Of a stretch of DNA of 64,000 bases, positions 1 through 64,000 are shown piece by piece. This DNA is from Cyanidioschyzon merolae (lineage: Eukaryota), in assembly GCA_000091205.1 (NCBI GenBank), contig AP006491.2. One strand, written 5' to 3'. The notes below the pieces were generated by a model, which did no database searches, was not told the DNA's origin, and saw nothing but the letters and a program-made list of their open reading frames with translations. The position numbers and the translations under genes are program-made. Position 1 is the first letter of the stretch, and the number at the start of each line of letters is the position of its first letter.

Positions 1-1251
1 CAGACATGGAATGCCTCCGGGCTCGTTGCCGCTCTCGTTTCTGCAGGGTAGGACGGCATGGGCGCACCGCTCGGAGCCGACGCATCGGAAAGCATGGCCT
101 GTGTAGATCCCCGATGCACTGGGAACGGATGCGCGCCTCCGGAGGCCTCAGCATTATCAAAAGGAACCCGCACAGAGCAGAAGGTTAATGAAAGTTTCTT
201 TAAATAAAACATTCCGATTTAATCTTGTTCAGGTCTAGGGTCAAATCGAGCAAGTTTCTGAGCAAACAGGTGCTCGTGAGCGAGCACGGCGCATGCTTTG
301 CCCCGTGCAAGGCGTATACAGCGCGTGAAGCTGCACTGAAGCCGCGGAGCGATGCAGTGTTCGGCAGGCGCCGTCGCTTCCGATATTTGCAGCGCCACTT
401 TCGGGTTTATTTTCCATAACGAACCGCTTTACCCTAACTTAAGTGGCATCCGGGCTGATTCACGTCGGATTCAAACCGTGTCCAAGCAGTTGCTTCGGGA
501 AAACGAGGACTACGGCCCACCGCTCGCTTACGCTAATGGCGGCGTTTCCACGAAAGAAGCATATATTTCTCTGCCTAGCATGCCCTGGGCAGTATCTGCG
601 CACATTTAACAATCTGAAAAGCTTCGCAGCTACATATCGGCGAGTGATACTCCGCGACACTCGTGCCGGACGACAGCCTCTGTCAACAACCGAGATCGTC
701 TTCCGTGGATGCAGGATGTGCTCAAAGGCCAAAACTTCAACGATTCTCGGAGAGTGCTCATTGAGACCTGCTCGGGAGACTGAATAAAATGCTCACGGAC
801 CATGCGAGCGGCCTCTGAGACGCTCGCGATTTCGTCAACCACTTCCATCAGTCGCGTCAGGTTCAAAGGGAACAAAAAGCCACTCATTCTAAGACTGAAT
901 TTCGTTCTTTCCGAGCTTTTTGTCAGATGAGCAGCCTCGACACCCGAAGTGCATCAGTAAGGACACTGCGGATTCATGCAAAGCTTGAGGAGTTTCGGGC
1001 GTGTTTCCGGAGTGACCCCTTCGACGCTCTGCAGCCAGAATTCGTCCGTCATCGGTACCAGGACGATTCGCGACGGCCTCGAAGAAGGACCCCTAAACTA
1101 AGCGACGGCACCATTGAATTCACATGTACGAGACTCCAGGCCGCTCGTTTCCATGCGTTCAGGGTGTCCTACTCACGCATGCCTCGCACGCTCGACCTTT
1201 CTGTTCCAGGGCAACTCGTAGGCACAACAACTCGCGCTCCTTCGTTGACGG

Positions 1252-1396
1252 GTAAGTAAATCGACTTTATGCGTTGGCGGCATGCTCACAAGATCATGCG
1301 CAAACTTCACCGAAATTCTCGCTTCGAAAAAATGGACTCCGTTCAAACGACACATCCGGCTCTCTTTGGAGCCATCTAGGCATCGGCTTTGCACAG
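1252..1396 (+). repeat. Short member (146 nt) of a GTAAG...CAG-bounded intron-like element family (introner-like candidate)
   Basis: Starts GTAAGTAAA and ends TTTGCACAG. Shares ATGCGTTGG, CATGCT, a gaaa(a)ttcgaaa-like motif and an ATCGGCTTTGCACAG-like 3' end with the elements at 24271-24584 and 52281-52585. The 5' GTAAGTAAA terminates ORF 927..1259, and removing the element joins that frame to the frame of ORF 1282..1548. Confidence 0.45.
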
Positions 1397-1456
1397 AAGC
1401 AGTTTCCCGTCGACGGGGCATGCTCCCAGAGGCTCCCGGCTCTTGTCATCGGAAAC

Positions 1457-1480
1457 CGGACTCGGACTCGGACTCGGACT
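1457..1480. repeat. (CGGACT)4 hexanucleotide microsatellite
   Basis: Four perfect tandem CGGACT units are read directly in the sequence. Confidence 0.9.
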
Positions 1481-2813
1481 TTAGTCATCGCGGAGGTCGC
1501 TTCTGGTACGGTCTGCATCACTGCCTTGGACGAGCGCAGCGGACATAGATCGAATTCTCTGGGCTTGTTCACCAACCGGGATTTCCCTTCCTGGGCTTGT
1601 TCACCATCGACATCATCGCATGGCACAAGTCCACTGTCGACTGGGACAGCGTGCGTCTGCGTGTCCAGCGCGCAGGGCACTTGCCCAGCGCATGACCCAG
1701 AAGAAGCCCGTGATCGTCGAGTGCAGCACCGGTCGCGCAAAAGCATGAGAGCATCGAGGCGAGCGTTCTGTGCACGCTCACGGCATGTATCTGGCGCAGG
1801 AACAAGTGCTCAAGCAACACAGGGCCTCTTGTCTGAAGAGACTGCGTTGTAGTCACGTGGGATCACCTGATGACGGAGACAGGTCACCGCTGCAACAAGG
1901 CGCACAGAGTCTGTATACAACGAGGATGGAAATGGCAAACGCAGCGTAGATCGCAACCTTTGCGTGTGCTCGAAAGACGTCAACAACGAGCCGGAAGCGG
2001 CGAAATCGGGACTTGAGCGCTGCTATCAACATGGTTCGTCTGTCGGCACCTGAGCTGGTGGGAAAAAGATAGACCAGCGCGTTTGAAGCTGGATAGCAGA
2101 GTTAGGAACAGTAAACACGTGCAGAGACATCCTGTAGCGGCTTGTGTTGATGATAGCGAGAAGGGACCCAAACCTGAGCGTGTACTTCTGTGTTAGATAA
2201 GTTGACCCGTTCCGTTCTATTCTGACATAGTTGTAGAGGCTGCCCACTTGGTTAATTGGATCATCCAAATTTATTCTCACGGTGATGGAAGCGCATCCAG
2301 GTGTGTGTTCGCAGCCGCGGCTTGACAGGCTTCATTAGGTGCATCCGCGAGTGCCGCATCAGTGTGCTTTGGGGCGCAGCAGCTGGTGGCGCAAAGCGGT
2401 GGAAATTAAACTGCCGCTGTGGATACAGGTATACCGTTCTATACCCCGTTTAGCGGACGCAGGTTGGCTTGCGAGCTTTTGAACTCTTAGTTTGAACAAT
2501 TTGCACGCCCACGGAAATTGGCCTTGTCTACTCTGGGGAACGCGGCTGGTTTTCACGCTGGCTGGTTTTCGTTCAAAGCCCCAGGTAACCTGGCGTGCTG
2601 CACGTTTTCACCTGGCTCACCGAGCGGGAGACGTTTAGCGAGGAGGAGTGCAAACGAGCAGTGTTCGCACCGCTCTGGCAGCGCCATCGTAAAGATTGCT
2701 TTCGGCGGTGAAACTGGGGTTGCGCTCGAGGCGAAGAGCGCTACCTTGTGACCAACTTGTATTCGTTTCTGAGCCAGGTTCACTTGTGGTTGCTCGCGCT
2801 GCAACGGCTACTT

Positions 2814-4781
2814 ATGAACACCCCAGAGCGCACAACGTCAGAGGTCGAACGGCGGCCGAGCGCCACCTCTTCTGTCTTTTTGGACGCTGAGGAGAGTGTC
2901 ACTGGTTGGGACTCGGAGACGGCTACCCCCAGGCAGCAACTATCCGTTGATGTCGAAAACCTGAACAATACGGAGCTGTTAGCGGACGAGAGAGCGACAT
3001 CAGTATCGAGTGCTCCTGAACAAGCTGAACGGCAGACCGCAGGATTTGCCTATGATGCCGAACTACACGACCAGTACGTGCAGCGCATGAACTGGTGGTG
3101 CATGATTTTCTGTTGTCAATGCGGTGGTGCATGCTGTGGCTGCTTCTCGAAGAGCGATGTGCGTAAGAGTCGCGAGAGTATTCGTCGGGAGACCTTGGAG
3201 CGCCAAGCGGTCATGATCGGTGAGTTGCTCTCAGCCTACGAATATGACTTATTCAACAAGGAGAAAGAGAACGAGACCTCCTCGACCCAGCGCACACCTT
3301 TTCTCTCGCTGTTTCCATTTTCGCCGCGTTCAGGTAGGCGCCAGGAACAGCCAGACGAGCTCGTCGTCCGCCGTGAGCTCATGAAGCGTTTTGCGCTTTT
3401 ATTCGATCGTTCCCCGGGTTCTCGAAAAACTCGCAAATCGTACCCTGTCTTGCTGCCGCAGGACTGGCTACGCGGCGTTCAGCTCTACATCCTGCTTGGT
3501 GCTTTTGCTGATGAACCTGACCGCATGCAGAGACTGTGCATGAACTTGCCCCCTGTTTCGGTTGCACGCATCCAGTGGCTTCATCACTGGATGCGATTTG
3601 CAGCAGCCCCGCTGGGTCAGTATCTCCTGATGTTGGAAAGGCCGGCATCGGCTTTCATGAACTACCCAAAGTCGATGATTCACGCTCTAAGGATGCGCTC
3701 CGTCCCAGACTCGGCATTGCTAGCGGTTGCGCGACGCTGCAGAGTCGGTCTTGACCGGATTCTGCTCGCCCAGATGCGGTCGCGTACCTTTCTACCCGCT
3801 TTCATCATCGTAGAAGATCCCGTGACGGACAGCTTGGTAGTTTCCGTGCGCGGAACAATGTCCGTCAGCGATGCCTTTACGGACCTTGAAGGAACCCCCG
3901 AGCACTTTGATGTGCGCTGCTGCGAGGGATCGCCCGTGGGCGCAGGCGTCACGATAACAGGTACTGCGCACGGTGGTCTACTGAGATCAGGCGGGAACCT
4001 CTGCAAACGAATCTTACCAGTTTTGAAGCGCGCCGTCGAACGCCGGGGCGGGAACACGCGCATTATCATCACTGGTCACTCTCTCGGCGGCGGTGCTGCT
4101 GCACTGCTTGCGATCATGCTGCAGGCCCACTTGCCGAATGTATATGCGGTTTGCTTCGCTCCACCGCCAGCAGTGAGTATTGAAGCGGCGGAGAAATGCA
4201 AGGCGTTCATGGAGTGCGTTGTACGGGGGAACGACAGCGTTCCAAGAATGTCTTTGCCTGCAATCGCTCACTTCTTGCGCATCGCTTATTTGGGGAAGTC
4301 TCGCCTGAGCCGGCTGCAGAAGCTGGCATTGTTTTTCCGTTGTGGCTGTTTGTGCAAGTTTCCACCAGAGATCCGCGACGCCGTCTCGCACGTGACGTAC
4401 TCGCTTGAGAACCGGCGCATGTTTGTGCCGGGCCGAGTATTTTACATAACAGAGCCGTCAACGAGAAACACATGTGGAGACAATTCATGCTGTGGGCCTG
4501 TCTGTCTCATTGGAGCATGTGAACGCCAGTCCGCCGAGGCTGAAGCACAGGAAAGCCTCCTCCACCGCCGTCTGATTCGCGAAATTGATGCCAAGGAGCT
4601 CCGATGTCTGGTTGGCAGGAATGGCATTATCGAGCATCACATGCCTTGGGGTTATGAACGCGCGTTGCGAGCGCTGCTTCGTGAGGCGAATGCACCATCC
4701 CTCCGACGAAAGGAGCTAGAGGAGCGCAAGCGGATCAGCGAGCCTGCGAATCCGGATGATCTCCCCCTGGAGTCTCGTTAG
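2814..4781 (+). CDS. Class 3 (fungal-type) lipase domain protein, sn-1 diacylglycerol-lipase-like alpha/beta hydrolase
   Basis: A long uninterrupted ORF with the GHSLGGGAAALLA nucleophile-elbow motif (GxSxG) typical of lipase_3, preceded by a Cys-rich stretch (CMIFCCQCGGACCGCF). The ORF-track start at 2748 is GTG, and the first in-frame ATG is at 2814. Confidence 0.75.
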   Translation: MNTPERTTSEVERRPSATSSVFLDAEESVTGWDSETATPRQQLSVDVENLNNTELLADERATSVSSAPEQAERQTAGFAYDAELHDQYVQRMNWWCMIFCCQCGGACCGCFSKSDVRKSRESIRRETLERQAVMIGELLSAYEYDLFNKEKENETSSTQRTPFLSLFPFSPRSGRRQEQPDELVVRRELMKRFALLFDRSPGSRKTRKSYPVLLPQDWLRGVQLYILLGAFADEPDRMQRLCMNLPPVSVARIQWLHHWMRFAAAPLGQYLLMLERPASAFMNYPKSMIHALRMRSVPDSALLAVARRCRVGLDRILLAQMRSRTFLPAFIIVEDPVTDSLVVSVRGTMSVSDAFTDLEGTPEHFDVRCCEGSPVGAGVTITGTAHGGLLRSGGNLCKRILPVLKRAVERRGGNTRIIITGHSLGGGAAALLAIMLQAHLPNVYAVCFAPPPAVSIEAAEKCKAFMECVVRGNDSVPRMSLPAIAHFLRIAYLGKSRLSRLQKLALFFRCGCLCKFPPEIRDAVSHVTYSLENRRMFVPGRVFYITEPSTRNTCGDNSCCGPVCLIGACERQSAEAEAQESLLHRRLIREIDAKELRCLVGRNGIIEHHMPWGYERALRALLREANAPSLRRKELEERKRISEPANPDDLPLESR

Positions 4782-6480
4782 CTGGCTGGTGGCACCGCCG
4801 AACCAGCATATCGAATCGGTCTAGATGACCCAGCGCCTGGGGGCCTGTGTCCGCTGCAAGCAGCTGAACATTGACAGATTTTGGTGTGGATGCGAGAGCT
4901 TAAGCACACAAACCATTTCTGTGGAGTTCGCTTCGCAAGTCTAGCGAAAATGAACGGAGACTCCATATCTCTGCAGCGGCTTGGTGCAGTGACTCATCCG
5001 GCAGTCCGCGGGGCGTTCCAGTTACACCAGCCGCGTGCTGGAAAGGGTGCACATGGGCGAGCCGTCTTTATGGAGACGCTTTTTATTCACTCAAATGCGC
5101 GTTGGAACGCCGGAGAGGGTTTGCACGACGGCACCATTTCATCTTGGTGCATATGGACGGATTCTCAGAGAGATTCTGCGAAATTATTTTCATCGATGTT
5201 TCATGCTCGTGTTCGGAGCGCACACATGCATTGCTGGTACCGAGTTTCTGCGGCTGCGCATGCACTTATACGTTGCGAGCGTACAACATCATTGTGCACG
5301 GGCACATTCTTCGACATTGTGCGCCGTTTTCCTCTAGCATAGAAACATCTCGTCAAGTCGATCGTGAACGCTGACAGACATGCTTCATTTTGCATTGCTT
5401 TCATTCTATATTTTAATAATTTGGAACGAGTTAAAACTTGAATTTCAGGACCCGCTACCGTTGAACGGGTCAGCGAATACATCAGAAGCAGCGCGTGCCG
5501 CTACTTCGATGCGATCGCGGAGGATGAGCGCAGCTCAGCCTGAAACAGAGGCCCCGCACGACATGATGCGGTGGCAGGCTCGATCATAACAACGTGCTAT
5601 CGGGGCCTCGAAATGGTCTTATTTCGGACGCTCGGAATCGGAACCTAGACCCGGGAGCACGATTGCCATGACCATAATTTGACGCAGAGGGAGAGTTTCG
5701 ATTTGTGCCTTGTTCACTTTTCATGTGCGCCGCCGGGCGTGGCACCTTACTGGCCCGTGCACGCGATGGACACGCCTTGAATCGAGGCTCTGAATACTGA
5801 AGAAACCACGGACGCCTACTCGTGAGCGATGCGGTGAAAAGCTTTTGCATTGTGAACGTCTAGAATGGAGGTCATGCGCTGGCGGAAGCGTCCTTGATAT
5901 CAAGAGTGCTGCAGCATATATCTTCGCCCAGATTGCTGTCCGAAGCTTGCGTTTCAGGAACCGAAATGCTTCTCCGGCAACATCCATGTCTAGCGCTGCG
6001 TGGTGCCGGCGAGAATGTCGCAGTCGTCCGCTCGTACCATCAAGACAAAGAGCCTGTCGAGGCCCGTAATACTAGCGGATCCTGGTTCGTAGACTCGCGA
6101 CCAGTACCAAAAGTCAACGCTCTCGAAGACGCACCGAGGCTGCCTCGTTCCAGTGCGACAGGTGCGTCAAGCTTGGCGCCAGAAGTGCTATTGGTCGTAT
6201 CAAGCCTTGCATCCACGAGGATTGCTGCCCTGAAGCACAGATCTCGTTGAGGCATCCTTGAAGAAACGACGGTCTAATCTCTGGCAGACGGCAACAAGTT
6301 TGCTTTCGGAATCGTCTGATTCATGTCATCACGCATCCAGCATGGAAAAGAATGGACACGTACACAGACGCAATCCGCGGAAGCGAGCAGCGGGCAGCAA
6401 AGCTCCATCCTTGGTGTGCAGACACAGCACAGTTGGATCTTCCCATAGGGCGGGCTCAACGCATGCGCCCAGCGATTCAC

Positions 6481-6743
6481 GGCACTGCATGCTGTATTTT
6501 TTTGTGGACAAAACGTTTACTTAGGCCAGCGTTCTCCGATTATGCGCTTTTTTCTTTTCTTCCTTTTTTGTGTGTTTTTCAGTGCGCGGTGAGGTATCCA
6601 TCAACCCCCTACTCCCATGTTCCATTACCTATACTTCGTCTCGGATATTCTGGTCGTTTCATACGTCCTATCGTGTGCCGAGCCTACCGAAAGCGACAGC
6701 AATAGCGCCTATAGCGCCGGTGCGGTCACTGCATGCTGTATGT
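6481..6743 (-). mobile_element. 5'-truncated copy of the 3' end of a non-LTR retrotransposon (LINE 3' UTR plus poly(A)), with a 16-bp target-site duplication
   Basis: Bases 6497-6727 are about 85-90% identical to 33228-33470, the 3' UTR of the LINE at 33.2-37.5 kb. On the minus strand it ends in A7 (TTTTTTT at 6497-6503 on plus). It is flanked by near-identical direct repeats GGCACTGCATGCTGTA (6481-6496) and GGTCACTGCATGCTGTA (6727-6743). It lies about 170 bp upstream of the POLA1 ATG. Confidence 0.6.
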
Positions 6744-6913
6744 GCGGCAAGTTACCGTTTGGATCGCATCCATCCCATATCAGACTAAAACTGTTAATAA
6801 TTAGATAAAGTGTATCAAATGGGAAACTCGGTCACTAAGCCGCGGCGCGCTCGAATTGGCGCGAAAACGCTCCGCAGTCGTTGCCGCAACATTTGGTTCT
6901 AACGCCAGTGGCC

Positions 6914-9900
6914 ATGCCAAGAGCCAGTCGAGGTGCAAACGGCAAAGCAGCTGAAGCGCTGCGGAGGCTTGCTGAAGCTCGTGAAAGCGGTAGGCGACCA
7001 AGTGAGGACTATGAGCTCGAAGAACCTGAGCGGGTATACGAGGCGGTGGACGAGGACACGTATCGATCGCGTCGGGCGGAAGAACGCCACCAGGTACGAA
7101 GCTTCATTGTCAAGGACCGGGCAACGTTCTCGGGCAGCTCCGAGGACGAAGACTGCTTGACGTATTCAGAGGAGGAGAGTGAAGGGCGAACAAGCGCTCG
7201 ATCACGTGTGCGCGCGGGACGACAGCGAAGCAGGGAGCGAGGCTCGAGTGCTACAGTGGCGCGGAACCTGCTCAAACCGACTCAAACTCGTTTCCTGGGG
7301 CAGCCTACAGTACCGGGGACGCTCAAAATTGAGCAAGCCGCTCTGGCTACTTCCGTTGCGTCACATGGGCGTGTGCAGTCAGCCTCAAGCTCTGGTCGAC
7401 GCAAAAGCTTGGTTGACGAACTGCTCGCTGAGCAAGATGAATGGGCAGCGGGCGAGGAACGCACGTTTGTCGCCTCGAGAGCGCGCGGAAACGATAGTCG
7501 CCCGCTAGATGCACAGCCAAATCAGCATCCGACATCGGGTGTGATATCGGCACCACGACGGCGACGTGGCGCCCAAGATCTGCTCGTGGAGAGTGGCCCG
7601 CAGATCCCACTCGAAAGCCGTTCAGATACGGATCACGATCACGAGCATGATCCGAGAACACCCAGTACCCAAGAAAAATCTTGGACGACTCTCCAGGCTG
7701 CAAATGCGAGCGATTCTGAAAATGACATGGAGGTGAACGACGTCGACGCCGACCTCCTCCTGGATCGCGTACTTGAACTCGAGGCCGAATACGCCCACGA
7801 GGCAACTGAAAACGGAGTAACTGCCGTAGAAGGCGATCTTCCTGGTGATCGCGTTCCCGCGCTAACCTTTTTCGCGCTCGACATGCAGGAAATTTTGGAC
7901 AAAGTCTTCGTGTTCGGTCGAGCTCTGTTGCCGGAAACAAGCTCTTCAACTGCGGTTTGTGTTCAAGTTTGCGGCATTGAAAGGGAAATCTTCTTCTTGC
8001 CTCGAATGTACGTAGACTGCCCCGACGACGAGCAGGCAACACCACGTCCCTACCCGATCCTTGCGTCCGAGCAGGAGCCAAGATTGGCCCCCATCTCAGA
8101 AGGCATTGCTTTCTCCTGTGTCTACGAGGAAGTCAAGTCAGTTTTGCTGGCTCGCGGCATCACCGAATTCACCGCCCGTCGCGAGGAACGTTGTTTCCTT
8201 ACGAACCAGATCGATCGTCGCCGGGCGGAAGTAACATCGTGTTTGCGTGTGCGATACCCGGCAAAGTATCGAGCTTTGGAAACTGCTCTCGAGGGCCAGA
8301 CTTTCTCCCAAATCGTTGGTTCAAGAAATTCACCGCTAGAGAATTTCATACTTGAGCGATGCGTGCCAGGTCCGTGTTGGGTACAAGTCTCGAACGCAAG
8401 CCGCGTCACTGGGATATCATCATGTCGTTGGAGCCTTAACGTGGACTCGCCAGCTCAGTTCAGAGTGCTCGCGGCGGAGGAGATTCCAGCGTCGCAACCG
8501 CCAGGGCTGCGCGTACTGACGTTTTCCTTGCGCACGATCGCTGAGGCATCTCCTACATCGTTCGAAATAGCGATAATCTGCGCGACTGTATTCGATAATG
8601 TGCCCACGAACCGGAACTTGGGCGAAACGCCGCACCCTTCCATGCAGTTTGGCATCGTTCGGCCGCCAGCGCATGAGGCATTCCCTTTCGGTTTCGAGCG
8701 AATGATTTCGGGAAGAAGAATTCTTCGCGAGCGGAACGAGCTCGCCATGATCGAGCGCTTTCTCCGCGAAATCAATCAGCTAGATCCAGATGTCATCATT
8801 TGCCACCAGCTCCTCACGAGCCAATTCGATGTGTTCTTGAAAAGAATGCGTGAGCTGCGTCTCCGTGACTGGTGGCAGCTCGGCCGGCTTGTTCAGCGAC
8901 GTCCTTTGCAAGATTTTCGAAGTCATATGCAAGCATCTGGTCGCGGTTTGAATCCTGCACTGGCTCGGCAAATTTTCGCCGGGCGGCTCTTATGCGACAC
9001 AGAGGAGGCGGCTCGAGAGTACTTGCACAAGGAGAAGGACTATGGGCTCCGTGTCCTCTGCCGGGCGCTCCTCGGCTCCTACAAAAGCGCCGCGACGGGT
9101 AGCGATGGTGAATGGTCAGCCCAAGCCATGCGTTCAGTTTATCGCGAGGCGAAGCATCTCGTGGGGGCCATCGACTCATGTCTGGAAGACGCCAAGCTCA
9201 GCTTCCTCTTGGCAGACCGACTGGCGGTCATTCCGCTTACGAATGAGCTCGCCAGCATATGTGGATACCCTTGGGGTAAGACGATGCTTGGAAATCGAGC
9301 TGAGCGCATTGAGTATCTGCTGCTGCACGAGATCCACCGTTCTGGCAAGTACGTTGCGCCTGATCGGAGTTCGGGCCAAAGAGCCAGCATCCGACCGAAA
9401 CGCCCAAGCTTCGACCCGACAGCGCAGGCAAGCGCCGACAAAAGGCTGGACGCTGCGAGAACTCCCTCCAGTACACAGAGAGGTGCCTCAACACCGACCA
9501 CAACTGAGGGCAGCGCACTCGAGCTTGCGTCTTCAGCCAAACGGCGCAAACCTGCCTACCAAGGGGGATATGTGCTCGAGCCAAAGCGCGGTCTTTACGG
9601 GACTTGCGTTCTGCAACTCGACTTTAGCTCCCTCTACCCGTCCATCATTCAGGAATACAACATAGACTTTACCACCGTCACATTGGACTCTGAGGGAAAC
9701 GCCCTCTTGCCCAAACATAGCAACGAGCTGGGCATTCTTCCAACCGTGCTTCGGAGGCTCGTTCAGCGACGAAGACAGGTTCGAGAAGCGGCTCGCAACG
9801 AGTCGAGCCCTGTCCGCCAGCAACAGCTGCACACCAGGCAGCTAGCGCTCAAACTGACAGCGAACGCCCTGTATGGTTGTTTGGGATACGTCCACTCGCG

Positions 9901-11497
9901 TTTCCACATTCGCGAACTTGCGGAACTGATCACACGAACTGGACGGGAAACGCTTGAGCGTACAGTAGAGCTCGCGGAACAAGTTTTGCTTCGAAAGCTC
10001 GACGACCTGGTTGCAGCGTCAAACGTACCGGATCGTGCTTCTGGGGTCCAGCCTCGCGTTATCTACGGCGATACGGACTCGATCTTCATCGACAGCGGGA
10101 TTCCTTTTTCCTCTGATTCCGTGCAGCGTATCATGGAGCTGGGCCATGCTATTCGCCGCGAGGTTAATAAGCAGTACCATACTTTGGAAATTGAAATCGA
10201 AGCGTTGTATGTGCGTATGTTATTACTGAACAAGAAGAAATATGCCGCGCTCAAGTACCAGATCGATACCGGCTCATTCAGCAAGGAGGTCAAAGGCATC
10301 GAAGTCGTTCGACACGACTGGTGCGCGCTCGTCGCCGCAGCGGGCAACTTTGCCCTGGATCAGATTTTGGACCCAACCTGTGTGGCCACGGAAGCGAAAG
10401 ACCGCATTTGCAAGTACTTGTCGGAGCTGGCGACGCGCATGCGGCAAGGACGCGTCGACCTAGATCAGTTCGTTATCACCAAACAGCTGACCCATGACCC
10501 GGATGCCTACGATGATGCAGCGATCCAGCCGCATGTGCAGGTCGCCCTGCGTCGGCGAGAACGTGGATACGTCGTCGCAGCTGGCACCTTTATCCAGTAC
10601 GTTGTGTGCCGGGAGCCGTGCGATACTCGGCTTCGACGAGGAGAGGCAATCGATGGTGCTCGCGCACCCATCGATACCGTTGCACGTCGGGCGTGCCATC
10701 CGGATGAGTACCGCGAAGCACAGGGCATGCTGCATCTCGATATCGACTGGTATTTAGAGAATCAGTTGCATGCGGTGCTGAGGCGTATAACGGAGTCTGT
10801 TCCAGGCCTTGATGCCGCTGCACTGGCGTGCTGTCTTGGTCTGAACGCCCAACCGTTCCTGCGAGCTCGAATCATGGCCGACCAGATGACACCCGGAAGC
10901 ACCGCGTCGAGTCAAGACCAACGTCGCAAGCTTCTTGTCGAGGATCTTTTTGGTGCGTTGTCCGATCCGCTCGTGGTGCCGTTCACAGCCCAGTGTCCCG
11001 CTTGTGATCAGCGGTTTCCCATCGATTTCCGCTTCGAAGGCGAACACATCAGACCGGCCATTCATATTGATCGTTGCCCACGACCAGCTTGCGGTGCCGT
11101 CATCCCAGTCACCGTGCTTAAGCAGCAGTTAATCGTGTTCATTCGCCACGTGATCCGTCGGTACTACACGAGTCCCGAACTGTTGAGAGGCCATGCTTGT
11201 CGAGCCGCCGACGACGACTGGCTCGCGCACCAAGACTCGGATGTTACGTCGTTCCCGTTGTCAAGTGAATCGCTTCTCCAGGAGGGAATCTCTGAACGCG
11301 AATATGGCGAACGCACGCTCTATGCGCAATTGGAGCGATTACAACTTGCCTTGGGCAAAAATTCCGACGATCCAGATGCGGAGAAGCCGTCCGGGGGTTC
11401 AGCATCCACAGCTGCTGTGGCGTTGCAAGCCCTTGTTCAGTCGTATCTAGATGCATGCGCGTACCAGTACGTTGAGCTCAGAGCCTTGTTCTCCTGA
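6914..11497 (+). CDS. POLA1: DNA polymerase alpha catalytic subunit (family B polymerase)
   Basis: The ORF carries Pol B motif A (DFSSLYPSII), motif B (KLTANALYGCLGY) and motif C (YGDTDSIF), plus C-terminal CysA/CysB zinc modules (CPACD...CPRPACG). The N-terminus MPRASRG...ALRRLAEARESG resembles the Pol alpha N-terminus. The track start at 6881 is TTG and the first ATG is at 6914. No introns. Confidence 0.9.
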   Translation: MPRASRGANGKAAEALRRLAEARESGRRPSEDYELEEPERVYEAVDEDTYRSRRAEERHQVRSFIVKDRATFSGSSEDEDCLTYSEEESEGRTSARSRVRAGRQRSRERGSSATVARNLLKPTQTRFLGQPTVPGTLKIEQAALATSVASHGRVQSASSSGRRKSLVDELLAEQDEWAAGEERTFVASRARGNDSRPLDAQPNQHPTSGVISAPRRRRGAQDLLVESGPQIPLESRSDTDHDHEHDPRTPSTQEKSWTTLQAANASDSENDMEVNDVDADLLLDRVLELEAEYAHEATENGVTAVEGDLPGDRVPALTFFALDMQEILDKVFVFGRALLPETSSSTAVCVQVCGIEREIFFLPRMYVDCPDDEQATPRPYPILASEQEPRLAPISEGIAFSCVYEEVKSVLLARGITEFTARREERCFLTNQIDRRRAEVTSCLRVRYPAKYRALETALEGQTFSQIVGSRNSPLENFILERCVPGPCWVQVSNASRVTGISSCRWSLNVDSPAQFRVLAAEEIPASQPPGLRVLTFSLRTIAEASPTSFEIAIICATVFDNVPTNRNLGETPHPSMQFGIVRPPAHEAFPFGFERMISGRRILRERNELAMIERFLREINQLDPDVIICHQLLTSQFDVFLKRMRELRLRDWWQLGRLVQRRPLQDFRSHMQASGRGLNPALARQIFAGRLLCDTEEAAREYLHKEKDYGLRVLCRALLGSYKSAATGSDGEWSAQAMRSVYREAKHLVGAIDSCLEDAKLSFLLADRLAVIPLTNELASICGYPWGKTMLGNRAERIEYLLLHEIHRSGKYVAPDRSSGQRASIRPKRPSFDPTAQASADKRLDAARTPSSTQRGASTPTTTEGSALELASSAKRRKPAYQGGYVLEPKRGLYGTCVLQLDFSSLYPSIIQEYNIDFTTVTLDSEGNALLPKHSNELGILPTVLRRLVQRRRQVREAARNESSPVRQQQLHTRQLALKLTANALYGCLGYVHSRFHIRELAELITRTGRETLERTVELAEQVLLRKLDDLVAASNVPDRASGVQPRVIYGDTDSIFIDSGIPFSSDSVQRIMELGHAIRREVNKQYHTLEIEIEALYVRMLLLNKKKYAALKYQIDTGSFSKEVKGIEVVRHDWCALVAAAGNFALDQILDPTCVATEAKDRICKYLSELATRMRQGRVDLDQFVITKQLTHDPDAYDDAAIQPHVQVALRRRERGYVVAAGTFIQYVVCREPCDTRLRRGEAIDGARAPIDTVARRACHPDEYREAQGMLHLDIDWYLENQLHAVLRRITESVPGLDAAALACCLGLNAQPFLRARIMADQMTPGSTASSQDQRRKLLVEDLFGALSDPLVVPFTAQCPACDQRFPIDFRFEGEHIRPAIHIDRCPRPACGAVIPVTVLKQQLIVFIRHVIRRYYTSPELLRGHACRAADDDWLAHQDSDVTSFPLSSESLLQEGISEREYGERTLYAQLERLQLALGKNSDDPDAEKPSGGSASTAAVALQALVQSYLDACAYQYVELRALFS

Positions 11498-11644
11498 CTC
11501 GGGGCCAGGAGCCGGCTGCTCCTTCGTGCCATTATGGCAGTGCTAGCACGACGGTGCTGCGATCGCACACCAGTATGCGAGACCGGTCGTGTACGCGCTC
11601 AGTGGTTCACGTTGATGACTTGATACATAGCTGGTCGTGCCGCG

Positions 11645-12817
11645 CTACCTCGAGAAGCTGATTCCCTCGCTCTCGAGGAACCGCATTAACAGCTGGGTCG
11701 ATACGCTGACGTGCTTTGCTGCCAGCGTTTCCATAATTGCTCGTAACGGCACGCAGTCAAGTAAAAGAATACGCTCGTAGAGTGCAGAATCGGCTTTGAT
11801 TGCATCGCGAATGCTTCGGAAGCGGATGCTGTCTCGGTCGAGAGAAGCAGGCACTGCAGCATCTGGGGCAGTCGATGGCGCCTCGGTCGCACTGCAGTCC
11901 GATATCGGGTTCTCGGTGTGCTCCAGCGAACTTGAATGGAGTGCCGCCTCAGTGCTCGCCTCGTGCCCAGAAAGGTCACTGGCGTCGTCGCAGAGGTCGA
12001 CAACCTCGACGGCGTCTTCAGGGCGTGTCGGGATCGTCTCCGTTGGAGCGGGTAGCGTGGCGCCTCCGGTACCAGTGCGGAGCATGTCCCGCCCGATTTG
12101 AAGCGCACCCGCCAGTTGTGTATAGCCATTTCGATACAGTTCTATATCCTCGCATGAATCACTGGCGCAAACAGTCTCACGCTCACATGACTCCTGTGCA
12201 CTGCATCCGTCGTGGTCGCTCGAGTAACGTGGCATCCGCCGCTTCTTCACGCACGCGAGCCGATCCAGTGCAGGTTCCTCGACAAAGCAAAGCGTTTGCT
12301 TTCGCCGCTTCTCGTTCTGTTTCCCCAGGTTTGCAAGGGAAATACGGTATGCAGGTGTACGTAGTGCTTCCCAGAGCCGTTCGGCGCTTGATCGCGGAAT
12401 CTTCAGAAGCTCCAGGTCCGGCTGTTTGAGCAGGAAGAGCCGCTCGAGCGTCAGCTTCTCGCTGACAAGCAGTTCTGCGTAGCGTGCGACACCGTGTGCA
12501 GCCAGAAAGCGTCTCAGTGGTCCAAAAAGTCGCTCTTTTTGAATGCGTCTTTTCAAAAGCTTTTTCTCTTCCAGGGCACGTAGACGTTCGAGATCTGCGC
12601 GAAAACTGCAGCGATCGACGTGACGCCAGCGCCAGTCGAGCGCCCACGAACCAATCTCACGTCCACAGAACGGACACTTGACCTCCTCGTTACCAGAAAC
12701 TTCCTCGGTTTCGGAAACTGATGCAGGTGCTGTAGTAGGACAACAGGTTTCCAAGTGGTGCAGCTGCTCGTAGAGGCACAGAGAATCCAGCGGTGTCTGG
12801 CACTTGCTACAGTGCAT
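11645..12817 (-). CDS. SLX4-like structure-specific endonuclease scaffold candidate, with N-terminal UBZ-type C2HC zinc fingers and a C-terminal SLX1-binding-like helix-turn-helix
   Basis: Two UBZ4-like fingers (CSKCQTPL..H..C and CPFCGREI...HVDRC), a SAP/SAM-like helical segment, and a C-terminus (LYERILLLDCVPLRAIMETLAAKHVSVSTQLLMRFLESEGISF) that resembles the conserved C-terminal domain of Slx4. An ATG sits at 12815-12817 on the minus strand. The assignment is by motif resemblance only. Confidence 0.45.
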   Translation of the reverse strand: MHCSKCQTPLDSLCLYEQLHHLETCCPTTAPASVSETEEVSGNEEVKCPFCGREIGSWALDWRWRHVDRCSFRADLERLRALEEKKLLKRRIQKERLFGPLRRFLAAHGVARYAELLVSEKLTLERLFLLKQPDLELLKIPRSSAERLWEALRTPAYRISLANLGKQNEKRRKQTLCFVEEPALDRLACVKKRRMPRYSSDHDGCSAQESCERETVCASDSCEDIELYRNGYTQLAGALQIGRDMLRTGTGGATLPAPTETIPTRPEDAVEVVDLCDDASDLSGHEASTEAALHSSSLEHTENPISDCSATEAPSTAPDAAVPASLDRDSIRFRSIRDAIKADSALYERILLLDCVPLRAIMETLAAKHVSVSTQLLMRFLESEGISFSR

Positions 12818-13170
12818 ACATGAAAGGAAACCACACTCGCGCTGGGACGAACACCGGACTTGAATTTTTTTGAACGGCAGCGATTGGCAGCGACTCGGCA
12901 GGCGCCGAACTCGTAGTCGTTGCGGTATCTCCGAAAAGGAAGCAGACAGCGCCCAGATTCTGAACGGAAAACGAGTGACGCCGCTTAGTTTTTCCAGAGC
13001 TCATAATTCACGGGAGTCAGGTTCCATGGACAAGAGGAGTCATCCCCACAAATTGAATGACGGCATCAGGACCCGTTTTTGCGTGCCGAGCACCGTGCCG
13101 TGCAGAGGCGAATGCTCCGCACGCGGTTTTCAGAGCGTCCATGTGCGTGCGGACGACACTCAGCAAGCGA

Positions 13171-13450
13171 GCATGAGCATAATCATAAATATAAATAAGC
13201 TTGAGCACGAGCACGAGCACGAGCATAATTCTAAATATAGACATAAGCACGAGCATGAGCATGAGCATAATCATAAATATAAATAGAAACATAAGCACGA
13301 GCACGAGCATAATTCTAAATATAGACATAAGCATGAGCGTGAGCATGAGCATAATCATAAATATAAATAGAAACATAAGCACGAGCACGAGCACGAGCAA
13401 AAGCATGAGCATAATCATAAATATAAATAAGCTTGAGCACGAGCTTGAGC
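13171..13450. repeat. AT-rich minisatellite of about 3.3 units with an ~84-bp period, built from (AGCAYG)n runs alternating with AATCATAAATATAAATA or AATTCTAAATATAGACATA modules
   Basis: Read directly: the period between 13246, 13330 and 13414 is 84 bp. The block is bounded by AATAAGCTTGAGCACGAGC at both ends. Confidence 0.8.
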
Positions 13451-15222
13451 TTGCACTGAGGCCGCCAACGATTTCGGTTGAACGGCGGCAAGCAGCGTGC
13501 ACTCTCCTACTCTTTCACTGACTTGGCAACGTAACTGACCGATACTGCGCGTCGCGTGGTATGGTGGTGGTCGTGTATTGCGCGGCATGTTCTGTAGCAC
13601 GCAATGGTTGCCCGCCTGCTCGCTCGATGGAGGCGCGCAACAAGTGGAGGCACCGATTCTGCTCGATTCTCGTCGATGCGCTCGGGACGGCATGTGTGCA
13701 CGACGAGCACGAGTACACGCTGGAAAATATAGAGAGGAAGAGTGTGGAACGTTGATGGGCGCACGAGGTCTTGTGCGGGAAGTTTATCGAACGTCAGATG
13801 CCGAGCCAATCGCAGGCGTGATGCTCGCTATGATGCATCTCCATGAGCAAGGAGGCACGCGAGCACCCTCTGCACCACCGAGACGTCAACGCCTCGAAAC
13901 AAGTCTGGAAATGTCTCGCGCTTGGGGACCATCCAACGACTGTGTGCTCGATGGAGCCTCCTGAGGGAGTCACTCTGCGCGCAGTGCGAGATTTGTGGTG
14001 AAACGCTGAGGAGCTCTGATGAACAAGTCCGTGACCTGGAGAAAGGAGTTTTTTGATTCTCGCCTGGAGCAGAGCGGTAGTATTGAACTGTGCAGGAATG
14101 CAGAGAGCTCGGTATACCGCATATTCAAGACCGGAACGGTTCTCCTGGGCAATTGTCGAAAGATAATGGTGGTCTGTTTGTCGATATCACCGAGTATAGC
14201 CTTATACCATTCGTGGACGCTGACTAGATCCATTCCTCACTTACCATAAACAATACCTGCCCAAGTCCAGCAGTATTCCATGCCACCTGCGGCGCGTTGA
14301 ACCACAAGATACGCGGCATTTGGCGTCGTGTCAACAATCGTGCGCCCACAGAGAGCTGATTTCGACCTCTCCAATGTTTCGGAGCGGTGCCGATGCCGGA
14401 GCAGATGACAGCGCTCTCGGCTGCGGTGCTTGTCCACAAGGCATCACCCTGGCACTCTTCCTGGTACGCGTGATCCGAATAGAAGGCTACAAAGGATCAA
14501 ATGCGCTGGCGATGTTCTGCATTGCTTCCTGTCCACCTGCGTTCGATGCAGCGAAAAGTGCAGAAGCGCATCGCGCTGTCACTACGTTCGGTGCATTCGC
14601 CTGTATCCGGACACATGGGCACAAGATTTCGTCTGATGGTGGATATTTCGCAAATATCGATACATGCGTTCATGAGTGGTTTGCGAGCTCACCGCGCACG
14701 CATTCGCTAGCGGACTTTGCGGTGTTCACACGCAAGAAGCGCCCTGAGTGTCAAACATGCACGTACTGAACGCGATCTCAGGGTGCTCTCTAAGCGTACA
14801 CAAATGATCATCTTTGCGATCTTGTGACGGAATTGGGATGTTGACGCGGACGCCTGCCCTCTGGAGGCATCAAAACAGCGGTGCTCGTTTCATACAGGTA
14901 ATGATTGCAACAGAATAGCCCATACACCGTCGTAATTCCCACCTGCGGCTTTCACCGCGTAATAGGTTACAGATTCGAACAGCGAGATCGCCACTGCCTG
15001 GTATCGGTGCGGATTGAATGTTTTCAACAAGAGCGCACTCGCTGTTCGAGCTCCCGCGGAAAATCCTCGATCTGGATTCCGCGAAGTTGACCAAGCGCTT
15101 TGAGCGAATCGGCTGGAGACAAGCTCAAGTGCTCATTGATGAGCCCGTCTGCCTCTCTGTGGCACAAGATAACTGCACCGACAGCGTATCGTTCCGCGTA
15201 GGAGACTCTTTCCACGAAATAG

Positions 15223-17607
15223 ATGGTGCTTATTTCGTTCGTGCTCCACAGGCAGCGAACGACACGTCATGAGAAGAAACTGCAGCTGGATGAACGCCAG
15301 CGCTGCAGTCGGCGCGTATCGACCGCTGTCGTGGCCGGGCGCCGCTGCCTGCCGGCGCTGTGCGGCGCTGACGCGAAGATCGCTTTTCTTTCCGGTACTC
15401 AGGAGCACGACGTGGTGTGTGTTGGGTGGATGGGAGCTTCATGGACGCTCTGGCGGGCGGAATACCTGTCCGATAACCGACTTCACTTTGGATTTGTGCC
15501 TGTTGGCTTCCCTTGCCGTTCCCGGCAGCGATGCGTCGGGAAGAGTCTGCGCCAGTGCGGTGCTTTGCGAACGCGACAGCGGCTGCTGCAGCCGCCACCG
15601 CCGCTCGACTACACCAGCGTTGCTGCGCTGGTTCACTCTGTAAAGCAGCGGACTGTTCCCGGTAGACTGGAAACTGTTCTACAACCGGACGCTCGAACCC
15701 TTTACCTTGGCCTGAGAACGCTCGAGATCCCACGGGTGTGGTTGACACTGTCGTGGCACCCGCAGCTCGCGCGTCTAACTGCGGTTCCGGAGCGCAAGGG
15801 CTCCGGCAACCAGAACGACGCACTACGGTATGGTGTGCCCAAGGCGTTCCAAGCCGAGAGCATGCCGTATTCGGTGTCGAACGTGCTGCGCTCAAGAGAG
15901 TTCCGAGACTTGATTCTCTGCGATTGTCGCGCCCCACTTGCTTTTGAGCGCCTCGTGGAGTTCGACTTGGCACGACGACCTGGAGAAGAGCCCATTTTGC
16001 GCATAATTCTGGAACTTGTTGGAACTAGAAGCAACCTCGTTGTACTTGGTGGCATGGATCGACTGGGCGGTCGCGATTCTGGCGATATCCTCGCGTGCGG
16101 TTACCAGCTGGCTGAGGGCAAGAGTGATCGGCCGTTTCGAGTCGGCGATCGTTACGTGTATCCTGCAACAGTACAGGCGAGTTCATCACGTATGCCATCG
16201 GTTTATCGGGACGAGGAGCCGTGGCGCGAGCGACTTGTGGCGACTGCGAGCGGGGATCTCATCTGGCGGGGCCTCACGCGAGCCTTCGTCGGACTCAGTA
16301 GTGCACTGGCGCAGGATATGGTTTCCAGTGCGCTCGGGTCGGATGCACTCGAGCGTTGCACTGAAGAGCTTGAGGCGTCTGAGTGGCACGCGCTGTTTTC
16401 AAACTGGCTTGCGTGGTTAAGTGCGTTGGAGCGTCACGACTTTGCTCCTCATCGAAAAGTTGGCGGCGCTCTTGCAGAAAAAGCATCGGGCCGCACCTCT
16501 TACTCTATGGTGCGTTGGCCAAATGAGGCTCCGTTTGTTCCCACTGATGCGTCTGATCTCATCGCAGACCTGTTCGATCGCTATGAGGTTTGCGTCTACG
16601 CGGAATCTATGGGGAAACGACTGCGCCGAGAACTCGCCCCAAAGCTGAAGCGGGTGCGCAATGCTCTCGCCCAGTATACGAATCGACTCGCTGAAGCGGA
16701 GCACGCTGACCAGTTGCGGGCACGTGGAGACTTGCTCATGGCGTGGCAGCATCTGTGGCAACCTGGCGAGACCTCCCTGAGACCTCCGTCCGAGGCCGCA
16801 TCGGCGTTCGAGTCATGGAAGGGAGACGGCCTGAACGCGGTGTTGGAGATCGCTCCGGGGCGGACGCCCGTGGAAGAGGCTCAAGCGTGTTACCAGCGCA
16901 GTCGCAAACTGCGTCGGGCGGTGCAGGCGCTCGCTCCACTGGAACAGGCCGCGCGCAGAGAGCTTGAACACCTGGAACATTTAGAGTACATGATTTCCGT
17001 AGCGCTTGACTACGGGCAGGATCCAGACTTGGAGCTGCTTCAAGAAGTTTTCAATGAATTACACCTTGCGCAGGCACCAAAATCCGGCAAGTCTGTACCG
17101 TCCAAGCGTGGCTCGCCGACCCGTCGTGACGCAAAGGCTAAGGGCGCATCGAACGCCCGTCTGCTAGACCGTTGCATCCAGTTGCAAGCTGCAACCGAAG
17201 GTTCGAGAATCCTGTGTGGCAAGAGCCAGCACCAGAATGATTACTTGACATTTCGGGTTGCAACGGAGAGTGATCTGTGGTTCCATGCGCAGGGATGTGC
17301 GGGATCGCATTGTATTCTGCGAATGCCGCCCGGATTTGTAGCCTCCACGGACGATGTGCAGCTCGCCAGCGACGTCGCTGCCTACTTTAGCAAGGCACGA
17401 CTCCAAAAATCCGTGCCGGTCGTTTACACTCAGATCAAGTACGTGCGCAGAGCCGATGCCCCGGGTACTGTGAAATATGCAAATGAACGAGTCATTTTCG
17501 GTGAGCCGGATCGAGCTCGGGCGTTCGTGGAGGAACGCAGCGCCATTGAGTTGAGCTCTGCGAGCTCTTCAGCGTCCAGCGCTGTTGAGTCCGGAGACGA
17601 AACGTGA
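15223..17607 (+). CDS. NFACT-family ribosome quality control protein with bacterial RqcH/FbpA-like architecture (NFACT-N, coiled coil, C-terminal NFACT-R), with a ~125-aa Arg-rich N-terminal extension
   Basis: NFACT-N-like region from LDYTSVAALVHSVKQ...ILELVGTRSNLVVLG, a long coiled-coil middle, and a C-terminal NFACT-R/DUF814 signature (ESDLWFHAQGCAGSHCILR). An ATG at 15223 is immediately preceded by an in-frame TAG. NFACT-R at the very C-terminus is the bacterial or organellar type, not the NEMF type. Confidence 0.7.
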   Translation: MVLISFVLHRQRTTRHEKKLQLDERQRCSRRVSTAVVAGRRCLPALCGADAKIAFLSGTQEHDVVCVGWMGASWTLWRAEYLSDNRLHFGFVPVGFPCRSRQRCVGKSLRQCGALRTRQRLLQPPPPLDYTSVAALVHSVKQRTVPGRLETVLQPDARTLYLGLRTLEIPRVWLTLSWHPQLARLTAVPERKGSGNQNDALRYGVPKAFQAESMPYSVSNVLRSREFRDLILCDCRAPLAFERLVEFDLARRPGEEPILRIILELVGTRSNLVVLGGMDRLGGRDSGDILACGYQLAEGKSDRPFRVGDRYVYPATVQASSSRMPSVYRDEEPWRERLVATASGDLIWRGLTRAFVGLSSALAQDMVSSALGSDALERCTEELEASEWHALFSNWLAWLSALERHDFAPHRKVGGALAEKASGRTSYSMVRWPNEAPFVPTDASDLIADLFDRYEVCVYAESMGKRLRRELAPKLKRVRNALAQYTNRLAEAEHADQLRARGDLLMAWQHLWQPGETSLRPPSEAASAFESWKGDGLNAVLEIAPGRTPVEEAQACYQRSRKLRRAVQALAPLEQAARRELEHLEHLEYMISVALDYGQDPDLELLQEVFNELHLAQAPKSGKSVPSKRGSPTRRDAKAKGASNARLLDRCIQLQAATEGSRILCGKSQHQNDYLTFRVATESDLWFHAQGCAGSHCILRMPPGFVASTDDVQLASDVAAYFSKARLQKSVPVVYTQIKYVRRADAPGTVKYANERVIFGEPDRARAFVEERSAIELSSASSSASSAVESGDET

Positions 17608-18687
17608 CCAGCGTAGCCAGATGCTTATCGTCAGGTCAGGAAAAGTGCATGTCGATGTGTGTCTGTTGAGAACCAGTGACTGGGCGTGGTATCGTGAGCT
17701 CAGCATGACCAACTCTTTCGGCAGATGCTGCACGAGGCGCATCGATACAAAAACTGTTCGGGTCCATCAGAAGCATAAGGAAGCTGACTGGCACTCTCCT
17801 TTTAGTGAATTCGTGGGAGACTGGGTGTCAAATGATCTCTGGGTGACCGTGGGACGTATCAGCGAGAAAGCACGTGACTTTGCCACTGGTTTCTCTGCTT
17901 CCAGCGTTCAACGCGGAACCCGCGAAAGGGTTTTATTTCGGATACCGCCGCATCTAGGCGTCAGCGGCTGCACGGATGTAATAGTCCCCCCGCCAGCGTC
18001 GTGCCCCATGCTTCGCACGCTTTGGCGCTGTGCTGAAATCCACGCTCTGTCGTTGCCCTTGTCGTTTGCGAAAAGCCCATCTATTGGACGAGGCCTGTTC
18101 ATCCTGGCAATGATGTTTCAGGAGCCAATCTTGATGTGCGGGTGCAGGAGCGCGCCGCCACTTCATGAAACGCGCCTGGCATGTCGACTGCGATGCACCG
18201 GCATCAGCGTAGCGAGATCGGCGATAGATATGCACGCTGGGGCACCCAGCGCGACATACCACCGACTGATGCAACACCAGCGCAGAGGTTACGAGTTTAA
18301 CGCAAAGCCCGGCACAGAAGACGTTCACTATGATACTCGGTACAGGGGGGGGGGCGCGTGCCTAAACCAACGAGTTTCCCCTCAGTGGTGCGACGCGCGC
18401 GTCTGGGGTCTCTTCACCGGAAGCGCATTGCCCCGCCTAAACCTGCCGTCCATCGTTCACGCAATGGATCAACCTGCCGTTCACGCATCACTGCCGCGAG
18501 CGCGTGCATCCATGCATGCAATCTGCTGTCCATCTTTTACCCCATCGATCAATATCGCCGTGCACGCATGCGTCGTCGCTTTGCATCACCGGGCGCGCGC
18601 ACGAAGCAGATGCTCCAAATGTGCATCATCTTCGATCGATGCGTGTGCATTGTGCGGACACGTTGCGTAGATCGCGATCGGCAGCGC

Positions 18688-18723
18688 GCGGCTGCGGCTG
18701 CGGCTGCGGCTGCGGCTGCGGCG
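18688..18723. repeat. (GCGGCT)5-6 hexanucleotide microsatellite
   Basis: Read directly. It lies in a GC-rich gene-free interval that also contains a G10 run at 18345-18354. Confidence 0.9.
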
Positions 18724-18898
18724 GCCGTGCGGAGATACGGCGGTATCCAGGCTGGCGCAGCGTGTCTGCGTGTGCGAAACGCGCACCATCCCGAGGCGAA
18801 CTGTCAGACAAACGCGGTGACGTCGACTCAAGGAACCGGGCTGTGAGTATAGCGCTCTTTTGTGCTCTGGTATAGTAGGCGCAGACTTGGCTTAGCGA

Positions 18899-20509
18899 AT
18901 GCGTGAGCGCCTCCCCAGTCCAGGCCGTTCGGGAACGCCTGCGCTGCAGTCTACGCGTGGGCACGATTCGCTGCAGCGGCTGCGCGTTCGGCCGGCGAGT
19001 TTTTCACAAACTAGCAGTGCAGCCGACGTACCAACTAGTCCTTTAGTGCTACCACCACTCGTTGGTGGCATGCAGCAAGGTGTTTCGGATTTTGGAAGAG
19101 CCTCAACTGGTCGGGGCCCTCTGTCTAGTGACGCGCCGCCTCCAAGCAATCGAACCGTCGGAATAGGCGGATCCGAAGGGGTACAGAAAGGCGATGACGA
19201 GGGCCAGGACGGCTTTTTCATAGGTAACAACCTGTTTCTCGCAAAAGGCCTCACAACAGCCGCCGCTTTGGCGGACGAACAACTGACGGGCGCGGCGCCT
19301 AGCCGGCTGGGCCCCAGCGGAAACGGCGAAAATAACCCACTGACGCTGAGACGAACGCTTTCCTGTATAGAGATAGACCCGTTTGGAAAAGCACAAGTAC
19401 GCGTTTACACTCGAGAGGAACTCATTCGAGAGCTGCGTTCAGAGTCCGTTACCGGGAACACTGCGGTCGACGTGGTCGAGCTTGCCTTCATCCGAGGCGA
19501 TGCCCGCGAAGAGTCGCAAATGTCTGGCGCGCTGGATCTGGCGCCGGTGACTGGTGGAAATCGACGCACCAAGTCATCAAAATCGAAGAAGAGGACCAAG
19601 TACGGCCCGATCCAGTCTCGCGATCTACGGTTGTTGGACCCGGCGTTCAGTGTGGAGCCGGCCTTGCATGTACGCGATCACGTCATTCTCGCGGTTTTCG
19701 ATAATCATATCCGAGCTGCAATCCAGTCGCATCGCCTGTTTATTTTTGATCACGAGTCCAAAAGAGCGCGACGGGCTACTGAGTTCGTTGTGCAACGACT
19801 CTCCCGAGTGTCAGCCGAGGAGGCGGTGCCCTTTGAGTTCGTTGCGCTGGAGGCGCTTCTCATGGCCACTTGTGCGGACATAGAATGGATGATGAGAAAC
19901 GTGGAGCCATTAATTGAGCGTGAACTAGGAGTTCTTTCAAGAGATCTGCGACGGAGTAATATCGAACGGCTCCGGGTCGATGAGCGCAGGCTCTCTCTTC
20001 TGCTTTCCCGAGCGCGGAATTTCGAGCACCTGCTCGAGGACATCCTCGACGAGGACGAGGACATGAGCCACATGTACTTGACCGAAATGCGTTACCATCC
20101 GGAAAAGTATCGTCTTCCTACCGATCACGAAGATGTGGAGCTGTTGCTCGAGAACGCGCTGCAGACGGTGCAGAGTCAGGTTCGTCGATTGGAGCTGCTC
20201 GATGCCGGCATCAATAACCTTGAGGAGATTCTGGAAATCAAACTGGATATATCTCAGAATCGCATCTGGTCGTTTAATATTTTCGTGCACCTTTGCGTGG
20301 CGACATTCTTCTTAGCTGCAATACCTGCTGATTTTTTCGGAATGAACTTGCAAATACCGCCTGACAAGGATCCGAATGTATTCTGGCCGTGGTTGCTGGT
20401 TTTTGGATTGAATATGGGCTTGGCGGTGGCCTTCTTTTCGCTTGCCATGCTGTTTCTTAAGCGACGACGATTGCTCTTTGGTCTCTTTAAGCGCCATCCG
20501 AGTGACTAG
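18899..20509 (+). CDS. Mrs2/CorA-family Mg2+ transporter (GMN motif)
   Basis: A C-terminal two-TM region with FFGMNLQIP (the canonical GMN), preceded by DEDMSHMYLTEMR and coiled-coil segments. An ATG at 18899. A low-complexity N-terminus could act as a presequence. Confidence 0.8.
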   Translation: MRERLPSPGRSGTPALQSTRGHDSLQRLRVRPASFSQTSSAADVPTSPLVLPPLVGGMQQGVSDFGRASTGRGPLSSDAPPPSNRTVGIGGSEGVQKGDDEGQDGFFIGNNLFLAKGLTTAAALADEQLTGAAPSRLGPSGNGENNPLTLRRTLSCIEIDPFGKAQVRVYTREELIRELRSESVTGNTAVDVVELAFIRGDAREESQMSGALDLAPVTGGNRRTKSSKSKKRTKYGPIQSRDLRLLDPAFSVEPALHVRDHVILAVFDNHIRAAIQSHRLFIFDHESKRARRATEFVVQRLSRVSAEEAVPFEFVALEALLMATCADIEWMMRNVEPLIERELGVLSRDLRRSNIERLRVDERRLSLLLSRARNFEHLLEDILDEDEDMSHMYLTEMRYHPEKYRLPTDHEDVELLLENALQTVQSQVRRLELLDAGINNLEEILEIKLDISQNRIWSFNIFVHLCVATFFLAAIPADFFGMNLQIPPDKDPNVFWPWLLVFGLNMGLAVAFFSLAMLFLKRRRLLFGLFKRHPSD

Positions 20510-20668
20510 GGTACTGGCACGAGACATGCGCCAGCACCAGACCTCTGCGGGACAACGCGTGGTACCGCAAGACGCGCGACCGTTGCCGTGCTCGGGCGCT
20601 CTCGTCGACGTTAATCGGCGGATTCGTGGTGATGCTTCCCGAAGGACGCAGTTGATCTCGCTGAAACT

Positions 20669-22783
20669 TCATACGGTAAGGATACCAACCCGCCGCGCCC
20701 ACCAAAACATACACAGAATCGTGAGCGGCACCGTGAATGCCGTGATTGCCACAAAGCCGATGAACCACGAAGCATTGGTGCCGTAGATCGGCAGTTGCAG
20801 ATTCATGCTAAAGAATCGATTCACAACACCAGCGCCAGCGAAGACACAGGTCAGGACGGTCATTAACACACTGATGCGCAAAAGGCGATTTCGCATCGAG
20901 TCCAGTTGCAGATCCACTAAACCCTCGGTATCATCGATGGTGGCACCGAGGAGCCGTGCTCGGCCCGCCAGATAGTCCAGCACCCGCAGGTACGACTCGA
21001 GCAGCTCCTCCACCTGTGTGTGGGCTTTTGTCGGGCGCTCAGTGTCGGGGTGCTTCCGCATTTCGGTTAAATACATTCGAGCCATATCTTCGTCCTCGCT
21101 GAGCAGGTCTTGGAGCGCGTCTCGCACTCCGTCTACTCGAGATGAAAAGTTGCTCAACATTTGCTTCAAATAGAGCATTTCTTCCAGCTTCCTGCCGCTG
21201 ATCTTGTGTGTCAACTCATTCAGGAGGCGCGTGAGACTCGGCTCGATACACGCGAGATCTCGTTCGAGTGCGACGCACACCTCGATCAAAACGGATTCCA
21301 GCGCGTGAAGTTCAAAGGGAATCTCCTGTTCCTCATCACTCTGGGCAGCGATGAGCCGCTCTTCGATGGATCGGGCACTCTGACGCACACTCTGATCATT
21401 GGGATTGAAGAGCAACATATGATCAGCGAAAATGACGGCGCGCAGATGCGCAAGACTCACAATGATCACATGTCGCCGTACGAGAATAACGGGCCGCGGT
21501 TTTGTGGTCGGATGGATTTGTCTCAGGTCGCGGCTTTGAAGGATACCACGCAGCTCAGCCTGGAGCTTTCTGCGTTCCTTCTTGCGCTGTCGCCATACCG
21601 CGTGATGAAGCGTCTCTTCGGACTGGGAGTCTGCTGGAATGCAGTTGGCGCTGCTCGGTGCACGGATCTGATCGTTCGCCCGCGCTGCCGCCAGAATCTC
21701 TGTTGTGGTGATTTTCTCAACCGTGGCATGTCCGTTAAACCCAAACCGGAAACAAAGCAATGTGTTCAGGGCGCGTTTTGGTTTCTTTTGCTCGGCAGGA
21801 GTGTGTTGTCCAAATCCGGCGTATGGTGTTGTCGCGATGGGTTCCGGCGCCTGGCCCCGAGCACGCCCGCTAGGGCGCAACGTCGGTGGCTGCGGAAACT
21901 CCTCATCGTGGCTGTCGCGGTGCTCAGGAGACACGTTTTCCGCACTCGAGGGCAGCGCGCCTTGTCTACGCTCACTTACAGGCGAATCCTCCGCACGGCC
22001 AGAATCTCTGTACAAGTCCCGCTCGTTCGTTGTAAGCGCTCCGTGCAGGTTCGTCTCGTGTTCGGGTCCGGAACTACTGCTAGGTTCAGCGTTGTCTGGG
22101 CGTTCGCGTGTGTGCAAGCTATCCGGGGTCGCGCGTTGCGTCGCACGCTGCAACAAAAGTTGGTTGCGAATCGACTGCTGAAAGAGTTCCAGAGTCTGGT
22201 TTCGAGATCGGAGGCCCTCGAGCGCACCGCTCGAAAGAGAACGTCGGAAATTCGTTTCCTTCGACGAGTACAGTCCCGACTCTGGAGCAGGCTCGAAAGG
22301 TTCCGCGGCAACTGGTGGCGGGCCAGTCTCGAGCAGGGGCGAAGAACCCGCCACCGCCACCGTCACCGCGGACTCCCGAGCGTTCGCCTCGCTCTCGGAG
22401 CAAGGTGGCGCCGGGTGCAAAATCGTCTCATCGTCCAGGCCTTCAGAAGCGTTTAGCGGTAGAATGGGAACTCCACCGTCGCTTTCAGAGTCTGACGCTT
22501 CCATGTTGCCGAGGCGCGAGCAGCGTGTGCCCGAATGCCAACCTCGATGCGCCAGCAGCCTTGCATAGCCGCATTTGGAGCAGGGGCAATGGAGCGGGCG
22601 CGAGGGCCGGGCATGTAGACGAAGCTGCATATTTTGGGACTCTGTGGACAGGGTAGCATACAGCTGATCGTTCTGCTGCGGCACGACAGCGTTGCTGGAC
22701 TTGTGAGCACTGGGCCTTAGGCAAACAGCGCTATGCGCATGCACGTGGGTGCACAGCACCGCAAACCCATGAAAAGACTCCAT
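20669..22783 (-). CDS. Mrs2/CorA-family Mg2+ transporter paralog with a variant SMN motif
   Basis: Shares DEDMARMYLTEMR and a C-terminal two-TM architecture with the upstream paralog, but the signature reads FFSMNLQLP instead of GMN. It has a long low-complexity N-terminal region. It is convergent with 18899..20509, with the stops 160 bp apart. Confidence 0.65.
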   Translation of the reverse strand: MESFHGFAVLCTHVHAHSAVCLRPSAHKSSNAVVPQQNDQLYATLSTESQNMQLRLHARPSRPLHCPCSKCGYARLLAHRGWHSGTRCSRLGNMEASDSESDGGVPILPLNASEGLDDETILHPAPPCSESEANARESAVTVAVAGSSPLLETGPPPVAAEPFEPAPESGLYSSKETNFRRSLSSGALEGLRSRNQTLELFQQSIRNQLLLQRATQRATPDSLHTRERPDNAEPSSSSGPEHETNLHGALTTNERDLYRDSGRAEDSPVSERRQGALPSSAENVSPEHRDSHDEEFPQPPTLRPSGRARGQAPEPIATTPYAGFGQHTPAEQKKPKRALNTLLCFRFGFNGHATVEKITTTEILAAARANDQIRAPSSANCIPADSQSEETLHHAVWRQRKKERRKLQAELRGILQSRDLRQIHPTTKPRPVILVRRHVIIVSLAHLRAVIFADHMLLFNPNDQSVRQSARSIEERLIAAQSDEEQEIPFELHALESVLIEVCVALERDLACIEPSLTRLLNELTHKISGRKLEEMLYLKQMLSNFSSRVDGVRDALQDLLSEDEDMARMYLTEMRKHPDTERPTKAHTQVEELLESYLRVLDYLAGRARLLGATIDDTEGLVDLQLDSMRNRLLRISVLMTVLTCVFAGAGVVNRFFSMNLQLPIYGTNASWFIGFVAITAFTVPLTILCMFWWARRVGILTV

Positions 22784-24270
22784 GTGAACTGAGGTGTTGG
22801 CAAGAACAAGACTAAAAGTAAGAGCGTCTGCGAAAGTCCGCTGGGTGGAAGCCTCTGCCCACCGAGCGATCGAGAAAACTGCAAGAGGGATGCGGGCCTC
22901 CGTCGCGCTCTACCTGCACGCACCGACAACCGGGGCGGTGCTTCGCTAGACGAGCGGGTGGAGCAGCGGCGCGCTCGATGTCGCAACACACACAGACCAA
23001 AGCATGCTGTATCCGTTAAGCGCTAGGAATTTCGTATGCACGTTCAGATGCCAACATGTCGCGGGGTGGTAGAGTCGAATGCGCTGCTGGCCGGACGGCA
23101 CAGCATCGCCGCATGATCGCGGAAACGGCGACGGCCAGCAGCTTCAATCTGTAACCTGTCTCCGTTTTGATGAATTCGCGCCAACTTGCAACGAGTTTCT
23201 GTTCTCTTTAAGCCTATGATAGAACAAAACGGAACAGGTTGTCCAATTCGCAGGTACACGCAAAAATTCTGGGTCTCCTCCCGCTGCGATCAACGCTGGC
23301 ATTTTAGGGTATTATTCGGGGTCCGCTTCCTTTTCCTCTCTAGTCTCCGGTTCAAAATACGCTGGACTCTTCTGTCACTCCTGCGCCGTGCTCACCATTC
23401 GAAGGACGCTGATGGCAGCGTGAGAGCACCGATGTCGCTGGATATGGCTGTTGTCGACTCTTTCCATGAAGAGACGGGAGCAGCGGTCGACCTATCGCTT
23501 GCAATTCTCGGCTTTATACACAGCCTGTCGATGTGCGCTTCGCAGCGGTGATACAAGAATGTGGAGAGGTGATTCTACATGTCCACTACATGTCGTCCTC
23601 CGGGGGCCACTATGCGACATACGAATGCTTGCTTGATCGCTCGGTACATGGCCTTGACGGGTACAGAAGGCGCCGCTCGATGCCCCACGCCATAACCGTG
23701 CCCGATGCGGTTCGCGACGATCACGGGCTTCATCTGGAGGATGTCTTCGAACATTACTCCGGTCGCTGTACGTAGAAGCGCACACTGTTCAACTAGATTC
23801 AAGATCTGAGGAACGCGATGTTGTTCATGTTGCAGCGAGTACCGGAAAGAGAATGCGTGTTGGAGAATACGTCGAGAGATTGACATGCCTCTAGGTTCCA
23901 GTCGCGTCAATCGGCGACCTACGATTCAACGTTAGAGAGACAGCTGCGATAACACAAGCCGAGTCCGCGACCATTTTCGATGCAAAAAGAAACAACGGGA
24001 GTCTCTCGAAGCATAACTCGTGCGGCCTAACATGCTACTTCCGTCGAATGCCGCTCCGTAGCTTGCCAAAAAAAGACAAGGATTCGGCTCTCGATTCTCT
24101 GACGTGAGACGCTCGATGAACTTCCGCAACGCACTTGTAAAGAATGCGTCAAGGGGCGTTGTCTGCTTTTTTTCTTCGTCAGTCGTGCAATACGAATTGC
24201 AGCGCCCACGAGTTGCATTGAAAGACGTAGATAGAAAACTGAACTAATGCGAGATTTGAGCGTGCTACAC

Positions 24271-24584
24271 GTAAGTAAAGAACAAGTCTGGAGGCTTTTT
24301 AGTACGCTTTGGGTAATCATATCGGTTCGTTTACGCACCCTTTCTCAAGCGCGTCATGAATCAGCTTGATTCCGGTGACCTAACGGATTCCGGTGCGAAC
24401 GAGTCGCAGGAGCCACTTCGCAAAGACAACCGAGAATCCTAAAAGTACCCACGAACCAGTACACTCGTAATAGTGCATGTCGTACGTCGAGGCTGTACAT
24501 CTAAGAAATATAGGTCGGAAAAATTCGAAAGATGGGAAGGAATCGAGCTGCTCCGTGTTTCATTCTAATCTGGCATGGCTGCAG
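24271..24584 (+). repeat. Member (314 nt) of the GTAAG...CAG-bounded intron-like element family (introner-like candidate)
   Basis: An AT-rich island in GC-rich DNA that begins GTAAGTAAAG and ends GGCTGCAG. An internal block of about 200 bp (24329-24530) is about 70% identical to 52383-52570, including ttgattccg.tgac.taacggat and gaaaaattcgaaa. Removing it joins a short ATG-containing frame to ORF 24477..24938 in frame. Confidence 0.45.
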
Positions 24585-25096
24585 CGGGGAATCGCTCACG
24601 GTTGCGTGCCTTGTATACGGCGCTCATCGTCAGCTGACATCGACACGTGCCCTATGACGACAGCGGCCTTGGCGCGGGCACGAGCTCGGGACCCTCTCGA
24701 CTATTCCTTGAAGGCATTCTCGCACAAGCAGGCAAGGTCCCCTGGCGTAGTGTCATCAGAGCATTCACTACGTATGCCGTGCGGTATGACGCAGGCGCTG
24801 CGACGTGCGTGCTCTGCCTGCGTTCCCCGAAATGCAGGCCGGGAGGCGCGCTCGCGGATCGCCAGTAGCAGCACAGCAGCGTCTCACCGTTGTTGTGCTG
24901 TCCAAATATATCTTATTTATTACATGATTGATCTCTAGCGTTCAGGCTGCATCGTTGCCGCCGTCGACCTCTTCGCCATAAAGGCGACCGCAACGCGCGA
25001 AACTCGGCCAGCACCCGCCAGGAGCTGCAGTCCCAGTAGCCGAATGCTGTCTCTTGATCGCTACTATCCAAACAAAAACAGTGGTCGTTTTTTCTG

Positions 25097-25687
25097 ATGC
25101 GCCAGCGCGGATCGTTCGTTCGTGGTGGAGCGTTCTCAGCGCGAGCGACAGGGCGCGGCCACGGCGGTGCAGGGCGCACTAGCCGTGCCGCAGATCCCGC
25201 GGACGCGGACCTCCTGTGCTTCGGAAGTTTCGTTCATGCCTGCGAAGGCGAACTTGTATACAAAGCGATCGTACCGGATAAAGTTCCGTATTTCAATGCG
25301 CCGATTTTTCTCGAGAACAAGGCGCAGATCGGACGCGTGGAGGAAGTTTTCGGTCAACTTAGTCAAGTTATGTTTAGCGTCAAACCTGTGCCGGGTGTAA
25401 TTCCTGAGAGCGTTCGGCCTGACGACCGAGTCTACATATCTAGCAATAAACTCCTACCCGCTGCTGTGTTTACCAAGAAGGGACAGCAGGGCAACGCCTC
25501 AGGTGGCGCAAAGGCGAAACAGCGCAGGCCACTGAGGACACCCGCGACCCGCGGCGGGCGTGGCGGCTCTCGGCCATATCGCGGACGCGGCGGTGCCATG
25601 AGCACTCGGGGTGCGGGCTTTCGTCGACCGTCGTCCAGCTTTAGTGGTGGTGGTGGTGGTATCTCAAAGCGCCCGTACCGCCGGTGA
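25097..25687 (+). CDS. GAR1: H/ACA snoRNP protein Gar1
   Basis: Core Gar1 domain (FVHACEGELVYKAIVPDKVPYFNAPIFLENKAQIGRVEEVFGQLSQVMFSV...YISSNKLLP) flanked by Gly/Arg-rich N- and C-terminal tails. An ATG at 25097. Confidence 0.85.
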   Translation: MRQRGSFVRGGAFSARATGRGHGGAGRTSRAADPADADLLCFGSFVHACEGELVYKAIVPDKVPYFNAPIFLENKAQIGRVEEVFGQLSQVMFSVKPVPGVIPESVRPDDRVYISSNKLLPAAVFTKKGQQGNASGGAKAKQRRPLRTPATRGGRGGSRPYRGRGGAMSTRGAGFRRPSSSFSGGGGGISKRPYRR

Positions 25688-26149
25688 TATGGTGAAGCGG
25701 GCTCGCGATGCGTCTGTCAAGAACGGCGCTCAGCGTCTGTGCGTATTCCACGTATGTGCCTGTGCCTGCCGTGCAATCCCTCGACGCATAGGATTTTGCG
25801 TGACAGGAAGCGTGCGGTCTCGGACAGGAAGCATCGACGCAGACGAGGAATATCTCCTTCTCTTACGCAGGACAGCTTCCCGAAGCATCCAGGACTCTTG
25901 TGGGGTCTGAGTTCCAGCACCCGCGATTCGACTTTGCGAACAGACCTCGACGTGTGTCTCGACACGAGCGGTGCGGTTGCACTGCTGATGCTGGTTGCTG
26001 AAACACGCGCTGTCCCAGTTGCTCGAGAATGCTCTCATTTACGCCTATCCATTTGATCGGTGATATACTCGATATGCCAGTGTTGCGCATTGTTCGGTGC
26101 GTTTTGCAGAATACCTTTCGAAACGTTCATGGAATTCGGGTTCACCTGA

Positions 26150-27831
26150 TCAACCACGGGCGATTCCTTCGACGAACTCGACAAGCGTACGAGTAGGAAC
26201 ACCTGTCGCCATGCTCTGCTTCTCATTCCACACGGTTCCCGCGATATCCAAATGTGCCCAGGGGACTTCCTTTTTCACAAATTCCTGAAGGAAGAGGGCG
26301 GCGATAATTGCCCCGCCCCATCGACCTCCTGTGATATTCTTGAGATCGCTAATTTTGCCCTTCAGTCCCTCGCGGTACTCAGGTGCAAGTGGCATACGCC
26401 AGACGCGCTCGCCGACAAGTTTGGCGGCAGAATCCAGCCGTGCGGCGATATCATCATGAGCGGTCCACATGCCCGAGTACTCCGTGCCGAGCGCGACAAT
26501 GCAGGCCCCGGTCAGCGTCGCAATGTCGACCAGGGCATCCAAGTTAGGAATATTCTGCTGGGCGTAGAGAAGTGCGTCCGCCAGCGTTAGGCGACCCTCG
26601 GCATCCGTATTCAACACTTCAATGGTTTTCCCATTGCTCGCCGTTAGAATGTCCCCGGGATGGTACGCTTTCCCCGAGATCATGTTTTCACAGCATGCCG
26701 TAATGACGGAAAGCTCTAAATTGGGCGGCTCCAATGCCATGATGGCCTTCATCGTGCCGAAGCAAGCCGCCGCGCCGCCGCAGTCGAACTTCATCAGTTC
26801 AATCATCGAGCCGGCGGTCTTGAGGTTGTAACCGCCAGTGTCATGCGTTATGCCCTTACCAACGAGACACACGCGCTTTTGAGTCTTTCCCGGTGTCACG
26901 ACGGGTGAGGTATATTTCATATGGATAAACTTGGGAGGGAGCTCAGAGCCCTGGGCAACTCCTAGAAAAGCGCCCATGCCGAGGCGCTCGCAATCCTCCT
27001 TCTCGAGGATGGTGCAGGTTATCGATCCTCGGGAGCTTTCGGCGAGGCTCCTTGCGGTTTCCGCGAAGAACTCCGGCGTCGCTACGTTTGGTGGCGCGTT
27101 CACGATCTCGCGCGTGAGGATAACGCCGCTGGCCATCGCTTCGCCGCGCTTCACTGCGGTCTCGTCCGCACCGAGGAGATCGATGAAGGCACCGCTGGGT
27201 TTCGTTGCTGCGCCCTTTGTCGCGCCGTCCTCTTCCTCCGATGAACGGAATCGATCATCGGTAAAAGCTGCGAGCAGAACGGCTTCCGCGAGGCGCTGCG
27301 TGAGTACTTCCGGCGCTAGCGATGCCTTTCCTTGCGGCGAAGCGATGACGACGCCCAAACGATCCGGTTGGGAGCTGTCGGATTTCAACTGCGTGCTCAC
27401 AAAGGCACCAAACTGTTCAAAATATCAGTGTTGAAGTCGTCGTCCTTTCCAAGACAGTAAACGGCCACGCGCCGCACTCGCACGGTGATGGTATTGCTAT
27501 CTCCCAGCACCAGGAGGTGTGTTGTGACAGAGCTTCCGGACTTTAACCTCGGCTCCGCGTCTTCAACGAGCTTTTTCACGATTCGAGCAAGATCTGGGCC
27601 CAGTAAACGATTCGCCCGTTCAGAAAGCTCGTATATCGTGGCACCAGTTCCGCCGCTGGCACTGGATGCACTGCCAGCCGCAGCGCCACGGGTCAAGTCA
27701 GCCGAGAAGAGGCCAATGACCAAGGTTTCCCCTTCGAAGGCGTGCGAGCCCTCCGACGGCAGCGGTCTCGCTCTCAACGTCGGTAGTTGCCGTCGCTCGG
27801 ACGCCGGCCTCGGTCTCGTGGGTACAGTCAT
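26150..27831 (-). CDS. M17 leucyl aminopeptidase (cytosol aminopeptidase family) with an apparent -1 frameshift near 27411
   Basis: The catalytic domain carries the M17 signature NTDAEGRLTLADALLYA in ORF 26150..27400. The N-terminal domain (LVIGLF..., AVYCLGK) is in ORF 27397..27924, in a different frame. The frames overlap across gatattttgaacagtttggtgcc, and one extra T in the T4 run (A4 on plus at about 27411) would give a continuous ...NTDIFEQFGAFVSTQ... ORF. The first ATG of the N-terminal ORF is at 27829-27831. Confidence 0.8.
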
Positions 27832-28705
27832 AGCCAGTGATCGGATAGGCGCAAATGGAAAGACGCTTCGCCGAGCAGCGGGACGCAAACGAGCTCTCTC
27901 CCAGCACGGCCCAGCCACAAACAAACAATTGCAGAGTGCGTCCCCTTTGGTGCTAGGGCGAAAACCAGCGATGAATTCCTGTCCGGAAGCAACGTTGCAA
28001 CAGGAAAGATAAACCTATTGAAACGAGTCGCTGCTTCATGGGAGCGATAGCTTCAGCAGCGGGCGCAGCTGCCTCCAGCGACGACGCCCTGGCGCGCATC
28101 GACGCGCTCTGTTGGCCGCGGCGTTGCAGCGCTGCTGCCGATCCGGCCGTCGGTTCGTGAAGGCGTTCCCGGGGGGGCGGTGCGCGCGGCGCGGCTGTGC
28201 AGCATCACCGCGATGCATTTCCCTAGGAGCGGGGCTAGTCGAGCGAGCCTGTGTGTGAACGGTGTATGCGGCTGTATACTTGTCGTGTGGTTGCTCTTTG
28301 ATAGGGTCGAACCGGTGTCGTGACAGTTGCTGGTACGGCTTTTCGTGCATTCGTTTTCGTGCAAAAGCACGGTCTGATTTGGCTCAATTCTCCTGCGTGC
28401 TGTGTGATCATAGGCAGTGAGCGTGCTGGAACGAGGCAGGGCAACGGAGGTGTAGCGCACGCGAGGCTGGGCGGTGTGCTCGGTGCAGCCGGCTCGATAC
28501 CCTGGGGTGGCGAAACTATTAAGCTGTTGGAGCACGGTTCTCTGTTCTGGACTATCCGAACGCACGCGGGAGCTGTCGGGCTCGAGCGGGAAACTTTTTG
28601 AGCTTGGGAACTGCGAAAATGGCCATACGGCTTTCCTGAACCTGTTGCAGTAGAAGTTTGTACTGAACGCAGTTGAAGCTTGAAACAGACATCGTTTCTA
28701 GCAGA

Positions 28706-29458
28706 ATGCGGTTTGCCTGCTGGGAGCGACTCCTCGCAAGCGCGAGACAGTCTGTGAACGTGCTTACGTCCGCTCGAGGTACGCGGTTTTGTCACAGACG
28801 TGCCTTCTCTGGACGCATGCCTGTCGGTTGGGACACAACGGCACGCAAGGCACTTGCGATGAACGACATGTTTATGAGGTTTCGTTTTCAGTATCGGAGT
28901 GGCGCTATGTACAGTTCCTTCTCGACATCACAAGGAGAAACCCTATTCAGTGCAGAGCGAGTTTCAGACGCAGCAGTCTGGCGACGACGTCTGGAGCAGC
29001 GTCGGCGCCGACAGTTTTACAGCGCGTTGGGCGGCGTTGTTGGCGCAGCGTTGATGACGTTCGCGGTGATAAAAACAATGGAAGACAGCATGATCTTCTT
29101 TTACACGCCGACGCAAGTATTGGAAGAATTGCCGCCAACAACTGCAAACAGACGGATGCGTCTGGGCGGGCTGGTTGTCAGCGGTAGCCTGCAGCGCCAT
29201 GGCAACGGAGATGTTGAATTTGAGATCACGGACTTGGAGAACGAAGTTCTTGTCACGTTTAATGGGTTTCTACCAGACTTGTTCCGCGAAGGTCAGAGCG
29301 CTGTGGTTGAAGGATATATTTTGGAGCGGGAGAACGATGGACGACCGCTGCGATTCAAGGCCACTAGCGTCCTTGCAAAACACGATGAGAAGTACATGCC
29401 GGCTCAGGTTCGCAGTATGCTGGAAAAGAACCGGCCGACTCGCAGTGACACGCCCTAG
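28706..29458 (+). CDS. CCME: Cytochrome c-type biogenesis heme chaperone CcmE (System I), with an N-terminal presequence-like extension
   Basis: A TM anchor followed by a CcmE domain (FFYTPTQV...RLGGLVVSGS...FEITD...VLVTFNGFLPDLFREGQSAVVEGY...RFKATSVLAKHDEKYMPAQV) with the heme-binding His in the KHDEKY context. The track start at 28673 is TTG and the first ATG is at 28706. The N-terminus is Arg-rich. Confidence 0.8.
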   Translation: MRFACWERLLASARQSVNVLTSARGTRFCHRRAFSGRMPVGWDTTARKALAMNDMFMRFRFQYRSGAMYSSFSTSQGETLFSAERVSDAAVWRRRLEQRRRRQFYSALGGVVGAALMTFAVIKTMEDSMIFFYTPTQVLEELPPTTANRRMRLGGLVVSGSLQRHGNGDVEFEITDLENEVLVTFNGFLPDLFREGQSAVVEGYILERENDGRPLRFKATSVLAKHDEKYMPAQVRSMLEKNRPTRSDTP

Positions 29459-30500
29459 TGTCGACATCTCGCACTCCATGAAAGCTTAAATGCACAAGAG
29501 CACGGGAGAAGGAAGCAGCGTGAACCCCGAATGGTGAGCATTGCGTGCCGCTACTGGCGTTCTGCTGCTATGGAGCCAAATCCGCAGCCACGGAACCTAT
29601 TCCGGCTGCATCCTCTGAAACATATGTCGCTCACACAGCACTAGTTCTCAAGGAGAGGCCTGCGTCCTCAAACAGCGACAGCGCGTATTTTCTTAGAAAA
29701 CATCCGGACTTTCGACTGATCAGCACCGCGGGATCGCTGGCGAACTGCTGGTATTCTGCGCCCGGCTTGATCGTTATCAACTGCATCCGCAAATCTCTTT
29801 ATTCGATGTGACGCCATGCGTAGAGCAGTTTCAAATAGGAAACTTTGCGGATACCTAGAGTAAGCCGAAACTTGTTGGGCGTATTCGCGCAGAAAATAGC
29901 GGTATCCAATGCTTTCAGGGCTGTAATCTTTCAAGTGTTTCTCAGCGTGGCTTCAGAACGACAGGAATATGCAGGGCAAACGAATGATTAGGGTTGCAGA
30001 GCACAAGGAAAGGCCTCTGTGCTGTTTCCGCTGTGCGTGGATGCCTCGCGCACGGGCCATGCTTTCCGCGCCGACGCAAACACTATCGTTCGTCGCGGGT
30101 CACCGCTGTCGCACTTGTTGGAGAAAACGGCGTATTTTCCTCGTCACGCACTGGAACCGAACGAACCACGTTTGGAATCGCTGGCGCGACGCTCCCAGAC
30201 GCAACAAACTTGATGGGAAACCTTCGAAAGGCTCCGCAAATTTTGCAGTGAAGCACTAGTCGTTGTCGGCGAACGCGTACAAACGTGTTTCTTCCAGGTT
30301 GGAAGATGCTGCCACAGCGCTTACAGGTGTGCCGCTTGACATTCTCACAGTCCAGTTGAAGGTTCACCCTCGTAGCGATCTTTCGCATGAGCAGCACATA
30401 CGAGCGCGAGACCGCCGATAGGCTCTGTTGCAACGCCCTGGCAGCGCGCCACAAGTGTGCGACTCGGGCTTCTGCATCCCGTGAACGAGTGTTTTTGTAG

Positions 30501-30545
30501 TTGTTCTGCTTGTTCTGCTTGTTCTGCTTGTTCTGCTTGTTCTTC
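30501..30545. repeat. (TTGTTCTGC)n microsatellite with a 9-bp unit of about 4.5 copies
   Basis: Read directly. It lies about 100 bp outside the outer end of Fanzor-like copy A. Confidence 0.9.
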
Positions 30546-30639
30546 TGGGATGAAGAAGAGCATTGCTTCGCCATGCAGTGTCCCTACTGAGCGGACTAGA
30601 AGCGGCAGTTTTCAAAGCGTCGTTGGTGGTCACAGCGAA

Positions 30640-33225
30640 ACGCTGTTCGAAAGTCGCACGTCGCCGACCGTGCACGGTAGTAGCGGGAAACGCGCGTTCG
30701 ACATAGCGTTTCCAGCTGACGTGTAGACGCCTCCCCGTCTTTCTCGACCGGCCACCGACTACTGGTTTCAACTTTTTCTCATATAGTTCCACTTTGAGAG
30801 GTTGCCCCACAAGTCCGCTCTTGTCGTCTCTGGAGGTCTTCTCTCCAGCACCGCACATCTCCTTACATTGATAGCGGCATTAAAGTCAAGATTCACGAAC
30901 TCCATACGTTTCTTGCCATCGTTCGTTGTACTTACTAGTGCAAGTAGCCCTCGCACTTTCGCCCTCCTTTCCATTTGCTCTTCGGTCAGCGGTCCGTACT
31001 TTTTTATATCCTCAGGGCTCCGCTGACACTTTTCCATCTCGACCCTTTGAAGTGTACATCCCAGTTCATGGTGTGTATAGGATGTTCGGAACTCATCTAC
31101 AGTTACTGTGACGAAACGCCATGCACACTCTTTGTACGTTCTTGTCGTTGGAGCTGGTGTAGTTCCTTTTTGGGTCATCAAGCGCCCTGCTCCGTACGCT
31201 ATTACAAGCCTCTGACTTTAATCCTCCTTCAAGGCGCTCAACTCATTGAAACAATTCACGAATGAACGCTGCTTCTGACAATACAAGTTCATACGCAGAC
31301 GAGCCCACCGGGGCTTTGTATACTCTTTCCACAGGGCATCCCAATGCGCCATGCGAACTTCCATGAATTTCCAAAAAGCATCAAGGTCCGCTCCTCGGCT
31401 CGTCACCTCGCTCAAAGCTTCCAGGTGCTCCTTCATTCCTGCATTCCATGTCTCAGTTTTTTTCCTTGCATTCATGATTTCCGATTCTCGATCGTATCTC
31501 GCTCTCGAGAAGCTCAAAATTCGCATGTCTTTCTGACGTAAGTTACCATCAGTATCATCTTCCACACGCCTGGGCAAAGCGATGGTTATGATATTTGTGT
31601 TTCCAGGGTCCGCGTCAACGACAAGGTCGTTATGCTCCACCTCCTGCGTCGCAAGTTCCGCTTCCTTCTTATCTTCATGCTTCGCCGCGGCAGCCATACA
31701 GTCGTTATCCTCCACTTTCTGTGTGGCAGGATCCGCCGTCTTCATATCTTCATGGTTCGCCGAGGACGGAACTGGACGATCTCTCTTCAACCGCCGATAG
31801 TGTATACACAAGGCTACTCCATCGGTTTCGATCAACCCAGTAAGTACCTTTTGTTTGCTGGCTTTGAGACGTTTGAAATCGAAGAGACTCTTCCAGTACG
31901 TCTCCCGGTTTTCACCGGAGAATTCCTCCCTGCTAACACTGAACTCCGGACTGATCCCCTTCATGATGCCGTAAAGGATTCTGGAGTCGACAGTCACAAA
32001 ATGTGACTTGATGTTGCACATTGGAACCAGGTTGAAGCGCTTCCCCATTAGGACAGCCTTCCGTCTCTCCCACTCTTCATTGTTTTCCCCACTCAGCTTC
32101 ATCTCCGCTTTGCGTTCGAGTTCACGGTCCAAAAACACGAAGTACCTCAAGATGAGGAGGCAGTATCTTTCCTTATCTTTTTTCAACTCTGATACCTTTT
32201 CTGATGGATTCACCAGCCCCAAGACTGCACGGTGCTCTTGTATAACCGCACGGATCACAGAAGCTTCATTCGTGCTCTCGTTTGACGCCTTCTTCTCGAC
32301 AAATTCGACCTCATCTTCACGCTTGCGATCTTTCATGATGCCATTGATAATCGCCCATTTTCCATTGCGGGATAGGCCCGGGTAGAGTGCAACCACGGCG
32401 CGTATTAAGAAACGTTCGAGGTTCGTTGTCAAATGGTTCTTCAGGTTCGTGATGCACTTCATCGCCCCATAGTCGTAAATATCGCGGTCACCCCTGCATC
32501 GAGTACCGTTGAAGCTGTAGAAGGGATGTTTTTCGTGGAGGGCACGCACCAGCTAATGTTCCGTCCGCGCTCTCTCTGTGCCAAGCATCAGGTGACGAAT
32601 AAACGTCTTGTCGAGAAACTCGTCCGCAACCTCGACTATTTCCATGTGCGTCACGTCTTCGTACATCTCCCTCGCGCAATGCATCAGTTCTGACGACGCC
32701 TTGACAATACTCTTGGAGTACGAATCGAGACGTTTTTTGATAGCGTCTCGCAACTCTTCCCTGTAGGGATCCTTGATATGTCCAAGAAGGAAGGATTTCA
32801 CCGCCTTCTCGTTGTACAGCCGTCTTTCTTGCCGCCTTCGACGTAGGGCCTCCCCCCTTCGGTTCCTCTTCTCTTTCTTTTCTTCTGGACTCGGCACTGT
32901 TTTTTGTTTTTTTTCTGGCAGCCGGCGACCTTGGGCCCCCAGGATCGTGCACTTTCTTTTCCATAACTTTCCTTTTTAGTATTTTTGAGAAAGAACGCTC
33001 TTTGAACCCTTCTGTTATATGCTGCGAAAAAACACTTGACTAGACTTGTTTGAGAGCTGACACAAAAATGAACTGAAAACTATACGTTGCCAAGATCTCA
33101 ACGGGAATCCGACTTTTACAGCTGAACAACACGCTACTGATCTCAATCGAGTTTCCCTTCAACGGCGACATACGCGTCGTGTCTCATGCCTGCCAGATCC
33201 CCCAGGTGCACTCACCGGGCGCGAC
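30640..33225 (-). mobile_element. TnpB/Fanzor-like element, copy A (decayed), forming the left arm of a large inverted repeat
   Basis: This is the reverse complement of 37493-40100, with about 95% identity across the ORF and about 80% in the 3' flank. The inner boundary at about 33222-33225 matches B's inner boundary at about 37493-37495, and the outer homology fades at about 30640. Confidence 0.7.
30768..32964 (-). pseudogene. TnpB/Fanzor-like RuvC nuclease gene, copy A, disrupted by a frameshift, TAA and TAG stops and a 6-nt deletion
   Basis: Compared with copy B it has an extra A in an A7/A8 run near 32905 (an N-terminal frameshift), the shared in-frame TAG at 32550-32552, GGG to TAA at about 31215 (the ALKED* site), and an in-frame 6-nt deletion (RWASKKGT to RLMTQKGT). 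The RuvC-like motifs are retained: [16 protein letters not shown] and LDFNAAINV. Confidence 0.7.
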
Positions 33226-33227
33226 TC

Positions 33228-36200
33228 TTTTTTTCATAGACAAGACGTTTACTTGTGCCCGCATTCTCCGATTGTGCGCTTTTTCTTTTCTTACTTTTTT
33301 TTTCAGTGTGCGGTGACGTATCCATCAACCCCCTACCTCCATGTTACATTACTTGTACTTCGTTTTGGATATTCTGGTCGTTTCATACGTCCTATCGTGT
33401 GCCGAGCCTGCCGAAAGCGACAGCAACGGCGCCTAAAGCGCCGGTGCGGTCGCTGCACGGAGACAGAACGGCTTTTCCATACCACAGAGGGCGTCGGCTC
33501 GAGGCATGGTTCACCCGACGTAGAATCGGGTCTCGTCGTCAGTTTGAGCTCGGATAGTCTGCGGATGCAAGCTTGTCTTCGCTGCACGATACGCTGGAGA
33601 AACTTGGCTGTTAGGATACATCCTAGGAGCCGCCTCTCTCCTTCCTGGTCATGCATGGAATGCGTTGTTGTCGGTTGGCAATGCGAGTTTGTGCTTGACA
33701 CCCACCACTGTGGGTAGGCGCAGAAAGCGCACTGGGCCCGTGTGCGCATCCGATACGCTGGACCTCATGCCTAGAACGTAGCATGTGAGTTTGTTCGCCA
33801 CTAATGAGCGCTGAGGCTCGGTTAGCGGACCATCAGTTACCAGTGCTACACTCCGAGTGAGTGTCCGGCCTTCGACAATCACGGTGATGTCCAGCTGCTG
33901 CTGTCCCCCAAGGAGCTCGCTGCGCTCCTGCTTCCAGCGCGGGCAATGTAGGCCTAAATGTGTCAGCGTCTCGGGTATCTCGTCTCGACAGCAGGGACAG
34001 TGTGATTCCCAGTGCGATTCCAGTGTTCCTATACGGCTTAGAGCCGGTGCTGCCAGCCGGAAGCCACCAACGCGGATTTTGGCGAGCCACTGGGTACCTC
34101 GAGCAAGTCCCGGGAATTCCAGCCTCCTACCAGTACTTGCATGTGTATGCTAGGTTGTAGTTCCGGTATAGAGTCAAGCCGGCGTTACTGGCGCGACTGG
34201 TTCCGTGTATACGTTCCCATATGGTTGTTTGGACCGTTCGCTTGAGGCGGCGGGAGCCTTGTGCATTTCTGGGGAACGATTCGAGCGCATTTTCGCCTAA
34301 GAGGCGCTTCAGCCAAATATGCGTTGATTTCATCCAAGTGTTCTTGCGGTGCGTTGGGGTTTGCATGAAACTCCGACTGAACCAGGTGCGCATGGTGGGC
34401 CCTTTGGCCCATATGCGTGCCCGGCAGCCTGCTGCTATCGCTTCTGTCGAGGGTATTTGGAGTTCAAGTCCGAGTGCCAGCGCGGTGGTTGCTCTGCTCT
34501 GCACTGAGCATCAAACAACGACAACGAGTCGCATTGCCCTGTTGGCGGCTGTCTGCGGACGCGAGGCATTTGTGTGCTTCATGCCGCACCACCCAGCACC
34601 CCAGGTCGCAGGCTGGATGATACACATCCTTCGTGCGCTGGTACGAATTGCTATGCAGATAGAGGGGTCGGATGGGACTGGGCGTGCGATCGCTGTACGT
34701 CTATGCATCTTGGCGATCATCTCGTCAACGTGTGCGTTTTCGTCGAGCGTCGGCGTTAGACAGACCCCCAGGTAGCGATAGTTTTCCCCGATCGGAATTT
34801 CCTGATTCTGCAACCGCCACGAGCGATTGCGAATGCGCTGCGAGTCTCCATGGATGGCCATGACGCCGCACTTCGATGCTCCTACGTTCATCTCCCAGCG
34901 ATCGGCCCAGGCGCTGGCTTGTTGCATGCTACCCGCAAGCGTTTCCGGGGCGGGTGCCAACAGCACTATATCGTCCGCAACTAGACGGCCTGCGAGGCGG
35001 TTCCTATGTGAGGGCTCCTCATCGGGCATCTCCCCAGTCTATCCACGGCACCTCAAGCCCGTATTGTCTGCAGTTTTTCAGCGGATCGTTGATGAAGATG
35101 TTGAAAAGGAGCGGGGATGCGCGCTCGCCCTTTTGTAGTCCACGGCGTATTCTTATACAAGGGGTTCTTGAGCCGTCGCCCAGTCGGATGCGCATCCACG
35201 AGTCTGCATAGAGCGCACGGAAGAACGCTAAGCACTTTCCGGAGACTCCGGCTCGTTCCATCTTCAAAAATAGAGCCTCGTGCGGGACCGTGTCAAAGGC
35301 CTCTTGGAAGTCGATGAAGCATACGTAAGTTGGTTGTTGGCCGCTAATGGAGCGACGTTGCGCCACTTCAATGAGGGTCAGGGCATGGTTCATGCACTCA
35401 TCGCGGCTCCGGAATCCAGCCTGTTCTGGGGCGAAGAACTTGCGTTCCTCGAGGCCTCTCTGGATCCGGTTCGTGAGGTTGGCGCAAAAGTAGCTTCATG
35501 ATTGACGGGATGAGGCCGATAGGCCGGTAGATGTTCATGTCTTTGTGTGTAAGAGTCCTTTTTGAGGATCGGTACGACCTCGGCAGTCCTCCGTACATCT
35601 GGGATGCACGCTTCTTCAAACATGCGTTGAATGAGCTCCAGAAGGCGTTTGCATAAGATTGTGTCAGGTTCATCTGGTATCGATGGTGTCCCTGTTGTCT
35701 CGTATTTTGGGGTCACCAGTTTCATCCACTCCGCAGGGATACCGTCGATGCCAGGTGTTTTGCGGTTGCTTGAGCATAGTAGGGCCCGAACAGATTCAGG
35801 CCAGAAGATTGGCTCGTTCCATTCCGGTACCGGGTCGAGGCGCGGTAGTTCTGCAGCATATTGGTGCCAATAGATTCGGTCTTGGCAGTTCCCAGTTGCG
35901 TCTTCATGCAGCTCTATCCCGTGGTCCGTCCAGGCCTCATTCACTGAGGCACGCTCCGTCCTCAGCGCTTCCTTATAAACGATTGATGTGAGCCGCAAGC
36001 ACTTTTTTGGTGGGTCCAGTCTCGATCGAATGTAGCGCTAGGTCTCATCTTCGTTGGTGCCCTCGAGCATAAATTCCGTCAGGGAGTCGATTTTGCGGTT
36101 TCGATCCTCTCGTTTGTCTTCTCTGGAACGTTTCTTCTTTCTTTTGATAGCGTCCTCATGTTGCGCCTGTAGCGCCGGTAGCGCTGCCTTCGCTTCCTTG

Positions 36201-37470
36201 TCTCCGGCGTTGGCGCGTATGGCGGTGCGGTTGACGATCTTATAGAGTCGGTGGCATTCATCATTCCGAGTTTTGGTACGTCATTCCAGGTACCGCGGTT
36301 TGCAACTGTTGTGTTCTGGTGCAAGCAGTCCCAGTTCTCTGGCAATCTTCTGATTCCCATCTACATACTCGCGTGCCAATTGGTCAAAAGATTTGTATGC
36401 ACGGCTTTTCGGATCTTCAGCGCTGTGAGCAGGTGCCTGGGTTTGGCGACGTTTTTCTTGGGTTCCCGCTGGGGTGCCCTTTCGGGGGATCACTTGCGAT
36501 GGGCTCGTTTGGGGGGGTCTTCTTTCTATTCTTCTGTTTTTTCTTGTCGGTCTTCCTCGTCTTCTTCGGGCTCTTTCCTGAGCTGCTTTCTCTGGATATT
36601 TTGCATCTAAGTGGATCATGAGGTTTCTGTGCCTCCTTCTCCGTATCTGGTTGGGTCTCTTTACCTAATGCAGAGTCCTCCACTTGTATCAGTTCTTCGT
36701 TACAGTACTGGTAATTCGAAATCTCGTCGTCTAGTATCGAGGCCGTCCCACAAATATTCCATGATACGAAACCTATCGAGTCATAGCGCATACGGGAATA
36801 GGAATAGCGCTACGGTACTCCAGAGATACGTTGTCGATTTAGATACACGCTTCACGAGGTGTGTGAACGTACATGCCACCATTGCCCTCTGCATTCCAGT
36901 CGTTCATTGAGTGTCTGCCGCAGCGCTAGCGCGGAATCAGAAGTACATTAGTAAAGGTCGATTCGAATGCGACCTTTATCTTGCCGGACGCGTGTACCTC
37001 TCCTCAACCACAGGGGATACTCTACGAACCAACCTTTCAGCGGCTTCGTATCCGCTCCCCAAATACATAGGCGGGCAAGTCGCTTACTCCACCTTCGACA
37101 GTGAACATACTGGCAGCCGTCTTCAAAAGTATCCGCCGAGATTGTTTCCAAAGTTGAGGTAGGTACGCAAGGTAGGAGGTACAACTGAGCCCGAGTTCGA
37201 GGATAGATCCAGTATTTGCGCCGAAACCTGCAGCGTTGATTCGGGAGGGGCGAATGACTGCTCAGAACTCTCGTCAATATTTTCTGGTGCTACTGCCTCC
37301 GCCCCTCCGTTCGTTGCGGTCAAGGTCCCTGGCGTGGGCTTCCTTCCCCGTCGCTTAAACACCCCGCGTTAACCCATTTTCAGAGCTTCTCTGGAAAATC
37401 TAGACCTCTTAGGCGAGGGTGGTGTGTGGGGCTTTTAAGATAGTGGTTCTTTGATAAATAGTTTGCGACT
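33228..37470 (-). mobile_element. Non-LTR retrotransposon (LINE) of about 4.2 kb with a decayed single APE+RT ORF and poly(A)
   Basis: Read on the minus strand from 5' to 3'. It begins with an APE-like N-terminus (FVSWNICG at about 36760). RT motif 0 follows (KTPGIDGIPAEWMK), then motif 1 (VVPILKK) and motif 2 (YRPIGLIPSIMKLL). Next come motif A (FIDFQEAFDTVPH), motif B (RGLQKGERASPLLFNIF) and motif C (FADDIVLLA). These lie in at least three different frames, so the ORF is frameshifted. A C-terminal CCHC (HCPCCRDEIPETLTHLGLHCPRWKQER at about 33900) and a ~420-bp 3' UTR end in A7 at 33228-33234. The flanking hexamers GCGACT(C/A) at 33221-33227 and 37464-37470 are a possible short TSD. Confidence 0.7.
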
Positions 37471-37492
37471 AGTTTGCATCACGCTCGGTGAG

Positions 37493-40100
37493 TGCACCTG
37501 GGGGATCTGGCAGACATGAGACACGACGCGTATGTCGCCGTTGAAGGGAAACTCGATTGGGATCAGTAGCGTGTTGTTCAGCTGTAAAAGTCGGATTCCC
37601 GTTGAGATCTTGGCAACGTATAGTTTTCAGTTCATTTTTGTGTCAGCTCTCAAACAAGTCTAGTCAAGTGTTTTTTCGCAGCATATAACAGAAGGGTTCA
37701 AAGAGCGTTCTTTCTCAAAAATACTAAAAAGGAAAGTTATGGAAAAGAAAGTGCACGATCCCGGAGGCCCAGTGTCGCCGGCTGCCAGAAAAAAACAAAA
37801 AACAGTGCCGAGTCCAGAAGAAAAGGAAGAGAAGAGGAACCGAAGGGGGGAGGTCCTACGTCGAAGGCGGCAAGAAAGACGGCTGTACAACGAGAAGGCG
37901 GTGAAATCCTTCCTTCTTGGACATATCAAGGATCCCTACAGGGAAGAGTTGCGAGACGCTATCAAAAAACGTCTCGATTCGTACTCCAAGAGTATTGTCA
38001 AGGCGTCGTCAGAACTGATGCATTGCGTGAGGGAGATGTACGAAGACGTGACGCACATGGAAATAGTCGAGGTTGCGGACGAGGTTTTCGACAAGACGTT
38101 TATTCGTCACCTGATGCTTGGCACAGAGAGAGCGCGGACGGAACATTAGCTGGTGCGTGCCCTCCACGAAAAACATCCCTTCTACAGCTTCAACGGTACT
38201 CGATGCAGGGGTGACCGCGATATTTACGACTATGGGGCGATGAAGTGCATCACGAACCTGAAGAACCATTTGACAACGAACCTCGAACGTTTCTTAATAC
38301 GCGCCGTGGTTGCACTCTACCCGGGCCTATCCCGCAATGGAAAATGGGCGATTATCAATGGCATCATGAAAGATCGCAAGCGTGAAGATGAGGTCGAATT
38401 TGTCGAGAAGAAGGCGTCAAACGAGAGCACGAATGAAGCTTCTGTGATCCGTGCGGTTATACAAGAGCACCGTGCAGTCTTGGGGCTGGTGAATCCAGCA
38501 GAAAAGGTATCAGAGTTGAAGAAAGATAAGGAAAGATACTGCCTCCTCATCTTGAGGTACTTCGTGTTTTTGGACCGTGAACTCGAACGCAAAGCGGAGA
38601 TGAAGCTGAGTGAAGAAAACAATGAAGAGTGGGAGAGACGGAAGGCTTTCCTAATGGGGAGGCGCTTCAACCTGGTTCCAATGTGCAACATCAAGTCACA
38701 TTTTGTGACTGTCGACTCCAGAATCCTTTACGGCATCATGAAGGGGATCAGTCCGGAGTTCAATGTTAGCAGGGAGGAATTCTCCGGTGAAAACCGGGAG
38801 ACGTCTTGGAAGAGTCTCTTCGATTTCAAACGTCTCAAAGCCAGCAAACAAAAGGTACTTACTGGGTTGATCGAAACCGATGGAGTAGCCTTGTGTATAC
38901 ACTATCGGCGGTTGAAGAGAGATCGTCCAGTCCTGCCCTCGGCTGCGCCCGCGACGAAGGATGAAGATAAGAAGGAAGCGGCTCCTGTAACGCAGGAGGT
39001 GGAGGATAGTGACTTTCTCGTTGACGCGGCGAAGGATGAAGATAAGAAGGAAGCGGCTCCTGCGACGCAGGAGGTGGAGCATAACGACCTTGTCGTTGAC
39101 GCGGACCCTGGAAACACAAATATCATAACCATCGCTTTGCCCAGGCGTGTGGAAGATGATACTGATGGTAACTTACGTCAGAAAGACATGCGAATTTTGA
39201 GCTTCTCGAGAGCGAGATACGATCGAGAATCGGAAATCATGAATGCAAGGAAGAAAACTGAGACATGGAATGCAGGAATGAAGGAGCACCTGGAAGCTTT
39301 GAGCGAGGTGACGAGCCGAGGAGCGGACTTTGAAGCTTTTTGGAAATTCATGGAAGTTCGCATGGCGCATTGGGATGCCCTGTGGAAAGAGTATACAAAG
39401 CCCCGGTGGGCTCGTCTGCGTATGAACTTGTATTGTGGGAAGCAGCGGGCGTTCGCGAATTTGTTCAATGAGTTGAGCGCCTTGAAGGAGGATGGGAGTC
39501 AGAGGCTGGTAGTGGCTTATGGAGCAGGGCGCTGGGCGTCGAAGAAAGGCACTACGCCAGCTCCAACTACGAGGGTGCACAAGGAGTGCGCAAGGCGTTT
39601 TGTTACAATACCTGTAGATGAGTTCCGAACATCGAATACAAACCACGAGCTGGGATGCACACCCCAGAGAGTGGAGATGGAAAAGTGCCAGAGGAGCCCT
39701 GAGGAATTTGCAAATTACGGACCGCTGACGGAGGAGCAAATGGAAAGGAGAGCGAAAGTGCGAGGGCTACTTGCACTATTAAGTACAACGAACGATGGCA
39801 AGAAACGTATGGAGTTCGTGAATCTTGACTTTAATGCCGCTATCAATGTAAGGAGATGTGCGGTGCTGGAAAGTAGACCTCCAGAGTGGACACGAGAGAA
39901 CTTTTTTGGATAACCTCCCAAAGTCGAACTATATGAGAAAAAGTTGGAAGCAGAAGTAGGTGGCCGGTCGAAAAAGGCGCGGAGGCGCCTGCGCGTCGAC
40001 TGGAAACGTTTCGTGTAAGGCGCGGTTTTCCCGCCACTACTGTAAACTGCCGACGTCGTTCGACTTAGAGCGGCGTTGGCGGCTGTCCGTTCAGGGTGGC
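37493..40100 (+). mobile_element. TnpB/Fanzor-like element, copy B (the more intact one), forming the right arm of the inverted repeat
   Basis: A 246-bp 5' region, an ORF at 37739-39913, and about 190 bp of 3' flank that is still homologous to copy A. Homology ends about 35 bp upstream of the SMC1 ATG at 40135. Confidence 0.7.
37739..39913 (+). CDS. TnpB/Fanzor-like (IS605 OrfB-like) RuvC-fold nuclease candidate, 725 codons, interrupted by one in-frame TAG at 38147-38149
   Basis: A RuvC-I-like motif ([17 protein letters not shown]....DG), a segment resembling the TnpB strand that precedes the zinc ribbon ([20 protein letters not shown]), a degenerate zinc-ribbon region (H..GC...C), and a RuvC-III-like DxNAAxNI motif ([12 protein letters not shown]). 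A basic NLS-like N-terminus ([31 protein letters not shown]). An internal 75-bp tandem duplication ([15 protein letters not shown]...) sits just before RuvC-I. The ATG is at 37739. The assignment is by motif pattern only. Confidence 0.5.
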
Positions 40101-40134
40101 CTCCTGTGCGAGCTTGGCGTCGATACTTGCACAT

Positions 40135-43100
40135 ATGGGTCGCATACAGCGCCTAGAGGTAGAAAACTTCAAGTCTTACGGTGGCAAGGTGTGCATCGGA
40201 CCTTTCGTGGAGGGGTTTACGGCTGTCATCGGACCTAACGGCGTTGGTAAGTCGAACTTATTAGATGCCTTGGGGTTTGCGCTAGGCTTGCCCGCCCGCT
40301 TTCTTCGGGCGCAGCGCTTAGCAGAACTTATCTATCGCAAATCTGACCATGATGTTGTTCATGGGCAGGAAGTTGCTGGTGAACATAACGTGGACGGTGC
40401 AAACCAGTCCCACCGTGAAACGGCGGTGGCAGGGCACGCAGACGGCTGCGCTAGCGTTCGTCTCTTTCTGGAGGTTGCGCCCGACCAGGTGCTCATTTTT
40501 GAGCGTTCCATCGAAACGAAAGGTGTTGCGAGCTACCAGGTGAACGGTCAACCGCTGAGCTCCGAGGAATATGCGGATAAGCTGGCAGAACACTCGATCT
40601 TAGTGAAAGCTCGCAACTTCCTCGTGTTCCAAAACGAAGTGGAAGATATAGCGACAAAGTCGGGAAAAGCGTTATCTGCGCTCTTCGAAGAGATATCGGG
40701 ATCGGCCGAGTTACGCAATGAGTACGATTCGGCCTTGGCGGAGGTTCGCAAGGCCGAGCAACGGCTCCATTTGTGCGCCCAGAAAAAGAGGGGCCTCCTG
40801 GCCGAAAAGAAACAGTGTCGCGCGCATTGCGATGAAGCTGAGCGTTACAACCAGCTGCAGCAACAGATCGCGAAGATCAGGAAGCTTCGCGTGCTGTTCC
40901 AGCTGTTTCATTTGAAGAAGGATGATTCCGAAGCTGAAGAAAGCACGCAGGGACTCGAACGCGAGTTGGAAGCTCTGCGAGCACGAAGAGTTACCATCGC
41001 CAGCGACCTGGAAGACCAGAAACGGGCTCTCGCCAGCATGCGCCGCGAACAAGCCGCCCTCGAAAAGCGGCGGCAAGCACTCGAGTTATCCCTCGAGAAG
41101 AATCTGATACAGCAAGCAGCTAAACGAAGCGAAGCTCGCGCTGCGGAGAAGCGGCTCTCGATGGAGCAGAAGGCCCTCGACAACCTTCGCACCAATCGGA
41201 CGCGATCCAGGGAGGAGATTCATGCGCTGGAAAAGGCGCTTGCCGAAGTTGGAGAAGCGCTGCGTGCTTTGAACGAAGAAGAGGAGCAGGCGTTGGCAGA
41301 ATTGCAAGCCGCTCACGGAGTGGATTCCTCTGCAGTTCGCAGGTTACGTGATGAGGCGGTCGCGAGCACTGCGAGCATGCGTGAGATGCTTACCACGGCC
41401 GAGAGAGCAACGGCTGCGCTACGCGCCATGCACAAGACGGAGGCGCAGAAGCTCGCGGCCTTAGAACGACGCTTTCGCGAGCTGGAAATCGATCGTGATC
41501 GTCTTTCCATGCAGATCGAGAAGATTCGGGCAAAAATCCAAGACGCGGAGAGAAATTTGGAAGAGGCCCGCATCGCAGACCAGAAGGCGCGACGGCGGTC
41601 CAGCGAACAGGCACAGAAACGCGAGGCGCTCGAGAGGGCGGCCCAGCAGTATCGCGAGCGTCTGCTAGAACTTCGCTGTGCACGAATGGAGTCCGAAAGA
41701 GAGCGAAGATTCCACGAAACCTTAGATCAAATCATGCGTCTGTTCCCTGGCGCTCGAGGTCGCATCGTGGATATCTGCCGGCCCGTCCAGCGACGCTACG
41801 AAGAAGCCGTATCTGTCATTCTGGGCAAGCTTGGAGATGCGATTGTCGTCGATGACGAACGTACAGCAAGCGAATGCATCGCTTACTTGAAACAGCAACG
41901 TGCGGGCACGGCTACGTTCTTGCCCCTTGCTGAGATTCGTCCCGCGCCCATTGATGAGAGCTTGCGTGGTATTGGTGGCACTGTGCGGCTCGCAATCGAT
42001 GTACTCGAGTTTGACAAGTCATTCTTCCCGGCCATTCAGTATGTTGTCGGAAACGCCTTAGTTTGCGACAGTTTGGATGAAGCACGCCATGTTGCGTACG
42101 GCGGCAGTCAGGTTTCACGCATCTGCACAATCGATGGCACGCTGATCCACCGTTCTGGGTTCATTACCGGCGGCGCGGAATCCGATCAGGGTGCGTCGCG
42201 CACGCTCTGGGAGAATGAACAGGCCGTCTCTCTCAAGCGGGAATTGGATGAAGTTTTGCTGGAGTTAGCGAAACTTGGTCCAGTAGATTCGGCACAAGAG
42301 CGCAATGAAGCTGAGCAAGCCCATGAAGTGCTCCTCAGTACTCAAAGACATCTCGAGTATTTACGACACGAGCTGCAACAAAATGAGGAACGTGCTGTCA
42401 AAGTCAGCTCCCAGCTGAATGCGCTTCACGAACAAGTCTCCAAAGCCAAGGTCAGCGAGGAACAATGCCGGCATCAACTCGAACAAGGCGTCGCAAATGT
42501 ATCCCAGATCAAAGAAAGAATCGAACGCGCAGAGCGAGAAATACTCGGAGATATTTCCCCGCAGAGTATTCACCGAAACGAAGAGTTCCGCGAGCGTCGC
42601 CTGGCGCTGACCTCCCAGCAAGCCAAACTGCGCGCTCGTTTAGAATACGAATACGCCAGAGAAGCAGAAACCAGCGAGCAGGACCTCGTCGAGCGCGTCC
42701 AAAAGGCCACCGCAGCCAGAGCTGAGCTGGACACCCAGATTGAACGCCTAGAGCGTGAGCAGGAAACACTCGAGCACAGTATCCGGGAGGCACTGCAACA
42801 ACAAGAGCATATTCAGCAACAACTGGCAAAAATAGAGGAAGCTCTGGAAAAGATGCGCGAAGAAGAGAAGCAGCTGGCAGAAGACATCAGTTCCAAGGAA
42901 AACGCCCTGAACACGCACCGCGCAAACAAGGAGGATATCGCCGAGCGTCTGCGCGCCCTGGAGACTGCGTGTCGCATCGACCAGATCGATGTGCGTGCGC
43001 CCGCGACAGCAGCAGAGGCGGGTCGGGGTCAGGGCCGCGGCGCTGGGCATTCGAGCGATCGCGCACGCGCTCGGACGCGCACCCGTGGTCCATCTGGTGC

Positions 43101-43938
43101 GCAGTCCGAAGACCCTGTCCTATTTGCAGAGGATCTGGATATGTCGCTCTTGAGCGAAGAGCATAGACATGCGAGAAGCCACTCTGAGCGCATGGCCATA
43201 GAGTCGTCGTTGAATGAACAGGAACAAAGTCTCGTGGCAGAGTTGGAGCGCATGGCCCCAAATCTGCGAATCACGCAACAGCTCGATGATATCCAGCAGA
43301 GGCTCGACCTTGTTGCCACCGAGCAGGAGGTCGCTCGTGGCGCGCTTGCGGAGGCAAATCGTCGATGGTTGAACGCGCGCGATGAGCGTACGCGGCGCTT
43401 TCGGGAGTGCTTCGATCATGTCGCCGTCTCCATCGATGGCGTATTCAAAGAGCTTACACGATCAGAGGTACATCCCGTGGGCGGAAGTGCCTCGATCAGC
43501 CTCGAGTCCGCGTCGGAGCCGTACCTAGGTGGCATTCGCTTCAGCGTCATGCTCCCCGCAAAGCGCTTCCGCGAGGTGGATCAGCTCAGCGGGGGCGAAC
43601 GCAGCCTGGCGGCACTGGCACTTGTCTTTGCACTGCGTGACTTTCAGAAGTGTCCGTTTTTGATTATGGACGAGATTGACGCTGCACTGGACCCCGCAAA
43701 CTTAAGCCGCGTGGCGACTTACATTCGAGGGCGTTCCGTACAGTCCCATCCATTTCAAACGATCGTCATTTCGCTTAAGGACCAGTTCTTTGAGTTCGCC
43801 AATGCCCTGGTTGGTGTTTATCGCAACCCTCTCGAAGGTCACTGCAGTCGCATGCTCACCCTAGATTTGGATGCCACTGTCGCAGCGACGAACACTGCGG
43901 ACGCCAAAGAGACGCCTGCAGACTCGTCGCCCAGTTAG
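40135..43938 (+). CDS. SMC1: Structural maintenance of chromosomes protein 1 (cohesin SMC1)
   Basis: An N-terminal Walker A head (MGRIQRLEVENFKSYGGKVCIGPF..FTAVIGPNGVGKSNLLDALGFALG), long coiled coils, a hinge, the ABC signature QLSGGERSLAALALVFAL, Walker B FLIMDEIDAALD and an SMC1-type C-terminus (VISLKDQFFEFANALVGVYR). An ATG at 40135; the track start at 40096 is not ATG. No introns. Confidence 0.9.
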   Translation: MGRIQRLEVENFKSYGGKVCIGPFVEGFTAVIGPNGVGKSNLLDALGFALGLPARFLRAQRLAELIYRKSDHDVVHGQEVAGEHNVDGANQSHRETAVAGHADGCASVRLFLEVAPDQVLIFERSIETKGVASYQVNGQPLSSEEYADKLAEHSILVKARNFLVFQNEVEDIATKSGKALSALFEEISGSAELRNEYDSALAEVRKAEQRLHLCAQKKRGLLAEKKQCRAHCDEAERYNQLQQQIAKIRKLRVLFQLFHLKKDDSEAEESTQGLERELEALRARRVTIASDLEDQKRALASMRREQAALEKRRQALELSLEKNLIQQAAKRSEARAAEKRLSMEQKALDNLRTNRTRSREEIHALEKALAEVGEALRALNEEEEQALAELQAAHGVDSSAVRRLRDEAVASTASMREMLTTAERATAALRAMHKTEAQKLAALERRFRELEIDRDRLSMQIEKIRAKIQDAERNLEEARIADQKARRRSSEQAQKREALERAAQQYRERLLELRCARMESERERRFHETLDQIMRLFPGARGRIVDICRPVQRRYEEAVSVILGKLGDAIVVDDERTASECIAYLKQQRAGTATFLPLAEIRPAPIDESLRGIGGTVRLAIDVLEFDKSFFPAIQYVVGNALVCDSLDEARHVAYGGSQVSRICTIDGTLIHRSGFITGGAESDQGASRTLWENEQAVSLKRELDEVLLELAKLGPVDSAQERNEAEQAHEVLLSTQRHLEYLRHELQQNEERAVKVSSQLNALHEQVSKAKVSEEQCRHQLEQGVANVSQIKERIERAEREILGDISPQSIHRNEEFRERRLALTSQQAKLRARLEYEYAREAETSEQDLVERVQKATAARAELDTQIERLEREQETLEHSIREALQQQEHIQQQLAKIEEALEKMREEEKQLAEDISSKENALNTHRANKEDIAERLRALETACRIDQIDVRAPATAAEAGRGQGRGAGHSSDRARARTRTRGPSGAQSEDPVLFAEDLDMSLLSEEHRHARSHSERMAIESSLNEQEQSLVAELERMAPNLRITQQLDDIQQRLDLVATEQEVARGALAEANRRWLNARDERTRRFRECFDHVAVSIDGVFKELTRSEVHPVGGSASISLESASEPYLGGIRFSVMLPAKRFREVDQLSGGERSLAALALVFALRDFQKCPFLIMDEIDAALDPANLSRVATYIRGRSVQSHPFQTIVISLKDQFFEFANALVGVYRNPLEGHCSRMLTLDLDATVAATNTADAKETPADSSPS

Positions 43939-44656
43939 CCGCTGCAGCAGTCTGGTGTCGCACCTGTGACGCTCTAGGGCCCTGCTCGAGTGCACCAGGC
44001 TCCAGGAGAAAGCGTGCACCCGCCTCTGACTTGCGGAGACAATCGCAACCGGCTTGCTAGTCGTTAGACGACTCACGCAAACAGTTCTAAGCTAAAAAAA
44101 TACACCCGCTCCAGAGACTCGCAGAGTTTCCCCAGGTCCATAGAGGTGCCCACGACACGGGGTACCCCCGAGCGCACCTCGGATATTGGCGTGCGGGCAA
44201 GCGCGCACCACTCCGCATCCAACCTGCAAGCTCCACTGGTTGCCACCGAGAGTTGCATACGGAGAAATTGGTTCACTCATATGAAACGCTGCAACGCCAA
44301 GTGCCTACCGTGAGCACCCATACCGACACCTATGCTGTCGCTATGGACGCTCCATGGAGACGACGCGCGGCTTTGCCATATCCGTGCAGCTGTCGACTCG
44401 AGGTGCCTTGCACTAGCAGCAGCCCCAGCTGCAGCAGCAGCAGCACTGGATTGCGTCGAACGCGGATCAGAGCGGATTCGTGCGGCCGTCCACCGAGACC
44501 CGTGTCCGTTTCCGAACGCGCGCCGCCCGGCCGTCGCCGGCGTCGTCCGCCTACCTGCCACCAAAGGCGGGCGCACGTCTCCGTTCCCGAGCACTCCCCG
44601 TGCGAGTGCAGGTGTTGGTTCAGAGTTTTTGCCAGTACACCGGCTCTACTGGGGGT

Positions 44657-46099
44657 ATGTTTGGTTCAAGACCGCACACTGAACGCAGGCAACGCGCTGG
44701 CAGAATAATGTCGGCATCAGTGTCTTTCGTGGAGTCAGTTCAATTTCTGCAGCGTGGCTTTGGCTCGCGTCTGTGTCGCGGGGTAGGGTGTCGGCGTCGC
44801 AGCTGCGGCCGCAGCACGCCCGACTTGCGTTTACCGTTCGAGCGCATGCTTGCGAGCGAAACCCGAGTTCGACCTCGAATAGCTGTTGTCGTGCAGCGGC
44901 AGTACGTTGCCGCTGCAGCGCCAGCGATCGATCCCCGGAGGCCCACCCGTCAGAGCCGAACCAGTGAACCACAGCGTCAGCAACAGAGCTTCGAGGGTTT
45001 CGGTACGGGTACGGTTTCGCGCCCCGTCGGGCGCACCTCGGCGGGTGTAATCATAAGCGTGATCGTCGTGAGCGCTGCACTGGGCACAGCCGGGTACTTC
45101 GGCGTGCAGCGTTTCTTGAAGCAGCGCGAGCAGCTTATCGTTGAGTTTGGCGAGGAAATGGTCCAGGCCCTGCAGTTCGTTGAGCGACGCTCTGCAGATG
45201 ACATCCCTGACGAGGATCGACTGCGGAAGGAGCTCACTCATGTAACCCGCGTCTACAGCGCAAAGGCGCCACTCTGGGGACAGAAACGGCGAATGTACAG
45301 CTCGTTTTTGTACACGCTGATCCGAAACGTGAAATTGACGGTGGGCGGGATTATGGCAGCACGCATTGCGCAGCAAATGCTGGGTGTATCGGAGCGTACT
45401 GCAGAGCAAGTGATGAACGCGCTCACTGAAGAGCGACTCGCATCAGCGCCAAGCTTGCTGAGCAAGCTGCTCTTCCTTAGCGAGCGACTCGGAATGAACA
45501 GCAAATCCCTACGCATTCGCGACAAGCTCTCGTTCAGTGCCGAAGCTGTGAGGAGTTTGCAACAAAACTTATGCGAAAGCTGTTATCGGGACGTTATAGA
45601 GGAAAGAATAAGTCGTCTGAAGGAGGCGCGTGGCGAGCAAACGCTGACCGCGGCGGGCCTGCCGGGCCCCGGTCAGGACGCGGAGCTTGAGCGCTTCCGA
45701 AGGCGTCTAACGCGGCTCTCGCTCGATATCGAACTCGCTAGGGATATGCTGCAATCGAACAACATTCCGAAAGGGTACGAATTGCTCGGACTCGGTGAGC
45801 GCGATGCGCGCACGATCATCGAGAATTTCATCGCGGACAAAGAACGCGCAGTGGACGCCACAGCTCGCGACATTGAGGCTCGCGAACGCTCCATCATGGC
45901 TCGCCAGCGCGAATCCGCCGCTGAGGCATCTGGCAGCGGGGGCGCAAAGCCCGCAACCCACCGCTTCGAGTGCCAGCGGTGCGGTTACACCCTGTTTCCA
46001 GCTGCTGGGAGGGAGTGGAAGTTTTACGGTGATGATTTCAAGTGCCCGCAGTGCGGTGCACCCAAGTCGGACTTTCGGGATACCTCCGAGCAATCGTAA
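44657..46099 (+). CDS. Hypothetical coiled-coil membrane protein with a C-terminal rubredoxin-like zinc ribbon
   Basis: An Arg/Ser-rich N-terminus, one predicted TM segment (GVIISVIVVSAALGTAGYFGV), coiled-coil-prone regions, and a C-terminal FECQRCGY...x22...CPQCGA motif (two CxxCG knuckles). The track start is GTG at 44480; the first ATGs are at 44657 and 44708. Confidence 0.4.
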   Translation: MFGSRPHTERRQRAGRIMSASVSFVESVQFLQRGFGSRLCRGVGCRRRSCGRSTPDLRLPFERMLASETRVRPRIAVVVQRQYVAAAAPAIDPRRPTRQSRTSEPQRQQQSFEGFGTGTVSRPVGRTSAGVIISVIVVSAALGTAGYFGVQRFLKQREQLIVEFGEEMVQALQFVERRSADDIPDEDRLRKELTHVTRVYSAKAPLWGQKRRMYSSFLYTLIRNVKLTVGGIMAARIAQQMLGVSERTAEQVMNALTEERLASAPSLLSKLLFLSERLGMNSKSLRIRDKLSFSAEAVRSLQQNLCESCYRDVIEERISRLKEARGEQTLTAAGLPGPGQDAELERFRRRLTRLSLDIELARDMLQSNNIPKGYELLGLGERDARTIIENFIADKERAVDATARDIEARERSIMARQRESAAEASGSGGAKPATHRFECQRCGYTLFPAAGREWKFYGDDFKCPQCGAPKSDFRDTSEQS

Positions 46100-48205
46100 A
46101 TCCCTGGAATCTCTCTATAAGGGCATCTGCTGAGCGCGCCGCCGCACTTGGAAAGCCTACACCAGAGCCTGATCCGCAGCCGGGGAACCGCATCGCATAC
46201 GACCCGCGCACAAGTGACGCTGCACGCCGCGTGAGTGGCGCGGTTTTCGGAAGGGAAGAAGGGGCAGGTGCGAGGCGTGCCTCATGGACGTCGTTACAAG
46301 TCCAGCGCGTCGTGCATCGCAGCGAAGCGGTGCGTCTGCGAGTGGGCGCTCTGCATGCCAGCCTCTGGGACACTCGGTCTCAGCAGAAACGAACAACCCG
46401 CCTGCGTAGGAGCTTTTCATCGCTGTATCGGTTGCATCTGAGCCTGAAAACAAAAACCCCATTTTAAATGTTGCGGCGTTGGTTTTGGTGACGTCTGCGT
46501 AGCGAGTCCCAACTCGGATCTCGATACCTAGAAACTCGCTCTGAGCTTGCAGATAGCACACACATGCCGAAAACGCGCTCCAGACACGATTGATCACCTG
46601 CTGTGCCATTTCATGTCATCCACAGGTCATCCACCGACGGCTTGGAAAAGTTGCAGTGGCGCGGTAGAGGGTCAAAGTATGGCGTGGACGCAGACGATGT
46701 TGCGCGGCAATGACAAGCGCTGCCCGGGCATTTTTTCGCACGTGTCTGCATTGAGTGGAGCGAGTCGCCGTAGAAAACTCGGACGTGCGCGTGAAAGCTT
46801 TTCTTTTGCTTCCCATGGCCATCAACACCAGTCTCTGCGGGCTTTTCATGCGACTGCCTCTTTATCCGCTCTCTTATCTCCGGATTTGCGTACGGCTATC
46901 GCTGCTCTCCGACAAGCTCCGATATCAACAGTCGAATATTGTTGATGGCAGCGTTATTGTACAGATATCATCGCTTCCGGCTATTGTCGACGCCTATGAT
47001 GCAGATGAGGCAGTTGCGAATTACGTTTCAATAGCCATTTTCATGTTCTTTGGCTGCAGCACCGATGCGTCCGTAGCAGCGGTGGCGCTCGGCTGAACTC
47101 AGGGATTTTCACGTGTCCACTATATATCCTGGTCCGGGGCCTGCACTGTGGCGCGTAAACGCTTGTTGCATTGCTCGGAATGTGCACATAACGGATACGA
47201 AAGGTGCCTCTCGATGCACGCCTCCGTTTCCGAGCCCGGTGCCGTACCCAACGATCTCGGGCCTCTTTTAGGCGATCTCCTCGGCGTGTGCTCTGTCCGC
47301 TCCGAGTACAAACGCACGTTGCTCCGTTCGATAGCGGATTCGAAGAACGCGGTTTGGTTCTTGATGAAATAAGTAGCAGAAGGGGCACCAAGAATGCGGA
47401 ACAACTCGAGAAATATCGATCTCCCTACGCTGCGTTCGTGGAAAGCGTCGACGAACCCTCTATTGGATGCGATCGCTCCGATGATTCAGGTTTGAGTCTA
47501 AGACACTGTTCCATGCAAACAGAACGGACGGGAGCCTCTGGGAGCTCATCTCGCGAGAGGTATAAAGTTAGAATTTTAGTGAACTTTCTGCTTGAGCTTC
47601 TGAACAAGTCGTCATACGATGACATCGAATGTTTCCCCCAAAAAAGAATAAGTCCGACCACTGACAAGCAATTCGATAAAAGTAGCTTTCCAGCTCTATG
47701 TTAAGCATTGAAAGGGAGAAAAGGTTGCCGCATCTTCGAAACTTTAACTTCTAGACGCAAGGTCCCGCGAGCCGGTCGAGTGTGCCGGGCTTGCGCTCCA
47801 TGTGCCTCTGCAGTGGCGGATGCTGCTGTGAGCCTTGAACAACTCGTCCGCAATGCAGTGTACTCTCGGACTCGGAGCGGCCAGGCCGTGTCTGGGCGTT
47901 GCCCTGGTCGCGGTGGACTCTTTGCATATCGCTCCGCGCTGCCGCATGCAGCGCGTCTGTCCGCGCGGCTCGCAGGCTCCCAGAATGAGTACGTTCTCCG
48001 ATTCTGCCACTGGTGAATCACACCTCGAGGTACCACTCTCTAAGGTATGGCAAAGCCGTTCTCTCCCTATGATGCATACGCACCAGCGATATAAGCACTA
48101 GTGCAGGTGCAGCAAGGCAGGTACTCAGCACTCGATAGAACCTAAGAAACGACCAGTCTCTCCGAGAGAAACAAAGGGTAATGGAACCTGAGCGCAGGAT
48201 GCAGC

Positions 48206-49573
48206 ATGATAGACAATTTCCCAACCCCCGATGTACATCCTGCAAGCCAGGGTTCACGGTCAATCTTAACGATTTGTCGAGCAAAAAAAATCGTGTATCC
48301 GGGAAGCAGCGATCCCCAGTTGCGCGCTGATGCTAGGCATCTGGTACAGGCTCCCGCACGGTCATCGTTGCCCCAGGGCGCGATCGTTGCCACTGCGCCG
48401 CGCCCTTGCATTTTGTCGCACTCACTGGAAGCCGCTGGCGCTGTTTCGCCGCAGCGTTTGCGTGGCGCCTGCGCCTTCGCTCGCCACGAGCGCGTGCGCA
48501 CGCATGCGCCTGCGACCTCAGAGGCGCGCGCACGTCCGGCCCTAAAGGGTAACAGTGCTCGCAGATACGCTGCGAACGGTGGGCACGTGAGGATGACTGC
48601 TTTATCCGCGGCCTTTGTAGGGTCTTTGGGACCTGGTACACGAATTCAATTGCGCTGTACGCGTCAGCAGTCAAGAGTCCCTCTGGGGAGCGGTGGAGCG
48701 AGTGCTCGGAGCAGTTTGCGCGCGGGACGTCCACGGCGCCTCGCGTGCTGCGCGCCGGAGGCCAGCGGTCTCTCTGAGCCTATCTTTCAGACGAGGACCT
48801 CAGCTGATGCTGAGCACGCCAGTTTTCCAAACGGTCGCAGTGTTCCGAGGAAAGAGTCTGGAGCCGCGTTGCCGGAAGACACCGGCGAGCACGCTGGGAG
48901 CCTACCAGCTTCGTTGCCTGTCGACGTGCCGTCACTTGGGACCGCCCCAGAGAGAACCAGTTACTCTGTTTGTCCCGAGCTGTTGTCGTCGACCGCAAGC
49001 ACTTTCCGACCGTTTACTCCGACCGAGGCGTTTGGTGGCCTTGGCGTCTCGTGGGACGAGCTGGAGCCCCCGCAGCTCGGGGAACGGCTCTCGATTTTCC
49101 AGCGGGTAGCCGCTGACGTCGGGCCGGAAGCGTGGGCGCGAATTGCCTCTGCTGAGAAAATGGACGGTGACGAGGATGAACAGCTCGCCACGGCGGAGGG
49201 CTTCGACCGACTGCGGAAGCACCAGTTGCTGTTTGATTTCGAAATAAACCCCTGCCGCAAAGAAGAGGCTCGCGAGATGCTCATCCATCGAATGCGCAAA
49301 ACGCGGCAGCGCATACTGTATTTGCAGAAGGAGATTGACAAGCTTCCGGAGCGACTGGAGAAACTCATTGCCGAACTGGATGTATGCACAGAGCGCGGCG
49401 ATCGACGGCGGCGTCAGGACGTGCTAGCGCTCGGGAACCGCCTCTGGGCGCGACATCATGAACTGATCGACATCATCGCACGGGAGGAAGTGCGCATGGA
49501 AGAGTACTTGTATGTCTGGGGGCGTCTGCGTTGTAGCGATGACTCGGCGGATGTAACTCAAATTGGGGTGTGA
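48206..49573 (+). CDS. Hypothetical protein with a C-terminal coiled-coil region
   Basis: An ATG-initiated ORF. The N-terminal half is low-complexity and may be non-coding. The C-terminal ~150 aa look protein-like (EINPCRKEEAREMLIHRMRKTRQRILYLQKEIDKLPERLEKLIAELD...). I see no recognisable family. Confidence 0.25.
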   Translation: MIDNFPTPDVHPASQGSRSILTICRAKKIVYPGSSDPQLRADARHLVQAPARSSLPQGAIVATAPRPCILSHSLEAAGAVSPQRLRGACAFARHERVRTHAPATSEARARPALKGNSARRYAANGGHVRMTALSAAFVGSLGPGTRIQLRCTRQQSRVPLGSGGASARSSLRAGRPRRLACCAPEASGLSEPIFQTRTSADAEHASFPNGRSVPRKESGAALPEDTGEHAGSLPASLPVDVPSLGTAPERTSYSVCPELLSSTASTFRPFTPTEAFGGLGVSWDELEPPQLGERLSIFQRVAADVGPEAWARIASAEKMDGDEDEQLATAEGFDRLRKHQLLFDFEINPCRKEEAREMLIHRMRKTRQRILYLQKEIDKLPERLEKLIAELDVCTERGDRRRRQDVLALGNRLWARHHELIDIIAREEVRMEEYLYVWGRLRCSDDSADVTQIGV

Positions 49574-49979
49574 ATATGGTTTCCTCTGCCGGTGGTTTTG
49601 GTGTGGCACCGAATTGTACCATCGCGGGTACCGTGCGTGTCTAGGCGGCTTTCGGATGGATGCTGACACAGAAGCACGGAGCCATTCCGAAACAAACACG
49701 GCATTGCAGAGCTGCTATCCATAAAAGAGCATGAGCTTTTCAGGAATCGGACGAGTAATGGCGCGGGAATGTTCAGCATTACGATGCACTTGTTGAGGAC
49801 AGGGAACTGGAATGCGACTGAATCGCACAACCCCGGCCGAATACAAAACGAACAGACACATTCCATGGACCATTCTCGATCGATCCCGTGACACTGGGCT
49901 TTCCAGCAAGTTATCGCCGCATGTGCACACGCACACGCAAAGCAATGACGCTGGCAAAGGGCCTCGACTCAGTCGTATT

Positions 49980-51122
49980 TTACTTCATGTAGCGCTTTCC
50001 AACGAATTCATTAAACCTGGCAACCTCTCCTTTGGATCCGTAGCAGACCTGAGACCGGACGTCGGTGCCAGGAATCGGGATGTCCAGTGCACTCCGTTCA
50101 CCGTCACTGGAGGCACCGCCGGCGCGCTCGATTAGGAAGGCAACTGGAGCCACTTCGTAGAGTACACGAAGCTTTGCCGGCGCCGACGGGGATGCCGGGT
50201 TCGCAAACACTCCTTTGCCTTTGATGAGAATTTGATTACAGTCCGGCACCATGCCGCCTGTATAGCGTAGCTGATACTTGTTCTCCATCCAGTACTGGAC
50301 GAGTTTCGCGTACCCGGGGTTATCCTGGGTCGCCTTCAGATTACCTGGCGCGAACAGCTTACCCTCATTAATTGTGTAGAATGATTGCACAAGTACCCAC
50401 ATCCCATGGTTCCCTGAAAAGTTATCGACAAGGAGAAACTCATGCGTTCCGGGGATCCCTCTCACGGAAACCGATATTGAGGTTCTTGGCCCATAGACGG
50501 CCATACCGGCAGCTTCGAGTTCCCGTCCTGTTATACCAGTGAGACGCTTACCTCTCCAGACGCCAAAAATCGTGCCGACGGAAAAATTTGTATCCACGAT
50601 GGAGGACCCGTCGAGCGGATCCCATGCCACGGCAAACGTCGAGCCGCCGAGGTCCTTCTCAATGGGCTGCTCCTCGGAACTTCCGATAGCGACGACACGA
50701 GACGCCCGGAGCGCAGCCTCGATGGTTCGGTCCGCCAGCAAGTCAACTGCCAGCTGCTGGTCGCCGAACGCGTTCACGCACTCTTCCTTGTTGCAGGATG
50801 CAGTACGAACCTCGTAGCCGACGACTTTGCAAGCCATGAAGAGAGCCTCAATCGCTTTTGCCAGCTCCTTGTCCTCCTCCAGGGCTAGAAACTCGTGCAA
50901 ACGCATGCCTTCCACGACGCGGTCGTCAATTTTTGGCATGGACACGATGCGCGAGCCCTCTGCGGACGGTACCACCGACATGCGAACGAGCCGGCATGCT
51001 CGCTTTCCTGTTTGCGGCTGGCTCAAGCGCCGCTGCTCAGTGATGCACTTGCGTGCACTGAACACGAACCTCGACGAATGAGTTAGGAAACTCGACGCAA
51101 ACGCCAAATTAGCAGCCTTCAT
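49980..51122 (-). CDS. Sedoheptulose-1,7-bisphosphatase (FBPase/SBPase family)
   Basis: A strong match to SBPase across the mature protein: CVNAFGDQQLAVDLLAD, AWDPLDGSSIVDTNFSVGTIFGVW, YGPRTS, GTHEFLL, YTGGMVPDCNQI, KLRVLYEVAPVAFLIERAGGASSDG. The track ORF runs up to 51806, but the SBPase-like protein starts at the ATG at 51120-51122 (MKAANLAFASSFLTHSSRFVF...), which looks like a presequence. Confidence 0.85.
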   Translation of the reverse strand: MKAANLAFASSFLTHSSRFVFSARKCITEQRRLSQPQTGKRACRLVRMSVVPSAEGSRIVSMPKIDDRVVEGMRLHEFLALEEDKELAKAIEALFMACKVVGYEVRTASCNKEECVNAFGDQQLAVDLLADRTIEAALRASRVVAIGSSEEQPIEKDLGGSTFAVAWDPLDGSSIVDTNFSVGTIFGVWRGKRLTGITGRELEAAGMAVYGPRTSISVSVRGIPGTHEFLLVDNFSGNHGMWVLVQSFYTINEGKLFAPGNLKATQDNPGYAKLVQYWMENKYQLRYTGGMVPDCNQILIKGKGVFANPASPSAPAKLRVLYEVAPVAFLIERAGGASSDGERSALDIPIPGTDVRSQVCYGSKGEVARFNEFVGKRYMK

Positions 51123-52280
51123 TCTACGTGGCACTGAAACAAGCGTCTGCGCAGAAACTGGAGGAGCGGCGCTTTGCTGCTCGCGTAGATCGCAGTCGTC
51201 GCCCCTGAAGGGGCGCAGCGGCCGCGGCGCGGACCCCGCCCAGCGACTGCCAGTGCCGCACCCATGCCGAAGCGACAGCTGCTGGCGCTCGGTTGCACGG
51301 CGCCCTGGACCGGCAACTGCGTGCGCGCATGGCATTGCGTGACAGTCACGAAGTTCCGCAATTGCCGCGGGTACCCGCAACTGTTTCCGTTTGCGTGCGA
51401 GCACGTTTCCACGCAGACCAGCGATCCGCGGTTGTGCGACGGGTATCAGCGCGCAGTGAAGCATCCGTCGTGCCACCAACATCCAAGCACCATCGACCGT
51501 ACGTGATCTCGGGAGGCGCTGTTGCCTAGCCTCGCAGTTTCTCGGCCGTGTCCGAATACTATAGAACGAGTCCAGTTTTGCTAACTCGGGCGTCAACATG
51601 AGAATTTCGTGACGCTTCGCACTCTCGAGAGTACGAACGTTTGCGGGATTCTGATACGACTGCTTCCTTTGCCCCTCTATTATTCGAGGCTGTCGATGCG
51701 TCTGTCTCTGCTTTCCCTCCAGTCCCGTTATCACCACCTGAACGATAGGCATGACAGCGTTCACGTTCCGTCGTCGCTGCGTTCGGCTGTTTTCTAAGCA
51801 TTTCATGCACAGAAGAAAGTTGATGTCTACGCTTCAAGTGCGATTTTCACCTTATTTGGGTTCGGCCTCGTCGCGTCCTTCGCAGAAGGTAGACCTGGGT
51901 GCGGTCAGATATTCGCATTCGGTCGTCGAACGCTGCTCGTCCAAGGGTCGCCCTGCGCCACGTGAACGCTCACTTCACTTGAAGCGATCGCAGCGATGAC
52001 TCGAGTCCGAGCCGAGGACGTTTTCCATAAAAACGCAACTGACGGGAGCCTCGGGGAGCATACCTCATGAGCGTGCAATCATAGTGCTGGTGTCGCGTGC
52101 AGCTTCGTCGATGGCAAAAAGACAGCTAGATCCATCTTTGAAACGTAGTCGATTATTTCACAAGTTCAGAGAACTTTTGGGCATAAGCTTGTGATCGAGT
52201 CGTTAGAAAAACGACGTCGCGTTTCCTTCGTCGTCGGTCCAGCGGCGCGAATTGCTGCGCGTGTCAGTTGTGTTGAGAAG

Positions 52281-52585
52281 GTAAGATCCAAAAATTGAAG
52301 GATGCGTTGGTTTAGCATGCTATTCCTGAGGAAAGGAGATGATTGTAGGATTGTACGTGCGCATTGCAATCCAATATGTGTTGTTTTACGTACCCTTATT
52401 CGACGGCGCCGCAAATCAAATTGATTCCGATGACGTAACGGATCCATGGTGTACTGAGTCGAAGGGGCAACTCAGAAAACACGACCGAGACTCCTGAAAC
52501 CACTCATAGATTTGCAACTTGTTATCGCCGTATCTGGAATGTCCAAAATGTATATCTGAAAAATTCGAAACAAATCGCTGTGCAG
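52281..52585 (+). repeat. Member (305 nt) of the GTAAG...CAG-bounded intron-like element family (introner-like candidate)
   Basis: Begins GTAAGATCC and ends AAATCGCTGTGCAG. It is homologous to 24271-24584 and 1252-1396. Removing it joins a 44-codon open frame (52149-52280) in frame to ORF 52580..53119. Confidence 0.45.
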
Positions 52586-54201
52586 GAACAAATCGACGAG
52601 TACAGTGTTCCATTTGAGCATCGACGGTTCGTAGAGCAGGCGCTTATGCGGCAACCGACGCGGTGTGCAACGCTTGTCGCAGCGAGAAGCCGCTCGCCCA
52701 TACGGGGCGTGCTCCGGTGCCGCACCAACGCGTCCGTGCCAACGGACAGGCCACAGTCCCACTGGGCTTTCCGCTCCAAAGTCGCAGCGTGCGTGGCTAG
52801 TGTCGAACGCTCTCCGAGGCGCATCCGGGGCAGTCAGAGCTGGCAATCGGGTGTGCTGCGACATTTTCGTATCGCTTGCCGCTGGGTTATCGCAAGCGCC
52901 TCGCGGTGTCAAAGACATGTGCGTACTGCGCACTGCATGCCTGAGGAGCGCGCAACCCCTGCCAGCCTGGACCTAGTGGTTGCATTCCGTATTGGCCGAG
53001 GCTCTGTTCGCGAGAGCAAAGCACGTGTGCGCCCATGGCTCGATAACCTATTGCTTTTCACACTATTGCATTCCGTGAGAGCCGTGTTCGAAATGGTTGT
53101 GGATAGAAGTTCTTGCTGAACGCGTCCAGAACTTCGCTGCGAACAGAGACTCATTTTATCCAAAGGCGGGCATGCAGTGTACTTTTGGCGCCGATGAAGA
53201 CCCCACACACATGCCACGAATGAAAAAGGTCACTGAGCGTAAACAAAAATCGTCACTTGTTTCCATTCACGATCAAGACTCGGAGGGCGTCGCCATCTGG
53301 ACAGCCCAGTTTGGTGCATCGGAGAAACGCTTCAGCATTCGTCCCGTCTACCAGCTCGGGGCGTTGTCCAGTCTCGAAACCAAATCCATGAACAACGATG
53401 GCGTTGCTGAGCGCTCACGAGACAATATCCGGAGGCGCCATTGACGTCCCATGGAGCAGCGCGCGCATTACCTGGAGTGTGCGGCAGCGCATTGAGTGGT
53501 GCGCACGTCTTCGAGCAACTGGCTCGGCCAAAGCATGTTTCTTGATCGGCGGCGTCGGCGTCGATAAGCTGTCTGCCGCTGCCCGCGGCGATATATCGCG
53601 AAACCCGAATGGAGCTCAGAGCGCTGCCTCTCGCATTACAGTACAGACGACCGAAGCACATCGGGCACAGGTCGAGCACATCCCCAAGCGATGAAGCATC
53701 GCGTCCTCCATCGTCGAGAACGCGTCGGAATAACCCTCAAACCAGAACTCGGATCCACGCTCACGAGAATCCAATCGATCGCGCTGGACTTGTGGTCTGC
53801 GAAGTAGTACCTGCAGTCGCTCACCGTGAATAACTCCAATGCACCATTTGGATGTCATGACAATACAGTCCAAAAAGAACATGTGCTGCATCGGTCCATA
53901 CGCTAGCGCGATCAGCCTGGGTGCCTCACTCAGGTCGATGAGATGGAATGACCGATGCGTAGCACATGTATGGGCATCCACGAAAGCTCGCTCCATATCA
54001 GTGAGAACACTGGATCCCAGAAAATGAACGCGATGATCAGTCGGCGGTAGCGCAGTTCCCGGCAAGCACAGCGCCACGATGCGTAGCGATCGCGTTGCCC
54101 CACCAGGAACGGAACCCTGAGACCTGCCAGGAGGCGCGAGTAGAACACCTTTCGTTTAGACCTAAGACTGCCTGGCGCAGCGTTCACAACCGAACGCGCT
54201 T

Positions 54202-55995
54202 CTAGATGTTGATGTTGAACGACACACCAAGGTTCCCGGGCCCGACTCCGCTCGTGAACCCGTTCGGGCCCAGCAGACCCGCCTGCTCATCGGGTACCAT
54301 GCTCAGCTGGACCTGCGTCCGGCCCTGCTGATGCAGCAGCGACATGTTCACATTCGTATCCGGAGGCCGGTACGCCAGCCCAATGTTCCAGTTGCCGAGC
54401 GCACCACCATACTGCTGCTGCTGAACCGCCTGCAGCTGCGCCTGCTGCAGCTGCATGTACTGCATTGCCTGACGCTGCTGCTCAGCCGCCTGGATCTGCA
54501 CGTGAATAAGCTGCTTCCGCCGTGCAGAGATCTCCGCCATGGTCTGCTGCAGGTCGCTACGCTCATTCGCATAGGACCAGTCGGATCCGGGCCGCACGCT
54601 CTCCTCCGCCTCGCGCTGGAAAAGCGCATCCGCTGTGTAGAACGCAAAGTCGCCAGGAATCTCCTCAGATGAAGACGCAGTCTTAAAGTGCTGCAGCGCG
54701 TTCTCCCGAACTATCTGCAGCTGCTTCAGGAACAGCGACTGCAACGACGCATCGAGCACAGTCTCGAGCTCCGCCAGTTTCCGCTCGCGCACTTCAGTTC
54801 CCGCATACGCCTCCGTAGCCGATTCAAAGCCACTCAGGTACTTTTGCAGAAGCTCCTCCGCCCGGCGTCCAAAACCACTGATCTTCTCGCCCTCGTCCAG
54901 TTGACTCGCAAGCTCCCCGAGCTCCTCGGCGCTGTTCCGAAGCGCCTCGGAGAAAGCGGCATCGCAGTGATACGCTGCAGCCAGTGCCTCTGGCGTGAGC
55001 GCTTCCCCAGCGGCTCCTTCATCCGCCGCCGCCGCCGCCGCCGCCGTAGCGACACGCATGGCCAGCGGCTTCGCAGCACGCATCGCCCCAGCGGGCTGTG
55101 CACGAATGCCCTCCCAGAGGCGTCGACTGAAGGCACCGAATCCATCCGCAGGCAGACCCTTGCTGTATTGCGAGGACAGCAGGCCGCCATCGCCACTGCC
55201 ACTGCCACTGCCGTCTAGGAGGTCCCGCCGCAGACGCTGCACAGCGGCGTCGTAGGCTGAACGCGACGTGCGCGGCGACGGCAGCAGAGCTACGCGCAGC
55301 TCGAGGGCAGCGCGCAGCGCCTCCACCGAGTGACTCGCTGCTGTCGGTGCTGATGCTGCTCCGTCGCCGATTTCGCGCTGCCAGTGCTCCTCGGCGTCCA
55401 GCCAGAGAGACTCCGCGATCAACGATGCAGTGCTCTCGGTGGTATCCGCGTCCGCGCCCGTATCCGCGTCTGCGTCGCGCACCACGAACACAACGCAGGT
55501 GCGCAGGAGAGGGCCCTCCGCGTGAGCCAACTCGCGCACGATCGTGCTCAAGTACCACTGTGGGTCTGCGTCGTAGCGTCCCAGGTCGTGGTACCAGACG
55601 TTGCACAGAACAACATCGGACACACTGGACACGTAGCGGAGGCAGCGCTCCTGCAGCTGCTGCCCCGTCGCACCTCCGTCCCCGCCGTCGATCTCCAGCA
55701 CCAGAAGCGTCTCCTGGTTTGCTGCCAGTGCTGCAGAGACGCCGCGGGTCTTCCAGCGCCGACGCTCAGTCGCCCGCGCGTGCGACACCGCGAAACGCGT
55801 CCCGAAAATGTCATTCAAGAGACTCGACTTGCCTGATAGCGGGCTCCCGATGCACCCGACGACACGATAGCATTCAGCGCCGACATCGAGCTCGCTTGGG
55901 AACCAGGGCGTGCGCTCCAGCATCACGCCATGTTCATCAATGATCTGCAGCACGCCCGCTGGCGCACTGGCAGATTGCGCTGTTCCGTTGCTCAT
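54202..55995 (-). CDS. RHD3/Sey1-family dynamin-like GTPase domain protein (a short form without the C-terminal TM hairpins)
   Basis: P-loop GCIGSPLSGKSSLLNDIFGTRF, then LLVLEIDGGDGG...VVLCNVWYHDLGRY, resembling the RHD3/Sey1 GTPase domain. An ATG at 55993-55995. The C-terminus is Gln/Ala-rich with no predicted TM. Confidence 0.6.
   Translation of the reverse strand: MSNGTAQSASAPAGVLQIIDEHGVMLERTPWFPSELDVGAECYRVVGCIGSPLSGKSSLLNDIFGTRFAVSHARATERRRWKTRGVSAALAANQETLLVLEIDGGDGGATGQQLQERCLRYVSSVSDVVLCNVWYHDLGRYDADPQWYLSTIVRELAHAEGPLLRTCVVFVVRDADADTGADADTTESTASLIAESLWLDAEEHWQREIGDGAASAPTAASHSVEALRAALELRVALLPSPRTSRSAYDAAVQRLRRDLLDGSGSGSGDGGLLSSQYSKGLPADGFGAFSRRLWEGIRAQPAGAMRAAKPLAMRVATAAAAAAADEGAAGEALTPEALAAAYHCDAAFSEALRNSAEELGELASQLDEGEKISGFGRRAEELLQKYLSGFESATEAYAGTEVRERKLAELETVLDASLQSLFLKQLQIVRENALQHFKTASSSEEIPGDFAFYTADALFQREAEESVRPGSDWSYANERSDLQQTMAEISARRKQLIHVQIQAAEQQRQAMQYMQLQQAQLQAVQQQQYGGALGNWNIGLAYRPPDTNVNMSLLHQQGRTQVQLSMVPDEQAGLLGPNGFTSGVGPGNLGVSFNINI
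55023..55043. repeat. (CCG)7 trinucleotide repeat, inside the RHD3-like CDS where it encodes poly-Ala on the minus strand
   Basis: Read directly. Confidence 0.85.
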
Positions 55996-57596
55996 GGGCA
56001 GTGTTCAATGCTTCGCTGAAGGCACCTGGTGTCCCCACAGTTCAGCTCTGTACCGTATGAGGCTTTGTAAAGACTTGACTCCGATCCACTGTAAAGTGTA
56101 TTCGGTTGGGTTCCGGGCGCAGCACTGCGTGGAACGCCGTCCGCGTTTCCAGCTGTGTACGCGTGTCTAGCTACAAGAGCGCTGCTCGCCACGGTAGTGA
56201 CTCCGGTTAGGCGCGAGGTGACAGCACGTGCGCACGTTTGGTATTATTTGGGCAGAGTTCCCGTCAGCAGGCTGCTGTGCCTTTAGGGCTGGGCCTTCTG
56301 GCTGCGCTGCACACCCAACAGGAAGCTGAACTGCCGCAGTGCGCTCGAGTACGCCTAGGTCGTTGCGGTGCGCGCCGGCGTGTGCTGCTCGCGCTCAGGG
56401 TAGTTGCCGTAGACCGCGCTGGAAACCAACTAGGCACGCGCCTCGCCGTCCTTCTACTCGCAGGGGCCTCCTACCGCACTGCGCTTCTCGCTCGCGCTGC
56501 AGACTCGGGTAGGCTTCCGCGGCGCCGTGCTCAGGATGCGCACAGGCTATGAAACCTTGGTGCCTGAGAGCACGAACCTGTCTCCAGATGCGGTTGGGGC
56601 TCACCGGCTCAACGCGCTGGTGCTTTCCTCTCTTGTGGGTGCGCGCACGCGTAACTGGTCAATAGTGCTCGCAAGGCGTGTTGGTATGCAGCCCCTTCAA
56701 ACTCCCCGTTTCACCAGGCAGAGACTCGGACTCGCTCACGCGTTTATGATCTGCGTACCACGGGCAAAGCGTCGAGTTGCACGCGCACCTAGCGCTCGAA
56801 GCTATCTATAAGAAAAGAATGTTCACGACACGGCGCGACGCTAACGGCGACGTCCTGCAGCCTGGATTCGTCTGCGCGCAGCCAGCGGTCATTTGGCGAC
56901 GGCGGGGCGGGCGACGCGGCGGCTGCGCGCTGGTGCAGCGCCCTGCTGGTGTCCGTATTGTCGCAGAGCGCAATCGCCGCACCAGCGCAAGGCGCGCGCA
57001 TCCCAGCGGCAGTGCACGCCATCACTCAGGCAGGCAACCTGGCGCATCGTGCAGCGCACCCAGCGGCAGCGCACGTCTGTTGCCCATCCAGCTCGCTGAG
57101 CCTGGGAACGGCCAGGCCGCACGCCGGACGCTTCGGGCGCGCGCCTCTCGCGATTCGCACGAGCGTTCCGTTTCGACGCGAGACGTCGACACTCGCGTCA
57201 GCACACGGTGAATTCCGCGTACTGGACAGCATAAGGAGACGCTCGCTCTCGCTTGCTGGAGCCGTGTGCAGCGCACAAGTTGCGCAGCAGAAGAGCTGCC
57301 TTGTACAGACCGAGACAGTATCCGACACGTCGAGCAAGCCACAGAGCTGTCGGAAATACACAACGAGGAAGCAGTGTCGCGAGCTGTTATAGCGCTACAC
57401 CTGACACGTCGAGCCTTGGGGGTGCTACGACCTGCACGAGGGCAACGACGGCGCACGGCATAACAAGCACGGGTAGACGCGTGCTGGGCACGTTCGGCTT
57501 GCTGCGACGCTGGTAGGAACCGAACGGGGTGCTCGTACTCGCACCGCTCGCCACTCAGGGTCGCGATCGACACGAGAAGCGCCCACAGGGGAAACG

Positions 57597-58850
57597 ATGG
57601 CACCACGAGCGCTGGACGCATCGTCGGTGATCTCGGAACCGCTGACACCGCCGCTGACGGGCCGCGCCGCACGAGACCGGGACGCGCTCTTTGGAGCAAG
57701 CGCGGGCACTGCGCCTAACCCTGCGCCTGTGTCGAGGCGCAAGCAACCAGTCGCTGGTGCGGAGAAGCGCCCGCGGCCCGGCCGACCGTTGAACGGAGCC
57801 GCTGATGCGGCCGTTCGCGGGCTGGAAGTCGCAGGGGAAGCGGCTCCACCTTCCACATTCGCAGCAAGCACCAGTGCGCCGGACGCCGAGCTGTTGCAGA
57901 GCCGCCAAACTCAGGTTGAGCAGCTGCGGCGCCAGGCTACGGACGCTGCGCTGCGGGGGCGTCAGTCATCGCGCCGGGCGCTGCAGCTTGCACGAGAGGC
58001 GCGAGCGATAGGCGTCGACGTTACCATGAGGCTGGGCGAGCAGGACGAACAGCTGGATCGCGTGCAAAACGATCTGGACGAGATTCACGGCCACCTGACG
58101 CACAGCGACGAAATCATTCACGACATGCAGAGTTTCTGGAAGAAGATGTGGCCTTGGGCGCGCGATCGGAATCGGCGGCACGAGCGCTACGCCCCGGTGC
58201 TGGGGGCAGACGGGCCCTCGACGTCAGCGACGCGGCACGAGATTGCATGCCTGCAGCGCCAGCGCGAGGCGGGGACACTGAACCTGCGGGAACGGCCGCC
58301 AGCTGCTTGCTCGTCTGAGCGTTCGGCGGATGAAGCGCGAGCAGCTGACGATGCGCAGGTCGGGTCATCGCCAGGGTCGGTACCGGCGCACGCGCTTCTA
58401 CAGGACGCGGTGGATGGCGAGGCGGCGTCGCTCGATGGCGACAGCGAGCGTCGGCGGGGTCTGCTCTCGTCGCTGCGGCGCGTAACGCGGCGGGTACGCG
58501 GCGTCGACGAGCCCGAGGACCGTGTGCGGCGCGAGCGGGCTGCGCTGCTCGCAGAGGGTACCGCTCCGACGGCTGCTGCTGGTGCTGCGGCAGCGTCGCC
58601 TGCGGACGCAACCGAATGCGCGGATGCGTCTGCGCAGGCCTCGGCGGCGCCGTGGGAAGAGCACGTTCAGGCACAGGATCGGGACCTCGACGAGCTGAGC
58701 GTTGTGGTGTCGGACCTGCGGACGCTTGCAGTTGGCATCGGAGAGCAGGTGCGCCACCAGAGCACCAAGATCGACGTGATTTCGAAGGACGTGGACTATG
58801 GGCGCGAGCGCATCCACGAGAATAACCGTCGCATTCGACGCATGCTCTAG
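57597..58850 (+). CDS. SNAP-25-like Qbc-SNARE with two SNARE motifs
   Basis: A Qb-like motif (RRALQLAREARAIGVDVTMRLGEQDEQLDRVQNDLDEIHGHLTHSDEIIHDMQ) and a C-terminal Qc-like motif (DRDLDELSVVVSDLRTLAVGIGEQVRHQSTKIDVISKDVDYGRERIHENNRRIRRML), separated by an Ala/Arg-rich linker. An ATG at 57597. Confidence 0.6.
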   Translation: MAPRALDASSVISEPLTPPLTGRAARDRDALFGASAGTAPNPAPVSRRKQPVAGAEKRPRPGRPLNGAADAAVRGLEVAGEAAPPSTFAASTSAPDAELLQSRQTQVEQLRRQATDAALRGRQSSRRALQLAREARAIGVDVTMRLGEQDEQLDRVQNDLDEIHGHLTHSDEIIHDMQSFWKKMWPWARDRNRRHERYAPVLGADGPSTSATRHEIACLQRQREAGTLNLRERPPAACSSERSADEARAADDAQVGSSPGSVPAHALLQDAVDGEAASLDGDSERRRGLLSSLRRVTRRVRGVDEPEDRVRRERAALLAEGTAPTAAAGAAAASPADATECADASAQASAAPWEEHVQAQDRDLDELSVVVSDLRTLAVGIGEQVRHQSTKIDVISKDVDYGRERIHENNRRIRRML

Positions 58851-59608
58851 AGCTACGGGTGTGGCGGCAGCGAATGCCGCCGCCGCCGCCTGGACGCACG
58901 CACGCATGCAGGTGTCTGTTCGTGTGCGCGGTGCGTGCGATCGAGGCCTGTATGTGAGGCCGGCGAGCGCTGCTGTTGTGTTTGGCGGGAAGCGCGAAGC
59001 GCTGCATGCGCGCAGCGCCTCATCGATCTCATCGAACGATGGACAGGCGCGCTTGCGCACTGTACGCCAATGCGGGAGATGGAGGATGAGCGGTGAGGCC
59101 AGGGGCGCCTCGGTGTCTTCGGGGTGCGTCTGGGGTGCAGAGCTGCGAGGCAAGCGGCTGGCGCGTCCAACGCGAGATCGTTGTGTGTCAGTGTCGGGCG
59201 TTTCGTGGCGTGACTTGGCGGTGCTTCAGGGAGTTATCCACGTGCGAGGTATCCGTTGTCGATCGGCGGAGGACGCTGGTTCTGGTTCGCGCTTCTCTCT
59301 GTGCAATACGCCGATGAATCCGAGGTGTCTGCACCGGGATACAACCAGTGCCTGCAACATCCACGAATACGAATACATCGCTCGCGACGCCTGTCGTCGT
59401 CAACAAGCACTCGAGCCACTGCCTGTATCCACTGCGGACATCATCGTCAATCGCCTGCGATGGGCACGTTCACGTTGCGTGAAAGCGCACCCGAGGTTGT
59501 ACAGCGCTCGCGACTGCGCATGCCAGTGGTAAGCGCAAGCACTCATTGGTGATCACGACCAGGCCTGGTCTCGTCGGTTCCCTTCTTCGGCATTCGTTTC
59601 TTTACCAT

Positions 59609-62600
59609 TCAGGAGAGATCAAACGAATTTTGTCCTTCTCGTATCGTATACAGTAAACGATCCAAAAGTATCTCGAAAGAGCTATATTCGGGTAGCTTGA
59701 CGTAGTTGGTGCAGGTCATGACCGTGGGCAGACACTCGTCCGGCGTCAGGCCTGCTTCGGGGGTACGTTTCACCACAGTCATTGGTGGCAGGAGGGCGTG
59801 GAATCCACCCATTGGCAGACGCGGTGAACCAGTGGCGAAGAGCAGGAAATGACGACGGTCGTCCTCGTTGAGGCTGCACAAAGCACGTACAAAGTTCCGT
59901 GCCGCCACATTTTCGCTCGTATATCCGTGGTCGAAACGCAGCGCAGACAGCAGCTCCTGTTCCGTCCACGGATGCAAGTCGGGTCCACAGAGCACCACAT
60001 TGACTTCTTCGTTCGGGTTGAAGATACCCAACAGCGCCCAAATCGAGCAGATGCTCTGGAACCCTTCGAGAAACGCGTAAGCTGGTCGTGCCGCACAATC
60101 AAAGAGCACGTGCTCTTTGACTTGTCTAACGTAGTCTGCAAGATTATCCTTCGACACCGTCATAGAGCGTCCCCGAGGCCGCATTTCAATATGCGGTTGC
60201 CCAGGCAACGTCCAGTCGAGGCAGAGCGCGGCGATATCGCATGCATCGGCGTCGCGCATGCATGCAATCGAGTGCAGGGAGCGTGCGAGTTCCGCATCCA
60301 CTTCTCCGAGTCGGCGGAGCGAAAAATCGAGGCGCTTCTTTGCGGCTCGGAATATAGCTCTATGCCCGTTCAGTCCTTCAGAAACGAGGAACCGCGCCTC
60401 TGCTAGCGCCCGCACCAACCGCCAAAACGCTGGGGAGAAGCGCAAATCCAAAAGGCGCCCGTCTAAGAACGCCTTGGCACAAAAGCGACCAATGAACTGG
60501 AAACGCTGCAGGCGCTCCTGGACGGGGGCTCCGCGCTCTCTGGGACCGATCGGTGCGGGATATAGGCCAGCGCCCGCGGAGACAACATAGCAAAGTCGCT
60601 CACGCAGCTCAGGTGGAAGCGCCTTGCCCGAACGGAGCAAGCGCTCCCTTTCGGCGGCCTTCGACGAGTCCTCCCACCAGAGTTTCAGATCCACGCGCTG
60701 CAGCTCCCGGGAGACCATGGAATAGAATTCTAGCGTTGGACCCAAACCCGTTCCTGCTTCATTAAAGTATTCAACTTCAATTAGCGCTTTCTGGTCGGCA
60801 AAGTTCTCCATAATCAGTTCGGCAGACTCGAGCAGACGTGCCCGGTGCACACGCACTTTCTGGCGCTGAATACGCCCGATACGGGCCTCTTGCTCAGCAC
60901 CCGATGTGTGCGCTCCCAGGTCCGAGCGGCCCGTCGATGAACTCGCAGTGGCATGCTGCTGCCGTTGCGTGTCAGCACGCGTCTGCACCGCGCTCAACGC
61001 TCGAGCAATCCCAAAGCTGGATACTTGCACGAGCAGCCGTCGCGTCTGCAGCGAGAACAGCCCCGGACAGACACGCGGTACAATGAAACACCATGGCGGG
61101 AGCGCGGCTGCTGCTACCGCCAGTGGATCACTAAGCTGGGCGCCCAGCTTGTTCTCTAAGCTGGACGAGGCGAAAATATCTGCTTCTGGCACGAGCGGGT
61201 CATCGGCAGGCGGCCAGTGCACATTGTGGCTCCAGGCGGCGTCCAAGGTCGAACCGCTCTGGGTACGCGAAGCCTGGATCCAGGCGTGCAGTTCGGCATG
61301 GTGGTTATTCATCCAGTACAGCTTACCTAGGAGTGAGAGATACGAGCTCACATCCTGCGCTACGGTAACCTCATTCAAATGAAAGCTCCGTGGTACTTGG
61401 AACTGTAATTCTGCCACTTGGACGAGCTCGAATTCCGCAAAAGGCCCCTCAAACTGGTGCCCGCCAGGCTTACCGTCTCCGTTGGAGATTGGCTGGCTCG
61501 AGACCTGCCCCATTCGTGATGACTGGCAATCTGCATACGTGAGTGCATGGGTTTCGGACCAGAGACGAGGGCCCAGTGCTTGTCCCCCGAGTGTGGTTAC
61601 GAGCGCGTGCAAGATTGTCTCCTGCGGAAGTAGCGTGTGTCCTCGAATACATAGAGAGAGTCTGGCTCGCCGGCGTTCCCCGTCGCGCTTCAGCCTGATG
61701 CCTCTCGAACGACGACCGCGGTCGATTTCCGAGCTAGGACATGGTGCGCCTGCACAGCGCCCAGCTCGTGCTGCATACGTTTCTGAAGCTGAGCGCCTCG
61801 AGTCGCGCCCGCTGTGCTCCTGTTCGCGCACAGGGCTCCCAGTCCCAGATACCTCGTCCGAGAATTCAATATCTACCGCCGGTAATGAACCGGAGAGGTT
61901 TGGATTTTCCAGACCATGCTCCGGACCAAGTTCATCAAAAGTCTCACCGAGATCGGAAAACTCGTCTGAGTCCTCCTCAGAGCCTGATGCGGTTTCTTCG
62001 GCTGCAGCTAATGCCGTTTCACCTGCGAGCGACGGGCGGGAACCAGCCTGTCGGCGACGGGTGCGATGCTCACCGGGTTCGTCCGACTCGACGGAGCCGC
62101 TCAACGCATCCTCATCAAAGAAGATCGCATGCTCGTCGTCGCTGGTGTCCGCTGTGGACTCCGTTGCGACCTCGAACGCTCCACTATCGTCGGAGCCATT
62201 TTCATCAGTTCCGGTCTCGAATACGGGTTCATCGCTTAGCTCATTGAGTTCCGCAGCGTCGCCTGTTACGCGTTCGTACAAAAACTCCTCAATAGTCTGC
62301 GCGGATGCGAGAGGCTCCACGAGCACCAAACTAGCCGGAAAGTCACGTAGCCGCGAGCCACTGCATCCACCTCCGCGCTGGAGCTGCAAGCGGAAAGGCT
62401 GCGATAGTAGACGTATGCCCGCAGATACGCTTCCATTTGCTGCCATATTCCGGACAACCTGGAAGCGCTCCGTATTCGTGAAAATCGCCACCAAACTGCG
62501 CACCAGACGACGCAACGCCCCAGGGGCTCTTATCGCAGCAACCAGGAGGTGACTGTATCGCGTTGCAAGCTCAGACGCAGCGCCCGGCTGAACGGAAAGG

Positions 62601-63999
62601 TACGCGTCCAGTGCCCCGGCCAGACCACACATCTGGACCTCGAAAACAGAGCAGTGCTCGAGCTCTGGAAACAGCGCTATGAGCGACTCGTGGTCGCCCT
62701 TTTTGATGCGCTCGACGAGCTCACAGAGCTTCCGTATCCGCTGCCGTCCTGAACTACGCAACGTATCCCCGAACCTGTCGAGAATTTTCTGCGCTGCATC
62801 CGTTTCAACGGCACTTTGCTCTAGCACGTGCAGCACGCCCTCTTTCACAAATAGTTCTCCAAGCGGTCCAAGGTCCTGTACGCGCTCGAGCATATGCTCA
62901 ATCATACACATCACGGAAGCCCGTTCATCCTCATCAATAGGGTCATAGAGCACGTAGCCCAGCGTTGGCACAAGCTGCATAGAGAAACTCTGTATCTCTT
63001 GCTCGGATTCAAGAGCAAAAAGTGTCTTTTTCATTGCAGATATGGCGCGACGGCGGCCTTCCCTGGAGGTCTGATCATGCATCGGTGCACGAACGTTCAA
63101 CTCAAGAACCGTTTGGAGGCGCTGTACCAGCAAACGATCCGGGGCGAGAGCATCCACGAGCATCAGTGCACTGCCAATCAGCGTTTCTGTCTGCGTAGCA
63201 CGGTTCAATGGCACTGCATGGACATCAGCAGCGCCCAGTAGCTGCCCAGTCGAAGTAGATTCCTCTGCGTCCGATGCCACTCCAAGCAGATTTGCCAGGA
63301 TGGCGCCAATACCCAGGCCGCCCTGAGCTGGCGACGTGAGCATTCGCGTTCCCAAACCCTCATCCGCTGAAGCTAAACTCGAGAGCGTGCTCAGTACGAG
63401 TCCTCTGTGCCGTTTGTCAAGCGATGCTTCACCAGCAGCGAGAACAGCGACAAGTTTCTCCATGGCGCCTCCGTCGTTTGCAATTCGCCTGAGAACCTCC
63501 TGTGCGTTACTCGATGCGCTAAAGTTGGCTACTAAGCGCGCATATGCGGTCACTCCATGCTCCCGAATGCGCGTATCATCACTGTCCAACAGATGACTGA
63601 GAAGCTCAAGGGCATCCTCTACCTGTGAGAGCGCCGAATCGTTCACTCGTGCGCAGCAGTTTGCGGCAGCCGAAGAAGCCATGCGCTGTATACTGGTCGG
63701 AAAGAAGTCGAGATGCTGCAGAATCGCGCGAAGGCCTCCGCTGCGCACAATGTGATTTGGAAAATTGTAGCTAAGGCGCTCGAGTGCCTGAAGGCACTGC
63801 TCCGCTAAATCAATGTATTCAACATGGAGGAGGAAGCCGCAGAGCGCCGGTACGGCCCTGCTCTGCGCGATACTCGCACCAACGCTCGGGCTAATTTCAA
63901 CCATGTACGCTAGCGCCCGAGCTGCTAAAATCAGGAGCTCCGGCAGCTCTGGACAGTTCTGCAGGATCCAAACTAATGGACTCACCAGCTGCTCAAAGG
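59609..63999 (-). CDS. HECT-type E3 ubiquitin ligase (UPL3/TRIP12/Ufd4-like, armadillo-repeat N-region), 5'-truncated by the window edge
   Basis: A C-terminal HECT domain with the catalytic Cys context ([37 protein letters not shown]) and ARM-like repeats upstream. The reading frame stays open to the last base of the window (...[11 protein letters not shown]), so the N-terminus lies beyond 64000. Confidence 0.85.
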   Translation of the reverse strand, partial: [1462 protein letters not shown]

Positions 64000-64000
64000 A

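Follow-up and report, generated by a model that had tools for sequence, protein, structure and literature searches.

The 64,000-nucleotide stretch of Cyanidioschyzon merolae DNA analysed here (the window) encodes a protein that GenBank lists as a 'probable fibronectin-binding protein' (BAM80056.1 / XP_005536342.1, strain 10D). A first reading of the sequence alone took it instead for an RqcH/NFACT protein of bacterial type with a basic N-terminal extension. We asked which of the NFACT families this protein belongs to, where its gene came from, and in which compartment of the cell it acts. The answer we favor, at a probability of roughly 70%, is that the gene is a nuclear copy of a cyanobacterial rqcH, acquired with the plastid, and that its product acts in plastid ribosome quality control (RQC).

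The frame at 15223-17607 on the forward strand is open without interruption, and its 794-aa product is 100% identical to the 794-aa GenBank protein. C. merolae rqcH resides in the nuclear genome: the record that carries it is an 810-kb chromosome, and it stands in a nuclear neighborhood in the order DNA polymerase alpha, Slx4, RqcH, MRS2, with an SMC gene also flanking. The order from DNA polymerase alpha to MRS2 is kept in three other Cyanidiales. A tRNA scan of the whole window detected none, and a repeat scan of positions 12800-18900 around rqcH returned tandem repeats and otherwise nothing relevant to the gene.

The family assignment was approached through domain searches and a structural model. 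The AlphaFold model was made for the form of the protein that starts at residue 70 (the M70 form), which is the likely product as argued below. Unless marked otherwise, residues are numbered on the annotated 794-aa protein. The parts of the conserved body are as follows:

15607..17064, forward strand: NFACT-N and middle region (HhH helical region, coiled coil, M domain), from PF05833, the AlphaFold model and Foldseek
16549..16698, forward strand: first long coiled-coil helix, residues 443-492 (helix 374-423 in the M70-form model)
16867..17010, forward strand: second long coiled-coil helix, residues 549-596 (helix 480-527 in the M70-form model)
17194..17466, forward strand: NFACT-R (RNA-binding) domain, residues 658-748, from PF05670; aligns to RqcH 465-562
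17467..17607, forward strand: Ser-rich acidic C-terminal tail, then the stop codon; unaligned among orthologues, pLDDT below 50

Pfam places NFACT_N (PF05833) at residues 129-614 (E 8e-51) and NFACT-R_1 (PF05670) at residues 658-748 (E 7.7e-10), after which 46 aa remain to the end of the protein. No match to NFACT-C was found in the 794-aa protein even at E ≤ 1. Pfam thus agrees with the bacterial RqcH-like order of NFACT-N, coiled coil and C-terminal NFACT-R that the sequence-only reading had proposed. An NFACT-C domain after NFACT-R and a length above about 1000 aa are the hallmarks of eukaryotic NEMF/Rqc2 (PMC4075521), and the C. merolae protein has neither. The M70-form model (pLDDT 74) has a small domain set between two long helices and, after these, the NFACT-R fold. 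Its top Foldseek matches are ribosome-bound Bacillus subtilis RqcH structures (8s1u_H, 7aqc_R and 7as8_0; E 4e-26 to 6e-23), aligned over the full length in about 650 columns.

The view that this is a bacterial type rather than NEMF/Rqc2 was borne out by both sequence and fold. The best relative in the PDB by phmmer is B. subtilis RqcH (E 1.5e-25), while human NEMF reaches just E 0.58. Target-normalised TM scores are 0.53-0.68 for RqcH against 0.32-0.38 for NEMF and Rqc2. The NCBIfam model for archaeal RqcH scores 22.6 bits against a cutoff of 400. Because domain order, sequence and predicted fold all agree, we assign the C. merolae protein to the bacterial RqcH type and not to NEMF. NEMF/Rqc2 proteins (human 9GY4_Z, yeast 8AAF_a, Arabidopsis EMB1441) share the superfamily with it through NFACT-N and NFACT-R, together with the same presumed activity, template-free C-terminal tailing on the large subunit. 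They differ from it in having NFACT-C, a length of more than 1000 aa, a 60S substrate and Listerin as a partner.

The RqcH of B. subtilis (YloA; 7AS8/7AQC/8S1U) has the same domain order, ending in NFACT-R with no NFACT-C, but its identity to the algal protein is just about 20-23%, and the latter is nuclear-encoded with a 58-aa leader. The mature part of the C. merolae protein is also about 95 aa longer, the extra length lying in low-confidence insertions (123-144 and 549-576 of the M70 form) and in the Ser-rich acidic tail. Two short elements of functional interest were located in an alignment of 132 homologues:

15946..15951, forward strand: E242-R243, equivalent of the D97-R98 tRNA-Ala motif of B. 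subtilis RqcH
16012..16020, forward strand: E264-L265-V266, equivalent of 'EIM' in VEIMGRHSN of a Bacillaceae RqcH

In B. subtilis, D97-R98 is needed to select tRNA-Ala (PMC8373112). E242-R243 falls in the column of residues 97-98 of a Bacillaceae RqcH. The Arg of this [D/E]R motif is present in all 132 aligned homologues, and the residue before it is E or D in nearly all: Glu in C. merolae, in most cyanobacterial and in many other homologues, Asp in B. subtilis. The Glu of the second element is conserved in 130 of the 132. The motif Arg and the 'EIM' Glu are thus common to the B. subtilis and C. merolae proteins.

The GenBank name is misleading. It stems from early work on Gram-positive pathogens, and the family was later recognised as RqcH, the bacterial homologue of Rqc2 (PMC8373112). 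That the C. merolae protein is a surface adhesin, as the name would have it, has next to no probability in our view: the case for it consists of the inherited annotation and a partial match to the NCBIfam EfbA model (114 bits against a cutoff of 1025), and against it the sequence and model indicate a ribosome- and tRNA-binding architecture and motif that are intact.

We then compared the protein with bacterial and eukaryotic homologues to evaluate its ancestry. In a scan of GTDB genomes, which used two peptide patterns and confirmed three loci and so serves as a contrast rather than a survey, the best bacterial locus was from the cyanobacterium Nodosilinea (31% identity, E 3e-84), compared with 23% and E 4e-27 for a Firmicute. 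All named bacteria among the top matches are cyanobacteria. Their RqcH proteins share 29-33% identity with that of C. merolae and have profile scores of 235-321 bits, and no other bacterium among the matches listed exceeds 186 bits. The tree, a simple neighbor-joining distance tree whose internal branching order is weakly supported, places the C. merolae protein in a clade of cyanobacterial RqcH and N-extended algal and moss homologues that is separate from other bacterial RqcH (bootstrap 100/100). The eukaryotic sequences form a single clade only weakly (bootstrap 34). The gene itself is nearly universal in the presumed donor group, being found in 161 of 162 cyanobacterial genomes (PMC11633108).

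Because the top named bacterial matches are all cyanobacteria and the joint clade has a bootstrap of 100/100, the sequence evidence supports an endosymbiont origin of C. merolae rqcH, as the sequence-only reading had put forward, with a cyanobacterium as the donor. The closest bacterial relatives (Nodosilinea, Thalassoporum PCC 7367, Synechococcus PCC 7336 and Gloeobacterales) share with it a core that starts at 'DYT/DFTTL'. They differ in being chromosomal, about 570-600 aa long and without a leader, their core beginning at residue 3-4.

The length of the leader depends on where translation starts, and here the annotation appears to be at fault. The relevant features are:

15223..15429, forward strand: 69 in-frame codons within the GenBank CDS, probably 5' leader or at most a strain-specific extension
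15430..15432, forward strand: codon at which translation likely starts (M70 in the annotated numbering); first ATG in five environmental contigs

The ATG at 15223 is immediately preceded by an in-frame TAG; the annotated start is therefore only that of the longest possible ORF. The reference strain 10D has this ATG, as does the environmental variant P0014, whereas all five environmental C. merolae contigs that cover the position read ATT. Eight polymorphic sites fall in the 207 nt of 15223-15429, versus 14 in the 2178 nt of the remaining gene, a sixfold higher density (Fisher p = 3e-4), and five of the eight changes are non-synonymous. M70 of C. merolae lines up with the first Met in the orthologues from Cyanidiococcus and P0003. 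The leaders of three orthologues (Cyanidiococcus, Cyanidium and another cyanidiophyte), all of which begin at the position of M70, are just 50-59 aa, and a counterpart of the 69-codon stretch is absent from these three. At two loci (L005 and L008) an in-frame stop lies six codons upstream of the orthologue's first Met. The P0008 contigs stop 2 nt short of M70.

Codon usage was less decisive. The log-odds score of 15223-15429 is intermediate: its value is equalled or exceeded by 11.5% of 192 spurious stop-free stretches, and 9% of true coding windows do not rise above it. By the same measure the conserved presequence scores as non-coding. An initial reading of the 69 codons as 'coding' on this basis was discarded as biased, since stop-free stretches score high by construction.

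These comparisons suggest that translation likely starts at M70 (nt 15430), giving a leader of 58 aa and a product of about 725 aa, and that the annotated start is probably about 69 codons too far upstream. The alternative, in which the annotated 794-aa protein is what the cell makes and the leader runs to about 127 aa, we consider unlikely. The ATG in 10D and P0014, the frame that is open throughout and the codon usage of the 69 codons, which is not clearly non-coding, count in its favor, and in ATG-carrying strains such a product could be made if the mRNA begins upstream of 15223. Against it stand the stop codon that the ATG abuts, the ATT of the five environmental contigs, the density of the polymorphism with its five non-synonymous changes, and the orthologues that begin at the position of M70. 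The extension of about 125 aa noted earlier is therefore present as a leader but was inflated in length, its conserved part being the roughly 58 residues from M70 to P127. Of the upstream codons whose translation could be doubted, the first 69 are probably untranslated and the other 58 are conserved.

The presequence that follows from the M70 start has no bacterial counterpart:

15430..15603, forward strand: 58-aa basic presequence M70-P127, putative plastid transit peptide
15484..15510, forward strand: conserved Phe-Pro motif HFGFVPVGF within the presequence; F and P invariant in four Cyanidiales

The conserved RqcH core begins at L128 (LDYTS), and bacterial homologues have an offset of 2-4 aa ahead of the conserved DYT. 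M70-P127 contains 9 Arg, 1 Lys, 2 acidic residues and 6 Ser/Thr, and AlphaFold predicts residues 1-53 of the M70 form to be disordered (pLDDT 25-30). The Phe-Pro motif occupies positions 20-27 of the M70 form, with Trp5, Trp8 and Tyr12 as the only aromatic residues before the first Phe; its equivalents in other Cyanidiales are AFLTIIPNF, AFLGTVPFF and LTFIPGLS. Rhodophyte transit peptides typically have a Phe in the N-terminal region (PMC4510345, PMC2222254, PMC9407449), and in rhodophytes and glaucophytes it usually lies within about the first 10 residues (PMC4510345). In related red-type homologues the Phe is at positions 3-9 of the leader.

Leaders are a general property of the eukaryotic members. 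Of the 56 proteins in the eukaryotic clade, a label that rests on the leaders and about ten named species, 46 have at least 30 aa ahead of the core, compared with a median of 2-3 aa in cyanobacterial and other bacterial proteins. The type of leader varies with the type of plastid. Red-type leaders have a Phe near the N-terminus, green-type leaders are rich in Ala, Arg and Ser, and most leaders in the branch that contains Vitrella consist of a hydrophobic signal-peptide-like segment followed by a Phe, as expected for complex red plastids. This correspondence argues for the plastid over the mitochondrion as the likely destination. It refines the original proposal of a bacterial-derived protein with an organelle leader, in which plastid and mitochondrion had both been named; the plastid is now favored since leader type matches plastid type.

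Import into mitochondria, or into both organelles, with the protein serving the bacterial-type mitoribosome, is the competing destination, and we judge it decidedly improbable. The 58-aa C. merolae leader has many Arg (9) but few hydroxylated residues (6 Ser/Thr), and 20 residues separate its first Phe from the likely start, a later position than is usual for rhodophyte transit peptides (PMC4510345); both features could count in favor of a mitochondrial presequence. The cyanobacterial ancestry of the protein speaks against this destination, as do the plastid-bearing nature of every organism with a named eukaryotic homologue, the conservation of the Phe-Pro motif in four of four Cyanidiales leaders, and the signal-peptide-like N-termini with Phe of the Vitrella-containing branch, which are in keeping with delivery to plastids but not to mitochondria. 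Our literature search found no localisation or proteome report on C. merolae RqcH.

A cytosolic protein that works on the 60S subunit, as a substitute for NEMF or an addition to it in a reduced genome, is very unlikely. A recent preprint does raise cross-compartment use of the single Arabidopsis Rqc2 homologue (bioRxiv 10.1101/2025.09.02.673837). However, the C. merolae protein lacks NFACT-C, is nearest in fold and sequence to a 50S-binding bacterial protein, and carries a conserved, cleavable-looking leader that is missing from bacterial homologues, while NFACT proteins of archaeal/eukaryotic type have been reported in all major eukaryotic lineages (PMC4075521). From the sequence comparisons taken together, the chloroplast is the most likely site of action of C. 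merolae RqcH.

Every named eukaryotic member of the family belongs to a plastid-bearing organism: Porphyridium, Rhodosorus, Cyanidium, Cyanidiococcus, Vitrella, Sphagnum, Physcomitrium, Ceratodon, Klebsormidium and Apatococcus. The many plastid-bearing lineages that keep a cyanobacterial RqcH with a leader include red and green algae as well as mosses, a charophyte and a chromerid. Algal and moss homologues (among them Porphyridium purpureum 'protein YloA' KAA8495110.1, Vitrella CEL99012.1 and proteins of Rhodosorus, Sphagnum, Physcomitrium and Klebsormidium) have the architecture of the C. merolae protein, belong to its clade and carry an N-terminal leader, whose type varies with plastid type. 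A protein search that recovered more distant cyanobacterial proteins returned no vascular-plant homologue. A further search with a 32-sequence profile returned nine proteins, mostly known Cyanidiales; its candidate filter apparently follows the first sequence. The algal and moss family is apparently undescribed: our literature searches turned up no account of an RqcH from plastids or algae, the paper that founded the NFACT family is silent on any eukaryotic version of plastid or cyanobacterial derivation, and no experimental work on the algal and moss homologues was found in the searchable literature.

Under the plastid reading, translation from M70 would give a precursor of about 725 aa that opens with a transit peptide of roughly 58 residues, disordered, rich in Arg and containing Phe. 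The precursor would be imported into the chloroplast and the leader removed, leaving a mature protein with the full RqcH layout of NFACT-N, HhH, coiled coil with M domain, and NFACT-R. After the splitting of stalled or collided 70S ribosomes, presumably by the cyanobacterial-type MutS2 retained in red algae, RqcH would bind the plastid 50S subunit that still holds peptidyl-tRNA. It may then use the [D/E]R motif in its NFACT-N to recruit tRNA-Ala and, with an S4-domain partner of the YlmH or RqcP type, add a C-terminal poly-alanine tail, by which plastid proteases would recognise the incomplete chain. For C. merolae RqcH, import into the plastid, binding to the ribosome, alanine tailing and the partners' identity are all inferred here, and we found no documentation of alanine tailing in any plastid or cyanobacterium in the searchable papers.

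Several components of such a pathway have been reported. MutS2 has been shown to take part in the ribosome quality control of chloroplasts, red algae possess one MutS2 of cyanobacterial type, and a plastid SmpB is present in C. merolae (bioRxiv 10.1101/2025.09.02.673837). The same study describes the downstream players after chloroplast MutS2 as uncharacterised and Arabidopsis as having no bacterial-like RqcH. Half the cyanobacterial genomes examined have a YlmH-paired RqcH without RqcP (bioRxiv 10.1101/2024.03.03.583159). We think it slightly better than an even bet that the first plastids inherited a complete cyanobacterial-type RQC, with splitting by MutS2, alanine tailing by RqcH and a YlmH-like partner, and proteolysis. 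Red and green algae would still operate this system, as would mosses and those algae that carry complex red plastids; vascular plants would have lost its RqcH step.

If this is true, C. merolae RqcH would be the missing downstream factor, for which the plant MutS2 study found no candidate in Arabidopsis. Most of what is understood about bacterial RQC (MutS2, RqcH, RqcP/YlmH) comes from Bacillus. Gene targeting is routine in C. merolae, and whether alanine tailing occurs inside a plastid would be testable in this tractable alga. The same organism would make it possible to examine the division of labor between RqcH and the plastid tmRNA/SmpB system, which red algae have likewise retained.

The ORF of 794 codons at 15223-17607 (+) encodes a protein identical at 100% over its full length to a C. 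merolae 10D protein (BAM80056.1 / XP_005536342.1 / UniProt M1UR44), which GenBank names 'probable fibronectin-binding protein'. Pfam assigned NFACT_N to residues 129-614 (E 8e-51) and NFACT-R_1 to residues 658-748 (E 7.7e-10), and no NFACT-C was found in the 794-aa protein, even at E<=1. The best matches among all PDB sequences were to B. subtilis RqcH (E 1.5e-25), with human NEMF reaching only E 0.58 in the same search. We also modelled the form starting at M70 (Met at nt 15430) with AlphaFold, using a 9-sequence alignment (mean pLDDT 74). It contains the sheet region of NFACT-N, a helical part, a pair of ~50-residue helices on either side of a small domain, and an NFACT-R fold. Foldseek against the PDB ranked ribosome-bound B. 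subtilis RqcH first (8s1u_H, 7aqc_R, 7as8_0; E 4e-26 to 6e-23), with target-normalised TM of 0.53-0.68 over ~650 columns, while human NEMF and yeast Rqc2 ranked lower (TM 0.32-0.38). Domains, PDB sequence matches and predicted fold thus bear out the sequence-only reading that this is a bacterial-type RqcH and not NEMF. The motif by which B. subtilis RqcH selects tRNA-Ala, D97-R98 (PMC8373112), corresponds to E242-R243 in C. merolae. Across our alignment of 132 homologues the motif Arg is invariant and is preceded in most by Glu (15 of the 16 cyanobacteria among them); the 'EIM' stretch also keeps its Glu.

Because the ORF is identical to the 10D protein, the window is part of the C. merolae nuclear genome. 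The neighbours of RqcH are ordinary nuclear genes, namely DNA polymerase alpha, a Slx4-domain protein, two MRS2-like magnesium transporters and an SMC protein, and the order polymerase alpha, Slx4, RqcH, MRS2 is conserved in Cyanidiococcus, Cyanidium and a further cyanidiophyte (loci L005/L006). Other features near the gene were as follows.

Features flanking the RqcH gene
13168-13420: compound tandem repeat (periods 84, 42, 36 and 6 nt; GAGCAC/GAGCAT plus AT-rich units; HEHEHE/ININ runs when translated), between the Slx4-like gene and RqcH in an unusually long intergenic region (~2.6 kb)
17585-18670, +: 361-codon ORF overlapping the RqcH 3' end
18688-18722: perfect (GCGGCT)x5.8 hexanucleotide repeat, just 5' of the first MRS2-like gene
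18899-20509, +: MRS2-like magnesium transporter gene 1, directly downstream of RqcH
20669-22783, -: MRS2-like magnesium transporter gene 2, tail to tail with gene 1

The 361-codon ORF was called by prokaryotic gene callers on metagenome contigs at lengths of 272-372 aa; since it has no Pfam match and its length differs among near-identical contigs, it is probably spurious. Both MRS2-like genes are present in the L005/L006 cyanidiophyte; in Cyanidiococcus (L007) the second amounts to a partial call without annotation where the contig ends, and Cyanidium has a single one on the opposite strand. Composition shifts at 30001-40000 and 54001-60000 of the window: GC falls to 0.50-0.56 at 30-38 kb, where AT skew is strongly negative (-0.14 to -0.18), the skew flips to +0.16 at 38-40 kb, and GC rises to 0.63-0.64 at 54-60 kb. 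ORFs at 31218-32549 (-) and 38153-39913 (+) had no Pfam match.

The origin of the gene was examined by searching 1.84 billion representative proteins in full with HMMER, using a profile of the four Cyanidiales sequences; this returned 10,631 matches at E<=1e-3. The best-scoring proteins after those of the Cyanidiales were of two kinds, intermixed. The first has 570-600 aa and the N-terminus 'MQPxDFTTL', and all its named members are cyanobacterial (Thalassoporum PCC 7367, a Gloeobacterales MAG, Synechococcus PCC 7336, UBA8156 and a Cyanophyceae MAG). The second has 640-860 aa with the same core beginning 30-150 residues in, and its named members come from Porphyridium purpureum, Rhodosorus marinus, Vitrella brassicaformis, Sphagnum magellanicum and two MMETSP transcripts. 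The best match in a GTDB genome scan was the cyanobacterium Nodosilinea (31% identity, E 3e-84); a Firmicute matched at 23% (E 4e-27).

Bootstrap support in the neighbour-joining tree (132 sequences, 539 trimmed columns, bootstrap of 100)
Cyanobacteria with the extended sequences, to the exclusion of every other bacterial RqcH in the set: 100
Cyanidiales: 100
Green-type group: 63
Red plus complex-red group: 60
All eukaryotes as one group: 34

The safe statement from these sequences is that C. merolae RqcH falls within a cyanobacterial/plastid clade; the deeper groupings are weak and do not give a resolved branching order. The proposed endosymbiont origin therefore held up, both in the top matches and in the fully supported clade.

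The leader proved shorter than first described. The conserved core starts at L128 (LDYTS), and the ATG at 15223 is immediately preceded by an in-frame TAG and therefore marks merely the longest possible ORF. If this annotated start were used, the first 69 codons would be translated, and its ATG is indeed present in 10D and in one environmental variant (P0014). In codon usage these 69 codons lie between true coding windows and spurious stop-free stretches. The start codon is polymorphic within the species, however: five contigs from five metagenome samples, each >99% identical to the window, carry T at 15225, so that the codon reads ATT and the first ATG is M70. Among these contigs, 15223-15429 (207 nt) has 8 polymorphic sites, of which 5 are non-synonymous, against 14 in the rest of the gene (2178 nt; Fisher p = 3e-4); its variability is no lower than that of the upstream intergenic region (11 sites in 693 nt). 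The orthologues of Cyanidiococcus, Cyanidium and the L005/L006 cyanidiophyte have 50-59 aa before the core; M70 aligns with the first Met of the first and last of these, and two of the three have an in-frame stop 6 codons upstream of the first Met. Several lines of sequence evidence thus argue that the first 69 codons lie outside the protein, and M70 is very probably the functional start. The claimed basic extension of ~125 aa stands as to its presence, with a likely length of 58 aa (nt 15430-15603; 9 Arg, 1 Lys, 2 acidic). Residues 1-50 of the M70-form leader are predicted to be disordered (pLDDT 25-30). In 10D, the upstream AUG may add 69 residues before the putative transit peptide, or may be an upstream start that lowers expression. 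The L005/L006 orthologue (nt 6001 and 6058) has a second in-frame Met, M20, right before its Phe motif (MAFLGTVPFF), so its annotated start may be too far upstream as well; starting at M20 would give it the N-terminus of a classic rhodophyte transit peptide.

We addressed the target organelle, for which plastid or mitochondrion had been suggested, through leaders across the family. At least 30 residues precede the core in 46 of 56 eukaryotic-clade proteins, and the remaining 10 are apparently truncated gene models; in cyanobacterial and other bacterial members the median is 2-3 residues. Leaders of the red-type branch carry Phe near the N-terminus (MAFLQMP, MLGFVAF, MTNVSFIVP, MAIGFLV, MLVAPILTFIPG). 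In the branch of the chromerid Vitrella, 7 of 10 leaders of >=25 aa have a strongly hydrophobic N-terminal segment (exceptions P0062, P0081 and P0094), in several cases followed by Phe (...HISHA-FRLTSP, ...RGAS-FIKTAP), and leaders of the Sphagnum-containing branch are rich in Ala/Arg/Ser. The long N-termini of two eukaryote-clade homologues, P0094 (1381 aa; 575 aa before the core, strongly acidic) and P0081 (1068 aa; 184 aa before the core), could reflect fusions or faulty gene models. Transit peptides of rhodophytes and glaucophytes characteristically have Phe in the N-terminal region, as does the transit-peptide part of the bipartite signals used by complex red plastids (PMC2222254, PMC4510345, PMC9407449), and the leader pattern across the family, as read from sequence, is that known for plastid import. 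Phe and Pro are invariant in the four Cyanidiales leaders (HFGFVPVGF in C. merolae, AFLTIIPNF, AFLGTVPFF, LTFIPGLS). In C. merolae, as in Cyanidiococcus, the motif lies 20 residues past the likely start (M70 in C. merolae) and not within the first ten; this is where the plastid assignment of this particular protein is least secure, and it would suit mitochondrial or dual targeting. We consider such targeting improbable, as signal-peptide-first leaders like those of the Vitrella branch are at odds with mitochondrial import. C. merolae RqcH is a nuclear-encoded, cyanobacterium-derived protein and, judged by the leader types of its family, most likely plastid-targeted.

A query with the Sphagnum protein matched two Sphagnum species, Ceratodon, Physcomitrium, the charophyte Klebsormidium and the trebouxiophyte Apatococcus, then ~90 cyanobacterial clusters at 36-41% identity and Bacillaceae at E ~1e-45. 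None of the 143 matches was from a vascular plant, in agreement with a 2025 preprint in which BLASTP found no bacterial-like RqcH in Arabidopsis (bioRxiv 10.1101/2025.09.02.673837). The same preprint reports a single cyanobacterial-type MutS2 in red algae and a plastid SmpB in C. merolae, and terms the plastid factors downstream of MutS2 'entirely uncharacterized'. Among cyanobacteria, rqcH is present in 161 of 162 genomes (PMC11633108), and in another survey half of the genomes analysed pair RqcH with YlmH, without RqcP (bioRxiv 10.1101/2024.03.03.583159); by analogy, the plastid partner is likely a YlmH-type S4 protein. The paper defining NFACT lists as eukaryotic members only the archaeal-derived type with NFACT-C (PMC4075521), and our literature search gave no account of an RqcH from a plastid or an alga, most subscription journals being outside its scope. 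C. merolae RqcH puts the bacterial tailing factor of ribosome quality control in plastid-bearing eukaryotes outside the vascular plants, and C. merolae is an organism well fitted to testing a plastid RqcH.

Follow-up and report, generated by a model that had tools for sequence, protein, structure and literature searches.

The window analyzed here, a stretch of 64,000 nucleotides of contig AP006491.2 of Cyanidioschyzon merolae, contains two neighboring genes for MRS2-like channel subunits arranged tail to tail. GMN1 (18899–20509, plus strand) is an open reading frame (ORF) of 536 amino acids that contains ADFFGMNLQIPP and encodes a protein identical to BAM80057.1 of C. merolae 10D (cluster P0225). 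The neighboring gene, SMN, lies on the minus strand within a raw ORF of 704 amino acids (20669–22783) that contains NRFFSMNLQLPI. Both proteins exceeded the gathering cut-off of PF22099 (MRS2-like; 27 bits), with scores of 120.7 bits (7.7e-35) for GMN1 and 159 bits for SMN, in agreement with the initial annotation, which had assigned both to the Mrs2/CorA family. The stop codons are separated by a spacer of 159 bp (20510–20668), given earlier as 160 bp, and the same spacing was found in 10 environmental contigs. Within this spacer, the convergent transcripts must either end or overlap at their 3' ends. A tRNA scan of the whole window yielded no match.

The GMN tripeptide is treated as the signature and the selectivity filter of the whole CorA/Mrs2/Alr1 superfamily, and transport is lost when its Gly is replaced in the laboratory. 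In GMN1, it is present where the first transmembrane helix (TM1) ends, as D478-F-F-G481-M-N483 (20330–20347, plus strand; GMN codons at 20339–20347). The tripeptide is absent from the neighbor, which carries R563-F-F-S566-M-N568 (20801–20818, minus strand; SMN codons at 20801–20809, Ser encoded by AGC). The earlier reading of FFGMN in one gene and FFSMN in the other was thus correct, and phmmer aligned the Ser with the Gly of solved Mrs2 channels, of which CtMrs2 (8q8p) was the best solved relative (E = 3e-37). The two genes also share a stalk-region family motif, the EDEDM block, which is EDEDMSHMYLTEMR in GMN1 (20051–20092, plus strand) and EDEDMARMYLTEMR in SMN (21056–21097, minus strand). 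The initial annotation had called this block diagnostic. It is present in both genes, but it is near-invariant across the MRS2-like family (31 members) and therefore does not point to a local duplication.

The SMN gene is shorter than the raw ORF. SMN orthologues and the deposited protein BAM80058.1 of C. merolae 10D, to which the 611-amino-acid SMN is identical, begin at M94 of the ORF (position 22504), and an in-frame stop lies inside the 93-codon upstream extension (22505–22783, minus strand) in 5 of 10 environmental contigs that encode exactly the 611-amino-acid protein. We therefore place the gene at 20669–22504 on the minus strand. Natural variants of the extension differ from the window at 3–8 positions per 279 nucleotides, and most of these differences would be 'non-synonymous'. 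Judged from these comparisons, the first 93 codons of the 704-amino-acid ORF are noncoding, and the stretch is probably a 5' leader or promoter. Note that the environmental contigs were chosen for encoding the identical protein and that only the result for the upstream extension is usable. Polymorphism among them was rejected as a test of selection, since a coding sequence with synonymous differences only is true by construction.

The long, low-complexity N-terminus that had been ascribed to SMN was in part an artifact of the ORF, namely its first 93 codons, and in part genuine. The 611-amino-acid protein opens with an N-terminal region of approximately 240 residues that is acidic, poorly conserved and fast-evolving (dN/dS = 0.33), followed by the Mrs2-fold domain and two transmembrane helices. 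Within the N-terminal region, an RRSLSS island (22229–22246, minus strand) matches RRxLS in all SMN orthologues, and R87, R88 and S91 are invariant in their alignment. This island may be a site for a basophilic kinase. The first 40 residues of SMN include no Arg or Lys and 10 Asp or Glu, and those of GMN1 include seven Arg or Lys and two Asp or Glu; by these charge counts, SMN is dissimilar to a presequence and GMN1 resembles one. The N-terminus of GMN1 is basic and rich in Ser and Thr, and that of GMN2, a second canonical paralog, is basic too. N-terminal charge, taken by itself, suggests that no presequence directs SMN into mitochondria or the plastid, and that GMN1 and GMN2 may be directed there in this way.

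The change from Gly to Ser is genuine, inherited and conserved. Cyanidiococcus, a related Logan assembly and Cyanidium all have it, and the codon for this Ser, AGC in some lineages, is AGT in another, a synonymous difference. The conserved domain of SMN has a dN/dS of 0.06 (from two Cyanidiococcus-like genomes, with dS saturated). This conservation, the synonymous change of the Ser codon and the low dN/dS make a putative diverged function of SMN reasonable. The initial annotation had left room for a sequencing error or a pseudogene, an explanation to which we assign a negligible probability: the protein deposited for 10D has the same motif, as do three other taxa and no fewer than 14 independent metagenome or SRA contigs, and the reading frames are intact, with a dN/dS of 0.06. 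All environmental copies of SMN and of its paralogs TMN and HMN retain their respective motifs.

C. merolae possesses five MRS2-like genes, two with GMN (GMN1 and GMN2) and three with another residue in place of the Gly (SMN, TMN and HMN; hereafter xMN); TMN and HMN are located on a different chromosome from SMN. All copies are listed in the database as 'similar to mitochondrial magnesium transporter Mrs2p', a label that the present result would correct. When SMN was used as a phmmer query, P0012 (SMN), P0014 (TMN) and P0015 (HMN) ranked directly after the orthologue, and the family of the adjacent GMN1 ranked only about 55th–67th, being outscored by approximately 55 GMN cluster representatives from other organisms. 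In a neighbor-joining (NJ) tree based on p-distance-derived distances, the xMN clade (SMN, TMN and HMN) received bootstrap values of 88–93%, GMN1 and GMN2 grouped at 100%, and SMN and TMN grouped at 74%. All 20 cyanidiophyte sequences formed one group in 51% of the replicates. Orthologues of each gene in other genera are 44–60% identical, and those of GMN1 in Cyanidiococcus and Cyanidium retain GMN. A scan of metagenomes with an xMN profile recovered only SMN, TMN and HMN of the C. merolae type and distant GMN proteins, and Mrs2p of the red-algal-derived Guillardia nucleomorph has GMN. The family would comprise two cyanidiophyte clades, one canonical (GMN1/GMN2) and one with Ser, Thr or His for Gly, and purifying selection would have preserved the xMN state from a time earlier than the split of Cyanidioschyzon, Cyanidiococcus and Cyanidium. 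Among the papers accessible to the search, none dealt with these genes or with SMN, TMN or HMN variants.

The Gly at the filter position is widely conserved. GMN is present in 138 of 154 family representatives, and a residue other than Gly at this position was found only in the cyanidiophyte xMN clade and in two Aphanomyces proteins. The Gly of GxN is missing from SMN, TMN, HMN and the TVN protein of Cyanidium, and is present in GMN1 and GMN2. The surroundings of the filter differ as well. The residue at −3 is Gly in 69, Ala in 33, Ser in 24, Asn in four, Cys in two, Asp in one and Thr in one of the family members outside cyanidiophytes. It is Asp in all seven cyanidiophyte GMN1/GMN2 sequences and Gly in TMN, and all five sequences of the SMN clade keep both an Arg at −3 and the filter Ser. 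Further, the loop between TM1 and TM2 of C. merolae SMN (LQLPIYGTNAS) has no acidic residue, compared with a family mean of 1.6. SMN still has the Met and Asn of the filter, the aromatic pair in front of it and the RNR motif of TM1.

An AlphaFold2 (AF2) monomer model of residues 237–611 of SMN (pLDDT 84, pTM 0.71) consists of strands followed by helices, including one at 260–332, with the filter motif at its end, and TM2 at 342–369, in the numbering of the model. Foldseek matched this model best with chain A of CtMrs2 (8q8p_A; E = 4.5e-18, TMt 0.86); TMt was 0.82 for human MRS2, and E was about 1e-5 for CorA. SMN is thus predicted to have an intact Mrs2 fold, with an N-terminal alpha/beta domain, a long stalk helix that passes into TM1, and TM2 at the C-terminus behind a short loop. 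SMN probably acts as a channel subunit whose outer pore mouth is altered, with Ser in place of Gly, Arg in place of a small residue at −3 and a loop free of acidic residues.

We consider it likely, overall, that GMN1 and SMN are old, distant paralogs within a five-gene family and that SMN is an intact subunit whose pore mouth has been remodeled. The initial annotation had proposed an inverted local duplication. The two genes are indeed adjacent, inverted and members of the same family, but a recent duplication of this kind, followed by neofunctionalization of one copy, is highly improbable. The proteins share 28% identity, and blastn (word size 7) detected, between the two genes, one stretch of 60 nucleotides (75% identity) at the EDEDM block and nothing beyond it. 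Nor are the neighbors the closest relatives of each other: the closer paralogs of SMN are on another chromosome, and each gene has its own orthologues in other genera. Moreover, the SMN orthologue of Cyanidium caldarium lies in conserved synteny (Gar1, SMN, NFACT) with GMN1 absent beside it. The alignment and phylogeny, proposed earlier as a check, essentially indicate ancient lineages rather than local paralogs. A search for an MRS2 partner beside the Cyanidium GMN1 orthologue also gave a negative answer; the convergent neighbor (401 amino acids) is unrelated, and tblastn found no hidden MRS2 there. An older origin of the arrangement, in which a tandem GMN+xMN block in the cyanidiophyte ancestor was block-duplicated into GMN1-SMN and GMN2-TMN and the adjacency persisted because the partners cooperate, e.g. 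as heteropentamers like those reported for yeast Mrs2/Lpe10, is a possibility that we hold only tentatively. It would account for the two GMN-xMN neighbor pairs in C. merolae and Cyanidiococcus, for the adjacency of GMN2 and T(M/V)N with the same flanking genes in Cyanidium, and for a tree shape in which GMN1 and GMN2, and SMN and TMN, are sisters. The opposite charges at −3 (Asp in GMN1/GMN2, Arg in SMN) are in line with such cooperation, and modulation of an Mrs2 channel by Lpe10 is documented (Sponder 2010, as cited in PMC9276622). However, GMN1 is not beside SMN in Cyanidium, the relative orientation is convergent, divergent or tandem depending on the pair and the genus, and HMN has no partner gene. 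The pairing of charges does not extend to TMN with its Gly at −3, and the N-termini of GMN1 and SMN suggest different compartments. The grouping of the cyanidiophyte copies in about half of the replicates fits the block but is weak, and long-branch attraction could produce it.

As to function, SMN might be an ordinary Mg2+ channel in which Ser is a near-neutral change, tolerated since only the backbone carbonyl contacts hydrated Mg2+. In CorA, a ring of Gly carbonyls together with Asn side chains binds hydrated Mg2+ (PMC3629940); Ser also has a carbonyl, so that conduction of Mg2+ might survive. The retained Met and Asn, aromatic pair and RNR motif are compatible with this explanation, as is maize ZmMGT6, which has AMN and retains partial complementation (PMC9948656). 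We nevertheless consider it unlikely. Gly is kept in the large majority of relatives, replacement of the Gly by Ala abolishes transport by yeast Mrs2, and natural AMN variants show weak or no complementation, including rice AMN proteins that fail to complement (PMC4613352, PMC9948656). In addition, the Ser is accompanied by Arg at −3 and by the loss of loop carboxylates, which are conserved partly or wholly in the SMN clade. Three sister paralogs have fixed three different polar residues, Ser, Thr and His, without any return to Gly, a pattern that speaks for selection acting on the side chain at this position. In the reading that we prefer, the remodeled subunit would still form a pentamer of the CorA/Mrs2 type but would not be a classical Mg2+-selective channel; it would either form homomers whose permeation or gating is altered or modulate a GMN subunit in a heteromer.

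SMN shares PF22099 and the stalk-TM1-loop-TM2 layout with eukaryotic Mrs2 (yeast Mrs2p, CtMrs2 8q8p/8q8q and human MRS2 8ip3), to which its predicted fold is similar (TMt 0.82–0.86), as well as EDEDM...YLTE, RNR and the Met and Asn of the filter. It differs from them in having Ser for Gly, Arg instead of Gly, Ala or Ser at −3, no acidic residue in the loop, and an acidic, disordered N-terminal extension of approximately 240 residues, apparently in place of a mitochondrial presequence. GMN1 differs from them in having Asp at −3, although it keeps GMN. Lineage-specific, conserved replacements in the filter within an expanded family are likewise found in plant MRS2/MGT proteins (AMN in rice OsMRS2-4 and OsMRS2-5, ZmMGT6 and wheat TaMGT1; GIN in OsMRS2-8). 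The AMN forms have also lost the Gly of the first position. In those plant variants that were assayed, complementation for Mg2+ was diminished or lacking (PMC4613352, PMC9948656). However, the AMN forms have the small, apolar Ala, whereas the residue in the three algal sister paralogs is polar (Ser, Thr or His), with an added Arg at −3 in SMN, and the algal proteins belong to a red-algal clade unrelated to the plant ones. ZntB and other 2-TM-GxN proteins of the CorA superfamily (GVN or GIN) combine an altered tripeptide with a different substrate, Zn2+ (PMC4613352, PMC9948656). In ZntB, the middle residue is changed and Gly is kept; in the xMN clade, Met and Asn are kept (except in the TVN protein of Cyanidium) and Gly is lost, and the xMN sequences are of the Mrs2 type, not of the ZntB type. 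The 2-TM-GxN definition given by Knoop in 2005 reportedly describes Gly-x-Asn, with the Gly kept although the middle residue varies.

Paralogous subunits that coexist in one cell are known from yeast. Lpe10 of yeast has GMN, and the yeast genes are not known to be neighbors. For Mrs2p/Lpe10p (and Alr1/Alr2), one paralog modulates the channel of the other, according to the citation of Sponder 2010 in PMC9276622, and by analogy the Mrs2p/Lpe10p partnership might be a model for the GMN/xMN pair. The protist Leishmania, of an unrelated lineage, has two divergent paralogs of the CorA-like type, MGT1 and MGT2; as PMC12998195 reports, citing Zhu 2009, they reside in a non-mitochondrial membrane (ER), Mg2+ transport was demonstrated for only one of them, and the other is essential.

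Cyanidiophyte red algae inhabit metal-rich hot springs of pH 0.5–3. It is conceivable, if rather doubtful, that they evolved a polar-filter subfamily of CorA/Mrs2, joined in the SMN branch by an Arg at the pore mouth, with a new permeation property, such as conduction of another metal or ion or proton-excluding uptake of Mg2+ at an acid-facing membrane, and that the GMN-xMN pairs are partners in mixed pentamers. The GMN1/SMN pair itself is not the product of a recent duplication. Ser, Thr or His at the position of the filter Gly is under strong purifying selection in three genera, and the xMN genes share a small genome with canonical GMN paralogs. The conserved xMN clade beside its canonical paralogs is thus a natural experiment on the role of the Gly and on the re-tuning of selectivity. 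C. merolae, whose cells contain one mitochondrion and one plastid, is genetically tractable by homologous recombination; with only five members of the family in this alga, their function is directly approachable.

Two ORFs of the Mrs2/CorA type lie tail to tail in the window, as the initial annotation had proposed. GMN1 (18899-20509, plus strand; 536 aa, containing ...PADFFGMNLQIPP...) is identical to BAM80057.1 of C. merolae 10D, and SMN (20669-22504, minus strand; 611 aa), in which Ser replaces the filter Gly of GMN, is identical to BAM80058.1. The stop codons are convergent with 159 bp between them. Both deposited proteins, encoded on the 810,151-bp chromosome, are labelled 'similar to mitochondrial magnesium transporter Mrs2p'; the existence of the genes is thus already known from the annotation of the model genome. 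Both scored far above the 27-bit cut-off of Pfam PF22099 (MRS2-like; GMN1, 120.7 bits; SMN, 159 bits), and both possess the EDEDMxxMYLTEMR block. The minus-strand ORF does extend to 22783 (20669-22783, 704 aa, containing ...VNRFFSMNLQLPI...), but its first 93 codons were rejected as coding, because M94, where the corrected gene starts, corresponds to the first residue of the orthologues, and the deposited protein is 611 aa long. Further, an in-frame stop was present inside the 93-codon extension in five of ten environmental contigs encoding the exact 611-aa protein.

To one side of the pair are the genes of DNA polymerase alpha, Slx4 and NFACT, and to the other those of M17 peptidase and CcmE; Cyanidiococcus yangmingshanensis and a related assembly show this gene order around their orthologues as well. 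The Slx4-NFACT spacer contains an AT-rich tandem array with a 42/84-bp period (13168-13393; the 84-bp units match at 92%), and the 1.3-kb spacer after NFACT contains a perfect (GCGGCT)x5.8 hexanucleotide repeat (18688-18722) approximately 180 bp upstream of the GMN1 start codon. Elsewhere in the window, GC content falls to 0.50-0.52 at 30000-38100, where the AT skew is strongly negative (-0.14 to -0.18), and there is no ORF of at least 250 aa from 32549 to 38153, which is unusual in such a compact genome.

The initial annotation interpreted the pair as an inverted local duplication, citing the shared DEDM block. However, EDEDM...YLTE was almost invariant in a 31-member family alignment and is therefore a family marker, not a sign of duplication. 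GMN1 and SMN are 28% identical over approximately 405 residues, and at the DNA level a single 60-nt stretch (75% identity) was the only detectable similarity. When the conserved domain of SMN was searched exhaustively with phmmer against 1.84 billion cluster representatives, the best matches after the orthologue were the cyanidiophyte proteins P0012 (SMN), P0014 (TMN) and P0015 (HMN), with Ser, Thr and His at the filter Gly, respectively, followed by approximately 50 GMN proteins from other organisms; the GMN1 family ranked only approximately 55-67 (E = 1e-43 to 2e-36). Among the better matches was Mrs2p of the Guillardia theta nucleomorph (P0048, E = 4.6e-50), which retains GMN; the cryptophyte nucleomorph is of red-algal origin.

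The phylogeny proposed as a check was run by neighbour joining (154 sequences, 327 columns). The SMN, TMN, HMN and GMN1 groups were each supported at 100%. SMN grouped with TMN and HMN (88-93%; SMN+TMN, 74%) and GMN1 with a second canonical paralog, GMN2 (100%), whereas support for all cyanidiophyte copies as one group was only 51%. GMN1 and SMN are thus not each other's closest relatives. In Cyanidium caldarium, the synteny of the SMN orthologue is kept (SMC, Rpr2, CcmE, M17, Gar1 / SMN / NFACT, Slx4), and NFACT directly follows SMN without an intervening GMN1, whose orthologue is on a separate contig among unrelated genes. Taken together, these sequence comparisons indicate that the neighbours are old lineages, and a local inverted duplication, in any recent sense, is not supported; their adjacency may be ancestral or may date from the Cyanidioschyzon/Cyanidiococcus line.

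The replacement of Gly by Ser in the filter is real at the sequence level. NRFFSMNLQLPIYG is retained in Cyanidiococcus and the related assembly, and the Cyanidium orthologue retains NRWFSMNL(Q/K)LPVY; three lineages encode this Ser with AGC, and a fourth uses AGT. Between two Cyanidiococcus-like genomes, in which synonymous divergence is saturated (dS about 1.6), dN/dS was 0.06 in the conserved domain of SMN, 0.33 in its N-terminal region and 0.07 in GMN1. The exact C. merolae protein was found on at least 14 independent metagenome/SRA contigs, with GMN1 adjoining in every case. Given these contigs, the motif kept in orthologues and the dN/dS of 0.06, a sequencing error or pseudogene was rejected. 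SMN passed the MRS2-like profile and (predicted) fold tests and failed the GMN and GxN motif tests. The AlphaFold2 model of residues 237-611 (pLDDT 84, pTM 0.71) has the Mrs2 architecture. Its top structural match was the cryo-EM structure of Chaetomium Mrs2 (8q8p; E = 4.5e-18, TMt 0.86); yeast and human MRS2 ranked next, ahead of CorA. In the model, the tripeptide is predicted at the end of the long stalk/TM1 helix, in the exact place of GMN, and the phmmer alignment to 8q8p sets Ser opposite Gly. These results show that SMN is a conserved, selected protein with a predicted Mrs2 fold and an altered pore-mouth sequence.

In the fast-evolving and probably disordered N-terminal region of SMN, an RRxLS island (RRSLSS, 22229-22246, minus strand) is invariant in all five orthologues and looks like a putative basophilic-kinase or 14-3-3-type site. 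The Cyanidiococcus SMN gene model (L001:8001-9816, VWRR01000011.1) spans 1816 nt for 591 aa with a translation that is not colinear, and the continuous ORF matches the deposited protein over the last 564 residues only, a discrepancy that points to either an artificial 40-nt 'intron' or a frameshift close to the 5' end in this assembly.

Three further C. merolae paralogs were identified. The TMN protein (P0014, BAM81115.1, 434 aa) and the HMN-type protein (BAM81010.1, 470 aa) are encoded on the 866,983-bp chromosome, the HMN gene without a neighbouring partner copy. The genes of GMN2 (574 aa, ...ADIFGMNLNCPW...) and TMN are arranged head to head. Thus, the filter Gly is absent in three of the five family members, each with a different polar residue conserved in its orthologues. 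GMN was present in 138 of the 154 family representatives whose motif could be read; the exceptions were 13 cyanidiophyte proteins (five SMN, three TMN, one TVN and four HMN), two from Aphanomyces (TMN, AMN) and one GMV. The proteins of A. stellatus and A. astaci (P0077 and P0095; SFTMNL, AMAMNV) fell outside the cyanidiophyte clade in the tree, so that their loss of the Gly is apparently independent. Three residues before the filter Gly (position -3), Arg was present in all five SMN-clade proteins, Asp in all seven cyanidiophyte GMN1/GMN2 proteins and Gly in TMN and HMN; beyond cyanidiophytes, the site was occupied by small residues, mostly G (69), A (33) or S (24). Acidic residues, which average 1.6 across the family in the TM1-TM2 loop, are absent from that loop in C. 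merolae SMN. The HMN paralog (P0216, L007:8001-9422) combines His at the filter with an Asp seven residues upstream (WADVVIGLFHMN), at a site that lines the pore in CorA (T305), and this combination would suit transition-metal binding.

At the pore entrance of CorA, partly hydrated Mg2+ is held by a ring of Gly carbonyls together with the side chains of Asn (PMC3629940), and transport is lost when a single residue of GMN is substituted, as with G to A in Mrs2 (PMC4613352). Natural variants comprise AMN and GIN in monocot MRS2/MGT and GVN/GIN in ZntB (PMC4613352, PMC9948656); complementation is absent for the rice AMN proteins and weak for maize ZmMGT6 (PMC9948656). In contrast to the monocot variants, the cyanidiophyte proteins have Ser, Thr or His for Gly. 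Among the papers searched, none was found to mention the C. merolae MRS2-like genes or SMN/TMN/HMN variants, and the pattern across this family is apparently undescribed.

We infer that SMN still assembles as CorA-type pentamers. Its pore mouth would comprise a polar Ser ring with Arg close by and without loop carboxylates, features that make a classical Mg2+-selective channel unlikely; SMN may differ in permeation or gating, or may act as a modulator of a GMN subunit. The main alternative is that GMN-xMN adjacency (x, Ser, Thr or His) is ancestral and functional, the partners forming heteromers, and paralog partnership has a precedent in Mrs2/Lpe10 (cited in PMC9276622). Two conserved GMN-xMN pairs favor this alternative, as do the sister relationships of GMN1 with GMN2 and of SMN with TMN, and the contrast of Asp in GMN with Arg in SMN at position -3; TMN, however, has Gly there.

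The pairs also differ in orientation. In Cyanidioschyzon and Cyanidiococcus alike, GMN1-SMN is convergent, whereas GMN2-TMN is head to head (C. merolae-type contig L006:3391-5115, minus, and 7216-8520, plus; Cyanidiococcus L043:4289-6007, minus, and 7001-8305, plus). In Cyanidium, TVN and then GMN2 are in tandem (L004:10001-11563 and 11660-13300, both plus); the flanks of this pair (Cullin, ThiF/Rhodanese, ketoacyl synthase) are identical in all three genera. The separation of GMN1 from SMN in Cyanidium argues against ancestral, functional adjacency, as do the differing orientations and the contrast between the N-termini of GMN1 and SMN. The first 40 residues of SMN include no basic and ten acidic residues, whereas the N-termini of GMN1 and GMN2 are basic and Ser/Thr-rich; this charge contrast weakly suggests that SMN is not imported into an organelle and that the GMN copies may be.

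A diverged function for SMN, which the initial annotation raised as neofunctionalisation or altered ion selectivity, is plausible from these sequences. The observation of the pair is confirmed, an origin by local inverted duplication is not supported, and the broader xMN pattern strengthens the reading of divergence. The xMN clade would offer a tractable natural test of what the filter glycine does.

What the first reader, a model, noticed from the sequence alone, without database searches (positions are those of the whole stretch)
30640..40100. Head-to-head pair of TnpB/Fanzor-like nuclease elements forming a ~9.5-kb palindrome with a LINE at its centre
Two ~2.6-kb units are reverse complements of each other. 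Each encodes a ~725-codon protein with a RuvC-I-like motif [15 protein letters not shown] and a RuvC-III-like motif DFNAAINV. These proteins are about 93-96% identical between copies. A single 4.3-kb non-LTR retrotransposon lies exactly between the inner ends. The arm homology (gtgcactcaccg / cggtgagtgcac) starts within about 10 bp of the LINE poly(A) on one side and within about 25 bp of its 5' end on the other. A possible 6-bp TSD (GCGACT) suggests the LINE landed in the short spacer of a pre-existing large palindrome. Eukaryotic TnpB homologs (Fanzors) are RNA-guided nucleases carried by diverse transposons. I have not seen a palindromic two-copy arrangement, with both copies decaying and one abutting a cohesin gene promoter, described as a standard configuration.
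Basis: partly seen in the sequence, partly recalled or inferred. Interest (0 to 1): 0.85.

Follow-up and report, generated by a model that had tools for sequence, protein, structure and literature searches.

The report
Two known Fanzor1 relics flanking LINE

Summary
The window is C. merolae 10D chromosome 9. Inverted arms at 30627-33226 (-) and 37476-40090 (+) flank a 4.24-kb degenerate non-LTR retrotransposon.

The nuclease call is right. A family profile hits solved Fanzor1 structures (E=9e-23). A confident AlphaFold model matches SpuFz1 (E=1e-15, TM 0.72). The RuvC D/E/D triad is present.

The element is not new. Both arms align at 84-87% to the published CMe-1A consensus (Bao & Jurka 2013, about 150 copies in this genome). 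Both copies are pseudogenes.

The proposed 6-bp TSD is not a TSD. One GCGACT belongs to the left Fanzor terminus and the other to the LINE's own 5' end. LINE poly(A) tails and LINE or TE-N2 5' ends abut the same Fanzor nucleotide at other loci.

The arms look like two distinct family members partly homogenised by gene conversion. The inner 1.4 kb is 98.5% identical against a family median of 81%. An unconverted tract is 17% diverged with dN/dS 0.2. A distant relative has a TE-free 579-bp Rpr2-SMC1 spacer.

Residual interest: the unexplained coupling of Fanzor 5' ends to retroelement ends, and a strand-specific 19-bp stem-loop at the 3' terminus.

The parts
30627..33226 (-). Left CMe-1A (Fanzor1) element. 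It is the 'body' form that lacks the TE-N2_CMe 5' module, and it is a pseudogene.
   Evidence: Inverted repeat. It is 84-87% identical to the published CMe-1A consensus, positions 670-3145. The 5' end is set by multi-copy homology and the 3' end by the covariance-model hit at 30621-30677.
33227..37475 (-). Degenerate full-length non-LTR retrotransposon (LINE). Its A7 tail appears as the T-run 33228-33234. Its 5' terminus reads ..TTTGCGACTAGTTT on the + strand.
   Evidence: RVT_1 matches at 35019-35393 (E=1.7e-10) and 34511-35029 (E=0.002). 5'-truncated copies with the same tail occur elsewhere. An independent 5' end is seen in L028.
37476..40090 (+). Right CMe-1A (Fanzor1) element, body form, pseudogene.
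   Evidence: covariance-model hit at 40040-40094.
37739..39913 (+). Right Fanzor1 reading frame of 725 codons. It has an in-frame TAG at 38147-38149 and a premature TAA at 39911 relative to the family consensus. The catalytic codons are RuvC-I D 39104-39106, RuvC-II E 39620-39622 and RuvC-III D 39827-39829.
   Evidence: Homology to solved Fanzor1 structures.
30768..32964 (-). Left Fanzor1 reading-frame remnants. They carry the same TAG (32553-32555), a 1-nt frameshift near 32907 and further stops. The catalytic codons are at 31608-31610, 31092-31094 and 30885-30887.
37479..38943 (.). Homogenised inner block of the right arm. Its partner is 31759-33224. The two are 97-99% identical.
   Evidence: The arms are 98.5% identical against a family median of 81%.
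39437..39790 (+). Unconverted or exchanged tract. Its partner is about 30924-31277. The tracts are 17% diverged with dN/dS 0.215. In the environmental orthologue L001 the right arm carries the left-arm version.
40040..40094 (+). 3'-terminal extended stem-loop of the right element. The left element's counterpart is at 30621-30677 (-).
   Evidence: Covariance-model hits. Strand asymmetry of folding. Covariation counts.
38950..39104 (+). 75-nt (25-aa) tandem repeat in the disordered linker before RuvC-I. Copy number varies from 1 to 4 between family members.
   Evidence: (I5). The linker has low pLDDT in the model.
30083..30574 (-). Flanking gene for the RNase P subunit Rpr2. Its ATG lies about 53-65 bp from the left element's 3' end.
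   Evidence: Pfam Rpr2, E=1.9e-14. Synteny in L084.
40135..43938 (+). Flanking gene for cohesin SMC1. Its ATG lies 45-57 bp from the right element's 3' end.
   Evidence: Exact match to C. merolae 10D SMC1.

Best explanation
What it is (shown). The 9.5-kb block is a nest of transposable elements. It fills almost the whole spacer between the divergently transcribed Rpr2 and SMC1 genes on chromosome 9 of Cyanidioschyzon merolae 10D. It holds two copies of the known Fanzor1 element CMe-1A in inverted, 5'-to-5' orientation. A degenerate LINE bridges their 5' termini exactly.

How intact members work (from established Fanzor1 knowledge plus the fold match). They encode an RNA-guided RuvC DNA endonuclease. 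Its guide RNA is transcribed from the 3' end of the element.

State of these copies (shown). Both keep the D/E/D triad but are pseudogenes. They share a TAG at codon 137. The conserved Arg before the RuvC-III Asp is replaced by Leu. The left copy has an additional frameshift and further stops. The locus therefore encodes no active nuclease.

History of the arms (inferred). The arms began as two different family members, about 80-85% alike. Arm-to-arm gene conversion has homogenised the inner 1.4 kb to 98-99%. Outer tracts still differ like ordinary paralogues.

Origin of the LINE junctions (inferred, least certain). The LINE is not a random TSD-forming hit in a palindrome spacer. The 5' terminus of CMe-1A is a recurrent joining point for this LINE family and its SINE-like derivative TE-N2_CMe, in both orientations. 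The reading I favour is that LINE cDNA was joined, without a TSD, to breaks at the 5' boundaries of two pre-existing inverted copies, with loss of whatever lay between them.
For: Organism and locus:
- Five window ORFs match C. merolae 10D proteins CMI177C to CMI312C exactly.

Fanzor1 identity:
- A profile of 75 diverse relatives hits PpFz1 9cf0 (E=9e-23), SpuFz1 8gkh (E=6e-15) and GtFz1 9cer (E=3e-7), aligned through all three RuvC motifs.
- The AlphaFold model (pLDDT 82, pTM 0.80) has as its top 7 Foldseek hits all Fanzor1 structures (E=1e-15 to 6e-13, target TM up to 0.72), followed by Cas12 and TnpB.
- D484 and E656 are invariant, and R724/D725 nearly invariant, in the family alignment.

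CMe-1A identity:
- The published consensus aligns to both arms at 84-87%.
- The published CMe-1 protein is visibly the same family.

Pseudogene status.

Two origins plus conversion:
- The arms are 98.5% identical over 1.36 kb, against a median of 81% (5-95%: 75-85%) for 1128 family pairs.
- The 39437-39790 tract is 17% diverged with dN/dS 0.215.
- Arm-diagnostic sites are distributed differently in the environmental orthologues L001/L002 and L012.

Insertion into an ancestral spacer:
- The syntenic CcmE-Rpr2-SMC1 locus of a distant cyanidiophyte has a 579-bp spacer with no Fanzor or LINE similarity.

Recurrent junctions:
- Poly(A) is followed by Fanzor nucleotides 1-3 in the window and in L015, L020/40, L028 and L049.
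- The LINE fragments there are 4241, 1131, 286, 561 and 861 nt long, with unique upstream flanks.
- These copies do not form a clade.
- The LINE 5' end abuts Fanzor nucleotide 1 in the window, L026 and L082, with variants in L005/9 and L003.
- The TE-N2 5' end abuts the same point in at least 10 loci and in the published consensus.
Against: - The order of events is not established. LINE copies (80-88% pairwise) and Fanzor copies (75-85%) are of similar age.
- No break, transposase or excision footprint was observed. The cDNA-bridging step is inference.
- The differing mosaics in L001 and L012 come from short-read metagenome assemblies. They could be chimeras between the two arms rather than real conversion differences. 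The conversion argument then rests on the mosaic within the finished 10D sequence alone.
- L026 and L082 cluster together. The LINE-5'/Fanzor junction may therefore have arisen once and been co-amplified, rather than arising repeatedly.
- Only 83 Fanzor-selected loci were examined, not the roughly 150 copies in the 10D genome. Junction frequencies are therefore biased.
Confidence: 0.75

Rival explanations
1. A tight two-copy palindrome with a short spacer existed first. A LINE then inserted into the spacer by ordinary endonuclease-dependent TPRT, producing the 6-bp TSD GCGACT.
For: The LINE is a discrete element with a poly(A) tail and a definable 5' end lying exactly between the arms. GCGACT occurs on both sides. 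LINE-last order is not excluded.
Against: - The poly(A)-side GCGACT is the reverse complement of Fanzor nucleotides 3-8 (AGTCGC). It is homologous to AATCGC in other copies that also follow a poly(A).
- The other GCGACT overlaps the LINE's own 5' terminus, of which ..TTTGCGA is present in an unrelated LINE copy in L028.
- No spacer remains. The same two junctions recur at other loci.
Confidence: 0.12
2. LINE first. The LINE sat in the Rpr2-SMC1 spacer. Two CMe-1A elements then inserted independently at its two ends, because the element prefers A/T runs such as poly(A) tails and A-rich LINE or SINE 5' ends. This would fit the AT-rich TAMs reported for Fanzor1.
For: - Upstream flanks at the Fanzor 5' boundary are A-runs (AAAAAAAG|) or T-rich (CTAGTTT|, TTGTTCTA|, CTTTTTTTC|) in most junction classes.
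- LINE fragments of different lengths with unique upstream flanks fit pre-existing truncated LINEs.
- The 2026 review states that Fanzor1 TAMs are AT-rich and mirror the host transposon's target preference (PMC13565253).
Against: - In the element's own orientation the flank is an A-run in one class and T-rich in another, which is not a single oriented motif.
- X-type copies have ..GGTGCAC| upstream.
- No TSDs or empty and filled LINE sites were found.
Confidence: 0.25
3. Retro-mobilised composite. The right Fanzor body plus the LINE (and, family-wide, Fanzor plus TE-N2_CMe) is a single retroelement RNA that carries Fanzor in antisense. The LINE machinery inserted it next to the left copy.
For: - The published CMe-1A consensus begins with the reverse complement of the LINE-type 3' tail. 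Its first 639 nt (TE-N2_CMe) share about 200 nt (79.6%) with the LINE's 3' region.
- TE-N2-type copies end in a degraded T-run.
- The family has no TIRs, TSDs or transposase.
- The LINE-5'/Fanzor junction is shared by paralogous loci L026 and L082.
Against: - Fragments retain the Fanzor 3' end and are truncated from the Fanzor 5' side. This is the opposite of the 5' truncation expected for such an RNA.
- The sharply conserved Fanzor 3' terminus folds better on the Fanzor-sense strand.
- Other subfamilies have non-retroelement 5' modules.
- The review notes no evidence for retrotransposon-encoded Fanzors.
Confidence: 0.12
4. A single copy underwent a local inverted duplication (fold-back or template switch). 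The diverged tracts were later imported from third copies by ectopic conversion.
For: The inner arms are 98-100% identical. Inverted, truncated Fanzor-Fanzor junctions exist elsewhere (L075/76, L083, L085).
Against: - Both arms end at the canonical element 3' terminus and are followed by different unique DNA. A fold-back would also duplicate the flank.
- At least three separate diverged blocks (38943-39060, 39437-39790, 39871-40090) would each need an ectopic import.
- The arms at the other inverted junctions are 77-84% alike, so they are different copies.
Confidence: 0.08
5. The palindrome is an assembly artefact.
For: Palindromes are error-prone in assemblies. No single independent contig spans both arms.
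Against: - The arms differ at 143 substituted positions plus indels.
- Independent environmental contigs reproduce each half together with its unique flank.
- From my own knowledge, not tested here: the 10D genome is a finished Sanger assembly.
Confidence: 0.02

Closest known systems
CMe-1A / CMe-1 Fanzor1 family of Cyanidioschyzon merolae (Bao & Jurka 2013, Mobile DNA 4:12; Repbase)
   Same: Same genome and same family. Both arms align to consensus positions 670-3145 at 84-87%. The protein is the same as the published CMe-1 consensus. There are no TIRs and no recognisable TSDs, and most copies are decayed.
   Different: These two copies lack the 5' 635-bp TE-N2_CMe module of the consensus. 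Instead they abut the two ends of a full-length LINE. They are paired in inverted orientation and partly homogenised. The 2013 paper left the element unclassified and did not describe its termini or the retroelement nature of TE-N2_CMe.
Structurally characterised Fanzor1 nucleases (SpuFz1 8GKH/9CEU, PpFz1 9CF0, GtFz1 9CER)
   Same: Overall fold (Foldseek E=1e-15, target-normalised TM 0.72). RuvC D/E/D triad, with the RuvC-II Glu in the dEFRT-S/T motif. A conserved non-coding 3' end that could supply the omega RNA.
   Different: Sequence identity is 13-15%. The family has a 25-aa tandem-repeat disordered linker. The canonical CxxC...CxxC zinc ribbon is replaced by H-H-x4-C...C. SpuFz1 sits in a TIR/TA-flanked element, whereas CMe-1A has no TIRs. 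Activity is untested and the window copies are dead.
Large palindromes and inverted repeats homogenised by arm-to-arm gene conversion (for example human Y-chromosome palindromes, plastid inverted repeats). This comparison is from my own knowledge.
   Same: The arms are far more alike than the background paralogues, with mosaic tracts. One contig (L012) has the structure expected from flip inversion of the centre.
   Different: The arms are only 2.6 kb and made of dead transposons. Homogenisation is incomplete. No function is implied.
Hairpin-ended single-strand transposons that carry TnpB/Fanzor (IS200/IS605; Helitron2 elements CRe-1/2/3 of Chlamydomonas, Bao & Jurka 2013)
   Same: No TIRs or TSDs. 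A conserved terminal stem-loop at the 3' end and a weaker subterminal hairpin at the 5' end. 3'-end fragments and variable 5' regions are as described for other Fanzor1 families.
   Different: No HUH or Rep transposase was found in the window or the loci. The target motif is undefined. The 5' hairpin is statistically weak.

Membership tests
Fanzor1 (eukaryotic TnpB-like RNA-guided nuclease) | Sequence homology to bona fide Fanzor1 across the RuvC domain | tested here: met
   The profile of alignment A3 hits PpFz1 (E=9e-23), SpuFz1 (E=6e-15) and GtFz1 (E=3e-7). The single sequence and the shallow profile found nothing.
Fanzor1 (eukaryotic TnpB-like RNA-guided nuclease) | RuvC catalytic triad D...E...D in the motifs DPG / dEFRT / RDxNAAxNI | tested here: met
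   D456, E628 and D697 are present in the right copy, with equivalents in the left copy. They are invariant or nearly invariant in the family. The conserved Arg before the third Asp is Leu in both window copies.
Fanzor1 (eukaryotic TnpB-like RNA-guided nuclease) | Three-dimensional fold like solved Fanzor1 structures | tested here: met
   Model of family member P0002 (pLDDT 82). Foldseek hits 1-7 are Fanzor1 structures, with E=1e-15 and TM 0.72 for SpuFz1.
Fanzor1 (eukaryotic TnpB-like RNA-guided nuclease) | Zinc-ribbon (CxxC...CxxC) between RuvC-II and RuvC-III (Pfam OrfB_Zn_ribbon / Cas12f1-like_TNB) | tested here: inconclusive
   Only sub-threshold PF07282 hits in relatives (E=0.002-0.09, below the 26.3-bit cut-off). 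The family has TSYTHHELGC...EKC instead of two CxxC pairs.
Fanzor1 (eukaryotic TnpB-like RNA-guided nuclease) | Guide (omega) RNA encoded at the 3' end of the element | tested here: inconclusive
   For: the terminal 19-bp stem-loop is conserved and folds better on the sense strand (p=5e-7). There is covariation in the model-fitted alignment (11 pairs against 5.9 in shuffles). The 3' 211 nt fold with z=-3.7. Against: alignment-based tests with MAFFT were negative, there is no Rfam match, and there are no expression data.
Fanzor1 (eukaryotic TnpB-like RNA-guided nuclease) | RNA-guided DNA cleavage | not testable with these tools
   This needs biochemistry. The window copies carry premature stops.
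CMe-1A (Repbase / Bao & Jurka 2013) | DNA similarity to the published consensus at the family's typical level (about 80%) | tested here: met
   84-87% identity over consensus positions 670-3145 for both arms.
CMe-1A (Repbase / Bao & Jurka 2013) | 5' 635-bp module identical to TE-N2_CMe | tested here: not met
   The arms start at consensus position about 645-670. The upstream sequence is LINE, not TE-N2. These are body-only members. A solo TE-N2-like copy lies at 47640-48303.
CMe-1A (Repbase / Bao & Jurka 2013) | No TIRs, no recognisable TSDs | tested here: met
   No terminal inverted repeats within an element, and no flanking duplications found. The paper reports the same.
Non-LTR retrotransposon (central element) | Reverse transcriptase, 3' poly(A), and 5'-truncated copies sharing the 3' end | tested here: met
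   RVT_1 at E=1.7e-10 and E=0.002. A7 tail. Copies of 286, 561, 861 and 1131 nt with the same tail.
Non-LTR retrotransposon (central element) | Target-site duplication flanking the insertion; endonuclease domain | tested here: not met
   The candidate TSD is explained by element sequence. No endonuclease domain was detected in the degraded ORFs.
Palindrome homogenised by gene conversion | Arm identity far above paralogue background, with discrete unconverted tracts | tested here: met
   98.5% against a median of 81%. Tracts at 38943-39060, 39437-39790 and 39871-40090.
IS200/IS605- or Helitron2-like hairpin-ended element | Subterminal hairpins at both ends and an HUH transposase partner | tested here: inconclusive
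   The 3' stem-loop is supported. The 5' hairpin is weak (mean z=-0.4, p=0.03). No transposase was seen in the window or the loci. The whole genome was not searched.

The most novel reading that the evidence does not exclude
CMe-1A may be a Fanzor1 element that is mechanistically coupled to a non-LTR retrotransposon family.

Its canonical 5' module TE-N2_CMe turns out to be an antisense, poly(A)-tailed, SINE-like derivative of the same LINE that sits in this palindrome. LINE poly(A) tails, with five different truncation lengths, and LINE or TE-N2 5' ends are all joined to the same first nucleotide of the Fanzor body.

Two mechanisms could produce this:
- The element's boundary is a recurrent break site that primes or captures LINE cDNA.
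- The Fanzor gene is moved as antisense cargo of a retroelement.

Either would be the first functional link between a Fanzor and retrotransposition. A 2026 review says there is no evidence for such a link (PMC13565253).
Probability: 0.2. Interest if true: 0.7.

Novelty: already known. Interest (0 to 1): 0.3.

Why it matters
As it stands, the finding re-identifies two of the roughly 150 published CMe-1A Fanzor1 copies of C. merolae, and both are dead. It adds no new kind of nuclease or system.

What could matter:
- **Transposition mechanism.** The family's mechanism has been 'unknown' since 2013. The termini defined here give concrete handles on it. These are a sharp 5' end, a strand-specific 19-bp 3' stem-loop, and the recognition that TE-N2_CMe is a LINE-derived SINE.
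- **Link to retroelements.** The precise, recurrent joining of LINE and SINE ends to the Fanzor 5' nucleotide is a testable hint of crosstalk between a Fanzor element and retrotransposition.
- **Candidate for biochemistry.** One environmental copy (P0002 in L003) is intact and could be tested with its 3' RNA.
- **Population genetics.** The palindrome sits between two essential genes in a very compact genome. It may be a handy natural case of gene conversion or flip inversion, and of promoter displacement.

Tried and rejected
- **Single-sequence searches found nothing.** Pfam, NCBIfam and PDB gave no hits. A 41-sequence shallow profile against PDB also found nothing. The first AlphaFold run on that shallow alignment was useless (pLDDT 35). 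Only the diverse 75-sequence alignment worked.
- **PF26935 is only a DUF.** This domain, attached to the homologues, is DUF8286 and is absent from the local Pfam copy.
- **RIP-like mutation was rejected.** There are 80 transitions and 63 transversions between the arms, with no C-to-T excess.
- **RNAalifold and pair counting on MAFFT alignments of the 3' end gave no structure or covariation**. Signal appeared only after a structure-aware covariance-model alignment, which leans towards the model.
- **No Rfam family** in the 64-kb window.
- **TSD searches for TE-N2-type and poly(A)-type copies were unconvincing**.
- **Orthology of the other LINE-linked loci (L005, L009, L026, L032, L064, L082) to this locus was rejected.** None carries Rpr2, CcmE or SMC1.
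- **The poly(A)-type copies being one amplified subfamily was not supported.** They do not form a clade and their LINE lengths differ.
- **Using relative age to order the LINE and Fanzor insertions was rejected.** Their divergences overlap.

Full report
**1.

A repeat search finds four collinear inverted blocks. Together they form arms at 30688-33224 and 37479-40027.

A base-by-base alignment shows that identity is uneven. The inner 1.4 kb is 98-100% identical. Several outer 200-nt windows are only 80-92% identical. There are also a 12-nt in-frame indel and three 1-2-nt indels.

The right arm carries a 725-codon frame (37739-39913) broken by one TAG at 38147-38149. The left arm has the same TAG (32553-32555). 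It also has a 1-nt frameshift near 32907 and two more stops. Frame-corrected amino-acid identity between the arms is 91.8%.

The centre is a minus-strand element:
- It has an A7 tail, seen as the T-run 33228-33234.
- It has fragmented RVT_1 matches (E=1.7e-10 and 0.002).
- Its 5' end reads ..TTTGCGACTAGTTT on the + strand.

**2. Where the window comes from.**

Five window ORFs are exact matches to annotated proteins of Cyanidioschyzon merolae strain 10D, CMI177C to CMI312C, on an 810,151-bp record.

The gene to the right of the palindrome is cohesin SMC1, with its ATG at 40135. The gene to the left is the RNase P subunit Rpr2 (30083-30574, minus strand), preceded by CcmE.

In a distant cyanidiophyte whose SMC1 is 61% identical, the order CcmE-Rpr2(-)-SMC1(+) is conserved. 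Its spacer is 579 bp and has no similarity to the Fanzor protein or to the 9.5-kb block.

The block is therefore an insertion nest in a divergent-promoter spacer. Its two outer ends lie about 45-65 bp from the two start codons.

**3. The protein is a Fanzor1.**

The single sequence hits nothing in Pfam, NCBIfam or the PDB. Its 40 closest relatives are all unnamed metagenome proteins carrying only DUF8286.

An exhaustive profile search found 1480 cluster representatives at 50% identity. Some have sub-threshold matches to the Cas12f1-like TNB / OrfB zinc-ribbon domain.

A profile of 75 diverse members hits the solved Fanzor1 proteins of three species:
- Parasitella, E=9e-23.
- Spizellomyces, E=6e-15.
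- Guillardia, E=3e-7.

The alignments run through DPG (RuvC-I), dEFRT (RuvC-II) and nRDxNAAxNI (RuvC-III).

The first AlphaFold model, built on a shallow alignment, failed (pLDDT 35). With the diverse alignment it reached pLDDT 82 and pTM 0.80. Its seven best Foldseek matches in the PDB are all Fanzor1 structures (E=1e-15 to 6e-13, target-normalised TM up to 0.72). Cas12 and TnpB proteins follow.

The three catalytic codons are present in both arms. The near-invariant Arg before the third Asp is Leu in both. The canonical double CxxC zinc ribbon is replaced by H-H-x4-C...C throughout the family.

**4. It is an already published family.**

Bao & Jurka (2013) list one Fanzor1 family in C. merolae, CMe-1A:
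- About 150 copies, each about 80% identical to a 3169-bp consensus.
- No TIRs, and TSDs undetermined.
- The first 635 bp equal another repeat, TE-N2_CMe.
- Classification unknown.

I retrieved the consensus from their Additional file 2 and aligned it to the window:
- Positions 670-3145 match both arms at 84-87%.
- Positions 5-639 match a solo repeat at window 48278-47640 (76%).
- Positions 84-282 match the 3' region of the central LINE (33332-33530, 79.6%).

The consensus begins CGATGACAAAACGTTTAC. This is the reverse complement of the LINE-type 3' tail ..AAACGTCTTGTCTATG-poly(A). The solo copy in the window ends in A8.

TE-N2_CMe is therefore a poly(A)-tailed, SINE-like derivative of this LINE family. 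It lies antisense to Fanzor in the consensus element. The 2013 paper did not note this.

**5. True ends of the elements.**

Eighty related loci were fetched from metagenomes. The scan reported 220 relatives in total.

Homology to the right arm starts sharply at 37475-37478 (GCATCGCGCTCGGTGAG...) and stops at 40077-40078 (...CGAACGGCGTT). The arms are thus complete 'bodies' that lack only the 5' module.

What lies upstream of the body differs between subfamilies:
- TE-N2 in antisense, in at least 10 loci.
- An unrelated 630-bp module that I call X, in at least 12 loci.
- The LINE 5' end: window right arm, L026 and L082, with variants in L005/L009 and a truncated LINE in L003.
- A LINE poly(A) tail in sense: window left arm, L015, L020/40, L028 and L049, plus L032/L064 joined 56 nt further in.

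**6. The TSD and 'short spacer' reading fails.**

After the poly(A), the left arm reads G-AGTCGCGCC. Other poly(A)-linked copies read G-AATCGCGC. The left-hand GCGACT is therefore simply the Fanzor terminus.

The right-hand GCGACT overlaps the LINE 5' end. The sequence ..ATAGTTTGCGA recurs in a LINE derivative in L028 that is not next to a Fanzor at that end.

The LINE touches the first nucleotide of both bodies.

**7. A recurrent, unexplained coupling.**

The poly(A)-linked copies carry LINE fragments of 286, 561, 861, 1131 and 4241 nt. Their upstream flanks are unique DNA. They do not form a clade in a star-like tree. They look like independent events at one and the same nucleotide.

Three explanations remain open:
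- The LINE targets the Fanzor 5' boundary.
- The Fanzor element targets A/T runs at retroelement ends. Fanzor1 TAMs are reported to be AT-rich (PMC13565253).
- LINE or SINE cDNA is captured at breaks made at the element boundary. This would produce both orientations, variable truncation, loss of upstream DNA and absence of TSDs.

I lean towards the third for this locus, but it is inference. The ages do not order the events. LINE pairs are 80-88% identical and Fanzor pairs 75-85%.

**8. The arms are two copies being homogenised.**

Among 1128 pairs of family members, the first 1.36 kb is 81% identical at the median (5-95%: 75-85%). The two arms are 98.5% identical.

Differences cluster in three blocks: 38943-39060, 39437-39790 and 39871-40090.

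The 39437-39790 block is 17% diverged with dN/dS 0.215. That is what two family members that diverged under constraint look like.

Environmental orthologues show different mosaics:
- In L001/L002 (right arm plus SMC1, 98.3%), the right arm carries the left-arm version of that block.
- L012 joins the LINE 5' end to an arm that is right-like inside and left-like outside, and continues into the left flank (98.8%).

These patterns fit ongoing arm-to-arm conversion. L012 also fits flip inversion of the LINE. Short-read chimeras between the arms cannot be excluded.

A fold-back duplication is unlikely. Each arm ends at the canonical 3' terminus and is followed by different unique DNA.

**9. Head-to-head pairs are not unique to this locus.**

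Three other loci have inverted Fanzor-Fanzor junctions in which both copies are truncated at their 5' sides. These are L075/76, L083 and L085. Their arms are 77-84% alike, so they are different copies.

L085 is the orthologous SMC1 locus of another sample:
- The right arm starts at position 37608.
- It is joined through 5 nt of microhomology to a different inverted copy, which is 96% identical to the L028 copy.
- A MetAP-like gene follows.

This is either a real rearrangement or an odd chimera.

Tandem pairs also occur (L007, L036, L073, L027/28), as does one tail-to-tail pair. Copies therefore cluster in all orientations.

**10. The 3' terminus.**

The last roughly 65 nt are non-coding in the consensus and as conserved as the ORF.

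Tests on MAFFT alignments gave no consensus structure or covariation.

Single-sequence folding shows a 15-19-bp terminal stem-loop. Its 3' arm runs about 12 nt past the point where BLAST homology stops. This explains a GGTG motif seen after GGCGTT in about half of the copies.

Further support for the stem-loop:
- In 41 copies the sense strand folds better than the antisense strand (-23.4 against -19.0 kcal/mol, paired t p=5e-7). Several of the commonest pairs are G-U.
- A covariance model built from seven clean copies finds the two arm ends in the window and nothing else there.
- On the model-fitted alignment, 11 pairs show double-sided changes against 5.9 +/- 1.4 in shuffles (2 of 500 shuffles reach this). 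That is 32 cells against 14.3 (0 of 500).

This alignment leans towards the model. The result fits an omega-RNA terminal stem or a top-strand DNA hairpin of an HUH-type transposon end. I cannot tell which.

A 5' hairpin (GCGCTC-GGT-GAGCGC, or GCGCG-N7-CGCGC in TE-N2-type copies) is only weakly supported.

**11. State of the family.**

Of 41 environmental copies covering the whole ORF, only one (L003, protein P0002) has an uninterrupted frame. The window copies are dead.

**12. Verdict.**

The palindrome is real. The nuclease identification is right. The element is the published CMe-1A, and the LINE/TSD story is wrong in detail.

The locus is best read as an old TE nest whose inverted Fanzor arms are being homogenised. 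The only non-trivial leads are the Fanzor-retroelement end coupling and the terminal stem-loop.

Noticed in passing
window 47640-48303 (+): Solo TE-N2_CMe-like element. It is 76% identical to positions 5-639 of the published CMe-1A consensus, ends in A8, and shares the LINE-type 3' tail. TE-N2_CMe therefore appears to be a SINE-like derivative of the LINE at the palindrome centre.
   Followed up: partly
window 6497-6736: A 5'-truncated LINE 3' fragment with its T-run at 6497 (minus-strand element). It lies about 150-380 bp upstream of the DNA polymerase alpha catalytic subunit ORF (6881-11497).
   Followed up: no
L012 1-3661 (contig Ga0080006_1153697): The contig joins the LINE 5' end to an arm that is right-arm-like inside and left-arm-like outside, then runs into the left flank (98.8%). 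It is either an assembly chimera between the arms or the flip-inverted isomer expected from recombination between the inverted arms.
   Followed up: partly
L085 1434-6400 (sample 3300052695): At the orthologous SMC1 locus, the right arm (from window position 37608) is fused head to head, through 5 nt of microhomology, to a different Fanzor copy (96% identical to the L028 copy). A MetAP-like gene follows instead of the LINE, left arm and Rpr2. This may be a strain-specific rearrangement.
   Followed up: partly
L075 4-1694, L076 1-1711, L083 1-1427: Further inverted Fanzor-Fanzor junctions. Both copies are truncated on their 5' sides, and the arms are only 77-84% alike. All three truncated junctions are head to head and retain the 3' ends.
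   Followed up: partly
L035 4370-4472; L047 ~430-530; L013 ~380-480; L006 ~930-1010: X-type CMe-1A copies carry a second copy of the last roughly 100 nt of the element, including the terminal stem-loop. It lies 70-130 nt upstream of their 630-bp 5' module, inside a larger shared upstream repeat. This could be a direct terminal repeat or an adjacent non-autonomous element sharing the 3' end.
   Followed up: partly
window 38950-39104 and 31610-31762; L003 11221-11450; L014 9198-9500: A 75-nt (25-aa, KHEEKKEA..QEVEDND) tandem repeat in the disordered linker just before RuvC-I. Copy number varies from 1 to 4 between family members.
   Followed up: no
5' junctions of X-type copies (for example L042 7640-7680) and 3' flanks of many copies: A GGTGC motif lies immediately upstream of the Fanzor body (..CGCGCGGTGCAC|GCATC) in X-type copies. 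It resembles the GGTG(C/T)G at the element's 3' end. It could be a target motif or a duplication.
   Followed up: no
L003 10001-12259 (protein P0002): The only intact Fanzor1 ORF among 41 full-length environmental copies (819-codon open stretch). It lies between a 2OG-Fe(II) oxygenase gene and a GRAM/VASt gene, with a 1.27-kb 5'-truncated LINE fragment directly upstream.
   Followed up: partly
window 18899-20509 (+) and 20669-22783 (-): Two adjacent, convergently oriented MRS2/CorA-like magnesium transporter genes. The pair is also present in the distant relative's syntenic locus L084.
   Followed up: no

Follow-up and report, generated by a model that had tools for sequence, protein, structure and literature searches.

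The window, by which we mean the whole 64-kb stretch of DNA that was analysed, belongs to chromosome 9 of Cyanidioschyzon merolae 10D. On its minus strand it carries a 4.25-kb copy of a non-LTR retrotransposon (LINE) that lies exactly between the inner ends of two Fanzor-like arms in inverted orientation, as an earlier note on this DNA had described, as well as a second copy of the same LINE family that is truncated at its 5' end (Table 1). The space between the arms comprises 4254 nt (33225–37478) and is filled exactly by the LINE, with GAG (33225–33227) and TG (37477–37478) as interstitial bases. The right arm contains a Fanzor ORF at 37739–39913 with an in-frame TAG at 38147–38149, and the homology to its family extends approximately 12 nt past position 40066. 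The finished 10D genome spans 16.5 Mb and contains 26 LINEs and some 150 Fanzor copies, a size at which direct enumeration is feasible.

Table 1 Features of the LINE copies and Fanzor1 arms in the window. Positions are counted from the first nucleotide of the window; APE denotes the apurinic-type endonuclease, APE+ relatives are family copies that retain it and dAPE the subfamily from which it is deleted.
Feature	Position	Strand	Remarks
Second LINE copy of the same family, 5'-truncated 230-nt 3' end (6497–6726)	6483–6740	-	Exact 14-bp target site duplication (TSD) TACAGCATGCAGTG
Left arm, second Fanzor1 element, inverted	30651–33224	-	LINE A tail adjoins its 5' terminus (TCGCGCCCGGTGAG...)
dAPE LINE body, 4.25 kb	33228–37476	-	Templated 5' start CAAACTAGTCGC to A7 tail; ends set by family members whose flanks are unrelated
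Family 3' terminal motif GTAAACGTCTTGTCTATG plus A7 tail (33228–33234)	33228–33252	-	Shared by the second family of LINE origin
C-terminal CCHC zinc knuckle CPCCRDEIPETLTHLGLHCP	33943–33999	-	From translation; zf-RVT matches weakly (E 0.02)
Reverse-transcriptase domain, split over three frames	34760–35550	-	RVT_1, E 2.8e-22
dAPE deletion junction GACGAC/GAGATT	36720–36731	-	APE+ relatives have 774 extra nt here, the whole endonuclease
Family ORF ATG (MRYDSIGFVSWNICG...)	36789–36791	-	N-terminal edge of APE retained in the first ~22 codons
LINE 5' UTR, ~685 nt	36792–37476	-	Faces the right-arm Fanzor 5' region, head to head
Right arm, complete CMe-1A-type Fanzor1	37479–40066	+	5' terminus abuts the LINE 5' end

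A dead copy of a C. merolae LINE

The element at 33228–37476 is a dead copy of a C. merolae non-LTR retrotransposon. The closest proteins are annotated as 'retroelement, alive' in C. merolae 10D (84–86% identity), and a consensus built from 85 fragments has 93.3% identity to the copy. According to the passages of Nozaki et al. (2007; PMC1955436) that deal with these elements, the 10D genome contains 26 class I non-LTR elements, which are mapped in Figure 1 of that paper and are closest to non-LTR retrotransposons. Since the window lies on chromosome 9 of the same genome, its LINE is one of these 26. The family encodes APE, a reverse transcriptase (RT) and a CCHC knuckle in a single ORF. The earlier note had ascribed this architecture to the element in the window; it applies to the family, whereas the APE is missing from the window copy.

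The RT motifs were found in three minus-strand frames, in agreement with the earlier count of at least three, and the fragments stitched from these frames matched Pfam RVT_1 (Table 1), for which the family consensus reached an E-value of 5.1e-27. In a sequence search of solved structures in the PDB, the best RT matches were R2 (67 bits) and human L1 ORF2p (56 bits). As RVT_1 is a generic RT profile, a pol fragment of an LTR retrotransposon or another RT-bearing element could also produce such a match. However, the family has an APE, a CCHC knuckle and an A tail and includes a 5'-truncated copy with a TSD, the repeats flanking the window copy are inverted Fanzor elements and not direct repeats, no LTRs and no matches to integrase, RNase H or protease were found, and the nearest structures are R2 and L1 and not LTR-type RTs. 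The LTR reading is refuted, and we assign it practically no probability; the earlier identification as a LINE is upheld. No ORF1 was recognised in the window copy by translation and Pfam, and a megablast search of phage records with the LINE element gave no match. For clade placement (L1/Tx1-like or other), the structure search scored R2 and L1 alike, a search for APE homologues returned only three unnamed matches, and the literature likewise gave no clade.

The window copy has gained about 7% substitutions, frameshifts and stop codons, and it does nothing now. Its private frameshifts lie at approximately 36517, 35489, 34124 and 33730 and its stops at 36283–36281 and 36040–36038. An RT frameshift together with the stop at 35021–35019 is common to other copies, including two annotated 10D proteins, and the truncation ...WIDCGDAR is common to P0002, P0004, P0005 and P0007. 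The decayed LINE of about 4.3 kb that had been proposed is therefore present, with a length of 4.25 kb.

At least 15 family copies with different flanks share the same last base and thereby fix the 3' end, which lies on the CCHC side and carries the A7 tail, as had been noticed before. The terminal motif GTAAACGTCTTGTCTATG was found at only two places in the window, and chance alone would not be expected to produce it. It is followed by a fixed tail of 6–8 A, so that recognition looks 'stringent'; a consensus 3' stem-loop was not predicted across the two LINE families. The family start, CAAAC(T/C)AGTC(G/A)CAAACTATTTAT, was found in at least 11 independent copies with unrelated upstream flanks and places the 5' end at about 37476. 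The earlier 3' boundary at 33228 was hence correct, whereas the 5' boundary lies six bases beyond the 37470 given previously. The hexamer GCGACT, formerly interpreted as a TSD, does occur near both ends, yet its 5' occurrence (AGTCGC) is the LINE's own start in at least 11 copies and its 3' occurrence (AGTCGC) overlaps the Fanzor terminus sequence TCGCGCC. It is not a TSD, and no other repeat flanking the window copy was found.

The copy at 6497–6726, with its A tail, 14-bp TSD and 5' truncation, supports target-primed reverse transcription (TPRT) in this LINE family; microhomology is present at its 5' junction. Other 5'-truncated family copies include those at the related loci L091 (from coordinate 2999) and L035 (from inside the APE). 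No TSD was found for a copy of the second LINE-derived family at 47.6 kb, nor for full-length copies in metagenome contigs, where the search is unreliable (L024 and L027 have the same 3' flank but unlike 5' flanks).

Loss of the endonuclease by a single deletion

The N-terminal ORF of the window copy has no Pfam match, and APE DNA is absent anywhere in the window. The relatives that keep the APE (L034, L035/L080) are 98–99% identical to each other and encode a full Exo_endo_phos domain; in L034 and L035 the full profile is covered with an E-value of 2.7e-12. The profile comparison proposed in the earlier note thus yielded RVT_1 in the window copy and Exo_endo_phos in these relatives. The window copy derives from an APE LINE by deletion: a clean in-frame deletion of 774 nt between approximately 36726 and 36725 has removed the whole APE. 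An APE-like start followed by low-complexity sequence had previously been taken for an endonuclease destroyed by decay. Such a start is indeed seen at 36791, and a K-rich low-complexity tract follows the MRYDSIGFVSWNICG ORF start; however, in APE+ copies this tract also follows the APE and is therefore a native linker.

The junction GACGAC/GAGATATCGAAT is identical in every dAPE copy examined, and the deletion is common to at least 20 independent copies or loci. The dAPE subfamily has lost its whole APE in one deletion and has nevertheless multiplied to at least 20 loci. At the left edge of the deletion the sequence reads GAC/GTAAGG, and TACTAAC-N18-CAG stands just before the right edge. Splicing was considered as the origin of the deletion; these signals are suggestive, but the junction is not on an AG. 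A second deletion subfamily lacks coordinates 1804–3969, including the RT.

The putative Fanzor1 arms

The arms show TnpB-type motifs by eye (C...C and NLDFNAAIN). The Fanzor ORF in the window had no Pfam match and no PDB sequence match; related metagenome proteins carry a weak precomputed DUF8286 (PF26935) label. The identification of the arms as Fanzor1/CMe-1A is based on the relevant passages of Bao & Jurka (2013; PMC3627910) together with copy number and size. [quoted passage not shown] Its class was left unknown there, and the same passages do not mention a LINE.

The two arms are 97–99% identical over the inner 1.47 kb and 80–90% identical over the outer 1.1 kb. This gradient indicates that the arms were two separate Fanzor copies before partial homogenisation, and not a fold-back duplication. 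What had been regarded as a palindrome consists of a pair of old Fanzor copies in which the inner 1.5 kb became homogenised, most simply by gene conversion.

LINE ends coincide with Fanzor 5' termini

On the right, the Fanzor1 5' terminus and the LINE 5' end meet in a base-exact junction. This class-A junction is identical at no fewer than four other loci with unrelated host flanks; five sequence variants exist, and the flanks past the complete Fanzor are unrelated. The arrangement at the left arm, where the LINE A tail meets a Fanzor 5' terminus, recurs at at least three further loci (L061, L014, L103). Junctions of the same kinds were found without a palindrome at L084, L061 and L091.

LINE 5' ends touch Fanzor in 9 of 26 independent cases (p ~1e-5) and LINE 3' ends in 7 of 19 (p ~7e-5), compared to an expectation of about 6% for each, although some of the loci counted as independent could be orthologues from co-occurring diverged strains, albeit with unrelated flanks. 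Five LINE 5' ends and three 3' ends lie exactly at the Fanzor 5' terminus (p <1e-7). The remaining ends (17/26 and 12/19, respectively) lie away from Fanzor, which is not the pattern of a target-specific LINE. When Fanzor copies were sampled independently of the LINE, five out of six had a LINE-type element at their 5' terminus. A second LINE-derived element of approximately 0.65 kb, which comprises the LINE 3' motif and an A tail, repeats the LINE-Fanzor pattern; its size and position suggest that it is TE-N2_CMe. The window LINE is not a random insertion but belongs to a LINE-Fanzor association that recurs elsewhere.

Most related loci are metagenome contigs, and some of these are chimeric across LINE copies (L024 versus L027, L023, L048). 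The linkage of junctions to host flanks over long range is therefore less certain than the junctions themselves. L023 was rejected as an orthologue without the left arm, being a chimeric contig whose identity drops from 99.7% to 90.7% along its length, and L048, considered as an APE+ allele of the L027 locus, is probably chimeric as well. The 3' flank of L084 was dismissed as a diverged Fanzor end, its alignment score being equal to that of shuffled sequence.

Origin of the LINE-Fanzor association

Taken as a whole, the locus is probably best described as a dead dAPE copy of the C. merolae LINE that was joined non-randomly to Fanzor1 termini on both sides. The window copy would have arisen by TPRT of a dAPE RNA, and the nick may have been supplied in trans by APE+ relatives or by a pre-existing break. 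The adjacency to Fanzor may reflect a systematic process, in which LINE cDNA integrates at Fanzor 5' boundaries or both elements are mobilised jointly. The earlier note had instead proposed insertion into the loop of a Fanzor palindrome with GCGACT as a 6-bp TSD, which would amount to a single insertion into a short loop by the LINE's own machinery. The exact fit of the LINE between the arms and the hexamer near both ends speak for this model. However, every family copy contains the 5' hexamer within its own sequence, the 3' hexamer shares bases with the Fanzor terminus, the arms have diverged to an unequal extent (80–99%), the same junctions exist without a palindrome at the three loci named above, and inspection of 25 Fanzor 5' termini revealed no head-to-head pair that was empty. 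It is unlikely that the LINE entered a palindrome loop in a one-off event; the model is largely refuted, we consider it very improbable, and nicking of such a loop would not appear to explain the LINE-Fanzor adjacency.

Breaks or nicks at the Fanzor 5' boundary, caused by aborted excision or by a nuclease, could provide a hot spot from which LINE cDNA, especially that of dAPE copies, is primed or to which it is joined in either orientation and without a TSD. Both LINE orientations at the same Fanzor base, varying LINE breakpoints (coordinate 3; 2999 in L091; A tails with GAG, GAGAA or no filler), the dAPE nature of the Fanzor-associated LINE copies and the TSD-free junctions are in line with this possible, if doubtful, explanation, and the deletion-subfamily copy at L084 has apparently joined its Fanzor independently. 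Against it, the five class-A junctions agree in every base and none of them has the variable A-rich leader of free copies, which looks like one event and not five; moreover, the window would need two Fanzor termini within a few bases beforehand, no sign of cutting at Fanzor boundaries was seen here, and the known Fanzor guides are located at the 3' end and not at the 5' end (PMC13565253). These identical junctions, found at five or more loci, would be expected if the antisense right-arm Fanzor and the LINE formed a 6.8-kb unit that is transcribed from the outer end of the Fanzor to the LINE tail and then copied by the LINE RT, with CMe-1A (Fanzor plus the ~0.65-kb LINE-derived module) as a short non-autonomous form, so that Fanzor rides on the LINE. 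Homology to the host flanks ends exactly at the Fanzor outer terminus, the deletion derivatives FZ2214/LINE41, FZ81/LINE137 and FZ2380/APE-end all retain the outer end of the Fanzor together with the 3' part of the LINE, and a diverged Fanzor subfamily is joined to a diverged LINE-derived module by the same junction in the same orientation (L003, L028, L102). Pairwise divergence is also alike (82–90% for LINE-associated Fanzor copies, 83–90% for LINE 5' UTRs), and the relevant passages on CMe-1A agree in the lack of TIRs and of a recognisable TSD and in the separate 70-copy element of 635 bp (PMC3627910). Nevertheless, this composite is rather doubtful: a Fanzor+LINE unit is not flanked by a TSD in the window or in L084, transcription would have to start exactly at the Fanzor outer terminus, and the LINE tails at Fanzor 5' termini (window left arm, L061, L014, L103) are left unexplained. 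In addition, the internal deletion of the L084 LINE is common to Fanzor-free copies, which speaks for a separate joining event, the trees of the two parts, LINE and Fanzor, are both star-like, show no congruence and thus do not support common descent of the composite, and the second family is equated with TE-N2_CMe from size and position only.

Fanzor elements could conversely prefer insertion beside LINE ends. In the window, Fanzor termini touch both LINE termini, and AT-rich TAMs have been reported for Fanzor1 (PMC13565253), while LINE ends are A-rich. We regard this direction as quite improbable, as Fanzor elements at internal LINE positions (L091 at 2999, L064, L039/L068) have no remaining LINE beyond them, and class-A loci show no A-rich LINE leader displaced to the far side of the Fanzor. 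More generally, it may be speculated that C. merolae Fanzor1 (CMe-1A) elements are not DNA transposons but passengers of LINE-type retroposons, with a gene that lies antisense and head to head to a LINE, or to a tail module derived from one, and with the LINE RT copying the unit; the strongest version would have the endonuclease-less LINE need Fanzor-associated DNA ends or cleavage for its integration. This proposal is unlikely on the present evidence.

Returning to the reading of a dead dAPE copy in a recurrent association, the window LINE alone is an ordinary, dead member of the family that was counted in 2007. The dAPE subfamily represents a clean natural case in which the endonuclease was lost in frame and the element still spread to many loci. 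Moreover, the ends of the LINE and of the related short element coincide with Fanzor 5' termini far above chance. CMe-1A makes up about 5% of the genome.

Comparison with known systems

With L1/Tx1-like APE LINEs the C. merolae family shares the N-terminal APE, the RT and the C-terminal CxxC...H....C knuckle in one large ORF. Its A tail is likewise short, some copies are 5'-truncated, and a TSD of 14 bp occurs; the family differs from them in that no ORF1 was recognised here and in its fixed tail of 6–8 A. The spread of one internal LINE deletion to many loci resembles HAL1-type elements. SpIREs, internally deleted or spliced LINE derivatives that have been retrotransposed, likewise represent one deletion propagated to many loci. 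In the C. merolae dAPE subfamily, by contrast, exactly the endonuclease was removed and the frame was kept. Target-specific LINEs such as Tx1L/Tx1D of Xenopus recur at one position of a commoner mobile element, whereas only about one third of the C. merolae LINE copies are located at Fanzor, in both orientations and with several breakpoints, and no specific target duplication was seen. Endonuclease-independent insertion of L1 at DNA breaks was reportedly described by Morrish and colleagues in 2002. The dAPE LINE has in common with such insertions the lack of an endonuclease, TSD-free junctions and discrete DNA ends; it differs in that no sign of breaks was seen here and APE+ relatives could act in trans.

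The most direct comparison is with the 10D 'retroelements' (PMC1955436), to which the window LINE belongs by genome, by family and by the shared ...WIDCGDAR frameshift; the relevant passages of that paper do not contain the dAPE subfamily, the element ends or the Fanzor adjacency. The window arms likewise probably represent the element described as CMe-1A/TE-N2_CMe (PMC3627910), and the partner at its 5' terminus is of LINE type, being either the full 4.25-kb LINE or its derivative of approximately 0.65 kb.

Structure and limits of the LINE copy

Two inverted Fanzor arms exactly enclose 4254 nt of the window (33225-37478). Within these, all sequence features described in the earlier note are present, namely an ORF start, a K-rich tract, reverse transcriptase (RT) motifs in three frames, a CCHC knuckle and an A7 tail, and the stitched RT translation matched RVT_1 (E 2.8e-22). 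Among solved structures, R2 and human L1 ORF2p come closest to this RT, and the closest database proteins to the LINE are 10D entries annotated as 'retroelement, alive' together with many hot-spring metagenome fragments (80-93% identity).

Querying metagenomes once with the pre-RT region yielded 78 loci, and protein look-ups gave more; all family loci (L numbers) were placed on LINE and Fanzor coordinates, which start at window positions 37478 and 37479, respectively. As these loci are mostly short-read contigs, at least four of which are chimeric across LINE copies, we relied on local junction sequences and treated long-range linkage of distant flanks with caution. Contigs L023, L024/L027 and L048 switch between LINE copies, as indicated by identity gradients or by a flank shared on one side only.

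At least 15 copies finish with ...GTAAACGTYTTGTCNATG(A)6-7 followed by unrelated sequence, and a 5'-truncated copy elsewhere in the window ends alike, bracketed by the exact 14-bp target site duplication (TSD) TACAGCATGCAGTG. This secures 33228 as the LINE 3' end and shows that target-primed reverse transcription mobilises the family. At the truncation point there is microhomology, as the LINE there resembles the last ~7 bases of the 5' TSD copy. Eleven independent copies without an upstream Fanzor begin with a variable A-rich leader followed by CAAAC(T/C)AGTC(G/A)CAAACTATTTAT. The 5' 'AGTCGC' of the window LINE, previously read as one half of a GCGACT TSD, is thus internal LINE sequence. Its 3' counterpart shares bases with TCGCGCC, the Fanzor terminus, and this TSD is refuted. 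The LINE body spans 33228-37476.

Compared with the family consensus, the window copy has 93.3% identity, and it carries private frameshifts at about 36517 (+1), 35489 (+1), 34124 (-2) and 33730 (+2) as well as stops at 36283-36281 and 36040-36038. It shares a further frameshift, with a stop at 35021-35019, with several copies, among them both annotated 10D proteins. The window LINE is a dead copy.

Positions of features in the window and at comparison loci
Feature	Position	Strand	Remarks
Truncated LINE copy, 230 nt	6497-6726 (with TSDs 6483-6740)	minus	86% identical, A tail, family 3' end
Short repeat, direct or tandem, ~140 nt	13168-13450		76-96% identical; unrelated to LINE or Fanzor
Host protein gene	18899-20506		Product identical to BAM80057.1/XP_005536343.1 of Cyanidioschyzon merolae 10D, chromosome 9
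Fanzor arms	30651-33224; 37479-40066		Inverted
In-frame TAG of arms	32550-32552; 38147-38149		Common to both arms
~75-nt tandem repeat of arms	31610-31768; 38946-39104		In Fanzor ORF; codes for acidic repeats
A7 tail of LINE	33228-33234	minus	
CCHC knuckle of LINE	33943-33999	minus	
RT motifs of LINE		minus	Three frames
K-rich tract	Downstream of LINE ORF start	minus	
LINE ORF start	36791	minus	MRYDSIGFVSWNICG
Second-family element, ~0.65 kb	47657-48297	plus	LINE-like 5' start, tail ...TAAACGTTTTGTC...A8; overlaps start of ORF 48206-49573
APE segment	L034:1338-2111; L048:6714-7437		GTAAGG start; TACTAAC (TGCTAAC in L034) 18 nt before CAG near end
Right-hand junction			Variants: window/L023; L001-L013-L033-L050; L058; L059/L060; L084
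Junction derivative	Fanzor 2214 to LINE 41		L007 group
Junction derivative	Fanzor 81 to LINE 137		L062/L076/L081
Junction derivative	Fanzor 2380 to end of APE segment		L077/L087
LINE at Fanzor terminus, L091	LINE 2999		5'-truncated
Short ~0.65-kb element at Fanzor			L102, L103
Nothing at Fanzor terminus			L092

A shared deletion of the endonuclease

Copies at L034, L035/L080 and L048 contain 774 extra nt between LINE coordinates 754 and 755 (~window 36726/36725), directly after ...ASILDD. This segment encodes a full apurinic-type endonuclease (APE; DIRILALQET...GDFN...SIDHIL...SDHWPI) that matches Exo_endo_phos at profile positions 1-225 (E 2.7e-12). In these APE+ copies, the same ...ITNYQY...KETQ...K-rich tract follows as in the window, so the low-complexity stretch is a native linker. 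The junction GACGAC|GAGATATCGAAT is identical in every copy without the segment (dAPE; about 45 sequences, at least 20 independent loci). The endonuclease did not decay, contrary to the earlier reading; the single shared junction points to one ancestral in-frame deletion that was propagated afterwards. Identity is 98-99% among APE+ copies and about 83-91% between pairs of dAPE copies. In the dAPE consensus, an almost uninterrupted ORF of about 1,100 codons is restored, so the dAPE master was coding-competent for RT and CCHC. The window LINE is a dAPE member of the LINE family already known from C. merolae.

The left deletion edge reads GAC|GTAAGG, and TACTAAC-N18-GCAG lies a few bases ahead of the right edge. 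The edges of the APE segment resemble intron signals; the genome itself contains very few introns. An origin of the deletion from spliced RNA is only a suggestion, because no AG sits at the junction itself. Three independent groups of copies (L014/L025/L030, L077/L087 and L036/L038) share a start point that lies 45-48 nt short of the APE segment end, which suggests a further structural variant rather than random 5' truncation. Another subfamily (L039, L040, L041, L045, L065, L084 and L090) lacks coordinates 1804-3969 and with them the C-terminus and most of the RT; its copies have at least four different 3' flanks, which indicates that it was mobilised in trans.

The Fanzor arms

Both arms are complete Fanzor elements, as the two homology ends of each match those of independent copies such as L003 (about 80% identical). 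We tentatively assign the arms to Fanzor1, based on motifs recognised by eye and on Bao and Jurka (PMC3627910); no significant hit for this identity came from Pfam or from PDB sequence searches. An in-frame TAG splits an otherwise ~720-codon ORF, and the intact 752-aa relative P0124 reads through this position; its presence in both arms is consistent with homogenisation between them. The inner 1.47 kb of the arms are 97-99% identical, but identity drops to 80-90% in the outer 1.1 kb, which fits two old, separately diverged copies with homogenised inner parts and does not fit a recent fold-back duplication. The ~75-nt tandem repeat varies in copy number between Fanzor copies and marks the 99%/90% identity boundary.

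Recurrent contacts between LINE ends and Fanzor termini

The right-hand junction, which starts from the Fanzor 5' terminus and reads ...CACCGAGCG(C/T)GA|TG|CAAACTAGTC..., recurs in five sequence variants. In L033, L058, L059 and L084 it is followed by a complete Fanzor and then by outward host DNA that is mutually unrelated and without match to the window, and all junction derivatives keep the Fanzor outer end. The left-hand type, in which the LINE A tail meets the Fanzor 5' terminus, is found again in L014/L025/L030 and L061 with different filler bases, and also, nearby, in L062 and L064. In L062, the complete order of inverted Fanzor, LINE and Fanzor is seen again.

After clustering of LINE ends by flank, and with contact defined as a position inside a Fanzor element or at most 100 nt from it, 9 of 26 independent 5' ends (p = 1.2e-5) and 7 of 19 independent 3' ends (p = 7.4e-5) were at Fanzor, compared to about 6% expected. 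Five 5' ends and three 3' ends lie exactly at the Fanzor 5' terminus (p below 1e-7). None of 25 Fanzor 5' termini belonged to a head-to-head pair without a LINE. L091, L092, L102 and L103 were obtained via the Fanzor protein and hence independently of the LINE. The contact in the window is thus part of a systematic association. With the TSD refuted, the arms unequally diverged and the junctions recurring elsewhere, insertion of the LINE into the loop of a palindrome is not supported.

Solo copies of the ~0.65-kb second-family element occur in several loci. It is diverged and shares about 70% identity with the LINE 3' UTR, as well as the terminal motif; no TSD was found around the window copy. 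At L003, L028/L037/L049 and L102, the element adjoins the Fanzor 5' terminus and is directed away from Fanzor, and in L103 its tail points towards it.

Possible origins of the association

Antisense Fanzor, LINE or module and A tail may have moved as one composite retroposon. Junctions identical to the base at several loci, homology that reaches no further than the outer terminus of Fanzor, deletion derivatives that retain both outer ends and the similar divergence of both parts would agree with this, as would the published CMe-1A/TE-N2 relationship (PMC3627910). However, TSDs are absent, some LINE tails face Fanzor termini, the internal deletion of L084 (1804-3969) is common to Fanzor-free copies, and the LINE and Fanzor trees, both star-like, show no congruence.

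Capture of LINE ends at hypothetical breaks at Fanzor boundaries would account for the absent TSDs, the occurrence of both orientations, the different breakpoints and the fact that the LINE lacks an endonuclease, but it leaves the identity of the class-A junctions (Fanzor 5' terminus to LINE 5' end, as at the right arm) unexplained. We give capture at breaks and the composite unit similar weight and regard each, taken singly, as a tentative and rather unlikely explanation. That Fanzor inserts next to LINE ends carries low weight, because the displaced LINE halves were never found.

Relation to published repeats

Both elements are known already: the LINE is one of only 26 non-LTR retroelements counted in the 10D genome in 2007 (PMC1955436), and the Fanzor repeat has been described since 2013 (PMC3627910). 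The latter paper describes CMe-1A as a ~3-kb Fanzor1 element with ~150 copies in this genome, without TIRs or a recognisable TSD, whose 5' 635 bp equal a separate 70-copy element, TE-N2_CMe. By size and abundance, we equate CMe-1A with the ~3.2-kb repeat reported to make up about 5% of the 10D genome (PMC1955436). Size and position suggest that the ~0.65-kb element is probably TE-N2_CMe, as contained in the published CMe-1A consensus. Neither our literature searches nor the passages retrieved from papers mention a spreading in-frame endonuclease-deletion subfamily or recurrent base-precise contacts between LINE-type ends and Fanzor 5' termini. As the 10D genome is small and finished, the cause of the LINE-Fanzor association is directly testable.
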